Positions 1 to 64,000 are shown, numbered from the stretch's first letter. The stretch is 64,000 bases of DNA from Nitrosopumilus sp. (GCA_965214775.1 OZ243974.1:1280001-1344000), one strand, 5' to 3'. A program made the numbers and translations. Notes: generated by a model from the letters alone, not told the origin.

Positions 1-1020
1 TACAAAGAACCGCCCCCCCTTCCAACCGAAAAGTATGATATCAACAGGTCACATAGGTTTGACAGACTGCCATTCCGACATTCTGACTGCTGTTTCATTG
101 TGGGATGTCCGGGTTCGGGAACCTCACTGCTAGGACATATTCTTGAGGGCAATGGCAGTGTCATCTGCTACGGCGAGCCGGCATGCTACGACTATCTGTC
201 AGATGCGGCCCTGCCTGAGGAGGCCAACAAACAAAAGACTGAAAATGGCGTCCTGGCCTTCGAGTCTGCCGGTATTACAGAATACCTTGACAGTCCAGAC
301 CGGGCTACAGAATATTCCAGAGGCCGCAGGTTTCCTCCCGCGTTTACATATGACGGCCAGCCGGTTTTATTCCTGGTCAGGGATCCAAGGGACGTATATC
401 TGTACTTGACGGGGCTCAAATCGGATCCCTTACAGCGTGACGCGGCAGAAGCATGGGAGAAATACATAGATGACCTGGCAGCCGAGGCGAAGGCAAGGGG
501 CGCCGATCCCGGAGGCGGACATCTCGGAAACCTATCTGCATTGAAAAACGCCGGCAAGCTCTCGCTTGCCGCAAAGGCCGCACTGTATTGGAAGATAAAG
601 ACAGAGTCATTCTTCAGATATGACGAGCTGGGCTACAACCTGCATCTTGTCCTGTACGAGGATCTGTGCGTGTCGCCCGAGAAAAACCTCGAGGATATTT
701 GCAACTTTCTAAAAATCCCGTTTGATTCGCAGATGCTAGAACATGACTCCATCAAGCGTGATGTTGGCAAGGGCGGGGTTGCAGATGACGCCCATGTGCG
801 GCTCATAATGGATCCGGGAGACGCCATAAAATACAGGGGAAATGTTCCCATAGAGGAACAAAGGACAATCCTCTCGATTGCCGGCCCGACATACAAGAAG
901 ATACAGCACAAATGGATCCAGCAGCTTGGAAAGCCGGACAAGCAGGCCGATGCGTTGGAGACAGCCAAGTCCTATCTTGCTGCCAGAGACGAGAGAATAC
1001 AGGAACTGCAGGAGGATCTT

Positions 1021-1488
1021 GACGAGAAGAACGTCTGGGCGCTGCGCCTTGACGAGGAGGCGGAGATCAAAGATAAGAAGATACGGGAACTTCAAAAGGA
1101 GTTGGACGAGAAGAACGTCTGGGCGCTGCGCCTTGACGAGGAGGCGGAGATCAAAGATAAGAAGATACGGGAACTTCAAAAGGAGTTGGACGAGAAGAAC
1201 GTCTGGGCGCTGCGCCTTGACGAGGAGGCGGAGATCAAAGATAAGAAGATACGGGAACTTCAAAAGGAGTTGGACGAGAAGAGCGTCTGGGCGCTGCGCC
1301 TTGACGAGGAGGCGGAGATCAAAGATAAGAAGATACGGGAACTTCAAAAGGAGTTGGACGAGAAGAGCGTCTGGGCGCTGCGCCTTGACGAGGAGGCGGA
1401 GATCAAAGATAAGAAGATACGGGAACTTCAAAAGGAGTTGGACGAGAAGAGCGTCTGGGCGCTGCGCCTTGACGAGGAGGCGGAGATC
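1021..1488 (+). repeat. 84-bp coding tandem repeat (28 aa, DEKNVWALRLDEEAEIKDKKIRELQKEL), about 5.6 copies
   Basis: Units start at 1021, 1105, 1189, 1273, 1357 and 1441; nearly identical (AAC/AGC variants). Confidence 0.97.
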
Positions 1489-1864
1489 AGGGACAGGGAG
1501 GCGGAGATCAAAGATAAGAAGCTGGGTGACCTTCAGAGGGAGTTAGACTCTACCAAAAAGACCATAGAGAACAAAGAGTCAGAGATGGCAGATCTGCTAC
1601 AGAAGATGCATGTGCAGAACGACGAATTTGAGGAGATCAGGCAGTCAGTCCTGTTCAAAACTGCATCAGGTCTTGCCAGAAAACTGGACAAGTTGTTCCC
1701 GCAGAATAGCAAAAGGGGCGAGATGTTCAGATTGTCCAAGGCATTGTTTGACATAGTCCAAAACGACGGATATGGGGCCCTTCTGAGAGCCTTTAGGGAG
1801 AAATGGCGCAGCAGATCCGAATCCCCTCCCCCCGAAGACACCAGCATCAGTTATGAAAAGACCA

Positions 1865-1980
1865 GGCAGCATCCTGATGACGCGTCTGCTGCCGACTCTG
1901 CAGAGCAGGCAGAGCAGTAGCAGGCGTCGATCAGGGGGCAGCATCCTGATGACGCGTCTGCTGCCGACTCTGCAGAGCAG
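1865..1980. repeat. 44-bp direct repeat flanking a 28-bp insert (period 72)
   Basis: ggcagcatcctgatgacgcgtctgctgccgactctgcagagcag at 1865-1908 and 1937-1980; the insert carries the TAG. Confidence 0.9.
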
Positions 1981-2281
1981 CAACAGCGCACCGCCGCCCT
2001 GGCCGAAAAAGTCAGGCGGTATTCGGAGACTGCCAGACTTGACGACCCCGGGCTGAGCTCAAGAATAATCTGCAACGAGCGCCTCGTCGAGCCTGATGAA
2101 GATCTTAGAAAACACATGCAGATCGGATCGGCGGAAATCCTCACACTTCCAAGAAATCCGAAGGTCAGTATAATCATTCTTACCCTCAACCAAACCGATT
2201 ATCTCAGAAAGAACCTAGAGTCAATAGAGTCAAAGACGACATACAAAAACTATGAGATCATTATTGTCACAAACAACAGAG

Positions 2282-2390
2282 GTACCAGCTCGGGCTCTGG
2301 AAGTTCAGGCATGAGTTTTGCTACCTCGGAGAGGCCTCCCGTAGATTCGTACCTGAAATCAGGAGCAGCTTCCAGAGCCCGACCTGTTAC
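2282..2390. mobile_element. MITE J, 109 bp, GTA-ended (IS66-like ends)
   Basis: TIRs gtaccagctcgggctctggaag / cttccagagcccgacctgttac; partial second copy at about 22365-22416. Confidence 0.75.
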
Positions 2391-2627
2391 GAATATTGTG
2401 AGAAAAGGATTCATGACAGAATAGGGCAAAAAAATTGGAAGATGGGTTTTACTGCAAATATTTGTCACGAGGATCCAAGAGACGTTCCCATGCTTCAGGT
2501 TGCGGATTACATAGCAAGTGCAACCCAGGGATTCATTGTTCACGGCGATGCGACGTTTTACAACGCGTACAGTAACAAATTGAGCTATCGTGAAAAATTG
2601 GACAGCAACGATAAGATAAGATGGTGA
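2391..2627 (+). pseudogene. C-terminal fragment of a DUF3800-family protein
   Basis: PMLQVADYIA matches the QxADxxA C-terminal motif; 5' part lost at MITE J. Confidence 0.6.
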
Positions 2628-2714
2628 CTCTCGACCTACTTCTTCCAGCCTGTCCGAACAGACGTCATCGTTTCGGTCAAGATCCTATTGATTGTTCAAT
2701 AGACTTTACCCACC
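2623..2714 (+). ncRNA. Candidate DUF3800-associated structured RNA
   Basis: Directly after the DUF3800 fragment; pairings ggtg/cacc, gacc/ggtc, ctgt-ccga-acag, ctattga-ttgt-tcaatag. Confidence 0.4.
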
Positions 2715-3290
2715 TGTTTGATATTCTCATGTCTGATATTAAAAGTATAAGCATGAGCAGTCTTGCACAGCCCTGATTTCAGGCTGTAGTATACGAAAAG
2801 TCGGTCCGCTAGTCATCTGCGTCCCTCTCCATCCATTTTGGATCCTTCCTCCTGATCGCATCGGTGGCCTCCTTGCTTCTAAACGCCAGAAGCGGCGTCT
2901 CACAGTTGGCAATGTCAAGCGAAAAGTGAAGCCTTCTCTCGTTGTAATAGTCCACGTACTGTTTCAGGCCGTCATAATGCCATATCTCCTCCTCGATGGT
3001 GCGATGAAACATTCCAGCTTGCCGTTGGTCTGCGGGTGGTAGGGCCTGGTGTTTATCAGGATGATGTCCCGTGTAAGCAGCTCCTCCTCAAAGAGCGTGG
3101 GCTGCCACGTCCCCCCGCCGCCGATGCGGCCTTTGGAGGCCGCTGCCTTTTTTCTGCCGTTCTGTCCTACAAAGCACGAGCCGTTGTCAGACAGTATGGA
3201 TGCAGGCGCACCAAACCGTTCAATCGCCAGCCTGAGCGTCATTACGGCGTTCTCAGATGTGGCATGCTCAAATAGTGCGGCCCCCGTAAT

Positions 3291-4825
3291 AGACTTTATG
3301 CATAATCGGCCCATCTGATCTAAAAATACGACACAATAGATCATTATTTGCACACCAACAACCCTAAAGATCTGTATGATTCCCTAACTGTATGGGCTCA
3401 AATGACAAGACTCTCCAAGCATTTCAAGCGTTACAAGCGCAACACGAGATGCTAGTCGAGCAACACGAGCAGGTATCCAAGCAAAACAAACAGATGTCCA
3501 AGCAAAACGAGCGTATGAGGAAGCAGCTTGCGTTTGAGGACTCACTGTGGCAGTCCGAAGAAAACAAGACAAAAAGAGTCGTGCGCGGCGGGACGCCTCT
3601 GCGGATGCACGCAATCGAGGTTGCAGACGGCATAATCGGCGATCCGGTGCGCCTTTGCAACGTCACGGGATGCACAAAGGAGTCATTTACGATCATACTG
3701 GAGCGCTTTACGGAAGAAGTCATGGACGACGAGGACAGGCCCCTGTTCTGGGAGGACGACGTAAGAGGCGGCGATGCCGGAAACCGGTGCAAGCTGTACA
3801 TCAGGCACGCGCTGCTTGCAGTACTCATGAGCATAAGGACCAAGGCAACGCAGCATCATCTGGCCGCAACGTTTGACGTCGACCAGTCCACAATGTCCAG
3901 GTACCTCCGGTACGGTGCCGTGTTACTGCGCCGGCTCCTGCCTGCCTCCGAAAAGCTAACAAGCATCATCTGCAAGACCCCGGCAGGCAAGCTGGAGGAG
4001 GTGCTGATCCCAAAAAAGACGCTCCTGATTGACGGTACCCTGACTCCGGTAGACAGGCCCGGGGACAGGACCGCAAGAAAGACCAGATACTCGGGAAGAA
4101 AAAAGCGGCACATGTTCAACACGATAATTACCTCGAACCTGGACGGCCTCATACTGCACTGCGGCAAGACTGTGGACGGAAGCGTCAACGACAAGGGCGT
4201 GATGAACGCAGGGGGCGGCCCGGACTTTGGAAGGCACACCGGATCAATGAGGAATGCAAAAAACGCAGACGATCCGGAAGAGGCGTTTGTGATTTACAGC
4301 GACCTGGGATTTGAGGGCATTCAAAAGATGCTTCCGGGCGCCATACACAGGCAGCCCCCAAAGAAGCCCAGGGACGGGGATCTTACTGCAACGCAAAAGA
4401 GGCGCCGCAAGCAGATAAGCAGGGTTCGCGTCAGGGTGGAGCACCACATAGGGCGGCTCAAAAGATATGGCATTCTTACCATGCCGTTTGGCGGAACTGC
4501 CAAGGATCTAAACTATTTCATGCAGATAATCACGGGTCTTGAGAACCTCAAGACGATGTTGAAAAGGAAAAAATACTATGGCCAGCTGCTGCAGCAGCTG
4601 CATCTGCTGCCAGACACATGACATACGGCGGTACGGACCGCCATTCTTTCTGACTTGTCAACGGGGCACATTGCCGTGCTGCATGGTTGCGCACGTTCTT
4701 TTGGCGCAACTGGCTTTTACGTGCGTCATGACACGAGATGCATGCGGTAATTTGATCCGATCAGCGCATTTGCGTTTGGAAAAGCCTACGGAATTTTTAA
4801 TCACGGTCGATTACGCATAAAGTCT
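3291..4825 (+). mobile_element. IS5-family (ISL2-like, DDE_Tnp_4) element, copy 1
   Basis: TIRs agactttatgc.taat / attacgcataaagtct; 3-bp TSD AAT at 3288-3290 and 4826-4828. Confidence 0.92.
3392..4621 (+). CDS. IS5/ISL2-like DDE transposase
   Basis: HTH (LAATFDVDQSTMSR), IDGT, SDLGF, RVRVEHHIGRLK. Confidence 0.9.
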   Translation: MGSNDKTLQAFQALQAQHEMLVEQHEQVSKQNKQMSKQNERMRKQLAFEDSLWQSEENKTKRVVRGGTPLRMHAIEVADGIIGDPVRLCNVTGCTKESFTIILERFTEEVMDDEDRPLFWEDDVRGGDAGNRCKLYIRHALLAVLMSIRTKATQHHLAATFDVDQSTMSRYLRYGAVLLRRLLPASEKLTSIICKTPAGKLEEVLIPKKTLLIDGTLTPVDRPGDRTARKTRYSGRKKRHMFNTIITSNLDGLILHCGKTVDGSVNDKGVMNAGGGPDFGRHTGSMRNAKNADDPEEAFVIYSDLGFEGIQKMLPGAIHRQPPKKPRDGDLTATQKRRRKQISRVRVRVEHHIGRLKRYGILTMPFGGTAKDLNYFMQIITGLENLKTMLKRKKYYGQLLQQLHLLPDT

Positions 4826-5440
4826 AATGCACCTTGAGGCATCGTCAAGATACGTGACTAGGTTGAGTCCCTTTAGGCGCGGATCCTTCATTTCATGCCA
4901 GTCTGCGTGCCACATCGCGTTGGAGTATTTGCGCTCAAAGCGGACGTATCCCCTCTTTTGATTTTGCCGCAGACCGAATCACCAGGTTGTTCTTCTTCAT
5001 TATGCGGTATACTGCACGGTAGCCTGTATTATGATTGTGCCTCAGCCTGCCTGTGGTGCGCAGTACGCCTGCCGGCTCGCCCTCGTGCGTCCCGGTCACC
5101 AGACGTATCTGGGCGGCCGTGACCGGGACATGCGGCCTGCCCATTTTCACGCGCGTCGTACCTGTTGCCTGGAACCTGGCCCACAACCTCCTTACATGCC
5201 TTGCCGTGATGTTCAAATCCCTGGCTATCTTGGAGGACGCGACGCCTTTCTTGCACTGTCTTACCAGGTACTGCCGTGACTCTTCTGTCAGTATTTTTTT
5301 CATGGTTTTTCGTGATCGGTACAGCCTAAAATAGCCCGCCATTGTCCTCCTGATCCTAGGCGGACCGACTTTTCGTACAATAGAGCGATTTTTTTGACCT
5401 CAAAGACTTTTAGCCATCACTATGGTCCTTCTAGATGCAT

Positions 5441-6913
5441 CTATGGATAGGCAACTGATTCAGCAATTGTAGAACCCAGCTCGGAGACTCTTATTCGCTT
5501 TTGTTCCATGGTGTCCCGCATCCTGATTGTAACGGTATCGTCTTCCAGCGTTTGATGATCCACAGTAATTGCAAACGGAGAACCAACCTCGTCTAATCTT
5601 CTATACCTTCTTCCTATGGCCCCCGAATGATCCAAAAACGCATCGCATCTTCTTTTGATTTGACGATAAATCTCGTCAGTTTTTTCTTTTAGCCCGTCCT
5701 TTTTAACCAGTGATAGCACTCCAACATGAGTTGGAGACAGGTAGGGCTTGAGCGACAAGACAGTTCGCTCATGCTCTTTGTCATCTCTCAAACTATGTTC
5801 CAAAATTGTGTACAGGCTTCTGTCAATCCCCATGGACATTTCAAAGACATGCGGAAGCACTTTTTCATCATTGTCCATCACCTCGAATTTCTCCTTGCTT
5901 TCCTTGGCATGACTAGACAGATCATAGTCTGATCTGTAGTTGCATGCTACCAACTCCAGCCATCCGACAGTGGTCTCAACCTCAAAATCAAAGGCGACCT
6001 GTGCATAGAATGCCTTTTCTTTGCCTCCCAGCCTCCTAAATCTGCTCTTTTCAACGTCGATTCCTGTTTTCTCATAAAATTCCATCAGGATTCCAAGATA
6101 ATACGCGACAAACTTGTTTGGAACGGCTCCTGACTCGACGGCCTCCCTGCATGTCATTGGAATCAGATGATCATCATCATCATCCCCGTCAGTCTGAACA
6201 CGGATCACGGTGTCTTCTACCTCAGAAAATCCGTCCATCTCCCCTAGTTTTGCAGGATTACAAAACACCTCGATTTCGGCCTGATAAAACTCCCTTAATC
6301 GCAGCAGGCTCTGTCTTGGGGCAATCTCATTTCTAAAACTCTTTCCTGTCTGTGCAATCCCCAGTGGCAATTTGCCTCTCATTGTTTTAAACAGTCTTGG
6401 AAAATCCACAAAGATTGACTGGCATGTCTCTGGTCTGAGATAGGCCTCCTCCTCTTCGGGGCCTATTCCGACTTTGAACATCATGTTAAAGTTTCTGGTT
6501 TTGTCGAAATCCCCCTTGCATTTCGGGCATTTAATACCGTGTTGAGAAATGGCAGCGTCAAATTCCTCCAAGTCGGCGCTTTCAGGAATCACCACGTTTG
6601 CAATATCTGCAATTGTCTTGTCTGCCCTGAACGTAGAATTGCATTTCCTGCATTTGATTATTGGGTCTGCAAAATTTCCCAAGTGTCCCGAAGCCTCAAA
6701 AACGGATTTTGACATTATCTGCGATCCGTCAATTTCCAGCATTCCGTCTCTTCGAACCAGTTCTCTTCTCCACAGTTCCAGAAACTTGTTTTTCAGGCTT
6801 ACCCCTGACGGGCCATACTCCCAGAAGCCTGCCTGGGCATCGCCGTAAACCTCACAGCTTGGAAAGTAAAATCCGCGCTCAAGTGCAAGCTTCATTACTG
6901 CCTCATAGTCCAT
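5441..6913 (-). CDS. glyS: Glycine--tRNA ligase
   Basis: YLRPETCQSIF, GKSFRNEI.PR, LRLREF.QAEIE, GRRYRRLDEVG anticodon-binding domain. Confidence 0.97.
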   Translation of the reverse strand: MDYEAVMKLALERGFYFPSCEVYGDAQAGFWEYGPSGVSLKNKFLELWRRELVRRDGMLEIDGSQIMSKSVFEASGHLGNFADPIIKCRKCNSTFRADKTIADIANVVIPESADLEEFDAAISQHGIKCPKCKGDFDKTRNFNMMFKVGIGPEEEEAYLRPETCQSIFVDFPRLFKTMRGKLPLGIAQTGKSFRNEIAPRQSLLRLREFYQAEIEVFCNPAKLGEMDGFSEVEDTVIRVQTDGDDDDDHLIPMTCREAVESGAVPNKFVAYYLGILMEFYEKTGIDVEKSRFRRLGGKEKAFYAQVAFDFEVETTVGWLELVACNYRSDYDLSSHAKESKEKFEVMDNDEKVLPHVFEMSMGIDRSLYTILEHSLRDDKEHERTVLSLKPYLSPTHVGVLSLVKKDGLKEKTDEIYRQIKRRCDAFLDHSGAIGRRYRRLDEVGSPFAITVDHQTLEDDTVTIRMRDTMEQKRIRVSELGSTIAESVAYP

Positions 6914-6946
6914 CTTGTTCTCTTTTAACCTTCACCGAATAAATTT

Positions 6947-7786
6947 CTACGCAAAACCCTTTGCAATTCTGACATTTTCAAAGTCGTCCCTGTCGCCATC
7001 GATTGGCGTCTCTAGAATGATCGGAATCTCCCTCTTGTTTGCAAATTTTACGACTGACGAAATGCCTTTCTCTCCGATACCGCCCAAACCCAGGTGGTGG
7101 TGCCTGTCTAGATTGCATCCAAGCCCGCCTTTGGCATCGTTTAGGTGCAGAATCTTGAGGTTCTTTAGGCCTACATGCCTGTCAAATTCCCCGAACGTCT
7201 CCTTGACATCTTTTTCTGTTCTCAGGTCGTATCCTGCAACAAACGCATGGCACGTATCAAAGCACACCCCGAATTTCTTTGAGGGTTTCAGCCGTTTGAA
7301 AATTTCCCCCAGTTGCCCAAAGTCAGAACCCACGGAATTTTTTTGCCCAGCCGTGTTCTCAAGCAGTATCACCACGTCATTTTCCGTCCTTCCTGCCTCA
7401 GTCAGCCCCCTTGTCAGCCGCTCAATCCCCGCCTCTTCTCCTGTTCCCAAATGGCTCCCCAGGTGGGTTACCAAATACGGAATTCCTAACTGCGCACATC
7501 TCTCAACCTCGCTAACCAGGGTCTTCAGAGATCTTTCAAAACCGTCCTTTTTTGGAGTTGCAAGGTTTGGCAGGTACGGCATATGGGCGCACGTAGCCAG
7601 CCTGTCAATCTTGCTTTCCTTTAACTTTGTTTTAAAACTGTCAACATCTTTTGCAGTCAGCGGCTTTGCGTGCCATCCCCTCGGGTTTCTTGTAAAGATT
7701 TGAAACGCCGTACATTCTCTTTTAACTGCGTTGTCAACTGCCATGTCAATCGAGCCTGAAATTGATACGTGGCAGCCGACTCTCAT
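6947..7786 (-). CDS. nfo: Endonuclease IV
   Basis: GCHVS, HMPYLPNL, LENTAG, DTCHAF, HLND...DRH, ILETP. Confidence 0.96.
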   Translation of the reverse strand: MRVGCHVSISGSIDMAVDNAVKRECTAFQIFTRNPRGWHAKPLTAKDVDSFKTKLKESKIDRLATCAHMPYLPNLATPKKDGFERSLKTLVSEVERCAQLGIPYLVTHLGSHLGTGEEAGIERLTRGLTEAGRTENDVVILLENTAGQKNSVGSDFGQLGEIFKRLKPSKKFGVCFDTCHAFVAGYDLRTEKDVKETFGEFDRHVGLKNLKILHLNDAKGGLGCNLDRHHHLGLGGIGEKGISSVVKFANKREIPIILETPIDGDRDDFENVRIAKGFA

Positions 7787-7869
7787 ACCCCGAGTCTCTT
7801 AAAACATAATTTAAACCAGCACTGCCATCTTAAAATCAGATTTTTATGTAAACCGGGTTATCTACTAGT

Positions 7870-8895
7870 ATGCTGGCACTAGGACAAGACGAGATTGCAA
7901 AATACCCGTTTTTGGCCGATGCGGGAGACTATCTGAAAGACAAGGGGTTTTCCATCTATGATTTTGGAAAGGATCCTGTCTTAAAGATAACAGTCCAAAA
8001 GGCGGTCCACAGAATCACAACAGCTACGGATGGAAAAATCTACAGCTCGGATCTCATTGACGGACAAGCCTCAAAGGACCATGTTCTTGAACTTGAGGTC
8101 TTTTCGTTTCTTTTAGCCATAGTTTTAATAAAGATCTCCCGCATGCCTACCCTCGTCAAGCGATTTGCTCTTGCAGAGGCCAGAAGGGCAGAGTCTCACC
8201 TGAAAAAGGACCTGGGAAGGGCATCCAATCCCCAGGAGATTGATCTGCTAAAAAAAATAATTCTAGAGCTGTCGGGAATTGAGATAATCAAGCAGGACGA
8301 TTTTTTTACGGTCTCAGTGCCTGACTACCTAAGACAGTCTGCAGCATTTAATGAAAAAGAATGGAAACTAGTCAACCGGCAGGTAAAAAACGGCAAGGTA
8401 CTTCTTAATTCGGAAAAAATAGTCAGACTGCTCAGAAAAGAGATATCAGTCTACATCATCTCAAAGATTAACAAGTCACCGACTCCTGAAATGATTCCCG
8501 GACTGGAAGCCGAAGTGAACGATCTAATCTCCCTTGGCAAAAAATACACGCCCGTTTTTGTCTCCACCGGAGAATACCCCCCCTGCATCAAGCACGCAAT
8601 TGAAGTTCTAGAAAAGGGCGAGAACCTTCCACATGCAGGAAGGTTCATGCTTGCAACGTTCTTGCTATCAAAAGACCAGTCAGTACAGCAAATTGCACCG
8701 TTATTCAAGAACGCGCCTGATTACAACGAGAAAGTGACCCTATACCAGCTGAATAATCTGGCAGGAACCCTGGGAAACGGAACCAGGTATTCCTGTCCCT
8801 CATGTCAGAAATTGCAATCCCAAAGCCTGTGTTTTGTCACATCAGACTGCGATGGCATCATAAATCCAATGCAGTTCGGAAGGAAGAAAAAATAA
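7870..8895 (+). CDS. priL: DNA primase large subunit
   Basis: YPPCIK, LPHAGRF, APDYNE, Y.CPSC Fe-S domain. Confidence 0.93.
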   Translation: MLALGQDEIAKYPFLADAGDYLKDKGFSIYDFGKDPVLKITVQKAVHRITTATDGKIYSSDLIDGQASKDHVLELEVFSFLLAIVLIKISRMPTLVKRFALAEARRAESHLKKDLGRASNPQEIDLLKKIILELSGIEIIKQDDFFTVSVPDYLRQSAAFNEKEWKLVNRQVKNGKVLLNSEKIVRLLRKEISVYIISKINKSPTPEMIPGLEAEVNDLISLGKKYTPVFVSTGEYPPCIKHAIEVLEKGENLPHAGRFMLATFLLSKDQSVQQIAPLFKNAPDYNEKVTLYQLNNLAGTLGNGTRYSCPSCQKLQSQSLCFVTSDCDGIINPMQFGRKKK

Positions 8896-10019
8896 TGCAA
8901 GAATCCGACATTCAGTTTCTAGAAAACTCGTTCAAAAAATACTATTTTGATCATTTTGATCTGATCCAGGTTCCTGAAAGGGCGCCTGAAAGAGAGTTTG
9001 GATATCAAAAATTCAATTCTGGGATGATTAGGCACATACCAATCAAGGATGGCAGGGAGCTGCGCCTCCTGCTGATGCAAAACACCCCCTCTGACGTATA
9101 CTGCTCAAACGGATACTATACCTTTCCAAACCTGCCCATGAATGAGAAGGACTGGAAAGGGGCCGATCTGATTTTTGATATTGACGCAAAAGATCTAAGC
9201 CTGCCTTGCAGAGACGGCCACACGGTTTCAGTTTGCAACAATTGCAAAAAGATTTCAAAACAAAGTTTCTCCCAATGTATAGAATGCGGTTCAAACAAAC
9301 TAGAGAAAAAATCCCTGCCATGCAAAAACTGCATGGCTGGCTCCAAAAAAGAGGCAGAAAAACTGCTTGATGTTCTGACAAACGACATGGGAATCTCCAA
9401 GGAGGACACCCATGTCTATTTCTCCGGAAACGAGGGGTTTCATGTTCATGTGTACGATCTGGCGTTCCAGAAACTTGGCAGAAGGGAAAGATCGGATCTT
9501 ACTGACTATGTTCTGTTCAAGGGAATAATTCCTGAGACTTTTGGAATTGGAAGATACGGTTCAGACAAAAAATCTTTTCCAGACTTTGGCCAAGAGGGAT
9601 GGCGAGAAAGGTTCTCAGCATACGTCTTTGGATCAAAATCAAAACGCAGTAAAATTCTTGCAGAAATACTTGCAGACGGATATCCGTCTTTTCAAAAGAT
9701 GCTAGATGACGCAGCCAAAAGCATTGGCGTAAAGATTGATCCAAACGTGACGGCTGACATCCACCGCGTCTTTAGGCTGCCAGGCTCAATCAACAGCAAA
9801 AGCGGACTTTCAAAAATTCAGTGCCAGAATCTGGCAAAATTTGATCCCTACTGCGAGTCCTCGTTTCTTGGCGATGAAACTGTTGAAATTCTGGCAAGCT
9901 GCCCTGTTGAATTTAGGCTAAAAAACAAAAAATTTGGCCCATATGACAATGAAAAAGTGACCGTTCCAACCTATGCTGCAGCGTACATGATCTGTAAAAA
10001 ACTGGCAACCATGCCTTGA
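8895..10019 (+). CDS. priS: DNA primase small subunit
   Basis: REFG, DLIFDIDAKDL, FSGNEGFHVH, D..VT.DIHRVFRLPGS; ATG at 8895 overlaps the priL stop. Confidence 0.93.
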   Translation: MQESDIQFLENSFKKYYFDHFDLIQVPERAPEREFGYQKFNSGMIRHIPIKDGRELRLLLMQNTPSDVYCSNGYYTFPNLPMNEKDWKGADLIFDIDAKDLSLPCRDGHTVSVCNNCKKISKQSFSQCIECGSNKLEKKSLPCKNCMAGSKKEAEKLLDVLTNDMGISKEDTHVYFSGNEGFHVHVYDLAFQKLGRRERSDLTDYVLFKGIIPETFGIGRYGSDKKSFPDFGQEGWRERFSAYVFGSKSKRSKILAEILADGYPSFQKMLDDAAKSIGVKIDPNVTADIHRVFRLPGSINSKSGLSKIQCQNLAKFDPYCESSFLGDETVEILASCPVEFRLKNKKFGPYDNEKVTVPTYAAAYMICKKLATMP

Positions 10020-10060
10020 TTTTGCTGGTAAGACATTAATTTGCCAAATCACAACAAAGT

Positions 10061-12919
10061 TTGGTTTTGTATAGCGCCTCTACTGACAAGCAAGCTCCGC
10101 CTCCTGATGCCGGGAAATACATTCGGCTAGGAATTGTGGCCATAATCGGGATTGTGATCTTTGCTATCGTGGGGAACCAGGCAGTAATTCTATCGATGAA
10201 CTTCACCGAATTCGGTGATCAGTTCTCCAAGCCGCTCTATTACACTCTTGTATCTACTATCATACTGGCATCAGTTGCCCTGGCTCGGGTAAATGTTGTT
10301 GGACGGTCTTCGATCTTTTGGTATGCGATTCACACTGCCATGGGATTTCTCTCAAGGGGCAGTCAGCAGGGCATCTCTGGCAACATCACAAGCTTTGGGG
10401 ATTACAGGCTATCCGGTGCGCAATTTGTAATTTGGCAGTTTACAAAAATTTTGCTGTTTGGCGCATTCTTTGCAAACATCATGTTTGGATTTGCCGCAAT
10501 GGCATTCATCGATGGAAACACGATGGGAATTGAAAATATTCCAAGACTGTTCACGCTCCCATTTGTGACCCCCGATACCAACCCGGACTATGCATCAGAA
10601 AACATCATTCCGATGATCCCTGCCTTGATAGTCTTGTTTCCGCCAATCCTTGCAGCAGTCGGATTGCGACTGGTCCTGTATGTGGGAATCCACAGAATCA
10701 TCGGCGTCATCACCTCTTTCTTGAAAGATTCCAATGAGGGAAAGCCACGTTATCTGAATTATGTCTCCACAATTGAGGGGATTCTCGGCATCGGAGTTTT
10801 ATGGGCCGGATTTAATCTGTTTTTTACAGATCAAATCGATTACAACACAAGATATCTGATTGGCGGAACTCTTGTAATTGGCTTTGCATTGATAGCATTT
10901 TCAGTTGCTGACAGAATCAGGGCGCGTGTACTGACACACATGTTCAAAAGAGACGTTTACATCCGTTTCTTGACAATTATCGCAATCACCATAATTGTTG
11001 CAGGGGTTGTTTCTGTCAACAACAGCATTGCAGACGCAAAGAAAATTGAGTTTCTAGGGCCCTATACGGCACAACAAATTGGAGTCAACAGGTATCTGGG
11101 CGAGCTAAACGACATTCAAGAAAACACGCATGACGTGCAACTGACTTCTGTCTCCCCAAACAACATCAACAACTATGTCCAGCAGAACAGCGATGTATTA
11201 GATGTCATCCGTGTCTGGGACTGGGATGCCGCATTTGCAAAACTCAAGCCTGAAATCGGCTTGATTCCATACGTTGACTTTGAGGACAACGACATCTTAC
11301 GCTTCAACAACACTCTGTACTGGACGGCATCCATGAAGCCAATCCTGCCGACATCAGTAAGCCTTGAAAACAGGTGGTATAACGAACACCTAGTTTATAC
11401 CCATGTTCCGGAGGGCTTTCTTACGCTGGAGGCAACTGACGGCCAAATTGTAGACAGTTCCCAATTTTTCAAACAGAGGGAAATTTACTATGGTGAAGGG
11501 GGCTTGTTTGAGCAAACATGGTCTGGATATCCGACTTCACGTTCTGAAAGTGCGGAGCTTGGCGGTGCACTCTATTCGGGCCTTGGAGGTCTGGACGTCT
11601 CGCCTCCTCTCAGCTGGATCTTTGAGCCAAACTTTTTGCTGTCCTTCCCGTCTGAATCAGTTCACATAATGAGATACAAAGATGTTAACGACAGGATGGA
11701 GATTCTTTATCCGTACTTTTTGTATGATCTGTTTGGACAGGAACTGGATTCTCTTCCGGTAACTGATGGAACAAACTCCTACTGGCTGGTTCCTCTGATC
11801 ATCGGATTTGACACCGGTGACGTTCCCTGGTCGGTGGGAAACCCGTATTTGCGGCTGGTCGGCTATGCCCTGATTGATTCTTACAACGGCGACATCCAGC
11901 TGCTCAAAACCGGCGATGATTTCTTTACAGAGATGTTCTACGGCCAGTATTCCGAGCAATTCCAGCCAATGCCTGCATGGCTAGAAGAGCAGATCAGGTA
12001 TCCGGTTGAACTGTTCAACTGGAAAACTGAAATGTATAACATTTACCATGTCACCAATGCAGAAACCTTCATTCAGGCAAATGAATTCTACGAAATCCCA
12101 CGCGGCCTGGACACATACTATGTTGAGGCAAAGCCCCCCGGATTTGAACAAACAGAGTTCCTGGGCCTGCTGTCTCTCGAACTAAGGGGATCACAAGGGC
12201 GAAACCTGGCAGGATACATGGTAGTCGAAAACGATCTAACAAACCTTGGAAATCTCCAGTTCTATGAGGTTCCATTAAACTCTACTACGAAATTAATCGG
12301 CCCTACGGCCGTTCGAGAGGCATTGGACCGGGATCCCGAATTTGCCCAACTCAAAACATTACTGAGAAATCCGAGAATCGGGGATAATATTCTGTATCGC
12401 GTAGGCGATCATGACATTTACTTTATTCCAGTTTATACTGCCGGTGCAGGAGGCGTAGTTGCCCAATTAGGAACAATCGCTGCAGTTGGAGCAGCATTCA
12501 ATGGCGAATATTTTGTCGGACTGGGAGACACCCAAGAAGAGGCCTTTGAGGCCTATCTCAAAAAAGTCTCGGGAGTAGCTCCGACTGTCACCACACCGGA
12601 CAGTGATTATGTTGAATTGCTCCGTGATGACAGAATTGACATCATAAAATCAGTGGTTAGGGGGAATGATGTCTCGATAGCTGAGCCTACGTCAATTCAG
12701 GTTCCAGTCTCGTTTAATGAGGGGCAAACGTTCTTCTTTACTGAAAACGAGCAAGAAGAGACCGAGGCATTTTTGTCCGCATTCATTGATGACTTTGTAA
12801 AACCACGAAGCGACAGAGTCTTCATGTGGCAAGACGACAACAATCTCAACATTGGAACTGTATATGTCAAAGACGGAATTGCTGAGATGCACTACGTTTC
12901 CATAGAGGTTGGAAGCTAA
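10061..12919 (+). CDS. UPF0182 family membrane protein
   Basis: Multiple TM segments, IRVWDW, HLVYTH, IYYGE, RYP.ELF, YHVT. Confidence 0.88.
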   Translation: MVLYSASTDKQAPPPDAGKYIRLGIVAIIGIVIFAIVGNQAVILSMNFTEFGDQFSKPLYYTLVSTIILASVALARVNVVGRSSIFWYAIHTAMGFLSRGSQQGISGNITSFGDYRLSGAQFVIWQFTKILLFGAFFANIMFGFAAMAFIDGNTMGIENIPRLFTLPFVTPDTNPDYASENIIPMIPALIVLFPPILAAVGLRLVLYVGIHRIIGVITSFLKDSNEGKPRYLNYVSTIEGILGIGVLWAGFNLFFTDQIDYNTRYLIGGTLVIGFALIAFSVADRIRARVLTHMFKRDVYIRFLTIIAITIIVAGVVSVNNSIADAKKIEFLGPYTAQQIGVNRYLGELNDIQENTHDVQLTSVSPNNINNYVQQNSDVLDVIRVWDWDAAFAKLKPEIGLIPYVDFEDNDILRFNNTLYWTASMKPILPTSVSLENRWYNEHLVYTHVPEGFLTLEATDGQIVDSSQFFKQREIYYGEGGLFEQTWSGYPTSRSESAELGGALYSGLGGLDVSPPLSWIFEPNFLLSFPSESVHIMRYKDVNDRMEILYPYFLYDLFGQELDSLPVTDGTNSYWLVPLIIGFDTGDVPWSVGNPYLRLVGYALIDSYNGDIQLLKTGDDFFTEMFYGQYSEQFQPMPAWLEEQIRYPVELFNWKTEMYNIYHVTNAETFIQANEFYEIPRGLDTYYVEAKPPGFEQTEFLGLLSLELRGSQGRNLAGYMVVENDLTNLGNLQFYEVPLNSTTKLIGPTAVREALDRDPEFAQLKTLLRNPRIGDNILYRVGDHDIYFIPVYTAGAGGVVAQLGTIAAVGAAFNGEYFVGLGDTQEEAFEAYLKKVSGVAPTVTTPDSDYVELLRDDRIDIIKSVVRGNDVSIAEPTSIQVPVSFNEGQTFFFTENEQEETEAFLSAFIDDFVKPRSDRVFMWQDDNNLNIGTVYVKDGIAEMHYVSIEVGS

Positions 12920-13462
12920 TTGCTTCTTGTCGTGGATAACGGCTCTGTTTTTACCAAAAACTTGACAAATTTTTTAGAAAAAATACACATTTCCTTTGAG
13001 CAAGCCACCCCTGCCACAGTCGGCCTTGATTCACTCTTGGAATATGACTCGTTCATTTTGTCTGGCAGAAGGAAAAACGAAAAAAAGACCAATGAGATAA
13101 ACTCTAAAATTGTCATACATGCAATAGGCAGCAACTCAAAACTGCTGGGTATCTGCTATGGGGCAGAAATTCTTGCAGTCACTCTGGGAGGAACGATAAA
13201 AAAATCAGCTTTATTGCAAAAGGGCGACGAGACTGTCTCTGTTGTTAAGGAAAACCCCCTCTCAAACGATTCGATAAGCGTCTTTGAAAGCCACAGTTTT
13301 GAAATATCAAAACTGCCAGATTCACTAATCCCCGTGGGCACGTCAAACAGCTGCCGATATGAAATCATTCAACACCAAAACGGACTAGTTTTTGGCACTC
13401 AATTTCATCCTGAAATGAGCAGTGATGGCCGGGAATTGATTCAAAAGTTTTGCTCTCTCTGA
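12920..13462 (+). CDS. Class I glutamine amidotransferase (GuaAA-like)
   Basis: VDNGS, LGICYG, GTQFHPE. Confidence 0.9.
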   Translation: MLLVVDNGSVFTKNLTNFLEKIHISFEQATPATVGLDSLLEYDSFILSGRRKNEKKTNEINSKIVIHAIGSNSKLLGICYGAEILAVTLGGTIKKSALLQKGDETVSVVKENPLSNDSISVFESHSFEISKLPDSLIPVGTSNSCRYEIIQHQNGLVFGTQFHPEMSSDGRELIQKFCSL

Positions 13463-13660
13463 GGTTCTGTGTAAGATTGGTGACCTAGAATTTCACCGGA
13501 TTGTCGGGCTTTACCCATGTTGGATTTGGGCTCATATCCACACTTTCCATATGGAAACTTGTTTGAATACCAAGTACACTTTGGACATCTTTTCATGCCT
13601 ATTCTAGCATATTTGTGAGTTAATATGAATAGAGGATCTAAATTGACAAACCAGATAGCT

Positions 13661-13870
13661 TCACACACGCTTTATTTTATTTGGGAACCGTTCTTCAAAT
13701 TTCTTACGCCTCTTTGAGTGGCGTGGTTTTATTTTTAATTTATTTTCACAACACGGGCATGTGTTGGATTTCCATTCAATAAACAGATTACAGACAGGGC
13801 AATATTTTGAATTTTCAGTATCGTATTTTCTGTGCTTTTTGTATTTCAGACAGTGTCTTCTACATGGCAA
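13661..13870 (-). CDS. Small Cys-rich zinc-finger protein (IS6 cargo)
   Basis: CRRHC, CPVC, CPCC motifs; basic C-terminus. Confidence 0.6.
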   Translation of the reverse strand: MPCRRHCLKYKKHRKYDTENSKYCPVCNLFIEWKSNTCPCCENKLKIKPRHSKRRKKFEERFPNKIKRV

Positions 13871-13879
13871 TATTCATCA

Positions 13880-14345
13880 CTATGGTTCAACCATCATAAT
13901 TTTAACGGGAACGGATGGGAAGCTGCGATGCAGTCGTTCTATATCGTGTTTTAACTGCTCCCCGTAGGATACTCCGCTTGACATTTCTCTCATCATGTCA
14001 TATGTTGGCACTATTTCCACCCCGACATCAATCTTCCCTGCATTGTAGAAGTGTTGAAACTTGGACATGTCATAGAACATGAAGGCATATTTTCCAAACT
14101 GAACCTCGACGTTAACTTTATCCTTGTTATAATCAATTTGCTTGTAAGATGTTATTTTTTTCATTTCAGTTATCTGTATGTCATACGTGAGACGTATTTC
14201 CTTAAACTGCCTACTAACAAAATTTTCACAAAAACTGTAGTTTAGCTCTGCCGGGTTGTATGGTAATTTTTCACTTCGATTCTTTTCCTTTGATATTTTT
14301 GTTTTAAGCGGGGTTACGCTTGAAATTATATCGTTTATCTCAGTA
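13880..14345 (-). pseudogene. BglII/BstYI-like type II restriction endonuclease, frameshifted (IS6 cargo)
   Basis: QIDYNKDKVNVEVQFGKYAF..YD, IDVGVEIVP, MSSGVSYGE; an upstream frame gives EINDIISS...KTKISKEK...YNPAELN. Confidence 0.7.
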
Positions 14346-14500
14346 CGGATATGCTACATTGGTATGGATTAAAAAGAAGTGAGGGCGATGATGAACCGCG
14401 TGCAATTCGACTCCCATTTGAGAATGAGAGGATGGATTCAGTATGAGCCCTCACCTTTTGATTCTCATTGTTATATTTTAATTTTCGAGGTGGGTAGCGA

Positions 14501-15764
14501 ATGAACGCAAGAGACCGACGCGCAAGACAGATTATGGAGACTCCGGGCCACGCTACCCAGATAATCGGTGTCAATGATTTTAGGGTCAGATCGCAGTCTG
14601 ATCCATCCAAGTTCTACACCGTATCCAGGACGTGTAGCGGACTGGTATGTGAGTGCCCGGACCACCGGAAGAGGGGCCGACTGCAAGCACATCAAGGTCA
14701 TACTGGAGCTTGTCCGAAAAAACGCGTTCGGGCACGAGGGATTCAGGATCATGGAGAGGTCAAGGCTGAACCTGTGCAAGTTCTGCGACTCTGGAAACGT
14801 CGTCAGGAAGGGATTGAAGAAGAACAAAAGCTCTACAATGCAGATGTTCAAATGTAAAGACTGTAAGAAAAGATTTACTGCAAACTTTGGATTCGAAAAC
14901 AGGAGGTTTGACGAATCCACCATAACGGGCGCGTTGCAGATGTATTATACGGGAATGAGCGTCCGTGACATCTCCAACCATTACGAGATGCTTGGAATCA
15001 GTGTAAGCCACAAGACCGTATACAACTGGGTTAAAGACTATTCTAGGATGACATTGACATACCTCAACGGCATAGTTCCGAGAGTCGGTAGCTGGTTCAG
15101 GGCAGACGAGGTGTGGATAAAGATATCAAGGAAACAATGCTATCTGTTCGCCTCGATGGACGGCGATACCCGCTACTGGCTGGCCTCCGACCTGGCAGAT
15201 AACATGTTCCAGCACAACGCGGACAGTCTGTTACAGCTGACAAAATCACAGGCAGGAAAATCTCCCAGGAACTTCATCACGGACGGCCTGTCAGCCTATG
15301 CCAAGTCCTCAAGGAGGGTATTCGGAAAGGGTACAAACCACGTGAAGCACATCCACCTGGCAAGCAAGCGTGATCATGACAATAACAACAAGATGGAGAG
15401 GCTCAACGGCGAGATCAGAGACCGTGAGAAGGTGTTCAGGGGCCTCAAGAAGATGGACACAGCCATACTTGACGGAATGAGGGTATGCTACAACTATACG
15501 AAAAAGCATGGAAGCCTAGAGGGAAAGATGCCTGCGGAGACATCCTTGATTGCCGTAGACGGGGGGGGGGGTTGTCGCCTAATTCCACCTGCCGGACTCA
15601 ATCCGCACGTTTTTCTGAATCTCCGCCATTTCTGCACGCCTAGTCCGGATAACATCGTATGATTTTCAGAAATTCTGATGAATTAGATGACAACCCCCGT
15701 AGACGGCATCAACAAGTGGAAGACCATCATCCAGAATGCCTCGCTAAGCAAGCATTCGGTCTAG
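14501..15764 (+). pseudogene. IS6-family transposase with N-terminal SWIM/Zn modules, frameshifted near 14680 and interrupted by MITE D
   Basis: CECPDH...CKHI, CKFC/CKDC, RADEVWIK, ITDGL, NNKMERLNGEIRDR; C-terminus resumes after the MITE (GINKWKTIIQNA). Confidence 0.85.
15568..15697. mobile_element. MITE D, about 130 bp
   Basis: TIR ggggttgtcgcctaattc / gaattagatgacaacccc; 9-bp TSD cgtagacgg; expanded G-run at the left end. Confidence 0.9.
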
Positions 15765-15870
15765 ACATAAAATAAAATCTCAATTCAGAGAAGATCCACA
15801 TTCTAGGTCACCAATCTTACACAGAACCCTCTCTGATTGCTTTTAATTACTGCCTGTTGGGAGTAAACCC

Positions 15871-16836
15871 GTGGAAGAAGAGAGCCATGAACTGTTGCTG
15901 CCTATGGTCCAGGAAGAAAACATCTGCCTGCCTTTGCCAATTAATGCCGTATCAAAATATTGGAATGTCGACCTTCCAATGGCCGAGGCAGTTGAAACAT
16001 CCAAGCAATATTCCGGGTTCAATGGGAGTATACTGATTGAAGGAATAGAATCTGCTGAAAGACACGGATTAAGCTGTAAAATCCTACGTTCATCCTTGCA
16101 GGAACTTAAAAAAACCATTGCTGCAGGAATTCCTCCGATAGTGATTCTTCCGGGCGTTCCTGAAATTACCCAACATGCATCTGTGATTACTGGATTCAAC
16201 GATGAGGAAGAAACAATCTTCCATTATGTTCAACAAGGAACTGCCGAAGGCAAACAGCAAGAGGGGGCAATTCCTCAAGACGTATTTGACAGAGAATGGT
16301 CTGAAGAAGGAAGAATATTGATAGTGTTGGCACCAAATGATGTGATGTCTTCCATATCGTTTGAAAATGAAAACAGCAATCAATCTAATCGACTTTGTTT
16401 TGATTCAGAAAGAAGCGTGGTTTTAAGGAATCAGAAAGAAGAAGCCGTGTCCTTGTTAAAAAAAGCAATAGAGTTGGACAGCAAAAATCCAAATGCGTTT
16501 TATCAACTAGGTGCACTGCTTAACGAACAAAACTCTGCTGAATGTATACGGTATTATGAAGAATGCCTAAGAATCAACAGCAGATCGTATCTGTCTTTTA
16601 ACGGATTGGGCAATTTTCATCTAAAAACAAACCAATTTGAAAAAGCTGCAGACTTTTATTCCAAAGCAATCAAGATCGATTCGAAAAGATCCGCCAAAAT
16701 TTACAAGAACCGCGCCTTTCTTCTTGACAAACTAGGAAAAAACTCAGAGGCAAAAGCTGACCTGCAAAACTATCTCAAATATTTTCCTAAAGCCCCGGAT
16801 CGTGGGGTTATCGAACAAGCCATACGTGAGATGTAA
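15871..16836 (+). CDS. Peptidase C39-like domain + TPR protein
   Basis: QEENICLP, HASVITGF, C-terminal TPR repeats. Confidence 0.75.
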   Translation: MEEESHELLLPMVQEENICLPLPINAVSKYWNVDLPMAEAVETSKQYSGFNGSILIEGIESAERHGLSCKILRSSLQELKKTIAAGIPPIVILPGVPEITQHASVITGFNDEEETIFHYVQQGTAEGKQQEGAIPQDVFDREWSEEGRILIVLAPNDVMSSISFENENSNQSNRLCFDSERSVVLRNQKEEAVSLLKKAIELDSKNPNAFYQLGALLNEQNSAECIRYYEECLRINSRSYLSFNGLGNFHLKTNQFEKAADFYSKAIKIDSKRSAKIYKNRAFLLDKLGKNSEAKADLQNYLKYFPKAPDRGVIEQAIREM

Positions 16837-16910
16837 TGCGGAATACGGGATTTGAACCCGTGGCCTTCAGCTTGGGAAGCTGACGTCATACCAGACTAAA
16901 CTAATTCCGC
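16837..16910 (-). tRNA. tRNA-Gly(CCC)
   Basis: gcggaat acceptor stem, anticodon arm tcagc-ttcccaa-gctga, T-loop ggttcaaatc. Confidence 0.95.
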
Positions 16911-16960
16911 CTGCGCAGACCTTCGGCCAGCCCTCTAAAAATGATTGCCCCTTGCCGCCG

Positions 16961-17150
16961 GTCTTCCCAAAAATTCCCCGTAAAACGGTTCCAAACTTGA
17001 CATAATTCGGACTATAGCAACGAGCAGAAATAATTGAGGTTTTTTACGTGTAGTTATGACCTACTTTGACTCAAAGACTTCTGCCCGTTGCTATATGCTG
17101 CCTGCAGATCCGCCTGCACCACACCCCAAGTCGTGTACGTCTGGGAAGAC
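16961..17150. mobile_element. MITE A (GTCTTCCCA ends) with nested MITE B
   Basis: gtcttcccaaa...tctgggaagac; internal ccccgtaaaacggttcca and gcctgcagatcc shared with other copies. Confidence 0.75.
17015..17093. mobile_element. MITE B, 79 bp, IS630-related
   Basis: TIR tagcaacgagcagaa / ttctgcccgttgcta; TA duplication; one end resembles the IS630 left end at 19451. Confidence 0.9.
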
Positions 17151-17246
17151 TGATCTTCAGGTACGAGTTTACGGGATAACTATCGTGACTGTAATATGTC
17201 GTAAATGCGGACGTCTGGGAAGACTGATCTTCAGGTGCGAGTTTAC
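17137..17246. repeat. Isolated repeat-spacer-repeat unit (36+38+36 bp)
   Basis: acgtctgggaagactgatcttcaggtRcgagtttac at 17137-17172 and 17211-17246 (1 mismatch). Confidence 0.92.
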
Positions 17247-17324
17247 CCCTCACCTGAGTACGATGTGGCAGGCGTGATCATGAAGACTCCAGTCAGTAGT
17301 GTCGCCTGAGGGGTAAACTCTTGC
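17235..17324. mobile_element. MITE H, about 90 bp
   Basis: gagtttacccctca / tgaggggtaaactc; diverged inverted copy at 17935-18025. Confidence 0.7.
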
Positions 17325-17930
17325 GCCTCTGACTGCCGATGACCTGGTAGTGATCGGCAGGGGCCTCAAGTACCAAGAAACGTCCGATTTTATCAAGAAT
17401 GAGACCCTGACTGCGAGCCATTCTGAGCCCGGCCACTCCAGCCAGCAGACAATCATGACCGCCATTAACCTCAAGCGGAGGATGGACGAGACCGAGTCCG
17501 AGGATGGCGCCCATATCCCCAGCAGGTTCCTAGATGAGGAGGGCGGCTGCAGCATGCATCCTGACAGGCCAGGGGTGTGCTATCTCTACATGTTCTTCTC
17601 GTGGCTCGAAAACGAGCAGGCCAGGGCGCGTGTACACGCCATGTGCCAGTTCACAGGCGACTGCCCCGGGTTCTACCTGGCAGACTCTGTTGATCCGATG
17701 ATGAGGGAGCTCGGTGGTGAGGACTCCAAGATTGTCTATGACTATACGATGGGGGTTGTCGCCTAATTCCACCTGCCGAACTCAATCCGCACGTTTTTCT
17801 GAATCTCCGCCATTTTTGCGCGCCTAGTCTGGATAACATCGTATGATTTTCAGAAATTCTGATGACTTGGGCGACAACCCCTATACGATGAGATCCGGCC
17901 AGACGGTACGCGAGAGCTTTGGCGCCGTGT
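17325..17930 (+). pseudogene. YkgJ-like Cys-cluster protein remnant, interrupted by MITE D
   Basis: GCSMHPDRPGVCYLY, DCPGF; start lost. Confidence 0.55.
17752..17881. mobile_element. MITE D
   Basis: Near-identical to 15568-15697; 9-bp TSD tatacgatg. Confidence 0.92.
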
Positions 17931-17934
17931 CCTT

Positions 17935-18025
17935 GTAAGAGTTTGCACCCTAGGCGGCGCTGCAGATCATGGTCTTGATGGCCATGCCCTTCACACCGTA
18001 TCTTCAGGAGGGGGTGAACTCTTGC
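17935..18025. mobile_element. MITE H, inverted copy
   Basis: gtaagagtttgcacc...ggtgaactcttgc. Confidence 0.6.
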
Positions 18026-18038
18026 GGGCACGCTGCTT

Positions 18039-18617
18039 GTGCATAGTACCAACATCAAAAAATGGAATATGATTTTGACACATCATGCCTATTTCGCCAA
18101 AAAAATATTCCATTTTCAGCTGCACGCACTACAGTTCTTATATTGTCCTATTGTGTTATTACTTGTACTGGCACGTAAGAAAATACCCAACATAGATCCA
18201 TTTCGTTATATTCGAAAATCCGATACAGCAAAGCCATTTCAAAACGAACTTCAAAAAATCAATCATGTAACACTTGCAAATATCATCAAAGACAATAAAG
18301 ACAAAACGCATGTGATTGTGTATACCCGTGGCAGACATGTTTTTGCATTTTTGATTTTTGATGATGTCGGAACACACTTTCATCTAAACTTGGTTGAGAC
18401 TAACAGAATTCCTGAATCAAAAACGGTAAGAAGGCCAGGAACTAAACTGATAAAATATGTGGAGATGATTTCCACAAACTACGGTTATGGGAAAATCACA
18501 GTTACAGCACTAGAGGATCTAACTCCCTTCTACGAACAAATGGGATATTCCATATCTGGTTCAATGAAGACTGATCCGACATATGGAAATGTGATAGAAA
18601 TGTACAAGGATCTCTAG
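18039..18617 (+). CDS. GNAT-family N-acetyltransferase (true start probably near 18160)
   Basis: RRPGTKLIKYVE (motif A-like), ITVTAL...FYEQMGY (motif B). Confidence 0.7.
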   Translation: MHSTNIKKWNMILTHHAYFAKKIFHFQLHALQFLYCPIVLLLVLARKKIPNIDPFRYIRKSDTAKPFQNELQKINHVTLANIIKDNKDKTHVIVYTRGRHVFAFLIFDDVGTHFHLNLVETNRIPESKTVRRPGTKLIKYVEMISTNYGYGKITVTALEDLTPFYEQMGYSISGSMKTDPTYGNVIEMYKDL

Positions 18618-18629
18618 CTGGGTACGGGG

Positions 18630-18678
18630 CAACTCATCACTGCCAGCCAGGCCCGGGTTGGGCGCGCATAACTGTGAT
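18630..18678. repeat. 49-bp GC-rich direct repeat, copy 1
   Basis: caactcatcactgccagccaggcccgggttgggcgcgcataactgtgat, identical at 19299-19347. Confidence 0.95.
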
Positions 18679-18715
18679 TTTCATGTCTAGTCGGCAAGTG
18701 GTGGTGGCCTCGCAT

Positions 18716-18946
18716 CTAGCTGGTAACCAGCGTGGGAGTTTTACTGCTGGCCTGCATCCTGCCTGTATTTATTATGGGCATCTCTGGCAATTCTTCGAGT
18801 TCTGTTATCATCTGTTGTATTATTGCAACTGTTCGCAATCTGGATTCTAGAAATTCCGAGTAGTTCATGCTTTTAGAGGCAGCTAGCATTGATATTGCCT
18901 CATCTAGCTCTGCGCTCAATGTTATGGTTCGTCTTACTTTAGTCAT
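18716..18946 (-). CDS. Ribbon-helix-helix-like DNA-binding protein
   Basis: VRRTITLSAELDEAI...NYSEFLE pattern. Confidence 0.65.
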   Translation of the reverse strand: MTKVRRTITLSAELDEAISMLAASKSMNYSEFLESRLRTVAIIQQMITELEELPEMPIINTGRMQASSKTPTLVTS

Positions 18947-19061
18947 ACTATGATGTGAGCGTTATTGGTTTTAAAGAAATAAAATTAACTACTAAACTTT
19001 ATAACTACCTGAGTATATATCAGCAATATTATGAAGAATTTTGAAATGGCGTGTGAAATCA

Positions 19062-19220
19062 ATGGCCCAACTTAACGCAAACATATCCTCAGAATTAGAC
19101 AAAGAATTCCGAGAAACGGTGTATAAAAAAAAGGGACTAAAGCGAGGAGTTTTGCTGGAATCTCTTGAAGAGGCCATAAAGCTTTGGATACTTGAACAAA
19201 AAAATAAGGAGCAAGGATAG
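19062..19220 (+). CDS. Ribbon-helix-helix-like protein, 52 aa (absent from the ORF track)
   Basis: MAQLNANISSELDKEFRETVYKKKGLKRGVLLESLEEAIKLWI, translated by hand. Confidence 0.7.
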   Translation: MAQLNANISSELDKEFRETVYKKKGLKRGVLLESLEEAIKLWILEQKNKEQG

Positions 19221-19298
19221 CTAGAAATCTTTTTTCGGCAAAACTTTGGAGATTTTGTATGTGGCTGGATCCCTTGATAAGAGTCTGGGCGTGCGGGA

Positions 19299-19347
19299 CA
19301 ACTCATCACTGCCAGCCAGGCCCGGGTTGGGCGCGCATAACTGTGAT
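19299..19347. repeat. 49-bp GC-rich direct repeat, copy 2
   Basis: Identical to 18630-18678. Confidence 0.95.
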
Positions 19348-19450
19348 GTAACCATATGTGTCTCAAAAACAAAATTCAGATGGTGCCAAAATAAATTGCG
19401 ATGCAAACAAACAGACGCTATATGAAATCTTATCTGTATCCTGTGATATA

Positions 19451-20558
19451 TAGCAATGATCAGAAGTCTTTGAGCCAAAACAGGATCATTCGAAAAGTAT
19501 ATGGATCGCCTAACCGGCGCAATGGCATGGCAAAAGAAACGGACAAAAGCCTGTCAGAGGCCATACGCAAGGAAAGGGATGCCAAAGTCTACAAGAAGAT
19601 CATGGCATTGATGTTTGTGCTAGAAGACGACGTGGGTGTGCCCGAGACTGCAAGAAGGGTCCGGTGCAGCGAGAATTCCGTGCGCAACTGGCTGGCGAGG
19701 TTTTCGGAGGACGGCATAGACGGTCTCCGGGATCTTCCTCGTTCCGGATGCAGACCAATGGTGGACAGAGAAAGTATTGCCGCCATAATGGACCTGTCCA
19801 CTGCATGCAAAAGTACTGATGTCATGACGGTGCGCGATGACATAAGGGATGCCACCGGGATAGAATACAGCACAGAACATGTCCGAAAATTGATGCGCCA
19901 GCACGGCCTGTCGCGCCGCAAGGTGCAAAACATACATGTCAACCATGCCACCCCAAGCTCCGTATACTCGTGGCAGCGGTATCTTGAAAACGTGCGGATT
20001 CCGTGCCTGAAAAACGACGGTTTTACGCTGGTGTCATCTGATGAGTCATTCTTCGTGCAGGGCGCATACGACAGATACGTGTGGGATCCGGTCGGCACCA
20101 GAAGTGTGGCATCGTATTCGGGGGACCACACAAAGGTGGCCGTGTTTGGAAGCATCGCAGAAGACGGCAGAAGGCTGTTCAGGACGTTTACGGGATCGTT
20201 TACGCCGGTGCAGTTCATAGAATGTCTGGAGGCGTTGCGCGCCAAGTTTGGCAGGGTTGCTGTCTTTTGTGACAGGTGGAGCGTGCACAGATCTACTGAT
20301 GTCGCAAAATATCTGGCGGGCCATCCCGATGTCAGGCTGATAATGATCCCGAAAGGATCGCCGTACCTCAATATCGTGGAAGAATGCTGGAACCTAGGCA
20401 AGCATTTTGTTTTCAGGGGGATAGTGTACAGAAGGATCAGCGAGCTGCGGCACACCATATCCGAGTATTACAGGACGGTGTCATTTGCCCACCTTTGCAT
20501 GTACAAGTACATTTACAGATCGCCGGTCAAAGCCCTCAATTACTTGTGACCGTTGCTA
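19451..20558 (+). mobile_element. IS630-family element
   Basis: Ends tagcaatgatca / tgaccgttgcta, flanked by TA. Confidence 0.88.
19527..20549 (+). CDS. IS630 transposase
   Basis: HTH (VRNWLARF...GIDGL.DLPRSG), SDES, CDRWSVH, SPYLNIVEECW. Confidence 0.9.
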   Translation: MAKETDKSLSEAIRKERDAKVYKKIMALMFVLEDDVGVPETARRVRCSENSVRNWLARFSEDGIDGLRDLPRSGCRPMVDRESIAAIMDLSTACKSTDVMTVRDDIRDATGIEYSTEHVRKLMRQHGLSRRKVQNIHVNHATPSSVYSWQRYLENVRIPCLKNDGFTLVSSDESFFVQGAYDRYVWDPVGTRSVASYSGDHTKVAVFGSIAEDGRRLFRTFTGSFTPVQFIECLEALRAKFGRVAVFCDRWSVHRSTDVAKYLAGHPDVRLIMIPKGSPYLNIVEECWNLGKHFVFRGIVYRRISELRHTISEYYRTVSFAHLCMYKYIYRSPVKALNYL

Positions 20559-20595
20559 TAGGAAAGGATGTGTGTGTGACATGAATGTTAGTATT

Positions 20596-20727
20596 CAGTA
20601 GTTCCGATTGTGGCCTGAAAATAAAGCAAATTGACAGATTTTTATGATCATTTGGATCTATAGGGGGTACTTTTAGCAATTTCTCCATGACAAAAAGTGG
20701 CAGGGCCGCTCAAAAGCCGTACGGACA
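20596..20727 (+). mobile_element. Truncated left end of the ISH3 element
   Basis: Nearly identical to 46587-46720, cut by MITE F. Confidence 0.9.
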
Positions 20728-20870
20728 CAGAGAGTTGATTCGAAATTAGCAGATTCAGATTATTTGTAGACGAATTTGCACAAAATAGCTCAAAACACCA
20801 ACAAAATACAAGTTATCTGTGAAATTACTTGAAAAATTCATACGGTCTCTAATTTCGGATCACCTCTCTG
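20728..20870. mobile_element. MITE F, about 143 bp, CAG-ended
   Basis: cagagagttgattcgaaattag / ctaatttcggatcacctctctg; inverted copy at 30881-31021. Confidence 0.8.
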
Positions 20871-21366
20871 AGGCCGAATTTCGGATACTTTTCACTTAGC
20901 TGCTCAAACTAGAAGGTTTATTGGTTCCCACAAGTGATGAGATTTCTTCTCAGATTAAATACTGTTTATGGCAAAGATGTCTTTTGAGTAAATAGAGGCG
21001 ATCTACTGATGGCCTGCACACAACTTCTGTGAGACGCATCTTGACAAACAGATGTTTTTAGAATACGATGAAGACGGGCAGATTCTGGGGTTTGTTCAAA
21101 GTCAATTGCGCAGGTTAGTCCAACTTGGCTTTCAGTCATGACCAAACATTCTCGCAACAAAATTGATGTCTGCATGTTACAACAATCCACAGTGACGATC
21201 AAAAATTCTTTAACTCATGTGATGTGGGCCACTAGGTGGATACTTTTTGTTGCTGAATAACTTCTAATCTACACCACAGCCTATTGTTTTCGTTTATGCA
21301 GTCTACTATGCTATTCTTTTTATGATTATGCGTGGAACCGGAAGGATAATTACTTCAAGTGCCTCG

Positions 21367-21555
21367 TTAGACTTTTTTTATTCTAAGAACTAGTTTAGCT
21401 TTTCTGAGCGGCAGATCATTTTTTCTGATGTATTGTACCATCTTTCCAACATCCTTAAGAATTGCGTCAATTTCATCACGTACGGGTTTTGACCTGTTTG
21501 GATACTGCTTTTTAAAATCTTTAGAAAAGGAAATGAGTTTTTTTGAGGTTGCCAT
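21367..21555 (-). CDS. Small basic hypothetical protein
   Basis: 62-aa ORF with plausible composition; no family recognised. Confidence 0.4.
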   Translation of the reverse strand: MATSKKLISFSKDFKKQYPNRSKPVRDEIDAILKDVGKMVQYIRKNDLPLRKAKLVLRIKKV

Positions 21556-21602
21556 TACTTGACTGAAGCGTGGAGCGCCTTTATAGCAGTTTCCACATCC
21601 GG

Positions 21603-22116
21603 GGCGTTGTCCGGAATCGTGATTTTAGGACGTGATTTCCGGGGAGATTTGTACAAAATCATGGCGCAATGACTGCAAACATAGAGACGAATCCGCACTC
21701 CGGCCCGCATTGTGTAGTTATGGCCCGTGTTTTGACGTCATACTGCATAGCATCCGCTAGCCGGACGATTCCACCGTACCGGCATTATGGATCCTAGCTG
21801 ACCAGATTGTAGCAGAATACCTTGAGGGTAAGCCTGAGCGACTGCATCGGAAGCGACATGGCGCGCACCGTGGAGTCAAACCTTGCCTTTATCGACGAGA
21901 AGGCCGACTCAACGAGGCTGCGCTGGTGGTACGTCTTCTCGAATCCCTCGGGGTCCTTTTTGTGCCATCTTAGCATCTTGGAGCGGGCGTTGAACCCGTG
22001 AACCGTATATCCTGTACGCGGACATATCACTGGGGTTCTGCCTCCGTCGGCTATGACCCTGCAGTTCTCATACGAGTCGTATGCGGCATCCAGGATCACG
22101 TGTCCTGTGCCGTTGG
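21603..22116 (-). mobile_element. Truncated copy (3' half) of the 1319-bp IS5-family element
   Basis: Near-identical to 26668-27181. Confidence 0.93.
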
Positions 22117-22323
22117 TTGCTGCTGCTGCTGCTGTCCGAGCAGTGTGTTTAGCCGCTCGATTTCTTTTTGCATCTGCTCTTTCTCTTTTTCAACTGTCTC
22201 CATCTTAGACTTCATGTGTTCAAACAGGCGGATCACGTCGGGAATGCTCCAGTCCACGTCAGTAATGTCAGAATCTCCGATCAATACCGGAAAGACAGAT
22301 CCAACGATCTTTATGTGTTGTGA

Positions 22324-22483
22324 TTCTTCCAAATAGCCTGCTGGTTGGAGGTGCTGCCCGGGTGACCTCCGGGGTTGCAAGATTCACGCCTGAGCTTCCA
22401 GAGCCTGACCTGTTACCCTGCAGGCAGCCCAGCCTGAATTGTTTCGAGTTTGGAGCCGTCTTGTGGGGAACTTCTGGGAAGAC
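22324..22483. mobile_element. MITE A containing a MITE J fragment
   Basis: ttcttccaaa...tctgggaagac; internal cttccagagcctgacctgttac. Confidence 0.65.
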
Positions 22484-22774
22484 TGATGTATTTCCAGAAC
22501 TAAGAAAATAGATTTAGAACTCATACAGAAAATAAAATCATGTATTTTAGTGACATAAAATTAATTTAATTTTGGCAAGTTTTAAGATCTTGTTAATTTA
22601 AATAAAGTTGTGTTTGACAGGACTGAGCGTGATTATCTTTGTGGAGGATTTCATCCTGGCAAAAATTGCTAACGTTAAATCCTTCATTCCACTAGAAAGA
22701 AACTTACCCTGTTGTATTCCTGTCTTTTGCTTATTCAATCCAAGCCGGAGGCTCTTTGCACCGTAGGCGCACAA

Positions 22775-22822
22775 CTTGTAAGTCTGACGTCATCATACTA
22801 GGAGGCTAAACTAATTCCGCCT
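22775..22822 (-). repeat. Degenerate duplicate of the tRNA-Gly 5' half (att-like)
   Basis: ctgacgtcat...ctaaactaattccgcct matches 16871-16912 with small indels. Confidence 0.8.
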
Positions 22823-22872
22823 AGCCAATTTTCAATAACCATGATTAAATATCTTAATTGGCAACTTGTATT

Positions 22873-23046
22873 ATGGATGCACGATGTCCTGAATGTGAGA
22901 AAGTTGCAGTTTTAGATGACGCAGTTACAAAAGTAAAATGCCCACACTGCAATTTTGAAGCAGACTATGAATCCTATCTGGAAATCATGAAGGATCAGGC
23001 TCTTAATATGGCATCTGACTATATTCCTGACAGGTCAGGACTTTGA
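22873..23046 (+). CDS. Small zinc-ribbon protein
   Basis: CPEC...CPHC. Confidence 0.7.
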   Translation: MDARCPECEKVAVLDDAVTKVKCPHCNFEADYESYLEIMKDQALNMASDYIPDRSGL

Positions 23047-23169
23047 TCACCAGTAATTCCCTTTATCAGAACAATCCAAGTGAGAGCCACAATTTGGACA
23101 GAACATGTGGCATGCCTGAATGTCTACCATCTCTTTTTCGCATCTGGGGCACGTGATGCTTTCTGCCAT
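23047..23169 (-). CDS. 40-aa zinc-finger micro-protein (absent from the ORF track)
   Basis: MAESITCPRCEKEMVDIQACHMFCPNCGSHLDCSDKGNYW. Confidence 0.75.
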   Translation of the reverse strand: MAESITCPRCEKEMVDIQACHMFCPNCGSHLDCSDKGNYW

Positions 23170-23245
23170 GTGACTATTCTGGGGAGTTCGGATTTAAAAA
23201 TAATGTCCAAAGGTTAATTAGTCGTTCAGCATTTTCTGGGAATGC

Positions 23246-23662
23246 TTGGCAAATTTCAAGTTGACAATATCAGACATTAAAGGAAAATCCGTCACAAAAG
23301 AACTCAAAGGCGTCGATGCAAATCCGCTGCTGGGGCTGGAATTGGGAAAAGAAGCTGATGCATCAATTGCTGGATTGAGCGGAAAACTAAAACTCACTGG
23401 AGGCAGCGACAAATCTGGCGTTCCAATGAGGAACGACATTCATGGCTCTGCCAGACAATATGTTCTCTTGTCAAAGGGCGTCGGATTGCAAGATGCAGAA
23501 ACCGGCCAAAGGGTCAGAAAGCTGATGAGGGGAAATACCATCTCTGAAGAAATCTACCAAGTCAACTGTAAATTCGATGGTGAATTGCCCGCAGCAGAAC
23601 AGACGCCTGCTGAAGAAGCCGAAAAATCTGAAGAAAACACCCCTGGAGAAAAAAAAGAATAA
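23246..23662 (+). CDS. rps6e: 30S ribosomal protein S6e
   Basis: LKLTGGSDKSGVPMR, RVRKLMRGNTI. Confidence 0.96.
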   Translation: MANFKLTISDIKGKSVTKELKGVDANPLLGLELGKEADASIAGLSGKLKLTGGSDKSGVPMRNDIHGSARQYVLLSKGVGLQDAETGQRVRKLMRGNTISEEIYQVNCKFDGELPAAEQTPAEEAEKSEENTPGEKKE

Positions 23663-23693
23663 CTTAACATATAACGATTCTACATTTTGACTC

Positions 23694-24956
23694 ATGCATT
23701 GGAGAGAAACGCTTCCCGACTGGTATGTAAAAAAATATGGTTATCAGCCTTGTATAAATATTGGAACTGCAGGACATGTTGATCACGGAAAAACGACTTT
23801 AATTCAGTCACTGACTGGTTCTTGGACTAGCGTCCATAGCCAGGAACTAAAACGTGGAATTACAATTAGAGTGGGCTATTCAGATGCAGCATTTTACAAA
23901 TGCAAAAAATGCGAAGAGCCGTTATGCTATTCAACAACTCCAAAATGCAACAACTGTGGAAAGGAAAGCGAACTGTCAAGAGTTGTAAGTTTTGTGGATA
24001 GCCCGGGACACGAAAGTTTGATGGCAAACATGCTTTCGGGATCTGCATTAATGGATGGCGCACTTTTGCTGGTTGCATCTAATGAGAAAGTTCCAAGACC
24101 CCAGACAAAAGAACACCTTTTGGCCCTTCAGACTTTGGGGATACGGCAAATCGTCGTTGCCCAGAACAAGGTTGACCTGCTAAGCTACAAAGAGGCCGTC
24201 TCTAATTACCGGGACATCTCAAAGTTTGTCAAAGGAACCCATGCATCCAAAGCTCCAGTAATTCCTATTTCTGCACAATCTGGCCTGAACATCGATGCGT
24301 TAATTGGAGCAATGGAAGACACCATCAAAACTCCAGAACGTGACGAAAAAAAAGACGCGGTAATGCACGTATTGCGCTCCTTTGATGTAAACAGACCGGG
24401 TACCAAATTAAAAGAAATCAAGGGAGGCGTCATTGGAGGAAGCTTGACGCAAGGAGTTTTTAATACAGGCGACGAAATTGAAATAAAACCGGGAATCTCA
24501 AATGAAAAAAAGAAGACCTACGAGCCGCTACAAACTGAAATTACCTCTTTGGGTACTGCAGCAGGAATCGTAGATTCTGTAAAACCTGGCGGATTAGTGG
24601 CAATTGGAACCAAACTAGATCCCTCCATGACGAGAAGTGACTCTTTTATTGGCTCTGTAATTGGAAAACCAGGAACGTTGCCTGAAAATTCAAAAAGTCT
24701 AAAACTTGAAGTCAGCCTGTTTGATTCTGCCGTAGGTACAACAGAAGACATCAAAGTCCAACCAATTCAATCAGGGGAATCGCTTCGACTAAACATTGGA
24801 ACTGCGCCGATCCTTGCCAAAGTCACAAAAACAAAATCCAAGAACATTGAACTAGAACTAAGAAGACCTGCCTGCATCTTTGAAGGTGGAAACGTGGCAA
24901 TCAGTAGAAGAATTTCTGAAAGATGGAGATTAATTGGTGCAGGAACAGTTGGTTGA
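23694..24956 (+). CDS. eif2g: Translation initiation factor 2 gamma
   Basis: GHVDHGKTT, RGITIRVGY, DSPGHE, NKVD, WRLIG. Confidence 0.97.
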   Translation: MHWRETLPDWYVKKYGYQPCINIGTAGHVDHGKTTLIQSLTGSWTSVHSQELKRGITIRVGYSDAAFYKCKKCEEPLCYSTTPKCNNCGKESELSRVVSFVDSPGHESLMANMLSGSALMDGALLLVASNEKVPRPQTKEHLLALQTLGIRQIVVAQNKVDLLSYKEAVSNYRDISKFVKGTHASKAPVIPISAQSGLNIDALIGAMEDTIKTPERDEKKDAVMHVLRSFDVNRPGTKLKEIKGGVIGGSLTQGVFNTGDEIEIKPGISNEKKKTYEPLQTEITSLGTAAGIVDSVKPGGLVAIGTKLDPSMTRSDSFIGSVIGKPGTLPENSKSLKLEVSLFDSAVGTTEDIKVQPIQSGESLRLNIGTAPILAKVTKTKSKNIELELRRPACIFEGGNVAISRRISERWRLIGAGTVG

Positions 24957-25317
24957 CGTAATTTGCGACACAAGTTTCTTGATTCATTTTGCTACGAAAA
25001 AAATCGTCAATATTGACAGTCTTGACGTTGAAATTGGCCAACTCTCGTTTTTAGTTCCCAATGTGGTCCGAAACGAACTGATCAAATTGCAACAAAACCC
25101 GACTAAAAAACAAGATATTGATCACACCCTGAATTTCATAAAAAAATTTCAAACCCTTGAAATTAACGGAACTTTTGCCGACAAGGAAATTTTGGATTAC
25201 ATTTCAAACAGCAATTCAATTGTGGCAACAATGGATAAAGAATTAAAAAGCCAAATCAAATCCAAGGGACGATCGGTCATGTCAGTTAACAACAATCGAA
25301 TTATTCTGGAATCTTAG
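24934..25317 (+). CDS. PIN-domain protein (Fcf1-like)
   Basis: CDTSFL, ADKEIL, VATMDKEL; conserved position after aIF2g; start may be 24949. Confidence 0.8.
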   Translation: MVQEQLVDVICDTSFLIHFATKKIVNIDSLDVEIGQLSFLVPNVVRNELIKLQQNPTKKQDIDHTLNFIKKFQTLEINGTFADKEILDYISNSNSIVATMDKELKSQIKSKGRSVMSVNNNRIILES

Positions 25318-25352
25318 AAAAATTTAACTTCTAGTATCCTTTTTTTATCTTA

Positions 25353-25808
25353 ATGACTAGTCTTACTTTGGAAAGCGATTCATTTGAAAATAACGGGATC
25401 ATCCCAAAAAAATTTGGATATAAAAATGGAAACACTAGCCCTTCTTTGAGAATATCGAACATTCCTGAAAATACCAAATCATTGGCACTTGTAATGGATG
25501 ATCCGGATGCAATGCAGGCTGTTGGAAAAGTGTGGGTACATTGGATACTGTATAACATTCCCACAAATTCGGTTTTTCAAGAAAATAAAATTCCTTCAGA
25601 GTGCATTGAAGGAAAAACCGACTTTGGAGATATAGGCTATGGCGGACCGGCTCCTCCTGACAAAGAACATACCTATGTTTTCAAATTATACGCACTGGAT
25701 AATGTCTTGAATTCAAGTGATCCCCTCTCAAAGGAGGAACTCGAAAAGTTAATGGACGGCCATATAATCTCTCAAGCAACCCTGCAAGGCAGATATTCTC
25801 CGCAATAG
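25353..25808 (+). CDS. YbhB/YbcL (PEBP) family protein
   Basis: DDPDA, WVHW, GYGGPAPP, HTYVFKLYAL. Confidence 0.92.
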   Translation: MTSLTLESDSFENNGIIPKKFGYKNGNTSPSLRISNIPENTKSLALVMDDPDAMQAVGKVWVHWILYNIPTNSVFQENKIPSECIEGKTDFGDIGYGGPAPPDKEHTYVFKLYALDNVLNSSDPLSKEELEKLMDGHIISQATLQGRYSPQ

Positions 25809-25822
25809 CCAGCAGACCGAAA

Positions 25823-25964
25823 CAGTAGCTCAAAATGTACACTCTGAATCCCAACTCTGAGATTGTGTCTTTGCCCATTCACAGCTCTGCACGCATGGGA
25901 TTCTGCATGCCAAGGTCCCACGAGACGGCGGCCACAAGTAACAGTGGCACATTTTCAACTACTG
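25823..25964. mobile_element. MITE K, 142 bp, ISH3-like CAGTA ends
   Basis: cagtagctcaaaatgtacact / agtggcacattttcaactactg; flanks cgaaa/ggaaa. Confidence 0.65.
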
Positions 25965-25998
25965 GGAAATGTACTCACTTTAAATCCACTTGGCAGAC

Positions 25999-26189
25999 CA
26001 GCCAAGTGAAATGTAAATGAGATTTGTTGTTTTGCCTTGCTATAGCAACGAGCAGAAATAATTGAGGTTTTTTACGTGTAGTTATGACCTACTTTGACTC
26101 AAAGACTTCTGCCCGTTGCTATATTGAGGCGTCGTACCCACTGCCCAGTCTTGTTTTTGCTCGATTTTTTGGCACGTTTTACTTGGCTG
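25999..26189. mobile_element. MITE I (CAGCC ends) with nested MITE B (26043-26121)
   Basis: cagccaagtgaaa / ttttacttggctg; 5-bp TSD CAGAC; uninterrupted copy at 52828-52938. Confidence 0.85.
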
Positions 26190-26667
26190 CAGACAGCATG
26201 AAATACATGAAATAATCAAATCAGTGATCGAACAAAAAAATAGTGACAAAAATCGAATCAACAAAAGAGAATGAGGAAGAAACAAAAAAGAAGGTCGACT
26301 CTGGCAAAAAACCAAGCTATAATTTTGCATGGCCGGAACAAAAGCAGAAAGAATCAAACCTACCCTGTGATTTGGTCTCGGATTTTTTTATTATGGTGTT
26401 TTAGTGGGATTGTCACCTAATTCGCCAGAACTCCTGAAAACCACTGAGATGTCAGTGGATCAGACGTGCAAAATGGCGGAAATTCAGAAAAACGTGCAGG
26501 TTGAGTCAAACAAGTCAGTACTTCCTAGGTGTACTTTTACAGGCACGGTAATTACGTAATTTGGAGAAGATCTTATGCGTAAACGAAGTTAGCGGCTATG
26601 GCGTGCCGGGTCTGCAAAAGCACATCTATAGCAACGAGCAGAAATAATTGAGGTTTTTTACGTGTAG

Positions 26668-27986
26668 GGCGTTGTCCGGAATCGTGATTTTAGGACGTGA
26701 TTTCCGGGGAGATTTGTACAAAATCATGGCGCAATGACTGCAAACATAGAGACGAATCCGCACTCCGGCCCGCATTGTGTAGTTATGGCCCGTGTTTTGA
26801 CGTCATACTGCATAGCATCCGCTAGCCGGACGATTCCACCGTACCGGCATTATGGATCCTAGCTGACCAGATTGTAGCAGAATACCTTGAGGGTAAGCCT
26901 GAGCGACTGCATCGGAAGCGACATGGCGCGCACCGTGGAGTCAAACCTTGCCTTTATCGACGAGAAGGCCGACTCAACGAGGCTGCGCTGGTGGTACGTC
27001 TTCTCGAATCCCTCGGGGTCCTTTTTGTGCCATCTTAGCATCTTGGAGCGGGCGTTGAACCCGTGAACCGTATATCCTATACGCGGACATATCACTGGGG
27101 TTCTGCCTCCGTCGGCTATGACCCTGCAGTTCTCATACGAGTCGTATGCGGCATCCAGGATCACGTGTCCTGTGCCGTTGGGAACCTGCGGTAGCAGCTC
27201 GTTACGGAACACCGGGGAATCATGGAATTCGCCCGGCGTCACCTCGCAGGCGGCAATCTTGCCGTGCGGGGCCAACAGTATGTGCAGCTTGGCAAACATC
27301 TGCCTGGATATGACGCCCTTCTTTGCGTCCTCCCATGTGTGGTATCTCATTATGGAGAAACCGCTAGAGTCGCCAAGCAACGTTCCCCTGGCGTCTGCGC
27401 CTGCCTGTTCTGAGAGTACCGATCTTAGCACCGACTTGTCCCAGGCAGCTATCCTTACGGCTGCATCATGCAGTGTCGACTTGGCCGGAACCTTTTTGAG
27501 CCCGTACATGTTAGTTGAACCAGGATTCGACTCCATGTATTCGACGTGTCTGCGATACGAGTTTCCGCGGTACTCCATGTCGAGTACGCACAGAAGATAG
27601 GGAATTTCATCCTCTTGCTCTGTGTTATGGAGGAGGGACAGGAGGATCTTGCGGATCTTTTTGATTCCGATGCCGCACCTCTTGCTGTCCTCTCTCCTTT
27701 TTTTCTCGTACTCGGCATAGTATTCCGGAGGTCTCGTGTACTCTGACTTTTTTTTCTTGCTGGTCTTGCTGGATTCCTTCTTGGATTCCTTCTTGGATTC
27801 CTTCTTGGATTCCTTCTTGGATTCCTTCTTGGATTCCTTCTTGGATTCCTTCTTGGATTCCTTCTTGTTGGTCTTTGATTTCATTGATACGGGGACGTCG
27901 ATCCTATGATCCATAAGGTTGTCGCATCCTGCGCTTATGATCTATAAGCTTATCGGTAGATTTCTGGAAAAATTCCGGACAACGCC
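26668..27986 (-). mobile_element. IS5-family (IS903/ISH1-like) element, 1319 bp
   Basis: TIR ggcgttgtccggaat; 9-bp TSD tacgtgtag at 26659-26667 and 27987-27995. Confidence 0.93.
26859..27914 (-). CDS. DDE transposase with N-terminal (KKES)8 repeat
   Basis: GDSSGF, KLHI, LDAAYDS, YHQRSLVESAFSSIK. Confidence 0.9.
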   Translation of the reverse strand: MDHRIDVPVSMKSKTNKKESKKESKKESKKESKKESKKESKKESKKESSKTSKKKKSEYTRPPEYYAEYEKKRREDSKRCGIGIKKIRKILLSLLHNTEQEDEIPYLLCVLDMEYRGNSYRRHVEYMESNPGSTNMYGLKKVPAKSTLHDAAVRIAAWDKSVLRSVLSEQAGADARGTLLGDSSGFSIMRYHTWEDAKKGVISRQMFAKLHILLAPHGKIAACEVTPGEFHDSPVFRNELLPQVPNGTGHVILDAAYDSYENCRVIADGGRTPVICPRIGYTVHGFNARSKMLRWHKKDPEGFEKTYHQRSLVESAFSSIKARFDSTVRAMSLPMQSLRLTLKVFCYNLVS

Positions 27987-28495
27987 TACGTGTAGTTATG
28001 ACCTGCTTTGACTCAAAGACTTCTGCCCGTTGCTATAGGAAGTACTGAAGTGGAACTAGGCGACAACCCCCTCCTAAAAAGACCAAAAACGACATAATAC
28101 GAGCCGGAAAAAGGGACAGGTTCAAGCATGCAGAACCAAACCAGTTGTGGGAGACTGACATTACATACGTCTGGTGTGGCATTGACGGCTGGTGCCACTG
28201 CTTTAACATAATTGACACATTCACCAGAAGGTGGATGGCATACGTCTTTGACACGCAGGCCACCGCATAGATAGCAGTTGAGTCACTGACAAAGGCAGTC
28301 TTTACAATCTCGGCAGACGAGGCACGCAGACTGCTGATCAGAAGTGACAACGGCGTCCAGTATGCGAGCCGCGGGTTCAAAGACAATATGAGGGCGCTTG
28401 TGGTAAGGCACAAGTACATCTGGCACAACACGCCCAAACAAAACGGACATGTCCAGTCCTTCCACAAGACCCTCAAAAGGGAGTACGTCTGGCCG

Positions 28496-28689
28496 CATGA
28501 CTTTGCCAGGTTCCAGTATGCAGAAGTCGTCATTCCAGTGCACCGCTCATCAGACTTTATGCGTAATCTACCTGAATGAGATGAATTTGTTCGTAATAAT
28601 CCCAGATCTGAGCCGATTACGCATAAAGTCTATCTTCTCAATCTTGATGCCCATGACTTTGCCAGGTTCCAGTATGCAGAAGTCGTCAT
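28496..28689. repeat. Repeat-spacer-repeat unit (38+35+38 bp); spacer split by MITE C
   Basis: catgactttgccaggttccagtatgcagaagtcgtcat at 28496-28533 and 28652-28689. Confidence 0.92.
28552..28631. mobile_element. MITE C, 80 bp, ISL2-like IS5 derivative
   Basis: TIR agactttatgcgtaatc / gattacgcataaagtct; 3-bp TSD ATC. Confidence 0.92.
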
Positions 28690-28890
28690 GGCAGAGGCGT
28701 TTGAGGATTACAACTCCAATAGGATCCACTCTGCGCTGGGATGCCATACATACATGCATGACCAAAAAGACAGAGTACGTAAAATCAAAGGGCAAGATGA
28801 TCACAAGAATTTGTCTAGATTGTCGGCTCGGTTCAGTTGACAACTTGAACCGGCCACTCTGGCAAATTATGAAATGTCATTTGACATATT

Positions 28891-28931
28891 TCGCCAAATA
28901 GCGACTCGCCAAATAGCGACTCGCCAAATAG
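28891..28931. repeat. 15-bp tandem repeat, 2.7 copies, next to an IS end
   Basis: tcgccaaatagcgac repeated. Confidence 0.9.
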
Positions 28932-28932
28932 T

Positions 28933-30417
28933 AGACTTTATGCGTAATTGGAAAATCTGATCTAAAAATACAACACAACAGATCATGGTTTGCATACCTA
29001 CAACCATAAAGATCAGTAATGGTTCTCTAACGGTATGGGTTCAGATGTCGAGCTTGTCCAAACACTGCAAGAGCAAAACAAGAGTTTGGTAGAGCAAAAC
29101 GAGCATCTGAAGAGCAGGCTTGCGTTTGAGGACTCGCTGTGGCAGTCCGAAGAAAACAAGACAAAAAGAGTCGTGCGCGGCGGGACGCCTCTGCGGATGC
29201 ACGCAATCGAGGTTGCAGACGGCATAATCGGCGATCCGGTGCGCCTTTGCAACGTCACGGGATGCACAAAGGAGTCATTTGAGATCATACTGGAGCGCTT
29301 TACGGAAGAAGTCATGGACGACGAGGACAGGCCCCTGTTCTGGGAGGACGACGTAAGAGGCGGCGATGCCGGAAACCGGTGCAAGCTGTACATCAGGCAC
29401 GCGCTGCTTGCAGTACTCATGAGCATAAGGACCAAGGCAACGCAGCATCATCTGGCCGCGACATTTGACGTCGACCAGTCCACAATGTCCAGGTACCTCC
29501 GGTACGGTGCCGTGTTACTGCGCCAGCTCCTGCCTGCCTCCGAAAAGCTAACAAGCATCATCTGCAAGACCCCGGCAGGCAAGCTGGAGGAGGTGCTGAT
29601 CCCAAAAAAGACGCTCCTGATTGACGGCACCCTGACTCCGGTAGACAGGCCCGGGGACAGGACCGCAAGAAAGACCAGATACTCGGGAAGAAAAAAGCGG
29701 CACATGTTCAACACGATAATTACCTCGAACCTGGACGGCCTCATACTGCACTGCGGCAAGACTGTGGACGGAAGCGTCAACGACAAGGGCGTGATGAACG
29801 CAGGGGGCGGCCCGGACTTTGGAAGGCACACCGGATCAATGAGGAATGCAAAAAACGCAGACGATCCGGAAGAGGCGTTTGTGATTTACAGCGACCTGGG
29901 ATTTGAGGGCATTCAAAAGATGCTTCCGGGCGCCATACACAGGCAGCCCCCAAAGAAGCCCAGGGACGGGGATCTTACTGCAACGCAAAAGAGGCGCCGC
30001 AAGCAGATAAGCAGGGTCCGCGTCAGAGTGGAGCACCACATAGGGCGGCTCAAAAGATATGGCATTCTTACCATGCCGTTTGGCGGAACTGCCAAGGATC
30101 TAAACTATTTCATGCAGATAATCACGGGTCTTGAGAACCTCAAGACTATGCTGAAAAGGAAAAAACACTATGGCCAGCTGCTGCAGCAGCTGCATCTGCT
30201 GCCAGACACATGACATACGGCGGCACGGACCGCCATTCTTTCTGACTTGTCAAAGGGGCACATTGCCGTGCTGCATGGTTGCGCACGTTCTTTTGGCGCA
30301 ACTGGCTTTTACGTGCGTCATGACACGAGATGCATGCGGTAATTTGATCCGATCAGCGCATTTGCGTTTGGAAAAGCCTACGGAATTTTTAATCACGGTC
30401 GATTACGCATAAAGTCT
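28933..30417 (+). mobile_element. IS5-family (ISL2-like) element, copy 2
   Basis: Same TIRs as 3291-4825; near-identical after about 29118; no matching TSD. Confidence 0.92.
29035..30213 (+). CDS. IS5/ISL2-like DDE transposase
   Basis: Almost identical to 3392-4621 apart from the N-terminus. Confidence 0.9.
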   Translation: MGSDVELVQTLQEQNKSLVEQNEHLKSRLAFEDSLWQSEENKTKRVVRGGTPLRMHAIEVADGIIGDPVRLCNVTGCTKESFEIILERFTEEVMDDEDRPLFWEDDVRGGDAGNRCKLYIRHALLAVLMSIRTKATQHHLAATFDVDQSTMSRYLRYGAVLLRQLLPASEKLTSIICKTPAGKLEEVLIPKKTLLIDGTLTPVDRPGDRTARKTRYSGRKKRHMFNTIITSNLDGLILHCGKTVDGSVNDKGVMNAGGGPDFGRHTGSMRNAKNADDPEEAFVIYSDLGFEGIQKMLPGAIHRQPPKKPRDGDLTATQKRRRKQISRVRVRVEHHIGRLKRYGILTMPFGGTAKDLNYFMQIITGLENLKTMLKRKKHYGQLLQQLHLLPDT

Positions 30418-30725
30418 ATCATGCATATCCATACGACATCGGCAATAATAAAAGCAGCATGCCCAACTATCAATACTGGAGATGAGAAAAGATGGCCCTG
30501 CGTAATTCCTCCAACCAAAAAGCGTTCAAGAACACGTTTGCGCCCCACATAAGAAATGAGACGCTGACAGTAGTTGAACACATGATAAAAACACCCCCGC
30601 AGCGGTCATGGCGACGGATCAACCCCTTCTTTTTCATGTGCTTGGCGCACTAGTAGTTGAATGGGGTTCTCACCAATGTGCTTTGCGCACTGATGGATGA
30701 CTACAGCTTTTGGTTTGTCAAGACC

Positions 30726-30837
30726 AAGAGGAAAGAAACCGTCTGCGGTGACTCACCTCCTGCATGTCTATGCCGATAATTACGTCACCGTTAATCACGA
30801 AGAGGAAAGAAACCGTCTGCGGTGACTCACCTCCTGC
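30726..30837. repeat. Isolated repeat-spacer-repeat unit (38+36+38 bp)
   Basis: aagaggaaagaaaccgtctgcggtgactcacctcctgc at 30726-30763 and 30800-30837. Confidence 0.95.
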
Positions 30838-30880
30838 CCCGCCACCCACCTATCATCTGGGAGGATATGGCCTGACCGCA

Positions 30881-31021
30881 CTGAGATGATCCGAAATTAG
30901 AAACCGTACGAATCTTTCATGTAATTTCACAGATAATCTGTATTTTGTTGATGTTTTGAGCTGATTTACGCAAATTTATTTACAAATAATCAGAATCTGC
31001 TAATTTCAAATCAACTCTCTG
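30881..31021. mobile_element. MITE F, inverted copy
   Basis: Reverse complement aligns with 20728-20870. Confidence 0.8.
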
Positions 31022-31128
31022 GGGGCGAGATTGTGGCGGCGGCACAGTATGCCGTCTCGATGTCGGCGTTAAGGTACTCCATGACTATCTCTACCTTGTC
31101 CTGCGTACTCTATATTTTCTTGGTCATA
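31022..31128 (-). pseudogene. IS3-family OrfA HTH remnant
   Basis: MTKKI*STQDKVEIVMEYLN...LCRRHNLAP, with a stop and a frameshift. Confidence 0.5.
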
Positions 31129-31335
31129 TTTGCGATTCGACCTCCTGACTCAAAAAATATGCGGACAAAAGCATTCCTATTTTATGTGGTCCTCACCAGG
31201 TTGCATGCGAGCTTGTCATGATGGCTCTATAAGAAGAAATCTTGCAGAGTACGGATTGCCGGCCCGCCGCCGTAGGGCCGTGATGACTTTTGCGGGTTTA
31301 CATTTGCGTCTACTGAACAGTTATTTGGATGTGTT

Positions 31336-33495
31336 GTGAGAGGAAAATCATTGTCTCGTTCAAAACTAGTATCCTTTGGCAGCTTTGAATTAAGACTGAA
31401 TCATTTGCTTGTAATTTCCATACTTGCCATATCGTTCTCAACGTCCTTCCTAATTCGCTCTCAGGCCGCAGATTTTGGTTTTGAACTCTATGAATTTGAT
31501 CCATTTTTCAATTATCGTGCAACAGAATATCTCCTAGACAACGGAATTGATGCGTATTTTAACTGGAATGACGATCTAAGCTGGTATCCTTTGGGAAGAG
31601 ACGTGTCTGCAACTTCCCAAGTAATGCTACATATGACTGCCGCCTTTACATATTATCTGTTTGGAGCAAATTCATCCTTGTATGATTTTACTGTTGTTTT
31701 TCCTGTGGTGTTCGGCTCGTTGTCCTCAATTGTTATCTTTGCACTAGTTAGAGTTATTGGCGGAACAACTGCAGGTTTGATTGCCTCTCTGTTGTTTTCG
31801 CTATCCCTGCCAATTGTCATTAGAGGCCCTATTGGCTGGTTTAAATCAGAGCCCCTGGGAATATTTTTTGGCTTATTGTGCACCTATTTTTTGCTGAGTG
31901 GAATCAGTTCTAAAAACCCAAAAATTGCAGCAGGAAAAATTGCAGCAGGAGGAATTTTTGCCACCTTTGCCATATCTGCATGGGGAGGAAACCAATTCTT
32001 TATCATCCCAATAGGCGTATTTTTTCTAGCGCTGCCGTTCTTACGCGATGATCACAGGTTCTTAATCTGGAGCATTCCTTTGTTTACGATTGCAACTCTC
32101 GTATCCTCCTTTGGGTTTGAGCGTGGCATATCTTTTGATTCGCTTGGTGGAATTGTTCTTCTTACAACCACCATATTTTTGGCAATTTGCATTGTCATTC
32201 AGAAAAAAAGTTCAAAGAATAAAAGACGAAACGGTCTGCTTTTTCTATCCGCCTTTCTGATTATTGGAAGTTCGTTCCTATTGGTGTCTTTTGAGTATGA
32301 CCTGCTGCCCCTTCCAAGTCATAGATACATGAATGCCCTCAATCCCTTTTTAACTACCACTGATCCACTAGTTGACTCTATATCTGAGCATGCGACTACG
32401 ACCCTGCAACAGTCATTTCTCTTTCATTCAGTATTGATGCTGTTTGCTGGATTGGGTGTATGGCTGTTGATTCAGAACATCCAAAAGAAAGATTCCTCAT
32501 CACCTTCATTTGTTAAAAATGACATGCTCTCTTTTGCATTAATTTTGGGATTTTTTGGAGCCTATGTCAGCTCTGCGTTCATTAGATTGGAAGTCTTTGC
32601 CTCTCTTTCAATCATTGTTCTTTCATCGCTAGGAATTTCATTTTTGCTCAGAGAATTTGCCTCAAGCAACAAAGTCCAAATAAAAAAATTGATTAAATTT
32701 CCTTTTTTTGCAGGCCTGATCTTTTTGCTGATTGCACCCCTTGTTTATCCTGCAGACTCTAATGTCTTTTCTTTGTCCAAATCCCCTCCTACGATTCTTA
32801 ACGGAGGAACAGCTTATGCAATGGCCACAAATGATTGGCCTGAAGCTCTGGATTGGATTAAGAATAACACCCCAAAGGATGCAGTAATTGCTTCTTGGTG
32901 GGACTATGGATACTGGATTCAAACCTTAGGCGAGCGTGCAACCCTTGCAGATAATTCCACCTTAATCACAGAAGTAATTCAAAATATTGCACGAATCTTG
33001 CTGGGAACAAACGACGAATCCTGGAATTTATTAAATGACATGGGAGCTGACTATGTTTTAGTTTTTGTGGCTTATAACAAATTGAGCATTGGATCAACTG
33101 AACAGGAATTCTTTACTGTAACTGGTGGAGGCGACGAATCTAAAAAGCAGTGGTATATGAGAATAGCCGGCTACCCGGAATCAAAATTTGTTCATTCTGA
33201 TGGTTCAAGCGGAACTGACTATTTTTGGAATGAGACCTTGCTGGGTCAAATGTTCCCCTTTACAGTCTTGGGCTATGTCAATCCAAACGACATACAACGG
33301 CAATCATCCATATACATTCCCGGAATGATTCCCATTTATTCCAAGGATATCAAATTTCCAGAGGACGGGGATGGACCGTTAAGATTCAGATATGCCTCGC
33401 CCAGTTTCTATGATGGCAGCATCGGACCAAAAATCGGCATATTCATTTATGAGGTAAATGACGAGTATGTTCAATCGCCATCTAAGAATACTTAG
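31336..33495 (+). CDS. aglB: Oligosaccharyltransferase AglB/STT3
   Basis: EFDPFFNYR, SISEH, WWDYG; many TM helices. Confidence 0.95.
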   Translation: MRGKSLSRSKLVSFGSFELRLNHLLVISILAISFSTSFLIRSQAADFGFELYEFDPFFNYRATEYLLDNGIDAYFNWNDDLSWYPLGRDVSATSQVMLHMTAAFTYYLFGANSSLYDFTVVFPVVFGSLSSIVIFALVRVIGGTTAGLIASLLFSLSLPIVIRGPIGWFKSEPLGIFFGLLCTYFLLSGISSKNPKIAAGKIAAGGIFATFAISAWGGNQFFIIPIGVFFLALPFLRDDHRFLIWSIPLFTIATLVSSFGFERGISFDSLGGIVLLTTTIFLAICIVIQKKSSKNKRRNGLLFLSAFLIIGSSFLLVSFEYDLLPLPSHRYMNALNPFLTTTDPLVDSISEHATTTLQQSFLFHSVLMLFAGLGVWLLIQNIQKKDSSSPSFVKNDMLSFALILGFFGAYVSSAFIRLEVFASLSIIVLSSLGISFLLREFASSNKVQIKKLIKFPFFAGLIFLLIAPLVYPADSNVFSLSKSPPTILNGGTAYAMATNDWPEALDWIKNNTPKDAVIASWWDYGYWIQTLGERATLADNSTLITEVIQNIARILLGTNDESWNLLNDMGADYVLVFVAYNKLSIGSTEQEFFTVTGGGDESKKQWYMRIAGYPESKFVHSDGSSGTDYFWNETLLGQMFPFTVLGYVNPNDIQRQSSIYIPGMIPIYSKDIKFPEDGDGPLRFRYASPSFYDGSIGPKIGIFIYEVNDEYVQSPSKNT

Positions 33496-33637
33496 AAGCT
33501 AACCTGTATCTCATATATTTGTCGTCTGGAGAAAATTTTGCCGGATGTGCTGAAACAGTATCCTTTTGACATTTTCGGCATTGGCTTTTCAGCGTATACT
33601 GGTTGCAATTGGGACATTTTCTTAATTGAAATTTCAA
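33482..33637 (-). CDS. nop10: H/ACA RNP protein Nop10
   Basis: RKC..C..YTLK..C..C...T.SAHPAKFSPDDKY.RYR; TTG start after eif2a. Confidence 0.93.
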   Translation of the reverse strand: MKFQLRKCPNCNQYTLKSQCRKCQKDTVSAHPAKFSPDDKYMRYRLASKYS

Positions 33638-33638
33638 G

Positions 33639-34436
33639 CTAGTCCTCTCTTGTTTTCCTGGATTCCTCCCTAGTAAAACTAAACGTCCCCTTTTTCTTTT
33701 CAATGCTGGATTGAATTTCTGCAATTACGGGCTTTAATGATCTTTCAGCGGATTTAAAGTCTTCAGACGTTATTGAGAGTCTGTATTTTGGCGCTCCTAG
33801 GTATGTAATATCGATAGTGGGATCTTTTTTTGCCACATCCAACAATGCTTTTTTAATAATTTCCACTCCGTCAGACTTGCTGTTTGCTATCTTCATTATT
33901 CCCCTAATTTCCACTGACGGCAGTTTTATCTTTGAGCAGATCTCTTCAATTGCACTTGCCGTCTTTTTTGGAATCTTAAGATCCTTTACCGAACCGATTC
34001 CATTTCTTCCAATTTCAATGAATGCGTCATAAACAGAATCATATTTTGAATATAATCCGTCCTCGAGTTTTTCTGTGTCTGCATCACTTAATCCTGCCTT
34101 TTCTTTCAAATTTTGTAATAGCGTCCTGCCTTTCTCGAACTTTTTAGCTTCCTTGAGCTTTTGCCTTTTCTGATCATTGGAAACCTGCTTTAGAGACAAA
34201 TCAATGTCCCCCCTGCCTGGATTCACTTTTTTTACCAGGAGGACTTTTTTCTCTCCGCTCTTGACAAATTTGCTGACAGACCTAATCCAACCGGGCGCAA
34301 TCTCTGAAATATGCAAAAATCCTTGGATTTGGTCATATTCGTCCAACGTGACATATGCTCCATGATCCATTACCTTGGAGACTGTTGCAAGAACGATCTC
34401 CCCCTGTTCTGGCATATCTTGTATTTCAATAGACAT
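33639..34436 (-). CDS. eif2a: Translation initiation factor 2 alpha
   Basis: S1 domain GAYVTLDEY...HISEIA.GWIR, IDLSLK, GAPKYR. Confidence 0.96.
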   Translation of the reverse strand: MSIEIQDMPEQGEIVLATVSKVMDHGAYVTLDEYDQIQGFLHISEIAPGWIRSVSKFVKSGEKKVLLVKKVNPGRGDIDLSLKQVSNDQKRQKLKEAKKFEKGRTLLQNLKEKAGLSDADTEKLEDGLYSKYDSVYDAFIEIGRNGIGSVKDLKIPKKTASAIEEICSKIKLPSVEIRGIMKIANSKSDGVEIIKKALLDVAKKDPTIDITYLGAPKYRLSITSEDFKSAERSLKPVIAEIQSSIEKKKGTFSFTREESRKTRED

Positions 34437-34478
34437 TTCTTCTAAAACTCCCATCTGTGTAAATTAATGTTGCTGGTT

Positions 34479-34560
34479 GTACAACTTCAGGTCCTATTTA
34501 AACCGCCTAGGAATCTAGGAAGTATTTGCTTGCCAGTATAAATAAGACCTGAAGTTGTAC
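34479..34560. mobile_element. MITE G, 82 bp, IS66 derivative
   Basis: TIR gtacaacttcaggtc, the same as the IS66 at 36146-38208; sub-terminal sequence also shared. Confidence 0.9.
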
Positions 34561-34573
34561 GATTTTTTTGACA

Positions 34574-35379
34574 TTACAATATTCCACCGGCCATTTTGAA
34601 AACATCCCTGGGATGATCGCACGCAATGCCAAATCTTTCATAAATTTTTTCAGTAACAGTGGCTGATTTTCCGCCATAATAGTGATGAGGCGAGAAAAAT
34701 CCCGTATCTGCGAGGCTATCAGAACCGTATCTGACGCGTCTAAAGTTTCCTTGAATGTGACCGCTTGTGCCAAAATCAGCTCATCTGAATCGTTAGGTTT
34801 ACGCACAAATCTCTCCAACTGCCTGGCTTCTCGTACGACCTGCACTTTGTACGTGTCTACCACCTCGTCTTTCTGTTCTTTCTTCCATTCAGGCTCAGTC
34901 AGAATCGATTTTGATCTGCTTTTGGATTCTTTCTTTCGCCATTTTCCCCTTTGATATTTTTGTCGCCATTCATCGCGTAACTCACTCGACATCTGCCTGA
35001 CCTTTCGCAGATTTTTCTCAACCTCTTTGTTGTCCAGTTTCGGTTTTCTTAGCCTTCCAAGCAGACTTCTCATCTTATGATCTGACGAACTGACAATCCC
35101 CACTGCATCATCATAGAATTTTTCTTTGATGTCCTTGCTGACAAAGCTGTTTGGTACAAACACGTCCCTTACTGCTCTTGATAGTACTCTAAAGCATTCT
35201 GTTTTTACCTGCGGCATTGCATATCCTTCTACCGACTGTGGCGGATGAAACAGACTGAACAGTTGGACTGACTGATCATAAAACTGGTGTTTTACCACCA
35301 CGCCTAACTCATCCATGTTTTCCATTATGCTCGCCGCAACAAGTACATTTGTGTCCGGTATTACTTTTACATCTGACAT
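34574..35379 (-). pseudogene. PIN-domain-like nuclease with a frameshift near 34710
   Basis: IPDTNVLV, ECFRVL, DELILAQA; the expected LIAS-DTGF motif and a native-looking end (DTGFFSP...MAGGIL*) lie in the adjacent frame. Confidence 0.6.
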
Positions 35380-35390
35380 GTCTTAAAAGA

Positions 35391-35876
35391 CTATGAATCT
35401 AGTTTTTGCACTAGTGCTGTAAACTGCATCTTCAAACTGTCCTTGCCAAGCGCCTCTCTGCTTATCTCTAATGGTTCTATGAGATTGGCACGTGCAGCTT
35501 CGTTTCTCAGTGAATGTGTTTTGCTTAATACGTCATTAATGGCTTCTTTGTTAATCGTAAATTCCTGGGTTGCTTCTAGAATGCTGTCTATGTTTGGCAG
35601 TAGCAACATCGAATCTTCTGCAATTTTTGGATTATCATCAGCTTTTTGAGAATTTTTGAAACGGGATTCCATTTTTCCTAATATCAGTTCTACGTTACGG
35701 ACAGCCTGATAGAAATAGAATCCATCAGAATTTTCCATGTCTAGCCATTTACTCTTAATTGTATTTAGAAAAGTACGTAATGCCGTAAGATTGTCCAATA
35801 TGGAAAGATCCACCCTCCCTGTTTCTTCCATTCTCTCAAGTGATTCTTTAACTTCTACCAAAATCTGATTCTTCAT
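35391..35876 (-). CDS. Hypothetical helical protein upstream of the PIN gene
   Basis: 161-aa ORF, 11 bp from the PIN start. Confidence 0.65.
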   Translation of the reverse strand: MKNQILVEVKESLERMEETGRVDLSILDNLTALRTFLNTIKSKWLDMENSDGFYFYQAVRNVELILGKMESRFKNSQKADDNPKIAEDSMLLLPNIDSILEATQEFTINKEAINDVLSKTHSLRNEAARANLIEPLEISREALGKDSLKMQFTALVQKLDS

Positions 35877-35931
35877 ACTTGTTCACACACGTTCCTTGCC
35901 ATTATAATACCATATCGTCTTGTTAAAGATT

Positions 35932-36145
35932 AGACCTTATGCGTAAACGACCGGATCGAAATATTCCGACGGTGGCCGACCACACATGCAAGGCTGACGG
36001 CATCACGTAGCGTGTATAAGGGCGGCAGAGTCCGTATATCGTATATCTACGGACCGTTCCAGCTGGTAAAAACTACAATGTCGTGCGGCATCGTGTGGCG
36101 CCGCAATGCGCTCCGTGCCGTGGTATCAGAACCCACGCGTGAGCT
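35932..36145. mobile_element. End fragment of another ISL2-like element
   Basis: agaccttatgcgtaaacgaccg resembles agactttatgcgtaatcgaccg; cut by IS66. Confidence 0.5.
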
Positions 36146-38208
36146 GTACAACTTCAGGTCCTATTTAAAGCGCCTAGGGAACTTTTTGCCCGGAACTTTT
36201 TGATCCTTCCGCATCCGTTGTGACAGACCCGTTGCATCACCACACATCCTTTGTACATGCCAGGACCGGCGCCATGCAGGCAACACATTGACGAGTGGCA
36301 TCTGCAGGCAGTCAGGAGCCGTTGCACTCGATGCCGTTGACTGGCAGATTCAGTCGGATCCTTCGATATGAGGCTACGGGTTACGCCGTCCCGTAGGCGC
36401 CAGACGGATCAAAGTACCATCGGGGCTACGGGTACGACGGCCGTCTGGTTCCGGCGTACCGCCCCCTTGCCTGCACCTGCTGCAGGCGGCCACACCGGCG
36501 GCGGCCCGGGACACTCAAAGACGTTGTATCTTGTACCGTCCGGATCTACAAGCGAGGACAGGCGTGGTGCGTCATCCTTGGCCCTGACAAAGATGTCCCA
36601 CTCCGGATCCCGCAGGTACTCCAGGAGCGCCCTGGCAGGATGTATGCCCTGCTTGCGGCACGTCATCGAAAACGTCGACATCACGGAAAATGTCTCCCTT
36701 CCCCCGTCGGTCACGATCTTGTGGCGCGCATTGCGCTGTGGTATGATCCCGTCGCGTATGCACCGCTCGGTGTCGTTGTTGTGCAGCGGCATTCCCGGAT
36801 GCGCCGCAGACGTAAGCATGTACGGTATGGCGTTTAGCAGGTGCGTGCGCACGCGCTTGTCCACGTATGTGCTGATTATTTCGTAGGCCTGCCTGGAAAG
36901 CTCCATGCATGTAAGCGGTGCAAGCGTCCTGATTTCTTTTATCGTCCTGTAAAGTTCAAGCAGCAAATTATACCGTACCTCATCATCCCCGCCCATCCTG
37001 ACTGCAAGCTGCTCGGCATATGCCAGAAGGTGCCTCCAGCACCTCTGGATTATCTCAAAGTACATCTTGTACTGGGCCAGCCCGTCGACGACTATTGGAA
37101 CCCTGGGATCCAGCCATCCAAAGTATGTATGCAGGACATCCGAGGACCGGGACGGTGCAAAGACTACAAAGCACGCCCCCGTACAGTTGAGCACCCAGAC
37201 GTACCCCGTGTGCCCGTCGCCGCGCTTAAAGCCGGTCTCGTCCATCTGTATCCACGGCCGGGCAGCAATGAACGACTGTATGCGCTGTATCATGTTTTGC
37301 TGGAGCGCATTTGCCACCGCGTGCCGCGCACCTGTCACGGTATTTGGGGCCATCCTGAACCCGAACAGGACCCGAAAGTACTCTGCAATGTCCTCGTCGG
37401 TGTTTCCCTTCTCGGAGAACGTCGTGATTATGGAAAGCGAGAAGGGCCCGAGCGACGTTCCGCCCAGGAACGGGGTGGCCGCAACTACCTCGCCGTTGCA
37501 TTTGGGACACACGGCATTCTGGATGATGGCACTGGCAGCACGCATGCGCATGGAGTCGTCCAGGTCGTTTACAAGCTTGTTGAGCGGCTTGAGCATCCTC
37601 AGCTGGACGTCGCACTTTGGGCACGCCTTGGAGTCAAGATCGTACCTCAATGTCCTAGACGGCCGGTTGCGGTGCGATACGCCCCGGTGTCCGCACGGGG
37701 GGCCGCGCTTTTTGCCCCTGGCCGTGTCACCCGGACTGCCCCCCGGATCCTCGCCCCTTCGCTCCCTGAACTTCTTTCTGGCGTCATTATATAATGACGG
37801 CGTGGATGTGGGCATGTTAGGACTCTCGTACAGGGCAAGCCTTGCCTGAAGCTTGCTGTTCTCCTTTTTGGTGTCGGAGTTCTCCTTCTTGATGTCGGAG
37901 AGTTCCTTTTCCAGCCCGGAGATCTTCTCATCCCGCTCCATGATCATGACAAGTGCCTTTCCAAGATCCGTACAGCGTGCAGGCGCGGCTTTGGAGTCCA
38001 TGTGTACACCAAACAGGCAAGATCAAAAAAGATTCCCGTTGAAATTCTTTGACCCAGATGCCGATACTGGCACCCTTTCAAAAATTTCATGCCTGCAGTG
38101 ACTAGTCACAAATGCTTGATGCTCAGCCATGTCTGCAAGGGCATCTGATCATAAAATGCTGCCCAGGAAATGTCTGCCTGTCAGTATAAAAAGGACCTGA
38201 AGTTGTAC
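36146..38208 (-). mobile_element. IS66-family element (single-ORF type)
   Basis: TIR gtacaacttcaggtcct / aggacctgaagttgtac; no TSD seen. Confidence 0.9.
36409..38001 (-). CDS. IS66 TnpC transposase
   Basis: Coiled coil, CPKC...CPKC, MDETG, VDG, QRCWRHL, HNNDTERCIR. Confidence 0.92.
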   Translation of the reverse strand: MDSKAAPARCTDLGKALVMIMERDEKISGLEKELSDIKKENSDTKKENSKLQARLALYESPNMPTSTPSLYNDARKKFRERRGEDPGGSPGDTARGKKRGPPCGHRGVSHRNRPSRTLRYDLDSKACPKCDVQLRMLKPLNKLVNDLDDSMRMRAASAIIQNAVCPKCNGEVVAATPFLGGTSLGPFSLSIITTFSEKGNTDEDIAEYFRVLFGFRMAPNTVTGARHAVANALQQNMIQRIQSFIAARPWIQMDETGFKRGDGHTGYVWVLNCTGACFVVFAPSRSSDVLHTYFGWLDPRVPIVVDGLAQYKMYFEIIQRCWRHLLAYAEQLAVRMGGDDEVRYNLLLELYRTIKEIRTLAPLTCMELSRQAYEIISTYVDKRVRTHLLNAIPYMLTSAAHPGMPLHNNDTERCIRDGIIPQRNARHKIVTDGGRETFSVMSTFSMTCRKQGIHPARALLEYLRDPEWDIFVRAKDDAPRLSSLVDPDGTRYNVFECPGPPPVWPPAAGAGKGAVRRNQTAVVPVAPMVL

Positions 38209-38227
38209 CAACAAACTAGGTTAGACC

Positions 38228-38355
38228 GGGGTTGTCGCCTAATTCCGTCTACTTGACTCAATCTGCACATTTTTCTGAATTTCCGCCCCTTTGCACGCCT
38301 GATGCGCGTGGCATCTCAATGTTTTCAGGAATCTGATGAATTAGGCGACAACCCC
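38228..38355. mobile_element. MITE D
   Basis: ggggttgtcgcctaattc / gaattaggcgacaacccc; 9-bp TSD ggttagacc. Confidence 0.92.
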
Positions 38356-38365
38356 GGTTAGACCA

Positions 38366-38483
38366 GTCTTTCCGAAAGTAACCGGCTCGTGGTGGTGCAG
38401 GAGGTAACATGCGGATCTGCAGGCGGCTTGGATTGAGTTGTTTTGAGCTTGAGCCGTTCGTTTTGTGGGGAACCTGGGAAGAC
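38366..38483. mobile_element. MITE A
   Basis: gtctttccga...cctgggaagac; abuts the cobO stop. Confidence 0.7.
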
Positions 38484-39026
38484 TTAGAAATCAACCCCTT
38501 TTTTTGCCTTGATTCCCTTTTGAAACGGATGCTTGACCTCCTTCATTTCTGTGACCAAATCAGCAATTTCAATGACCTCCTCTCTGGCATAATTGCCTGT
38601 CAGTACAAGATCCACAAAATCAGGCCTGTTTTTTATCAAGTTTATGACATCCTCAACTTTAACCAAGCCCAGGTTAACTGCATAATTGATTTCGTCTAAA
38701 ATTACAATGTCATAGTTTCTTGACTGGATTTTTTCATTGCTGATTCTTATTGCCTCTCTTGCCATCTTTTCATGGTCTTCTTTGGGGCTTTTGTCATCAA
38801 CAATGCCAACAAATCCCTTTCCCACTGCGACCATCTCAAAATTTGGCTCTAGTTTTTTTGATGAATCCATCTCTCCGTAATGCCATGAGCCTTTGATGAA
38901 CTGTATCATGCAAATCCTCTTTTTGTATCCTAAAGCCCTCAATGCCAAACCCAATGCCGCCGTGGTTTTTCCTTTGCCCTTTCCGGTGTAAACAATAGTA
39001 AGGCCTTTTTCTTCCTTTACTGCCAC
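38484..39026 (-). CDS. cobO: Cob(I)yrinic acid a,c-diamide adenosyltransferase
   Basis: YTGKGKGKTTAALG, QFIKG, ILDEI, ADLVTEM..KHPF. Confidence 0.95.
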   Translation of the reverse strand: MAVKEEKGLTIVYTGKGKGKTTAALGLALRALGYKKRICMIQFIKGSWHYGEMDSSKKLEPNFEMVAVGKGFVGIVDDKSPKEDHEKMAREAIRISNEKIQSRNYDIVILDEINYAVNLGLVKVEDVINLIKNRPDFVDLVLTGNYAREEVIEIADLVTEMKEVKHPFQKGIKAKKGVDF

Positions 39027-39116
39027 AACAATCTGTCCGGCTCTCTAACTAAAAACATTGGGCATTCTCCTCCAAACACATCAATTTAAATAAAAAAATC
39101 ATGGCTATCATGCAAA

Positions 39117-40496
39117 TTGAAAATTCCTAGAATGGTGATAGCAGGCACTACAAGCGGCGTAGGAAAAACATCCATCGCATGCTCAATCATTTATGCCCTA
39201 AAGAAGAGGGGCCTTTCTGTCCAGCCATTCAAAGTCGGACCTGATTACATCGATCCGAGCTATCTTTCAAGCATTTCAAACAACGATGCATTCAACTTGG
39301 ACGTCTGGCTGATGGGAAAAGGCAACCTGCTGTCAAGCTTTATCTTGAACTCAAAGTCAGACGTGTCTGTAATTGAGGGCGTGATGGGATACTATGATGG
39401 ATTTGGCGGAGACTCAAACCATGCAAGCACCCACCATGTGGCATCCATTACAAAATCTCCGGTAATCCTGATACTTGACGCAAGCAAAACCGCTCGCTCT
39501 ATTGCCGCAACAGCCACGGGGTTTCAGAAATTCCATAAAAATTCCAGAATTTCAGGCGTAATTCTCAACAAGATAGGCAGCAAAAAACATGAAAATCTTT
39601 GCAGGCAGGCTTTGCAAAAAACAAAATTGCCGGTATTGGGAGCCATCCCAAAAGATGCATCCACAAGTCTGAAATCTAGACATCTTGGATTATATTCCAC
39701 ATTGGAAAAAAGAACCCTGTTCAAAAAAATTGAGAGGCTATCCAAAGTTATTTCAAAAAATATTGACATTGATCAAATTATCACAATCTCAAAAAACTCT
39801 TCCTGTCTCCCTAAAAAATCTGATCATCATCGCAGTTATCGCCGTCGTACCATAATGCCTAAAGAACCAAAAACCACTATTGCAGTTGCACTGGATGCCT
39901 CGTTTAATTTCTATTATCAGGACAACCTGAAAGCACTGCAGAGGGAAGGGGCCTCGCTGGAATTCTTCAGTCCTGTAAATGACAAAAAAATTCCAGACTG
40001 CGATGGCCTGTACATTGGCGGCGGATTTCCGGAAATTTTGGGATCTAAATTATCAAAAAACCAAACTATGAAAAAACTTGTAAAAAAACTAGCCGAGGAC
40101 GACCTTCCAATTTATGCCGAGTGTGGGGGTTTGATGTATCTGACAAAATCCATCTCTTCTGAAAACAGGAATCATAAGATGGTCGGCCTGTTTGACGCTG
40201 AAACCATCATGACAAAAAAAATGAAATTAAATTATACCAAAGGAAAAATTTCAGACTCGGTCATCTCCCACAAGCCACACAAATTTCAGGGCCATGAATT
40301 CCATTACTCTGAACTAGACTCGATTCCGTCTGACTCAAAATTTGCATGCGATCTAAAAGTAGGCGACGGAATAAAAGATCACAAGGACGGACTGGTTGCA
40401 AACAACACTCTTGCATCCTATGGACACCTCTACTTTGACAGTTCTGACTATGCCGAAACTTTTGTTAAAAACTGCATGAAATACTCAAGAACCTGA
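39117..40496 (+). CDS. cbiA: Cobyrinate a,c-diamide synthase
   Basis: SGVGKT, FKVGPDYIDP, IEGVMG, GGGFPE, AECGG, GHEFHYS. Confidence 0.95.
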   Translation: MKIPRMVIAGTTSGVGKTSIACSIIYALKKRGLSVQPFKVGPDYIDPSYLSSISNNDAFNLDVWLMGKGNLLSSFILNSKSDVSVIEGVMGYYDGFGGDSNHASTHHVASITKSPVILILDASKTARSIAATATGFQKFHKNSRISGVILNKIGSKKHENLCRQALQKTKLPVLGAIPKDASTSLKSRHLGLYSTLEKRTLFKKIERLSKVISKNIDIDQIITISKNSSCLPKKSDHHRSYRRRTIMPKEPKTTIAVALDASFNFYYQDNLKALQREGASLEFFSPVNDKKIPDCDGLYIGGGFPEILGSKLSKNQTMKKLVKKLAEDDLPIYAECGGLMYLTKSISSENRNHKMVGLFDAETIMTKKMKLNYTKGKISDSVISHKPHKFQGHEFHYSELDSIPSDSKFACDLKVGDGIKDHKDGLVANNTLASYGHLYFDSSDYAETFVKNCMKYSRT

Positions 40497-41126
40497 TTCT
40501 GCCCTAATAAGCTTGAATATGGCATTAATTATTGCCGAAGCTGACGGACTTCCACCCTTTCTGCCAAAATTCGTAATAAATGGCGTCTCTTCTAGTTCTG
40601 AGAGTTCTTCTTTTGATTCGGCAGCGCAAACAAAGCCTACGGGAACGCCGATGATCAATGCAGGCCTGACGATGCCCTCTTTTACCATCTTGATGACCTC
40701 CTGCAAGGCTGTGGGCGCATTGCCTATGGCCACAACCCCCCCGTCAATCTCTGGTTTTGCAACCCTCATTGATACCTGAGACCTTGTTTTTCCTTCTTTT
40801 TTTGCCAATTCCATAATTTCCGGCTTTGAGATGTTGCAAATTATATCGTTCCCAAAATCTTTTGGATTCTGCTTGTTCATGCCTCCGATTACTCCATTGA
40901 CATCTGCTACGATGCTGCATCCGTTTTTCAACGCGTTCATTCCGCTTTTGATTGCGTCTTTGTGGAAGATTATCCTGTTCTTATCGGCAAAATCAAAGTC
41001 TGCAGTGGAGTGAATTATTCTTCTGACTATCTGCCATTCTTTTTCATTATATGGGTGCGTCCCAATCTCATCCTCAATCATCTGCATGCTTGCATCTTCA
41101 ATAGACTGGCCCTTCCTAGACTGCAT
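40485..41126 (-). CDS. cbiC: Precorrin-8X methylmutase
   Basis: RRIIHSTAD, IGNAPTAL, PVGFV.AAESK, GRKGGS. Confidence 0.95.
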   Translation of the reverse strand: MQSRKGQSIEDASMQMIEDEIGTHPYNEKEWQIVRRIIHSTADFDFADKNRIIFHKDAIKSGMNALKNGCSIVADVNGVIGGMNKQNPKDFGNDIICNISKPEIMELAKKEGKTRSQVSMRVAKPEIDGGVVAIGNAPTALQEVIKMVKEGIVRPALIIGVPVGFVCAAESKEELSELEETPFITNFGRKGGSPSASAIINAIFKLIRAESGS

Positions 41127-41868
41127 CTTCAACCTCCTTGGCTCTTTCGACAATCAAGCCAATTATTTTTTCATCAGCCCCAATGTGTCTTGTAGTAAAC
41201 ACGTCTTTCAAACTTGAATCCTTTAGAGCTGGAATAAGATCGTTGTTGATATCGGTTTTTACATGTGCGCCTTCATGCAAGAAATAAAAGACAATTATCA
41301 GCACTTTTGGATCATCCTTTTCACATTTTTTAACGCCTTCAAAAATATCCGGCCGTTCGATTTCCAGCCAGCACCTGCTTACGTTCCTGTATTTGTCTTG
41401 CAATTCGTTTAGAATATAGTTCAATGACATTTGCGCATTAGGATCCTTGCTGCCATGACCGATAATCAATACGTCTATATCCTTTCTATCTAGTTCCACA
41501 TTATTCTCTTTCATGGTTGCCGAGATTCTATTCTCAACAATGTCTGCCAGGGTTTTATGCATGCTCATCGGCTTTGCGACTAGGAATTTTACATCGGTGT
41601 TTTTTTGTAGTTTCATGGCCTCTGTTACTGCGATCTTTACTTTTTTTCCCGGATACAAAAAATACGGGATTATGGTTAATGAATCGATATCTTCTTTGAG
41701 GCATTTTGAAATCCCGTCTTCGATGTATGGCGGTTCTACCTCTAAAAAGCAAAAATCTGTCAAAACATAGTCCCCTTGGGCCTTGATTCGGGCACAAATC
41801 GCCTCTAATTCCTCAGATGCCTCTCTTTGCCGGCTTCCTCTGTCAATAAGCAACAACCCCCGCCTCAA
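41116..41868 (-). CDS. cbiX: Sirohydrochlorin cobaltochelatase
   Basis: Two CbiX domains: DRGSR/FLE..PP and GHGS/WLE, FLHEGAHV. Confidence 0.85.
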   Translation of the reverse strand: MRRGLLLIDRGSRQREASEELEAICARIKAQGDYVLTDFCFLEVEPPYIEDGISKCLKEDIDSLTIIPYFLYPGKKVKIAVTEAMKLQKNTDVKFLVAKPMSMHKTLADIVENRISATMKENNVELDRKDIDVLIIGHGSKDPNAQMSLNYILNELQDKYRNVSRCWLEIERPDIFEGVKKCEKDDPKVLIIVFYFLHEGAHVKTDINNDLIPALKDSSLKDVFTTRHIGADEKIIGLIVERAKEVEDAV

Positions 41869-42920
41869 CTCTCTATCCTCGCTATAGCTACAGTCAGATT
41901 TGGAGGGAATTTCTGCTTTTCTACGATTAGTTTTCCATTTGACACTAGAATTGCTGCAGCTTCTGACACACTGGCAGTTCCCTCAAAGGCTTTAACTGTC
42001 TCAGAGGGGTTTGGTGCTGTAATTTCTGCCAATTCCTCCCTTTTGACATACTGAACTGGAACACCGATCTCTTTACCGGCGTCAATTAGGCCTTGGACGT
42101 CTCTTGGTCTTTTAATTGAGACTAGTCTTGCAATTGATTTGGGACTCAGTTTGAATTTCTTCAAACAAGAGTTTATTCCTTCCAAAATTGTTTCTTTAGG
42201 CGTGTCCTGGTGCAACCCAATTCCGATCACTAGACTTGGAGGTCTGTATATGACTGACTCTGTTGAAATTCCCCCCTCGATAATTTTATCTGAAATTATC
42301 AAATTCGCCTTTGATTTTGCCTCTTCTAATTTTTCCATGCTGGAATAAAGCGTCACATTTTTTGGCAATTCCTTTTTGTACCATTTCCTGTTTCCCACTT
42401 CTTGAAGTACGCCAATCGGTTCGCCATTTACCATATGGGCGCTAATTCTGGTGACTGCTGAATCACCGTCAATCTTCCACCCAAAGTCCCTTCCGACTAG
42501 ATCTACTGCAATTGTCTTGTTTACGTCTGCAGCAGTTGTGATTACTGCCTGTGCCTGTAATCTTTTGGCAATTTCTTCTGCCAGTCCATTTGCCCCCCCA
42601 ATGTGGCCCGACAAAACACTAATCACGAAATTTGTCTTGTCGTCAATTACAATTACGGCGGGATCCGTCTTCTTGTCTTTAAGATGCGGAGCAATTAATC
42701 GTATTACTGCACCTAGCGAAAACAAGCAGATCAGACCTTCGCTGTTCTTGAATAATTCTGCAATCTTTTCAGATGTGGGCTCTGAATACCATGAAATTGA
42801 TGGATTTTTGTTGGCAAATTTTTCTGGAACAAAAATTTCCCATTCTGGAAAAAGTTCCTTTAGCTTTTGTCCGATATTAATCCCGTTTTTTGTTATTGCA
42901 AGAACAGAGATCTTGTCCAT
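41865..42920 (-). CDS. cbiG: Cobalt-precorrin-5A hydrolase
   Basis: GAVIRLIAP, K.TDPAV, LSGHIGGAN, ITTA.D, SVSEAAA. Confidence 0.94.
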   Translation of the reverse strand: MDKISVLAITKNGINIGQKLKELFPEWEIFVPEKFANKNPSISWYSEPTSEKIAELFKNSEGLICLFSLGAVIRLIAPHLKDKKTDPAVIVIDDKTNFVISVLSGHIGGANGLAEEIAKRLQAQAVITTAADVNKTIAVDLVGRDFGWKIDGDSAVTRISAHMVNGEPIGVLQEVGNRKWYKKELPKNVTLYSSMEKLEEAKSKANLIISDKIIEGGISTESVIYRPPSLVIGIGLHQDTPKETILEGINSCLKKFKLSPKSIARLVSIKRPRDVQGLIDAGKEIGVPVQYVKREELAEITAPNPSETVKAFEGTASVSEAAAILVSNGKLIVEKQKFPPNLTVAIARIES

Positions 42921-42968
42921 ATCAAAATTTTTGCTGTTTTGATAAAATACCTTACTCTCCGGCCATTC

Positions 42969-43086
42969 TTCTTCCCAGATGCCCCCATGCCCGTGACGGC
43001 GCAGACGGCGACGTACGGATCTGCAGGCATCATGATCTGAACCGTGTCAAATCTGGAACCGTTTTACGGGGGGCTTCTGGGAGGAC
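42969..43086. mobile_element. MITE A overlapping the cbiD 3' end
   Basis: ttcttcccaga...tctgggaggac; internal sequence similar to the 16961 copy. Confidence 0.75.
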
Positions 43087-44164
43087 TGCCCTCCCTGCCC
43101 AAGACATTCCCTTCAAAATCAAACAGTATCACGTCTATGGGAACTTTTTCTTCACTATGATCTCTCATGTGCCTGTAGACCTCGCTGCAAATCAAATCAA
43201 AAAATCCCGCTATGTTGTTTTTTTGAATAATCTCTGAAACATGTCTTGCAGTATTTGCTTTTTTGATTTCTTTTATGACCCTTTCATCTGCGTCTACTTT
43301 TTTAGCCATGTCTGCAAGAAAGTTCATGTCTACTTTGGAGCCTTTCACATGAGTCTGTTTGACTCCTGCAGCCATTTTGGCAAGTTTTCCAATAAATCCG
43401 ACCACGTATGCCTTTTTGATGTTTTTCTTTCCACACTGCTGAATTGTATATCCTGCAAAATCACCCATTTGAACAAAACAATGTTCTGGAAGATCAACGA
43501 TTTTTCTTGCAAAATCCTCGCTTCTTCCGCCCGTAGTCAGAACAACTGTATCATTTCCCATGGCAATTGAAACGTCAAGATTCTGTCTGATTGATGCAGC
43601 ATATGATGCAGTTGAAAACGGAACTACAATCCCACTTGTTCCCAAAATTGAGATTCCATTTTTGATCCCAATTCTCGGATTGTCGGTTTTTGGCCCCAAT
43701 TCTCTGCCTTTTGGGACGGATATTACAATTTTGATCCCTTTGTCCCTTAGAACCTTGGCTCCAATCTCCCTCAGGTTTTCACCGATCATCTTTTTTGGGA
43801 CTGGGTTTATTGCAGGTCTGTTGATCTCCAGGCCTAATCCGGGTTTTGTCACTATTCCGACCCCTTCTCCCCCCTCGATCTCAATCTCGTTTTTATTTTC
43901 AGTAAAGGATAATTCGACAACTATCTCTGCACCATGAGTAACGTCAGGATCGTCTCCCCCGTCCTTGATTACGGAGCATTCAGCTCTGCTTTTGCCATAA
44001 TGACAGCTTTTCACGGGAATCCTTATTGTGCTCTTTTTTGGCAGTGTAATTTCAACCTCCTTGATCTCTTTTTGGTTGATAATGGACAACAATGCCGCTT
44101 TGGATGCTGCAGCAGCTGAACTGCCTGTGGTATAGCCGGTTCTCAGTTTTTTCCCTTCTGCCAC
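43064..44164 (-). CDS. cbiD: Cobalt-precorrin-5B C1-methyltransferase
   Basis: LRTGYTTGS, KDGGDDPDVTHG, AINPVP, GISILGTSG. Confidence 0.96.
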   Translation of the reverse strand: MAEGKKLRTGYTTGSSAAAASKAALLSIINQKEIKEVEITLPKKSTIRIPVKSCHYGKSRAECSVIKDGGDDPDVTHGAEIVVELSFTENKNEIEIEGGEGVGIVTKPGLGLEINRPAINPVPKKMIGENLREIGAKVLRDKGIKIVISVPKGRELGPKTDNPRIGIKNGISILGTSGIVVPFSTASYAASIRQNLDVSIAMGNDTVVLTTGGRSEDFARKIVDLPEHCFVQMGDFAGYTIQQCGKKNIKKAYVVGFIGKLAKMAAGVKQTHVKGSKVDMNFLADMAKKVDADERVIKEIKKANTARHVSEIIQKNNIAGFFDLICSEVYRHMRDHSEEKVPIDVILFDFEGNVLGREGSPPRSPP

Positions 44165-44199
44165 AGACTGACTTGTGAAATTACTGTATTAACTCTTGT

Positions 44200-45126
44200 T
44201 TGCCCTGTTTTTGTCTGAATAGATTTAAAATAAAAAAACTGTTCAAGACTCGTGTGGAAAAACCCCTTCAAATAGTCATTACCGGAGCCACCGGATTTGT
44301 TGCAAAAAATCTCAGAAAATACCTGTCTGAATCCAACAACACATCCCTGATTTCGATATCTAGGAGAAATTTCAGCACTTTCAGAGACGAAACCAAAATC
44401 ATTTCAAAAACATACTCGGAAAAATCCCTGCTTTCCAGAATTGCCAATTCTGATGCCCTTGTTCATCTGGCAGGAATTGGAAAGCAGTCCTCTACAAATT
44501 CCTTTGATTCAATTAATGTAAACCTTACACAACATGTGGTAAACCTAGCAAAAAAGGCCAGGATCAAAAAGCTGGTTTTTCTGAGCGGATTGGGGGTCTC
44601 GCCAAACTCGTCTACCGGATATTTCATATCCAAGCTACGGGCAGAAAATCATATTAGAGATTCTCGAGTAAACTTTACAATCTTTCGCCCGTCCTACATT
44701 GTGGGAAAAGACGATCATTTTACAAAATACCTCAAAAAATGCGTAAAAAACAAATCGGTTCAAATTCCAGGTTCTGGAAAATACCAAATTCAGCCTGTTT
44801 ACATCAACGATGTTACAAGGCTAATCTTAAATTCCATAAAAGAAGAAAAATTCAGCAACAAAATCATTGATCTTGTCGGGCCAGACGTCATTACTTTTGA
44901 AAAATACGTCAGACTCTTTCTAAATGGCTCTAAAACGAAAATTTCCTGCATTGATCTGGAAAAGGCCTACAATCTTGCAATTAGAAGCTCTAAATCTGAT
45001 TACGGTGTGGATGATTTGAATATTCTGGTTGGAAACTTCGTTGGAAGCCACAAAAAACTGCGCAAGTTGTCTGATGAAAAGTTCCAATCAGTAGTCAGTC
45101 TGTTAAAGACCGGCGCCCTGCTTTAA
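44200..45126 (+). CDS. NAD-dependent epimerase/dehydratase (start probably near 44254)
   Basis: [22 protein letters not shown]. Confidence 0.85.
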
Positions 45127-46269
45127 CGAATCGGCCTTGTCTGTCTTTTCCCAACTGAATTCAGGCTCGTTTCTTCCAAAATGACCGTAGGAAGCCGTCT
45201 TTTTGTAAATCGGCCTTTTCAGATCTAGCGTTGAGATGATTCCCGAGGGCCTCATGTCGAAATTCTTTCTGACCAAGTCTTCGATCTGGTTTTCTGGAAT
45301 CTTGTTTGTTCCAAAAGTGTTTACGTATAATGATACCGGTTCTGCCACACCAATGGCATAAGCCAGCTGCACTTCGCATCTGTCAGCCAATTCTGCGGCA
45401 ACCAAATTTTTTGCAATGTATCTGGACATGTAGCATGCTGACCTGTCTACTTTGGACGGATCTTTTCCTGAAAAGGCCCCCCCGCCATGCCTTCCAAATC
45501 CCCCATAGGTATCAACGATAATCTTTCTGCCGGTCAATCCTGCATCTCCGTGCGGGCCTCCGATCACAAATTTGCCAGTAGGGTTGATGTGAACCTTGAT
45601 CTCTTCGTTCCACAACTCTCCCAAAACCGGTTTGATTACCCTGTCTGTTATTTCTCTTTGAATCTCTTCCTGGCAGGTTTCTTGGGAATGCTGAGTTGAC
45701 ACAACAACTGTCTCAATCTTTGTTGGCTTGTTATCCTCATATCTTACAGAAACCTGTGATTTTCCATCCGGTCTTACCCATGGCAGCGTCTTGTCCCTCC
45801 TTACTTGGGATAATTTTTGGATTAGTTTATGTGCAAACAAAATAGGCATTGGCATGAGTTCCTTCGTTTCATTAGTTGCATAACCGAACATCAATCCCTG
45901 ATCTCCGGCGCCCTGCTCTCTGTCTTTGGTAGCTGTAACGCCCTGACTGATGTCCGGACTCTGCGAATGCAGTCTCAGATTTACCTGGCAAGAGTCGGCA
46001 TCAAACATCATGTCCTTGTTGTCATATCCTATCTCTCTGATTGTTCTCCTGACCAGCTCTTCTTGCGCTTTTTGATCCAAATTTGCCTTTGATGTGACTT
46101 CGCCTGACACGGCTACAAAGTCAGTCGTTACCATTGTTTCGACTGCTACCCTGGAATCAGGATCCTGCCTTAGGAATTCATCTAAAAAAGCGTCTGAAAT
46201 ATTGTCGCAAACTTTGTCTGGATGGCCTTCGGTAACCGATTCGGACGTAAACAGGAAACTATTTGTCAT
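45103..46269 (-). CDS. metK: S-adenosylmethionine synthase (bacterial type)
   Basis: [28 protein letters not shown]. Confidence 0.97.
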
Positions 46270-46283
46270 AAAAATCACCCGCA

Positions 46284-46532
46284 CTAGAGCTCGTTTTCTA
46301 GTTTGATAAACAGCACATTGTTGCCTCTCACAATAACCCTGCCATAATTTGCAATGGTCTTGCCTTCATGCAGTTCCTCGGCATCTGTCATGATCAAATT
46401 CATGTACGAATCAACATTGTCCATCTTTCCTTTGTATTCGACTTCGTTCTTCAGTCTGACTGTAACCTTCTTTTTTGTACTTTTTTGAAGAGTTGTTAAA
46501 GGTCTTTTTGCGCTGCTTGATTGAGACACCAA
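46284..46532 (-). CDS. Sm-like archaeal protein (LSm)
   Basis: YKG....DSYMNL, IVRGNNV. Confidence 0.92.
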
Positions 46533-46586
46533 TTATTCACTTGTTTTGGAACTTTGTTCTCTAGAATAAAAGCCTTACCTCGCAAT

Positions 46587-47832
46587 CAGTAGTTCCGATT
46601 GTGGCCTGAAAATAAGGCAAATTGACAGATTTTTATGATCACTTGGATCTATAGGGGGAACTTTTAGCAATTTCTCCATGACAAAAAGTGCCAGGGCCGC
46701 TCAAAAGCCGTACGGACACAGGGAGCGCAAGATGTTCCAGAACGCCGTCTCGGCAGTAGGCATGAAGTTCTCTGACAGACACAACGCAATATACGATGAA
46801 ACGGATGCAGCTGCGCTTCTGGCAACGATGTCCAAGGAGCGCATGTGCGCAGAACAGGCCGCAGAGATACTCCGGGACTCTGCAGGCCGCAGCCCCGGCG
46901 CCGACTGGCTGCTTGGCAAGCTGGGCCAGGTGGACTATGAGACGATGCACAAGAGGGCCGACAAGATCCTGCGCAGGACCGTCACAGACTCCATCAAAGG
47001 TGGCCTGATTGGAAAATCCCCGATCATAGCCATCGACAAGACCAAGATCCCGCGGTACGACCGCAATCCGGACATGACCCACAAGATAAAGTACAGGGGG
47101 CCGGGCACCCGCACGGCTGAGGCATACATCACTGCAAGAACAGTAGGACAAAAGCACCAGACGCACCTTGCGTGCCTTCCGGTGACCAGGGACGCGTTTA
47201 ACCCCGAATTCGTGCGTAAATTGCTGCAAACCATCAAGAGAATGCACATCAGGCCGCAGATGGTCCTGATGGACAAGGAGTTTTACTCAGTTGACGTACT
47301 CAACACGATAAATAATGCAGGATTGCGGTTCATGACTCCTGCAGTATGCACCAAGGGAGTTGAGAGGGCCATACAGGAGCACATAGACGGGCACAGGGAT
47401 GCAGTCAGCAAGTATACCATATCCTCTGGCAGCAGCAAGATAAGATGCAACCTGATAATACTGGAAAGGGAGGATAAAAACAAGAAAAAGTTCCACATCG
47501 CCTTTGTCACCAACATGACCAACTGCATGCCGGAGGATTTGTTTGAGCTTCCCGAGGAGTACCGCAAGAGGTGGGGAATAGAGACCGGATACCGGGACGT
47601 CAAGAGGGCCATGCCGCGCACCTGCAGTCGGAACGATGCCATAAGACTCATACTGTTCTACCTGTCGCTTGGAATGTCTAACATCTGGATGATCGCAAGA
47701 TCATGGTGCAAAAAAAAGAAGATCAAGCTCAAGGTGCTGCTTGCCCGGATTATAAGATGGTGTATGAGACCATGGAACAAAAAGCCCCCCGATCCGGGCT
47801 AGGGCAGGCCGGGGTCACAATCGGAACTACTG
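46587..47832 (+). mobile_element. ISH3-family element
   Basis: TIR cagtagttccgattgtg / cacaatcggaactactg; 5-bp TSD GCAAT. Confidence 0.9.
46678..47802 (+). CDS. ISH3-type DDE transposase
   Basis: IAIDKT.IP.Y, MDKEFYS, YRKRWGIETGYR. Confidence 0.9.
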   Translation: MTKSARAAQKPYGHRERKMFQNAVSAVGMKFSDRHNAIYDETDAAALLATMSKERMCAEQAAEILRDSAGRSPGADWLLGKLGQVDYETMHKRADKILRRTVTDSIKGGLIGKSPIIAIDKTKIPRYDRNPDMTHKIKYRGPGTRTAEAYITARTVGQKHQTHLACLPVTRDAFNPEFVRKLLQTIKRMHIRPQMVLMDKEFYSVDVLNTINNAGLRFMTPAVCTKGVERAIQEHIDGHRDAVSKYTISSGSSKIRCNLIILEREDKNKKKFHIAFVTNMTNCMPEDLFELPEEYRKRWGIETGYRDVKRAMPRTCSRNDAIRLILFYLSLGMSNIWMIARSWCKKKKIKLKVLLARIIRWCMRPWNKKPPDPG

Positions 47833-47890
47833 GCAATAATCTCGGTTCCAAACCCCTTAAATTTTTTCTTGTTTTTCTAGTAATTGCCGC

Positions 47891-48544
47891 ATGATTTCAA
47901 CTGGAATTCAAAAATTAGATGGACTTTTGTCAGGAGGAATTCCTCCGGGAATCCTGGTGGATGTTTTTGGAGCAAACAGTACGGGCAAAACCCAATTTTT
48001 AATGCAATTGTGCATTTCGTGCATTATAAACGGCGGGAGGGTATTGTACGTTGACACAACAGGAAATTTCAGGCCTGAACGAGTAATTGGGCTGCAAAAA
48101 AAATTTAATTCAGTCTCGGTCCCCCTCACACAAATCTCCGTTTCTAGAGTCACAAACACCCATGAACAGATTAATTCATTAAAATTTTTTGATACCAGCT
48201 ATTCACTTGTTGTTATTGACAACATTACAGATCTTTTTTCATATGAATACCAAAAAGAGGAACACGTTTATGAAAAAAATTCAGCATTCATGAAATACAT
48301 GAACAGTCTATCAAAATTTTCCTCAACAAATAAAATTCCCGTTGTATTGACAAATATGGTTAGAGCAATAGACGGAAATGAAATTGAAAACATGAAAGCT
48401 GCAATCAGCCCCTACACTCATGTCAAAATTCATCTGTTAAAAAGAACGAAATCCTATTCTGGAACAGTTTATTGGGCTTTAAATCAAAACTCGTTTAATT
48501 ATCAAATTCACGAATTGGGACTGTCTGATGCTGAAGATATTTAA
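47891..48544 (+). CDS. RadA/RadB-like ATPase
   Basis: ISTG...LD.LL.GGI, GANSTGKT, YVDT..NFRPER, VVIDN. Confidence 0.85.
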   Translation: MISTGIQKLDGLLSGGIPPGILVDVFGANSTGKTQFLMQLCISCIINGGRVLYVDTTGNFRPERVIGLQKKFNSVSVPLTQISVSRVTNTHEQINSLKFFDTSYSLVVIDNITDLFSYEYQKEEHVYEKNSAFMKYMNSLSKFSSTNKIPVVLTNMVRAIDGNEIENMKAAISPYTHVKIHLLKRTKSYSGTVYWALNQNSFNYQIHELGLSDAEDI

Positions 48545-48636
48545 CATCCTAATCTAAATACCATCAATGGCTGGAATTTTTGATTCTATACCAATTATTA
48601 CAGTTGCGTTGTTTGCACTTGGCCTAGTCGGTGTAA

Positions 48637-51381
48637 TTGTTTATGAAAGATCGCGCTCAAACCCGACAGAAGAACCGGATTCTTGATTCGTTGTTTGGGG
48701 ATTTTGGGTTTTCAAAACTTACTGAAATCCAACACAAGGCTTCACCCAAAATCCTACAAAAAAAAGATTGCCTAGTCATTGCCCCAACCGGTTCTGGGAA
48801 AACAGAGTGCTCTGTAATCCCGATCTTTTCGCTGTTGAAAAAGTCAAAGCAGCCTGGAAAAATAAAAGCACTATACATCACACCGTTACGTGCATTGAAT
48901 AGAGACGTATTTAGAAGAATTACAAAATATGCCCATTCCAACGGCTTGAGAATTGAAATTAGACATGGTGATACGTCCCAAAAGGACAGAAAGAGGATCA
49001 CTGAAAATCCCCCGGATGTCCTGATTACGACTCCTGAGACCCTGGTAATCTTACTGACTCAAGTCAAAATGCTAGATGCGTTGTCTGAGCTTGAATGGGT
49101 TGTTGTAGACGAAGTCCATGAGTTGTTGTCCAGCGAGCGAGGCTCACAGCTTTCTCTGAGCATGGAACGCCTGGAATTTAATTCAAGGTTCCCTCTGACA
49201 AAAATTGGCTTGTCTGCAACTGTGGGTAATTTTGATGAAGCGGCAAAATTTGTCGTAGGCACAAAAAGAACCTGTGAAATTATCAGAGATACGTCTGTCA
49301 GAAGGTATGACGTTGAAATAAAGTTCGTAGACGGGTCCATTTCTGACGTTGCACAAGGCATCGTTGACTATGTCACCGAATTGGATCTAGGCTCACCGAT
49401 TCTTTTGTTTGCCAATACCCGCGGGGAATCTGAGTTTTTAGCATCTGTCTTGAAGGAAAAATCCCCCATCCCTATCGAACTGCATCACGGTTCACTGTCC
49501 AAGGAAGTTAGGGAGGAGGCCGAACTATCGCTGCGTGAGGGCAAACAAGGGATTGTTGTGTGCACCTCTTCACTCGAATTGGGGCTGGATATTGGTTCTG
49601 TCGAACTAGTCATTCATTACGGCTCGCCAAGACAAGTTTCAAAATTTGTACAAAGAATTGGCAGAAGCAGGCACAACCGCGATGCCTCTGCAAAGGGACT
49701 GATAATAACCAATAATTCTGATGATGAGTTTGAAGCACGGGCAATTCTGAACCGAATTCAAGAGGGATCAATCGAGGAACAAAAGATTCATGACAAATCA
49801 TTAGACGTTCTTGCGCATCATCTGGTGGGCTTGACAATGCAAGTTGGGGAAATTCGGGTGGACAAGGCACATGATCTAGTAACAAAGGCATTTCCATTTA
49901 GAAATCTAAAGCTAGATGAGCTGATTGACGTGCTTGACTTGCTTGATTCAAACTATCTGATATTCTTTGATAGATCTAAAATGACCTTTTGGAAGAAGGG
50001 GCGCTCTTTCAAATACTATTTTGAGAACCTGTCTACCATTCCTGACATCTTAAAATTCAAGGTCTTTGACAGTGTTGGAAAAAAAATTATCGGCTCATTG
50101 GATCAGCGATTTGTTGGGGATCATGGAGACTCTGGAAATATTTTCGTCTTGAAGGGCTCTCAATGGAGAATCCTAAACACGGATGAAAAATCCTTTACCG
50201 TAAATGTCGAACCGTTCAGAGGCGGGGGAATAACAGTCCCGTATTGGGAGGGTGAAAATATTCCAATTGACCACAAAACTGCCAGAGGGGTTGGCCAATT
50301 TCGAACCAAAGTCAAAAGCGGTTCCATACGATTGTCCAACAAACTGATAGAAAATTTGCAGTTTGGGCAAGTCCCTGATGAGGACCACATCGTTGTCGAA
50401 TCGAACCGATCACATGGCTCAATCGTAGTTCATTCGTGTTTTGGCACAAAAATCAACTCTACGCTATCTGCGTTATTGTCCTCCATGTTGTCCTCGCTAC
50501 TGGGCTCTGTTGTTGATTCCCGCTCAGATGCATATAGAATCGCACTGTCCTGCAGCTCCAGAATTGCCGAAAAGTTATTCCTTAAAGTTTTAAAAGACGA
50601 CTATGATTTATCCTCGATTGTAAGTGCGTCTCTTGCAGGCACTCACAATGTAAACTGGCGAACCTGGTGTGTTGCAAAAAAATTTGGAATTGTAGGACGC
50701 GGGGCAGTTTATGAAAGACGGTCTGCAAGATTTCTTTACGAGAGATATTCCAAGACTTCTCTTGTGCAGGAGGCATTGCGAGAACTCTTTCATGACAAGT
50801 ACGATCTGGAAAACTGTAAAAATCTGCTAGAAAGCATCAGAGAGGAGAAAACAAGCATTCAATGGATGGAAGTTGACAAATTCTCTAAACTTGCCGAGCC
50901 GATCTTGGATCATACGGCAAGGTATTATTCATCCCCGGCAAATCTTGACAAGGGAATCCTCAATCTGGTGAAATCTAGGCTTGGCAAAACAAAACACCGT
51001 CTGGTCTGTGCCAGGTGTGGAAAATGGGAACGCGTCGTTCAAACAAACGAGGTCCCAAGATTAATCTGTCATTATTGCAAGGGACGCCAGATAACTGCAA
51101 CCTTCTATTCGGATTATGATCTGCCAAAAATTATCCGTAAAAAACACGAGGGCAAAAAACTCACACCTGATGAACGGCGCAAGTTTGATCGTGCCTGGAA
51201 GGTATCTTCCTTGATAGAAAATTTTGGAAAAACTGCAATTGTTGTAATGTCCGGTTATGGCGTGGGTGCTGATACGGCTGCACGAATTCTAAGGAACATG
51301 GTTGACGAGGAACATCTTTTCAAGCAAATCTATGAAGCTGAACGGCAATATGTGGTTACCAGGGGTTTTTGGGACTCTTAG
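48637..51381 (+). CDS. Lhr-like SF2 helicase
   Basis: APTGSGKT, PLRALNRD, DEVH, SAT, HHGSL, QRIGRS; C-terminal Zn ribbon. Confidence 0.92.
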   Translation: MFMKDRAQTRQKNRILDSLFGDFGFSKLTEIQHKASPKILQKKDCLVIAPTGSGKTECSVIPIFSLLKKSKQPGKIKALYITPLRALNRDVFRRITKYAHSNGLRIEIRHGDTSQKDRKRITENPPDVLITTPETLVILLTQVKMLDALSELEWVVVDEVHELLSSERGSQLSLSMERLEFNSRFPLTKIGLSATVGNFDEAAKFVVGTKRTCEIIRDTSVRRYDVEIKFVDGSISDVAQGIVDYVTELDLGSPILLFANTRGESEFLASVLKEKSPIPIELHHGSLSKEVREEAELSLREGKQGIVVCTSSLELGLDIGSVELVIHYGSPRQVSKFVQRIGRSRHNRDASAKGLIITNNSDDEFEARAILNRIQEGSIEEQKIHDKSLDVLAHHLVGLTMQVGEIRVDKAHDLVTKAFPFRNLKLDELIDVLDLLDSNYLIFFDRSKMTFWKKGRSFKYYFENLSTIPDILKFKVFDSVGKKIIGSLDQRFVGDHGDSGNIFVLKGSQWRILNTDEKSFTVNVEPFRGGGITVPYWEGENIPIDHKTARGVGQFRTKVKSGSIRLSNKLIENLQFGQVPDEDHIVVESNRSHGSIVVHSCFGTKINSTLSALLSSMLSSLLGSVVDSRSDAYRIALSCSSRIAEKLFLKVLKDDYDLSSIVSASLAGTHNVNWRTWCVAKKFGIVGRGAVYERRSARFLYERYSKTSLVQEALRELFHDKYDLENCKNLLESIREEKTSIQWMEVDKFSKLAEPILDHTARYYSSPANLDKGILNLVKSRLGKTKHRLVCARCGKWERVVQTNEVPRLICHYCKGRQITATFYSDYDLPKIIRKKHEGKKLTPDERRKFDRAWKVSSLIENFGKTAIVVMSGYGVGADTAARILRNMVDEEHLFKQIYEAERQYVVTRGFWDS

Positions 51382-52775
51382 CTTTTCCTTCTTATTTTGG
51401 AAAATGACGTTAGGACCAGTTCGACTCTGCCTTCCAAACCGGCTTTTGCATTAATGCCGGCAATTGAAATTATCTCGCCTGATTGGCATTTGTCAATTAG
51501 TCTGGCCTGGTTTCTCCAACCTTTCACCCAGATCTGACCGGTGTCGTCTTCTACAAACATCTCCGATAGTGCAATTGATTCGCCTGACTTTGTTTGCACC
51601 TCTCTCCTTTCTGGAGCCTTTAAGACGATGGCTTCAATACAGTATGTCTCATCGACTTTGACATCATTAATTTTTGTGCGAATCTTTGAAAGTGTGGGTA
51701 TTGATTCATCATTGTCCAGTTTTCGTACAAACGAATCGTCGTTTAACGTAACTGAATTTCCGTGAACTTTTGACGGCATGCATTCGATTACGTCTCCTTC
51801 GGCACAAATTGAGGTTGAATCTGCAAAGTCGCTAATGTTGAATAACTTCCTGTTGCTGTCAACCCCGAGAACCATGTTTCTTCCGTTTTCAGTCGGGGTG
51901 ATGGAAAGAACCCTGGTGACAATCGGTTCTGTCTCCTTTCCTCCCTTAATATCGATGATAGTTGCATCGTCTCCGTGAATTTCTAAACCCTGATTTCCGT
52001 TCTTCACATTGACACCTAATAGTCTGGTCTTGGCATCCTGAGCGATCATGTTTGGAATTGAAGACTCGTCTTTTCCCCACAGTACGACCCTCATTGCAGA
52101 GTTATCCTTGCCTTTGAGCCTCATCCTGAGTGCTTTTCTGGGCTGGCCACGTGAGTTTGTGAATTCCATTTGGCCAATCATGCCGTCAATTGTGCCTGAA
52201 ACCACAACGTCTTTCTGTCCTTCTTGCAATTCGCTAATGTCCTTGGTGATGCTCTCAATTGACGGAATCTCGCTTGAGGAGTCGGCAGTTTCAATATTTG
52301 AGCCTGAACCGATGTTTATTGTTGGAGAGCCATCACGATCCGACTTTACATATGCCTTGATGATCTTTATCAAATCCCCCGGCTTGAGATCCTCAATTCC
52401 AGGAAGATTTGCCTTTTCATCCCACAGCTTTACGCTTGCAGTCGAATTTGAATCATAAACTGTCATGGTTCGCAAGTAAAATGGCGAACCGTCTTTTCTG
52501 GAAAATTGCTTGGAAGGGGACAGATTCAAAACCCTTGTTTCTAAAGAAACTTCCTTTGCACCTGCATACAGATCCTTTAATCCTAATTCTGTTTTGAGCG
52601 GTTCTGACAGACTCACTCCATAATCTGATGCAATGAGAAAGAGGGCCCCATGGTCAGTGAGGTAGCCTGCCCCGATTTTTTCCTTTTTCAGATTTATCTG
52701 TTCTTGGATGCCTTCCTTTGAGAGTTCTGGCTTTTGGTCAATTAATTTCTGGATTAAATCCTCCAATTCGGACAA
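51378..52775 (-). CDS. Replication protein A / OB-fold ssDNA-binding protein
   Basis: GALFLIA N-terminus; several OB folds (F.RKDG, VKLWD, DDTGQI...W). Confidence 0.85.
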   Translation of the reverse strand: MSELEDLIQKLIDQKPELSKEGIQEQINLKKEKIGAGYLTDHGALFLIASDYGVSLSEPLKTELGLKDLYAGAKEVSLETRVLNLSPSKQFSRKDGSPFYLRTMTVYDSNSTASVKLWDEKANLPGIEDLKPGDLIKIIKAYVKSDRDGSPTINIGSGSNIETADSSSEIPSIESITKDISELQEGQKDVVVSGTIDGMIGQMEFTNSRGQPRKALRMRLKGKDNSAMRVVLWGKDESSIPNMIAQDAKTRLLGVNVKNGNQGLEIHGDDATIIDIKGGKETEPIVTRVLSITPTENGRNMVLGVDSNRKLFNISDFADSTSICAEGDVIECMPSKVHGNSVTLNDDSFVRKLDNDESIPTLSKIRTKINDVKVDETYCIEAIVLKAPERREVQTKSGESIALSEMFVEDDTGQIWVKGWRNQARLIDKCQSGEIISIAGINAKAGLEGRVELVLTSFSKIRRKS

Positions 52776-52827
52776 CGCAATCTTAATAAAAATATTCTCT
52801 TAATAAAAATATTCTCTTAATAATAAC

Positions 52828-52938
52828 CAGCCAAGTGAAAAGTAAATGAGGTTTGTTGTTTTGTCCTGATATTGAGGCATCGTGCCTCCTGTCCCGCTTT
52901 TGTTTTTATCCGATTTTTTAGTACTTTTTACTTGGCTG
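52828..52938. mobile_element. MITE I, uninterrupted, 111 bp
   Basis: cagccaagtgaaa / ttttacttggctg; aligns to 25999-26189 once MITE B is removed. Confidence 0.82.
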
Positions 52939-53260
52939 AATAAAAATTTGTAATGTGGCCACCGGCCACCTATCCCTTGACCATCATTTGCACCATTGAC
53001 GAAAAATTCTCAACCAGACCAATGCCGTGAGTCTACACGCCAAACTAGAACAAGGTGAGACTATGCTGTCTTCTTGTAGCTGCTAGAATGAAAACGGCGG
53101 CAGGGTATGCGTGGCCTCGCACAAATTTTACCGAGTTCTAAGAAACCATCCTCAAATCCCTGATCGCATTTTTTACAATCTTCCTTCTCAAAATCTGCGT
53201 TGTTTTTGCACAGCCAATCCTTATCCACAATCAGTGTCTTTTAAAATTAGGGCAGACTCT

Positions 53261-54579
53261 GGCGTTGTCCGGAATTTTTCCAGAAATCTACCGATAAGCT
53301 TATAGATCATAAGCGCAGGATGCGACAACCTTATGGATCATAGGATCGACGTCCCCGTATCAATGAAATCAAAGACCAACAAGAAGGAATCCAAGAAGGA
53401 ATCCAAGAAGGAATCCAAGAAGGAATCCAAGAAGGAATCCAAGAAGGAATCCAAGAAGGAATCCAAGAAGGAATCCAGCAAGACCAGCAAGAAAAAAAAG
53501 TCAGAGTACACGAGACCTCCGGAATACTATGCCGAGTACGAGAAAAAAAGGAGAGAGGACAGCAAGAGGTGCGGCATCGGAATCAAAAAGATCCGCAAGA
53601 TCCTCCTGTCCCTCCTCCATAACACAGAGCAAGAGGATGAAATTCCCTATCTTCTGTGCGTACTCGACATGGAGTACCGCGGAAACTCGTATCGCAGACA
53701 CGTCGAATACATGGAGTCGAATCCTGGTTCAACTAACATGTACGGGCTCAAAAAGGTTCCGGCCAAGTCGACACTGCATGATGCAGCCGTAAGGATAGCT
53801 GCCTGGGACAAGTCGGTGCTAAGATCGGTACTCTCAGAACAGGCAGGCGCAGACGCCAGGGGAACGTTGCTTGGCGACTCTAGCGGTTTCTCCATAATGA
53901 GATACCACACATGGGAGGACGCAAAGAAGGGCGTCATATCCAGGCAGATGTTTGCCAAGCTGCACATACTGTTGGCCCCGCACGGCAAGATTGCCGCCTG
54001 CGAGGTGACGCCGGGCGAATTCCATGATTCCCCGGTGTTCCGTAACGAGCTGCTACCGCAGGTTCCCAACGGCACAGGACACGTGATCCTGGATGCCGCA
54101 TACGACTCGTATGAGAACTGCAGGGTCATAGCCGACGGAGGCAGAACCCCAGTGATATGTCCGCGTATAGGATATACGGTTCACGGGTTCAACGCCCGCT
54201 CCAAGATGCTAAGATGGCACAAAAAGGACCCCGAGGGATTCGAGAAGACGTACCACCAGCGCAGCCTCGTTGAGTCGGCCTTCTCGTCGATAAAGGCAAG
54301 GTTTGACTCCACGGTGCGCGCCATGTCGCTTCCGATGCAGTCGCTCAGGCTTACCCTCAAGGTATTCTGCTACAATCTGGTCAGCTAGGATCCATAATGC
54401 CGGTACGGTGGAATCGTCCGGCTAGCGGATGCTATGCAGTATGACGTCAAAACACGGGCCATAACTACACAATGCGGGCCGGAGTGCGGATTCGTCTCTA
54501 TGTTTGCAGTCATTGCGCCATGATTTTGTACAAATCTCCCCGGAAATCACGTCCTAAAATCACGATTCCGGACAACGCC
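53261..54579 (+). mobile_element. IS5-family (IS903/ISH1-like) element, 1319 bp, copy 2
   Basis: Same TIRs and length as 26668-27986; 9-bp TSD gcagactct. Confidence 0.95.
53333..54388 (+). CDS. DDE transposase with (KKES)8 repeat
   Basis: Protein identical to 26859-27914. Confidence 0.9.
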   Translation: MDHRIDVPVSMKSKTNKKESKKESKKESKKESKKESKKESKKESKKESSKTSKKKKSEYTRPPEYYAEYEKKRREDSKRCGIGIKKIRKILLSLLHNTEQEDEIPYLLCVLDMEYRGNSYRRHVEYMESNPGSTNMYGLKKVPAKSTLHDAAVRIAAWDKSVLRSVLSEQAGADARGTLLGDSSGFSIMRYHTWEDAKKGVISRQMFAKLHILLAPHGKIAACEVTPGEFHDSPVFRNELLPQVPNGTGHVILDAAYDSYENCRVIADGGRTPVICPRIGYTVHGFNARSKMLRWHKKDPEGFEKTYHQRSLVESAFSSIKARFDSTVRAMSLPMQSLRLTLKVFCYNLVS

Positions 54580-54624
54580 GCAGACTCTCATTAGGTAAAT
54601 TAGTAAGAAGATCGCAGTTTTCTT

Positions 54625-55575
54625 GTGCCTTGTATTGAAATTAGCCATCTGTCCAAGTCATATGGGGGCGTTTTTGCAGTTGACAACATTGATCTCTCCG
54701 TTGAATGCGGACAAGTTTTCGGATTTCTGGGTCCCAACGGAGCCGGAAAATCCACTACCATCAAACTATTGACCACGCTTATTCGGCCTACCTCAGGCTC
54801 AGTGTCCATACTTGGAATAGATGCGGTGAAAAACCCCCTCCAAATCCGTCATAAAATTGGAGTGGTTCTTCAACAGCCCAGCTACGAGCCCACCCTCTCT
54901 GTGGAAAAATCTCTTGACAAGTACGGAATGATGTGGAATGTTCCAAGAGATGAAAGGAAAAAAAGAGTTGAGGAACTGCTAGCTGACTTTGATTTGAAAG
55001 AAATCCGTAAAAAACGAAATGAGGATCTTTCCATAGGACAACGTAGACGTGTCCAAGTTGCAAGAGAGTTCATGCATGATATGGATCTTTTGTTTTTGGA
55101 TGAGCCGACAGTTGGCTTGGATCCCAACACAAGACAGAGCCTTTTGGATTACCTGAAAAATAAAGTAAAGACGGGACTGACAATCTTCTATACCACCCAT
55201 ATTTTATCAGAGGCCGAACACCTCTGTGATAAAATCGCTATTATAGACAAAGGAAAAATCGTGACCGTTGATACTCCAGACGCATTAAAATCAAAATTTG
55301 GAAGTGAAAAGACCGTCAAAATTCATCTAAACGAAGAAAGAAAAGAGGTTGCCTCATTTCTGTCAGGCATTGAAGACTGTAAAATTGATTTTAACAACGG
55401 AACTACCATTGTCATTCATTCCGAAAGATCCGAATACGTCTTGCTGCAAATCTTGAAAATTTTGAATGGCAGGGGCATTGAGATAGAGGACTTGTCTGCA
55501 GTACCGGCAAATCTTGAAGAAATATTTCTAAAAATGGTAAGAGAAAATGCATCCGATAGTCAGACTGGTAAATAG
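54625..55575 (+). CDS. ABC transporter ATP-binding protein
   Basis: GPNGAGKST, LSIGQ, LDEPT, TTH. Confidence 0.95.
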   Translation: MPCIEISHLSKSYGGVFAVDNIDLSVECGQVFGFLGPNGAGKSTTIKLLTTLIRPTSGSVSILGIDAVKNPLQIRHKIGVVLQQPSYEPTLSVEKSLDKYGMMWNVPRDERKKRVEELLADFDLKEIRKKRNEDLSIGQRRRVQVAREFMHDMDLLFLDEPTVGLDPNTRQSLLDYLKNKVKTGLTIFYTTHILSEAEHLCDKIAIIDKGKIVTVDTPDALKSKFGSEKTVKIHLNEERKEVASFLSGIEDCKIDFNNGTTIVIHSERSEYVLLQILKILNGRGIEIEDLSAVPANLEEIFLKMVRENASDSQTGK

Positions 55576-56308
55576 AAACCTCACAATCTCTCTAAATCCG
55601 GGATTTTTAACATGGCAGGTAATTTTTCCGTTAATCTACATTTTTGTAGCAGGATTTGCTTATGCGCCCCTGATACAAAACGTTCCGTTGGGATCCAGGG
55701 ATTTGGATTATCCTGCATTTCTTGCATCAGGCATGATTGGATTTAACATAATGAACAGCACTCTTGTGTCTGGAATAATAATTTGGAATGATAGGCGTCA
55801 TGGAATGTTTGAACAAATAATGTCCGGCCCCTTTACCAGGGGCCATTACATTCTTAGCAATATCTGCACTATAGGAATAGTCGGGCTGGTAAGCGCATCG
55901 CTAATTGTAGTGGTAGGCTATCCTGTATTCTTTGACTCGATCGAATTTTCACTAATCACAATGCCGTTGATTGTTTTTGGGGCAGTAACCGGTTCGGTTT
56001 TATTTGGATCTCTGGCTTCCATCATCTCGACAAGACTGCGTTCAAGCGAGGGATTCAACGTAATTATTAACACTGTTTTTTTGTTTTTTGCATTTGTAAG
56101 TACGGCGTTTTATCCTGCAGAAGGCGTGCCGGAACCTTTACGTTCAGCTTTCTATCTGAATCCCTTGACTTATCTGGCTGACGTGATTCGGGCAGGAATT
56201 TTTAGCACATTTACGGAATTTGTATTTTATGAGATGATTGCTCTTTTAGTAATGGCTGCCGGATTGCTTGTTGTGGCGTCTAAATTACTAACAAAACTTG
56301 ATTTCTGA
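55547..56308 (+). CDS. ABC-2 type permease
   Basis: Six TM segments, FYP...P..L...NPLTY. Confidence 0.9.
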   Translation: MHPIVRLVNRNLTISLNPGFLTWQVIFPLIYIFVAGFAYAPLIQNVPLGSRDLDYPAFLASGMIGFNIMNSTLVSGIIIWNDRRHGMFEQIMSGPFTRGHYILSNICTIGIVGLVSASLIVVVGYPVFFDSIEFSLITMPLIVFGAVTGSVLFGSLASIISTRLRSSEGFNVIINTVFLFFAFVSTAFYPAEGVPEPLRSAFYLNPLTYLADVIRAGIFSTFTEFVFYEMIALLVMAAGLLVVASKLLTKLDF

Positions 56309-56310
56309 CT

Positions 56311-57054
56311 TTACCTGCTGTTGGTAAAATTTTCATACATCTCATTTATTTTCTTGACAATCTGGAGATCTTCATAATCCACTAAATTTAGATTTGGTAT
56401 CACACAGTGTCCTCCGATAATGCCCGGATAGATCTTTGGCCTGTTTCCCAAATTTTCATGAATCTCATCTGCAAACTTCCACATTTCATCAAAATCTATT
56501 CCTTCCTTTTCACATATCATTTTTGTAATCTGAGCATAATTGATTAGCCATCCATAATATGTCGTATCGACCAAAACTTTTGCCAATTCGGCAGTCTTTG
56601 TATCTGACATCCATTTGACTTTTTCAAACCTTTCTACAAGATCTTCCTTGATTTTGGAGTCAATTTCATCCTTTTCTGAAGCTACAAACTTGGAATATCT
56701 TTTGATATCATCTAAAAACCTCCTATGGACTCCTCTTACCGGCGAATACAATACGGGAACACTGAATTTTTCCTGGATTTTTTTCGTGGTTCCGGGCCTT
56801 ACAGTCGAATGTATCACGATATTTTTTACGCCTCCAATTTTTTTTGCCCAGTCTTCAACAATGCCTTCAAAGTCTGATAGTTCACCTGGAAGGCAAACAT
56901 GCAGATATTCTGGGGCATCGACAATCTCATTGCCGGTGAAGTTCTTGCACCTTGCAGGTTCGGCATCGATTCCAACACAGTCAATTCCCCTTTCTTCAAG
57001 AAGATCAAACAAAGTTTCTCCCACTTGGCCCATGCCTAAAACAACGTCAGTCAA
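56311..57054 (-). CDS. UDP-glucose/GDP-mannose dehydrogenase-like protein (short)
   Basis: GMGQVG, HSTVRPGTT, AELAK, IGGHCVIPN. Confidence 0.8.
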   Translation of the reverse strand: MTDVVLGMGQVGETLFDLLEERGIDCVGIDAEPARCKNFTGNEIVDAPEYLHVCLPGELSDFEGIVEDWAKKIGGVKNIVIHSTVRPGTTKKIQEKFSVPVLYSPVRGVHRRFLDDIKRYSKFVASEKDEIDSKIKEDLVERFEKVKWMSDTKTAELAKVLVDTTYYGWLINYAQITKMICEKEGIDFDEMWKFADEIHENLGNRPKIYPGIIGGHCVIPNLNLVDYEDLQIVKKINEMYENFTNSR

Positions 57055-57112
57055 TCCGATTTCTGGAAATATTCCGTTCTATATTCGTGTTTTAATCATT
57101 TTTTAAATAAAG

Positions 57113-57185
57113 TAGCCCGAGGCAGATTCGAACTGCCGTCACGGGCTCCAAAGGCCCATATGCTTGACCTCTACACTATCGGGCT
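57113..57185 (-). tRNA. tRNA-Gln(TTG)
   Basis: agcccga acceptor stem, anticodon loop ctttgga, T-loop gttcgaat. Confidence 0.95.
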
Positions 57186-57253
57186 GCCGCTAAATCGAAC
57201 ACGCCAGCTCCCTTAATGAACTTTTTATTAGAATCTCCGTATTTTGCAAATCT

Positions 57254-58279
57254 CTAACTGATTAATCTGTCCAATTTCTGGATGGGATCTTCCATTTTGG
57301 AACGAATTACTCTTGCCTGTCTCTGACCGTATTTTTTAGAACTTTTCAATATTTTTTCAATATTTTTACAAATTTTTTGCGGATCTGTCTCTCTTATTGC
57401 TATGCGGTTTTTAACCAAATACTTTTCTATAAAGTTTGGCACTGCGTTGTATGAGATTGTCGGAACTCCCAACAATGCAGATTCTGCCGTCATTGTTCCT
57501 CCCGAACCAATAAAAACATCCGTATCCTCCAAAACATTCTTTCCATCAAATGACATTTTAATTACCCTGGCCCTGTCTCCCACAATTTTTTGAAGATTGG
57601 AGATTTGATTCGGATATCTTCCTAAAATTACTATGTTCTCACCTCCAAAATCAGTAATTATTTTTTTAATGATTGGAACAGTCTTATCTGATTTTGATGT
57701 GTAGGACGCTTGCTCTTCTTCTACTCTGATCAAAATATTTTTTTTGCCGTTTTTTCTAAATGGGGTTTTCTTATCTTTGATGGCCTTCCTCTTTATTGTT
57801 ACATAGGCGTCAATTGCTTTGTAGGGAATGATGTTTTTCTCACTAATTCCAAACTTTGAAAACTCTTTTTTTGGTATTACTGAGGGAATCAACAGCTTTT
57901 GAATCAATGGAATGGTCAGCCTCATTACCGCATCTGCATGTGGGGAATCACAAAACACTATGTGTCTTATTCCTAATCCAAAAGAAATTCTTGAGGCTTC
58001 CGGAGAACCAAAACTTATGGCTGTTTCTGGTCCAAATGCCTTGATTTTTTTGGTCATTTTTTGCATTCTTTGTATGCTTGACTCTAATTTCCCAAGATTG
58101 GTATGTGTGTCGTGTTTTCCAATGCTTACCAGGCTAAAACGACGAATTTTGGCCAATTTTGAAACTTCTTCATAGTCCCTTGATGTGCACAAAATCTTGT
58201 GTTTTTTACCCAATTTTCCAACTATCGGCTCAGCAAACAGCAATTGTTTTGGGGTGAGAATATCTATCCATATTTTCAA
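57254..58279 (-). CDS. DUF354 / GT-B fold protein
   Basis: MKIWIDI, CTSR, DSPHA, GSGGTMTAESALLGVP. Confidence 0.85.
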   Translation of the reverse strand: MKIWIDILTPKQLLFAEPIVGKLGKKHKILCTSRDYEEVSKLAKIRRFSLVSIGKHDTHTNLGKLESSIQRMQKMTKKIKAFGPETAISFGSPEASRISFGLGIRHIVFCDSPHADAVMRLTIPLIQKLLIPSVIPKKEFSKFGISEKNIIPYKAIDAYVTIKRKAIKDKKTPFRKNGKKNILIRVEEEQASYTSKSDKTVPIIKKIITDFGGENIVILGRYPNQISNLQKIVGDRARVIKMSFDGKNVLEDTDVFIGSGGTMTAESALLGVPTISYNAVPNFIEKYLVKNRIAIRETDPQKICKNIEKILKSSKKYGQRQARVIRSKMEDPIQKLDRLIS

Positions 58280-58346
58280 TTATTCTCCTAAATTTGACAA
58301 GTTCAATAAGTTTTTCTTACTCCAATACATAGCCGAAGTAAGTATC

Positions 58347-59492
58347 ATGGGGAGAAGGGCAAAAGTTGTTGTTTATGGATTAAGTACTGAGGGATATGCA
58401 ATTGCATCTCAAATGGCAATCAAGGGTGCAGATGTGTATATTATTGACGAATCAACCCCTTCTGCAATCTCTTTAAACCCTGAAATTGCCAAAACGTATC
58501 CGAACGTCTCTTCCCTAAAAGAGGATGAGCCGTTACTGGCAATGGAACCAATTGACGTTGCCGTCTCCAAAGCTCAATATCTTTTCTTTGCCCCGAGAAT
58601 TCGAAAAACTGGCCAAGACATTAAAACTGAAATTTATTCAAAATTCAAAGATGCGGCATCCCCATTAAAAAAGAAAAGTTCCGTAGTCTTTACCTTACCT
58701 ACCGGCTTTGGCGGAAACAACGAAAATATCTCTTTACTGGAACATGTCACTGGTTTTAAAGTAGGAAAACAAATCTCATACTTTTATTATCCCCTGGATG
58801 ATCCTGCCCAACAACCAAAAATCATAGGCTCATTTAATGGAAAAGAGGATTCAGCACTTGCTGAATTGTTAAGAACTGACAAAAAAGAAAAAAAATTTGT
58901 TGCGATTTCTTCATCAGAACGTTTTTACGCAATTGATGTTCTTTCGAGATTTTCTAGCCTATGCAGTGTTTTGGAAGTTTGCAAGTACGCACAAGATGAC
59001 ATTGTAAAAAATGATTTCTCTTCAGATGATTTCCAAAACATCTTTCTAGATAACATGGTTGGGGGCATGTTTGATCTCAGGTCATTGCGCTCATCTTTTG
59101 AAGGTGCTAATACCTTGATCTATTTGGTCAATGTAAGCCTAAAGGGAATTGACGGATACATCAAACGTCTGATTGATCAAATCCGCTCTACATTAAAGAA
59201 AAACGATCTAAAAGCTAGTAGAACCAAGATTGTATTGTCATGGACTCTGGATCAATATTCGATGCGGGGTGACAAAATCGAGATGTTGGAAAACCTAAAA
59301 TCAAGATTGCGAGATTATATCGGAGATGTTGAAGCTTATGAAGATCCAAACTTTGATCTATTCCATTCAGAGAAAACAGTAATTGTGGTAGCCTGCTCTC
59401 AAAATGATTTTGATCATATCGAAAAAACAAAACAAGACCCTAATTTAATCATAGTAAAGGCAAATCATTTATGTGAAACCATTCAACAATAA
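58347..59492 (+). CDS. Divergent nucleotide-sugar dehydrogenase-like protein
   Basis: VVVYGL Rossmann-like start; sugar-metabolism context. Confidence 0.55.
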   Translation: MGRRAKVVVYGLSTEGYAIASQMAIKGADVYIIDESTPSAISLNPEIAKTYPNVSSLKEDEPLLAMEPIDVAVSKAQYLFFAPRIRKTGQDIKTEIYSKFKDAASPLKKKSSVVFTLPTGFGGNNENISLLEHVTGFKVGKQISYFYYPLDDPAQQPKIIGSFNGKEDSALAELLRTDKKEKKFVAISSSERFYAIDVLSRFSSLCSVLEVCKYAQDDIVKNDFSSDDFQNIFLDNMVGGMFDLRSLRSSFEGANTLIYLVNVSLKGIDGYIKRLIDQIRSTLKKNDLKASRTKIVLSWTLDQYSMRGDKIEMLENLKSRLRDYIGDVEAYEDPNFDLFHSEKTVIVVACSQNDFDHIEKTKQDPNLIIVKANHLCETIQQ

Positions 59493-59522
59493 TTTAAATT
59501 AGCTTTTGAAAAAATTCGTACT

Positions 59523-60083
59523 ATGACTGAAGAAGAAAATTCTGATGAAATTCCTGTCAGTGTTGTTTCAAATGACAATGTGGATGAAGAGAAGGAGAAG
59601 AATCTCCAGTCTTCTGAAAGTGATTGTGAGAAAATATCTAAAGAATTAGAAAATGTAAAAGAAAAAAATGCTGAATATGAGGAAAAACTTAAACACGTTT
59701 TGGCAGATTTTCAAAACCTGTCAAAAAAAACCCGGTCCGATATTGAAAACGGCGTTAACGCAAAAGTTGATGAGTTTATTTTGGATTTCTTGGAAATTTA
59801 TGACGATTTTGTTAGGGCAAAACAAGTTTTTGCCAAAAGCGACGTTGACACTGAAGGATTGGATGGAATTCTAAAAAACATGGATTCTTTGCTTGTAAAA
59901 TATCAAGTTAAACCCATCGATGCACTGGGAGAAATTTTTGACCCAAACTATCACGAGGCTATATCTGTCATCAATGACGGTGATTTGGATGATGGTACCA
60001 TCACTAGGGAGATCAGGAAAGGATATATTTCTCAAAGTAGGGTTATAAGAGCGACATTAGTAGAAATTTCAAAAAAAGGGTGA
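59523..60083 (+). CDS. grpE: Nucleotide exchange factor GrpE
   Basis: ADFQN, FDPNYHEAI, KGY...VIRA. Confidence 0.95.
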   Translation: MTEEENSDEIPVSVVSNDNVDEEKEKNLQSSESDCEKISKELENVKEKNAEYEEKLKHVLADFQNLSKKTRSDIENGVNAKVDEFILDFLEIYDDFVRAKQVFAKSDVDTEGLDGILKNMDSLLVKYQVKPIDALGEIFDPNYHEAISVINDGDLDDGTITREIRKGYISQSRVIRATLVEISKKG

Positions 60084-60089
60084 TAAAAT

Positions 60090-62084
60090 ATGGCTAAAGT
60101 TATAGGAATTGATTTGGGAACTAGTAATTCTGCTGCCGCAGTGATGATGGGCGGCAAACCAACTATTATTCCAGCCGCTGAAGGCGCCACAGTGGGCGGA
60201 AAGGCATTCCCGTCTGTTGTTGCATTTTCCAAGGAAGGCGAATTGCTAGTTGGCGAGCCGGCAAGAAGACAAGCGGTAACTAACCCTGATAATACAGTTG
60301 TTGCAGCTAAAAGAAAAATGGGCTCTGATCATGTTTTTAAAATTCAAGATAAAGATTACAAGCCTCAACAAATATCCGCATATATTTTACAAAAAATCAA
60401 AAAGGATGCCGAAGCATTTGTTGGAGAACCTGTGGAGAAAGCTGTCATTACCGTTCCTGCATATTTTGATGATAACCAACGCCAAGCAACAAAAGATGCC
60501 GGTACCATTGCAGGCTTGGATGTTGTAAGAATAATTAACGAACCTACTGCTGCATCTCTTGCATTTGGATTGGACAAGGCAAAAGAAGACATGAAAATTT
60601 TGGTTTTCGACTTTGGCGGAGGCACATTAGATGTGACAATTATGGAAATGGGCGGAGGCGTATTTGAAGTAATGAGCACATCTGGTGACACTCAATTAGG
60701 CGGCACTGATATGGACAAGGCAGTTATTGATTTCATTGTAGATGAATTCAGGAAAAAGGAAGGTGTAGATTTAACACAGGATTCCACTGCAATGACAAGA
60801 ATCAGGGAGGCAGCAGAAAAAGCCAAAATTGAATTATCTACAGTTATGGAAACCGATGTCAATTTGCCATTTATTGCTCATGATCCTTCTAGTGGAGCAA
60901 AGAATCTAGAATTGAGAATTACTAGAGCAAAACTTGATGAACTAATTGGGCCAATCGTTGACAGCTGCAAGCCTTCGATTCTCAAATCATTGGAAGATGC
61001 AAAGATATCTCCATCTGACATACACAAAATTGTGATGGTTGGAGGCCCAACTAGAATTCCTCTGGTAAGAAAATTTGTAAGTGAGGTTATTGGCAAAGAT
61101 GCCGAATCCGGCGTTGATCCAATGGAGGCAGTTGCTATGGGTGCTGCAATTCAGGCTGGTATTATAGCAGGTGATGTTGCAAGCGATATTGTCTTACTTG
61201 ATGTTACGCCTCTTACCTTGGGCATTGAAACCCTGGGAGGTGTCAGGGAACCCCTAATTGAAAGAAATACGACAATTCCTGCTTCTAAAAGTAAGGTTTT
61301 CACTACAGCAGCTGACAATCAAACTGCCGTAACGATTCATGTTGTTCAAGGCGAACGTCCAATGGCAACAGACAATGTTTCTTTGGGGAGTTTCAATCTG
61401 ACTGATTTGCCACCTGCACCACGCGGCGTTCCACAGATTGAGGTCAAGTTCGATATTGATGCTAATGGAATCATAAATGTAACTGCAAAAGATCTTGGAA
61501 CTCAAAAAGAAGCCAAGATAACAATCGAATCTTCTTCAAAACTTTCTGAAGAAGAAATTGAAAAACTAAAAGAAGATGCTGAAAAATTCTCTGATGAAGA
61601 CAAGAAAAAGAAAGAAAAAATTGATCTCAAGAACGAAGCCGAGAGCTATATCTACACTACAGAAAAACTAGTCAACCATGACTTGAAAGATAAAATTTCT
61701 CAAGAACAAGGAATCAAGGTAACTGATGCGGTAAAAGAGGTTAAAGAAGTTCTTGATAGGGAACCTGAAGAATTAAAGCCAAAGCTTGAAGCATTGCAAA
61801 CTCTTGTTAATGAAATTACAACTGAACTTTACAAAAATGCATCACCTCCACCGGGCGCTGAAGGCCAGCCGGGCGCTGAAGGCCAGCCGGGCGCTGAAGG
61901 CCAGCCGGGCGCTGAAGGCCAGCCGGGCGCTGAAGGCCAGCCGGGCGCTGAAGGCCAGCCGGGCGCTGAAGGCCAGCCGGGCGCTGAAGGCCAGCCGGGC
62001 GCTGAAGGCCAGCCGGGCGCTGAAGGCCAGCAATCTAATAAACAGACATCAGAATCTTCTTCTAATGAGAATAAGACCAACTGA
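60090..62084 (+). CDS. dnaK: Chaperone DnaK
   Basis: [26 protein letters not shown]. Confidence 0.98.
61851..62030 (+). repeat. 18-bp perfect tandem repeat x10 (PGAEGQ) in the dnaK tail
   Basis: ccgggcgctgaaggccag x10. Confidence 0.98.
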
Positions 62085-62130
62085 TTTTTCTAATCCCTTA
62101 ACTGATATTCTATTGATAAAGTGATAATTT

Positions 62131-63219
62131 ATGGCAGCAAAACGTGATTATTATGAAGTATTAGGAGTCTCCAAATCTGCTTCATCTGATGAAATCAAAA
62201 AACAGTATAGAAAATTGGCGTTAAAATTTCATCCTGACAGAAATAATTCCTCCGAATCCGGAGAACATTTCAAAGAAATTTCCGAAGCCTATGCAGTATT
62301 GTCTGATGCCGAAAAAAGGCAAATCTATGATCAGCATGGTCATGCAGGAGTGGATGGAAGATACAGCAGTGAAGATATCTTCCAAGGAGCACGCGGGGAT
62401 TTTAGTGACATATTTGGCCGCGGAGGAGGAGGTTTTGAATCTGTCTTTGAATCAATATTTGGCCGCGGCGGCGGAGGCGATTTTGGATTCAACCAGCAGC
62501 GCGGTTCTGACATTCTCTATGAGACATCTGTATCACTGGAGGACGTTCTTCATGGTAAGCAAATGGAAATTGATTTACAAAAGCAAATTGCATGTGGAGT
62601 TTGTCAGGGCTCTGGATGCAAACCGGGAACAAACAAGAAAACATGTGGTTCTTGCAACGGTCACGGACAAGTTCGTCAAACCAGGAATATGGGATTTGCA
62701 TCCTTTGTAACTGCAGCTCCTTGCTCCTCTTGCAGAGGTCAGGGATCAGTAATTGAAACTCCGTGCGATGACTGCAAAGGACAAGGAAAGAAAAAGGGCT
62801 CCAAGAAAGTCACATTTGCAATTCCGCCAGGAATTGATTCAGGAGATTATACGGTACCTAATGAGGGCAACGAGGTTCCAAACGGCTCAAACGGTGATCT
62901 TATCGTCAGAGTCAGAGTTCAACCTCACCCTCAATTCAAGAGAGACGGCAAAGACATCTTTTATGATCATGACGTTTCTATGGTTGATGCAGCCCTGGGC
63001 TGTGACATTGTTGTGCCTACGCTGGAAGGCCATGAAAAAATAAGGGTAGACTCTGGCAGTCAGCCTAACACCATAATAAAACTAAGAGGAAAAGGCGTTT
63101 CTCACGTCAATTCTAGAGGAAAAGGCGATCAATATGTCAGGATTGTAGTAAACATCCCTAGAAAACTCAACAAACATCAAAAAAATCTTCTTGACGAATT
63201 CCAAAAATCTTCCGAGTAG
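62131..63219 (+). CDS. dnaJ: Chaperone DnaJ
   Basis: HPD motif, G/F region, four CxxCxGxG. Confidence 0.98.
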
Positions 63220-63227
63220 ATCAAACC

Positions 63228-63776
63228 ATGAAAATTGCACTAGATGTTGACGGGGTTCTTGCCGACGTTATCGTCTCTTGGATTGAACATAACAACAAAT
63301 TTCGTACCGAAATTTTAAAACACGAGATAACTGACTGGGATTTTTGGAAAAAATTCAACATTAACCAATATGACTTTTATGCCGAATTAAGCAGGTGCTG
63401 GGAAAATTGGCCCAGCATTCCGCCTACGGAAACAAAACTATCTGATTTCACAAAGAGCATTTCTGAAATAGGGCAGGTAGACATTGTTACTGCTAGAGAA
63501 CGGTCAACTGATTTTTTTGTAAAAGACTGGCTAAGGCACCATGAGATTTCCTATGAAAATTATGTTTCTGTAGCTAGCGGACCGATGAAAGCTGATTTGA
63601 ACTATGACGTATTTATCGATGATTCCCCTCTAAACACCGTGAAAATTTTACAGAATCAAAAAAGAATTTTTCTTTATGATCAACCATGGAATCAAGATAT
63701 TGCTGATGAGAGGATTCATAGAATTTCAAGCCTGTCTCAAGCCATTGAACAGCTCAATCAGGAACAATCCTTCTGA
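63228..63776 (+). CDS. HAD-family 5'(3')-deoxyribonucleotidase-like protein
   Basis: DVDGVLAD, VTAR, FIDD, PWN. Confidence 0.85.
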   Translation: MKIALDVDGVLADVIVSWIEHNNKFRTEILKHEITDWDFWKKFNINQYDFYAELSRCWENWPSIPPTETKLSDFTKSISEIGQVDIVTARERSTDFFVKDWLRHHEISYENYVSVASGPMKADLNYDVFIDDSPLNTVKILQNQKRIFLYDQPWNQDIADERIHRISSLSQAIEQLNQEQSF

Positions 63777-63918
63777 CGTTGATCTGATGTCCGCTTCTTA
63801 CATGACTTGCATGTGTGGTTTTGAGCAATTCATCGATTTTGTCGTCATTATAGAACTTGACATTATAACGTCCTAGAACCTTCTTGCAATTTGTACAGTA
63901 TACCTCCCTGAATTCCAT
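63754..63918 (-). CDS. Small CxxC/His hypothetical protein
   Basis: MEFREVYCTNCKKVLGRYN...HASHVRSGH. Confidence 0.6.
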   Translation of the reverse strand: MEFREVYCTNCKKVLGRYNVKFYNDDKIDELLKTTHASHVRSGHQINVRRIVPD

Positions 63919-64000
63919 TTTTTCACCTTTGTAATCTGCTTTATCTTCCAGCATAATAAAGAAACTTATTCCAGACTGCAAAATTTTATGATGCGGGAGT

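Follow-up and report, generated by a model that had tools for sequence, protein, structure and literature searches.

Dispersed repeat-insert-repeat loci in a Nitrosopumilus genome as probable off-target CRISPR spacer integrations

What kind of process writes a short, unique insert into a chromosome and leaves the local sequence duplicated on either side of it? The question is raised by a window of 64,000 nucleotides from a Nitrosopumilus sp. genome. A preliminary description had reported four repeat-insert-repeat sites in it, with periods of 74, 73 (after removal of a MITE), 74 and 72, and had attributed them to a promiscuous Cas1-type integrase. A direct-repeat search (distance ≤300) finds nine families in the window, and all four sites are among them (Table 1). 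Their duplicated sequences are mutually unrelated, as had been stated.

Table 1 Features of the four repeat-insert-repeat units, in positions of the window.
Feature	Position	Length (bp)	Remarks
Unit 1, first target copy	17137-17172	36	35/36 identical to 17211-17246; period 74
Unit 1, insert	17173-17210	38	
Unit 1, second target copy	17211-17246		continues into a dispersed element of ~90 bp, 17235-17328
Unit 2, first target copy	28496-28533	38	transposase-gene sequence; raw period 156
Unit 2, insert including MITE	28534-28651	118	original insert of 35 bp = 28534-28551 + 28635-28651
MITE inside the unit 2 insert	28552-28631	80	terminal inverted repeats; 3-bp ATC duplication; >90 genome copies
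Unit 2, second target copy	28652-28689	38	
Unit 3, first target copy	30726-30763	38	intergenic; exact (41 bp with 1 mismatch); period 74
Unit 3, insert	30764-30799	36	
Unit 3, second target copy	30800-30837	38	
Unit 4, first copy	1865-1908	44	length by identity; exact; period 72
Unit 4, insert	1909-1936	28	length by identity; carries the TAG ending a sulfotransferase-like ORF at 1920
Unit 4, second copy	1937-1980	44	

The MITE in unit 2 is a later insertion into an insert that was already present. An alignment of seven copies of this element gives 3-bp target duplications, and once the MITE and its ATC duplication are subtracted the insert measures 35 bp and the period 73. Paralogous transposase copies near 70.1 kb and 109.0 kb of the genome carry the 35–36-bp target of this unit once and without an insert. 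The earlier claim that the target was pre-existing local DNA thus holds for unit 2 and in part for unit 1, for which two paralogs hold the copy and the adjoining element as a single piece. The insert of unit 1 has no match elsewhere in the genome and no exact match in viral contigs; that of unit 3 likewise matches nothing else in the genome, and neither viral nor metagenome contigs contain it exactly. Unit 4 is a 72-bp in-frame addition: the frame spans 1064 codons without one copy and the insert, and 167 as it is. The last 9 bp of its 44-bp copy may represent microhomology between insert and flank. The short dyads that had been pointed out at the four sites are present in the sequence, but we found no evidence that they matter.

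Is this geometry confined to the window? The genome (labelled G000) is a single closed 2.83-Mb contig. Of the 122 isolated two-copy direct repeats across its whole length, 49 have a period of 71–76, well beyond what chance would give; every other period occurs at most four times. The four units of the window belong to these 49 loci, of which the final measured list retains 48 units. Their period is 72.7 ± 1.4 (n = 48), and 33 of the 48 combine a duplication of 35–38 bp with an insert of 33–39 bp, the insert lengths spanning 28–45 bp overall. The length peak anticipated near 36–38/35–38 bp emerges as a single sharp one, at 36–37 bp for the duplication and 36–38 bp for the insert, with a modal duplication of 36 bp and a modal geometry of 36+37. 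The 'repeat' is at each locus its own local sequence and differs at all loci. Duplication and insert lengths vary inversely (r = -0.92), and their sum scatters less than either length does alone; such constancy has, to our knowledge, not been described for Cas1-Cas2. In most units (33/48) the duplication is extended no more than expected by chance. Four units have a duplication of 43–46 bp, an insert of 28–32 bp and 6–9 nt of microhomology between insert and flank, where chance would yield 0.02 units; in one of them the insert and its source disagree at two of the nine nucleotides, as though these had been corrected to the target.

That the units are insertions with a duplicated target can be read from their paralogs. 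Copies of IS elements or genes that contain the target once and no insert exist for 14 of the 49 loci, unit 2 included, and the remaining 35 are without a paralog for comparison. For 13 units (1–20 paralogs each) the paralogs carry the target once, and none of them is filled. The inserts are unrelated to one another and match scattered source loci: 19 of the 48 are copied from elsewhere in this genome, with matches over 26–39 nt at 92–100%. An origin of the inserts from adjacent DNA by slippage had been named as a point against integration; these distant sources and empty sites speak otherwise. None of the 78 canonical spacers has a self match of more than 17 nt in the genome, and none of 406 canonical spacers from this genome and four relatives matches a source in the DNA searched. 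TTN flanks one side of 7 of the 19 self sources (expected 2.6, p = 0.009), a weak signal that is inconsistent in side and motif. Inserts without a self source have a G+C content of 53%, compared with 42% in the spacers of the I-B array described below.

The units are also unevenly distributed. Frames of at least 200 codons hold 19 of the 48 units but 70% of random positions (p = 1e-5), and in-frame periods are found in 8 of the 19 units within such frames against 4 of the 29 others (p = 0.03). This distribution, with fewer units in genes and an enrichment of in-frame cases, is a signature of selection.

Which machinery of this organism works with such lengths? A Cas1 homologue had been called for in the lineage, and the genome encodes cas1, cas2 and cas4. 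The single cas1 adjoins cas2, cas4, cas6b, cas3, cas5 and cas7 in a type I-B operon at 2.425–2.434 Mb; all frames are open and the adaptation module is intact. In the array beside this operon, 68 repeats of 37 bp alternate with spacers of 33–39 bp (mode 35, hence 37+35); an orphan array holds 12 repeats, each 36 bp long, and its spacers measure 36–39 bp (36+37). A comparison with canonical arrays had been proposed, and the duplication and insert lengths of the units indeed coincide with the repeat and spacer lengths of both, the modal 36+37 being closer to the orphan array than to the resident I-B array. The units are not canonical CRISPR arrays themselves: the repeat differs per locus, the interiors of the duplicated targets resemble neither canonical repeat (z = -1.3 and 1.6), and no cas gene lies near them.

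The ends of the units are biased as well. Across the 96 unit ends the bias covers positions -4 to +7 (p down to 4e-5) and is absent by +8, giving a motif of G1, Y2, G4, A6 and A7 with G/C upstream at -4 to -2. When a weight matrix built from these 96 ends only is applied to the genome, the I-B leader-repeat junction scores 4.66 bits, a value that only 0.093% of genome positions reach and the highest among the 68 repeat junctions; GTCGTA ranks 12 of 4096 hexamers. A similar preference has been described for an archaeal integrase in vitro. In the sections of the work of Grainy et al. 2019 that we draw on, Pyrococcus furiosus Cas1-Cas2 integrates into non-CRISPR DNA at points separated by the length of a repeat, with a G where it attacks; its off-target sites are enriched for G1, T2, A6 and C-3 (PMC6698737). 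Common to both cases, as far as these sections go, are the archaeal integrase, paired attack sites on opposite strands, the G preference and C/G at -3. They differ in that the P. furiosus experiments used plasmids in vitro and gave a 30-bp spacing, whereas the events here are in vivo, inherited and about 36 bp wide; the A-rich motif reported there in the middle of the repeat has no counterpart in our units (PMC6698737).

Relatives of this genome add a comparison between genomes with and without Cas1. In samples of 400 kb, three Cas1-positive relatives hold 10, 2 and 1 units and four Cas1-negative ones 1, 1, 0 and 0, next to 7.3 units per 400 kb in G000. The Cas1-positive genomes exceed the Cas1-negative ones (one-sided Mann-Whitney p = 0.027, with a small n and genomes that are kin). 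The relative with 10 units, G009, surpasses G000 in density. All ten of its units share the 36+37 geometry of its own 36-nt-repeat array and none matches the 30+36 of its other array, and its unit ends reach z = 5.2 under the matrix from G000. One of its inserts and a spacer from the canonical array next to Cas4g/Cas1g-Cas2 have 35 identical nucleotides in common.

We therefore regard the units, with a probability of roughly 0.8, as natural off-target full-site spacer integrations by CRISPR Cas1-Cas2(-Cas4) at non-CRISPR sites. This supports the reading first given to the window, in whose favour all the refuting conditions named with it came out, and to which the I-B-like junction motif and the spacer overlap in G009 have been added. 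Cas1-Cas2 as the agent, and hence the dependence on Cas1, is what we infer from these observations. The integrase would bind a prespacer of about 36–38 bp, often cut from the chromosome of the cell and frequently from IS or MITE copies. In ordinary DNA, the two 3'-OH ends of the prespacer would then each attack a different strand, at points some 36 bp from each other and at junctions loosely like the leader-repeat junction, that is G/C-rich upstream and followed by G-Y-N-G-G-A-A. Gap filling would duplicate the 36 bp between the cuts, and the resulting target-insert-target unit would have a period of around 73. The sequences that now act as 'repeats' differ from the cognate one, so inserts copied from the cell's own DNA would be unable to direct interference and the cell would tolerate them; in the true arrays, which contain none, a self spacer would be lethal. 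Selection would clear most hits within intact genes. On the other side of the balance we counted the weak PAM signal, the constant sum and the 36+37 geometry in relation to the resident module, and also the repeat-unlike interiors, the units in two Cas1-negative relatives and the G+C content of the inserts.

Which module would have acted? We lean towards the resident I-B Cas1-Cas2-Cas4, because the genome has no other module and a resident agent agrees with the units being young. A module of the Cas4/Cas1-fusion kind, which serves the 36-nt-repeat arrays of relatives and of which only the orphan array is left here, is a serious if somewhat less favoured candidate; no remnant of a Cas4/Cas1 fusion matching the 36-nt repeats is found in the genome. 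If such a lost fusion was the agent, the scars would amount to dated fossils of an immune module since lost.

Could the same pattern arise without Cas1? A nascent DNA end might switch by microhomology to an ectopic template, copy about 36 nt and go back to a position about 36 nt before the one it had left, adding some 73 nt in total. This course of events, which we hold to be improbable, would fit the constant sum with its compensating duplication and insert lengths, the four units with insert-flank microhomology including the one seemingly corrected to the target, and the units in two Cas1-negative relatives. However, no known polymerase process possesses two rulers of about 36 nt, and the lengths equal the repeat and spacer lengths of the genome's own CRISPR arrays. 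The junction bias fits the target junction of Cas1-Cas2, and the G009 insert that overlaps a canonical spacer likewise argues against copying of this kind, as do the 33 of 48 units without above-chance extension of the duplication. Boundary mismatches explain the short duplications while the period is unchanged.

Less likely still is the insertion of 36-bp pieces by some other integrase or mobile element, be it a casposase, a transposase that makes very long target duplications or a tiny non-autonomous family. The units are insertions with target-site duplications in a genome rich in IS elements and MITEs, which would suit such an agent, but the inserts are all different, 19 being copied from assorted chromosomal loci, and form no element family. 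The MITE examined, in unit 2, is itself ordinary in its length of 80 bp, its inverted ends and the 3-bp duplication around it. Insertion of a MITE or IS was rejected as the origin of the units, the inserts matching scattered source loci and not one another. Casposon target duplications are about 14–15 bp long. The only Cas1 homologue sits in the I-B operon and the inserts of 28–45 bp are mutually unrelated; a casposon insertion is rejected on these grounds, and the casposase relative once suggested as agent is not supported. That the units arose by chance, by local replication slippage or through misassembly can be regarded as refuted for practical purposes: slippage does produce two-copy repeats and no record bridging a unit is among the matches listed, but the period peak is single and sharp, the inserts come from distant loci, the empty sites are clean, the genome is one closed 2.83-Mb contig whose sequence recurs in contigs of runs from two studies, and signatures of selection are present.

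How does off-target integration by Cas1-Cas2 in this genome compare with what is known? Neo-CRISPR loci from off-target integration by the type I-E Cas1-Cas2 of E. coli were reportedly obtained by Nivala, Shipman and Church in 2018 (Nat Microbiol). The E. coli geometry is 28+33, that of the units here 36+37. Both sets consist of a spacer-sized insert and a repeat-sized duplication of chromosomal DNA, are dispersed, and include a reusable site at which a small array grows. The E. coli loci reportedly depended on overproduced Cas1-Cas2 and supplied oligonucleotides, whereas the units here are wild, fixed and archaeal; unlike those loci, they include many self-derived inserts and a constant-sum tail with microhomology. 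A preprint citing the E. coli work describes, in the part consulted, the natural evidence as only circumstantial and from two other species, compared with 49 loci in one genome here. Canonical arrays and virus-borne or orphan mini-arrays share the repeat-spacer-repeat order and the single spacer, but the mini-arrays, in the excerpts used, carry the cognate repeat of the host and not, as here, a local sequence of their own (PMC8616872). Ectopic acquisition in Streptococcus thermophilus and S. mutans also takes place away from the leader-proximal repeat, yet in the corresponding excerpts the word 'ectopic' refers to cognate repeats within the array, while the units here lie in non-CRISPR DNA (PMC7999890, PMC7316486). 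Among the papers searched, we found no report of a wild genome with many such sites.

Off-target spacer integration is a proposed route for the birth of new CRISPR arrays and a hidden cost of keeping an adaptation module, and the evidence to date comes from E. coli overproducing Cas1-Cas2 and from in vitro work. The present set offers 49 dated and mapped natural events with empty sites, sources, a target logo, a nascent three-repeat array, a hot spot and traces of selection. With these, the intrinsic specificity of a natural CRISPR integrase, its sampling of self and non-self and its mutational burden become directly measurable, and the units expose a length-compensation rule that is so far without explanation. 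A bolder and rather doubtful extension would be that the CRISPR integrase of this genus routinely writes spacer-sized copies of self and foreign DNA into ordinary sites, seeding arrays and breaking or extending genes, through a modified pathway that uses base pairing with the target flank to join the second end. Such base-pairing-aided joining of the second spacer end would explain the constant sum of about 73 nt.

One locus has continued to grow: it now holds two inserts among three repeats, and because the second of its events was offset by 3 nt, the new repeat starts with GTT.

The dispersed target-insert-target loci of this chromosome, here called units (a spacer-sized insert between two copies of repeat-sized local DNA), are best explained as the work of a CRISPR Cas1-Cas2 integrase carrying out full-site integration off target, a reading to which we give a probability of about 0.8. 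The preliminary description had proposed such an origin for four sites in the window, and the direct repeats of the window include all four (units 1-4) as it described them. This extends to unit 2, in which removal of a MITE with more than 90 copies genome-wide leaves an insert of 35 bp and a period (duplication plus insert length) of 73.

Coordinates of units, repeats and CRISPR-Cas loci (C1, contig; G000, this genome; G009 and G092, relatives)
Feature	Sequence	Coordinates	Structure	Remarks
Unit 1	window	17137-17246	36+38+36	copies differ by one mismatch
Unit 2	window	28496-28689	38-bp copies 156 bp apart	interval contains MITE
MITE in unit 2 insert	window	28552-28631	80 bp	inverted ends, 3-bp ATC duplication
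Unit 3	window	30726-30837	38+36+38	
Unit 4	window	1865-1980	44+28+44 by identity	
84-bp tandem repeat	window	1021-1489	5.6 copies, 99% identity	
12-bp tandem repeats	window	27770-27867, 53380-53477	8.2 copies	mutually inverted
18-bp repeat	window	61851-62031	10 copies	
Hot spot	G000:C1	1266242-1311000		includes window 1-31000
Nascent array	G000:C1	1,266,835-1,267,014	three repeats, two inserts	13 kb before window
Multi-copy structure	G000:C1	113943, 228016, 794568, 1521943, 1531675, 1590841	34+41, period 75	in IS-like repeated element
Multi-copy structure	G000:C1	885706, 903893, 1943907, 2105962, 1523218, 2276086	33-39+43-46, period 79-82	in dispersed element
Orphan array	G000:C1	1977219-1978062	12 x 36-nt repeats, spacers 36-39 nt	last repeat degenerate
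Main array, cas-side end	G000:C1	2424440-2424900	irregular spacers 57, 29, 30, 50 nt	one contains degenerate repeat
Neighbourhood of type I-B operon	G000:C1	2434000-2437700		adjoins L24/S4e/L6 ribosomal-protein operon
Cas4g/Cas1g locus	G009:C1	1983500-1994600		adjoins L24/S4e/L6 ribosomal-protein operon
Insert and matching spacer	G009:C1	1872101-1872208, 1995542	35 identical nt	
Three Cas1 matches	G092:C1	1416863-1482301	open frames ~410 aa	within 66 kb

The closed chromosome, in which the window occupies bases 1,280,001-1,344,000, has 2,833,656 bp and 47.1% G+C. A seed-and-extend scan for direct repeats at distances of 20-400 bp yielded 502 refined pairs, 122 of them isolated. The common geometry noticed in the window recurs throughout the genome: 49 of the 122 have a period of 71-76 (5, 10, 14, 12, 6 and 2 pairs, respectively), and every other period is represented at most four times. 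Both multi-copy repeat-insert-repeat structures (the six-copy, IS-internal 34+41 family and the 33-39+43-46 structure) were excluded from the counts, as were two coding tandem arrays (90701 and 1630738); these multi-copy structures could be old units spread by transposition, or internal duplications. Locus 2288313 was rejected because paralogs show its 'insert' to be native DNA that runs on from the left flank, and 1266843 and 1266906 were counted as one three-repeat locus, which brings the final tally to 48 loci plus window unit 2, that is, 49. The 48 loci have a period of 72.7 +/- 1.4; their copies carry no mismatch in 41 cases, one in 6 and three in 1, and 33 have a core geometry of a 35-38 bp duplication around a 33-39 bp insert. 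The duplicated sequence is unlike from locus to locus throughout. A looser scan for decayed units (threshold at least 29 of 34 matches) returned 14 extra candidates, namely 6 members of the IS-internal 75-bp family, 5 short-period tandem artefacts, 1 coding repeat and only two plausible old units, so the events are young, or quickly lost.

Comparison of each unit and its 200-bp flanks against the genome shows that units are insertions with target duplication. For thirteen units the empty site is preserved in 1-20 paralogs each (IS copies or duplicated genes), where a single target joins the left flank directly to the right and the insert is missing. Filled paralogs exist for none of the 13, and window unit 2 adds two further empty paralogs. 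The alignments are clean in three examples. Empty sites were taken from paralogs because a search of 20 relatives with 951 bp around unit 3 brought up no orthologous DNA, the sole match being a shared MITE piece. Contigs of two studies (four runs), aligned to window 17000-31300, show no 73-74-nt skip at a unit among the joints and indels listed (15 of 92 and 12 of 19, respectively), which are crowded by IS and MITE paralogs and uninformative on polymorphism either way, nor does any of the contig pieces listed bridge a unit.

What do the targets have in common? Across 96 outer ends, composition is biased only from -4 to +7 (p down to 4e-5) and returns to background by +8. The junction logo reads G/C at -4 to -2 and few A at -1, followed by G1, Y2, G4, G5, A6 and A7. 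A weight matrix built solely from these 96 ends scores the leader|repeat junction of the genome's type I-B array at 4.66 bits, a value in the top 0.093% of genome positions when both strands are counted; it is also the best-scoring of that array's 68 repeat junctions. As a hexamer describing unit ends, the opening six bases of the I-B repeat take 12th place among 4096. The leader junction of a second, orphan array is unremarkable by the same matrix (top 19%), and target interiors bear no likeness to either canonical repeat. The picture is the same as that described for Pyrococcus furiosus Cas1-Cas2 acting in vitro on non-CRISPR sites, where the enzyme attacks at G, prefers G1, T2, A6 and C-3, and makes its attacks in pairs spaced by one repeat length (PMC6698737).

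The Cas1-type integrase invoked by the preliminary description has a single homologue in this genome, within a cas operon (cas8b-like, cas7, cas5, cas3, cas6b, cas1, cas2, cas4) adjoined by archaeal L6 and L24 genes, which marks the genome as archaeal. The array beside it holds 68 identical 37-nt repeats and spacers of 33-39 nt (mode 35). The orphan array has no cas genes beside it, and the genes upstream are not cas.

The origin of the inserts is partly visible. For 19 of 48 inserts, another chromosomal locus provides a match of 26-39 nt with 92-100% identity. These sources are dispersed round the chromosome, and six of them are multi-copy IS or MITE sequences. In contrast, not one of the 78 canonical spacers in the two arrays matches its own genome elsewhere over more than 17 nt. 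Autoimmunity would explain this difference, as self spacers are non-viable in a functional array, and the account predicts that self-derived inserts are survivable between non-cognate 'repeats'. By exact matching, which is a weak test, the inserts of units 1 and 3 have no match in viral contigs and that of unit 3 none in metagenome contigs. For 406 canonical spacers from this genome and four relatives, no source was found in 5.6 Mb searched, the sole match being a unit of the relative G009. TTN stands on one side of 7 of the 19 insert sources, no PAM is clear, and orienting units by their better end reveals no one-sided pattern. Mean G+C is 53% in source-less inserts, 47% in self-derived ones, 42% in I-B array spacers and 47% in the genome. 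The insert of unit 2776475 begins with 11 nt equal to the end of the 37-nt repeat, but its source locus is no repeat remnant; a derivation from the repeat was rejected and the match treated as coincidence.

Samples of 400 kb, one for each of seven congeneric genomes, place these numbers in context. Among Cas1-positive genomes, G009 has 10 units per 400 kb (periods 71-74), our genome 7.3 (a whole-genome figure), G039 2 (period 69, its own array being 36+35) and G099 1; among Cas1-negative ones, G002 and G078 have 1 each, and G010 and G098 none. In this sample, density is higher with Cas1 (one-sided Mann-Whitney p = 0.027, from few genomes that are kin). G009 carries two arrays: one, with 36-nt repeats, adjoins a Cas4g/Cas1g fusion and Cas2, and the other, with 30-nt repeats, adjoins another Cas1. 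The 36+37 geometry is common to its ten units, 30+36 occurring in none of them, and their ends score z = 5.2 with the matrix from our genome. One G009 insert overlaps a canonical 40-nt spacer of the 36-nt-repeat array. We estimate that a random self-derived fragment would land there with such boundaries a few times per thousand, and two captures of one protospacer are the simpler reading.

Which Cas1-Cas2 was at work? We lean towards the resident I-B module, as it is the sole candidate present and agrees with the junction logo as well as with units as young as these. Its competitor, which we hold to be somewhat less probable, is a Cas4/Cas1-fusion module since lost, which fits the geometry and the likeness to G009: the modal 36+37 is closer to the orphan array and to the fusion-Cas1 array of G009 than to the resident 37+35. 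The repeat family of the orphan array stands beside Cas4g/Cas1g-Cas2 in G009, beside a 557-aa Cas1 open frame in G099 and in a 6-repeat orphan array that Cas1-negative G078 retains. No remnant of a Cas4/Cas1-fusion gene was found in our genome.

Several points do not fit integration by Cas1-Cas2, namely the lack of a clear PAM, the constant sum, the geometry, the insert G+C and the units in two Cas1-negative relatives. Two features speak for a templated-insertion process independent of Cas1, which we nonetheless consider unlikely. The first is the constant sum of duplication and insert, which is much tighter than either component (r = -0.92); short duplications can result from boundary mismatches, and an excess of 1 to 3 from chance. 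The second is microhomology between insert and flank: in four units with duplications of 43-46 bp and inserts of 28-32 bp, the insert opens with 6-9 nt that are repeated in the flank right after the second copy, against 0.02 units expected by chance. In one of them, unit 849741, two of nine microhomology positions are not the same in source and insert, which is what correction of a paired spacer end against the target would produce.

Off-target integration by Cas1-Cas2 is already known in kind. It can give rise to new arrays in E. coli, according to two citing papers, and the Pyrococcus enzyme performs it in vitro. The natural evidence mentioned in one preprint is circumstantial and concerns two species, and the literature searched includes no account of numerous sites of this kind in one wild genome. 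The high interest of the present units lies in their scale, their natural setting and an unexplained length rule.

Five observations are signs of a living process. The nascent array has a second insert that matches an IS sequence of 12 copies at 100% identity, and the second event was displaced 3 nt into the first insert, so that the new repeat starts with GTT. Eight loci lie within 50 kb from 1,266,242, against 0.86 expected; the window falls in this hot spot, which does not track repeat density (Spearman -0.13). Units are depleted in genes, 19 of 48 lying inside frames of at least 200 codons versus 70% of random positions (p = 1e-5), and periods divisible by three are enriched within such frames (8 of 19 versus 4 of 29; p = 0.03). 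Finally, unit 4 has broken a gene by introducing a TAG into a 1064-codon, sulfotransferase-like frame.

The hot spot contains genes for surface glycosylation (sulfotransferase-like, AglB/STT3) and eIF2-gamma, as well as several IS elements. The 84-bp tandem repeat encodes a 28-residue coiled-coil-like unit within the frame cut by unit 4, and the first of the 12-bp repeats sits within an open frame with a DDE transposase domain. Different CRISPR-Cas types share one ribosomal-protein neighbourhood in our genome and G009. The three Cas1 matches in G092 may be casposases or extra adaptation modules.
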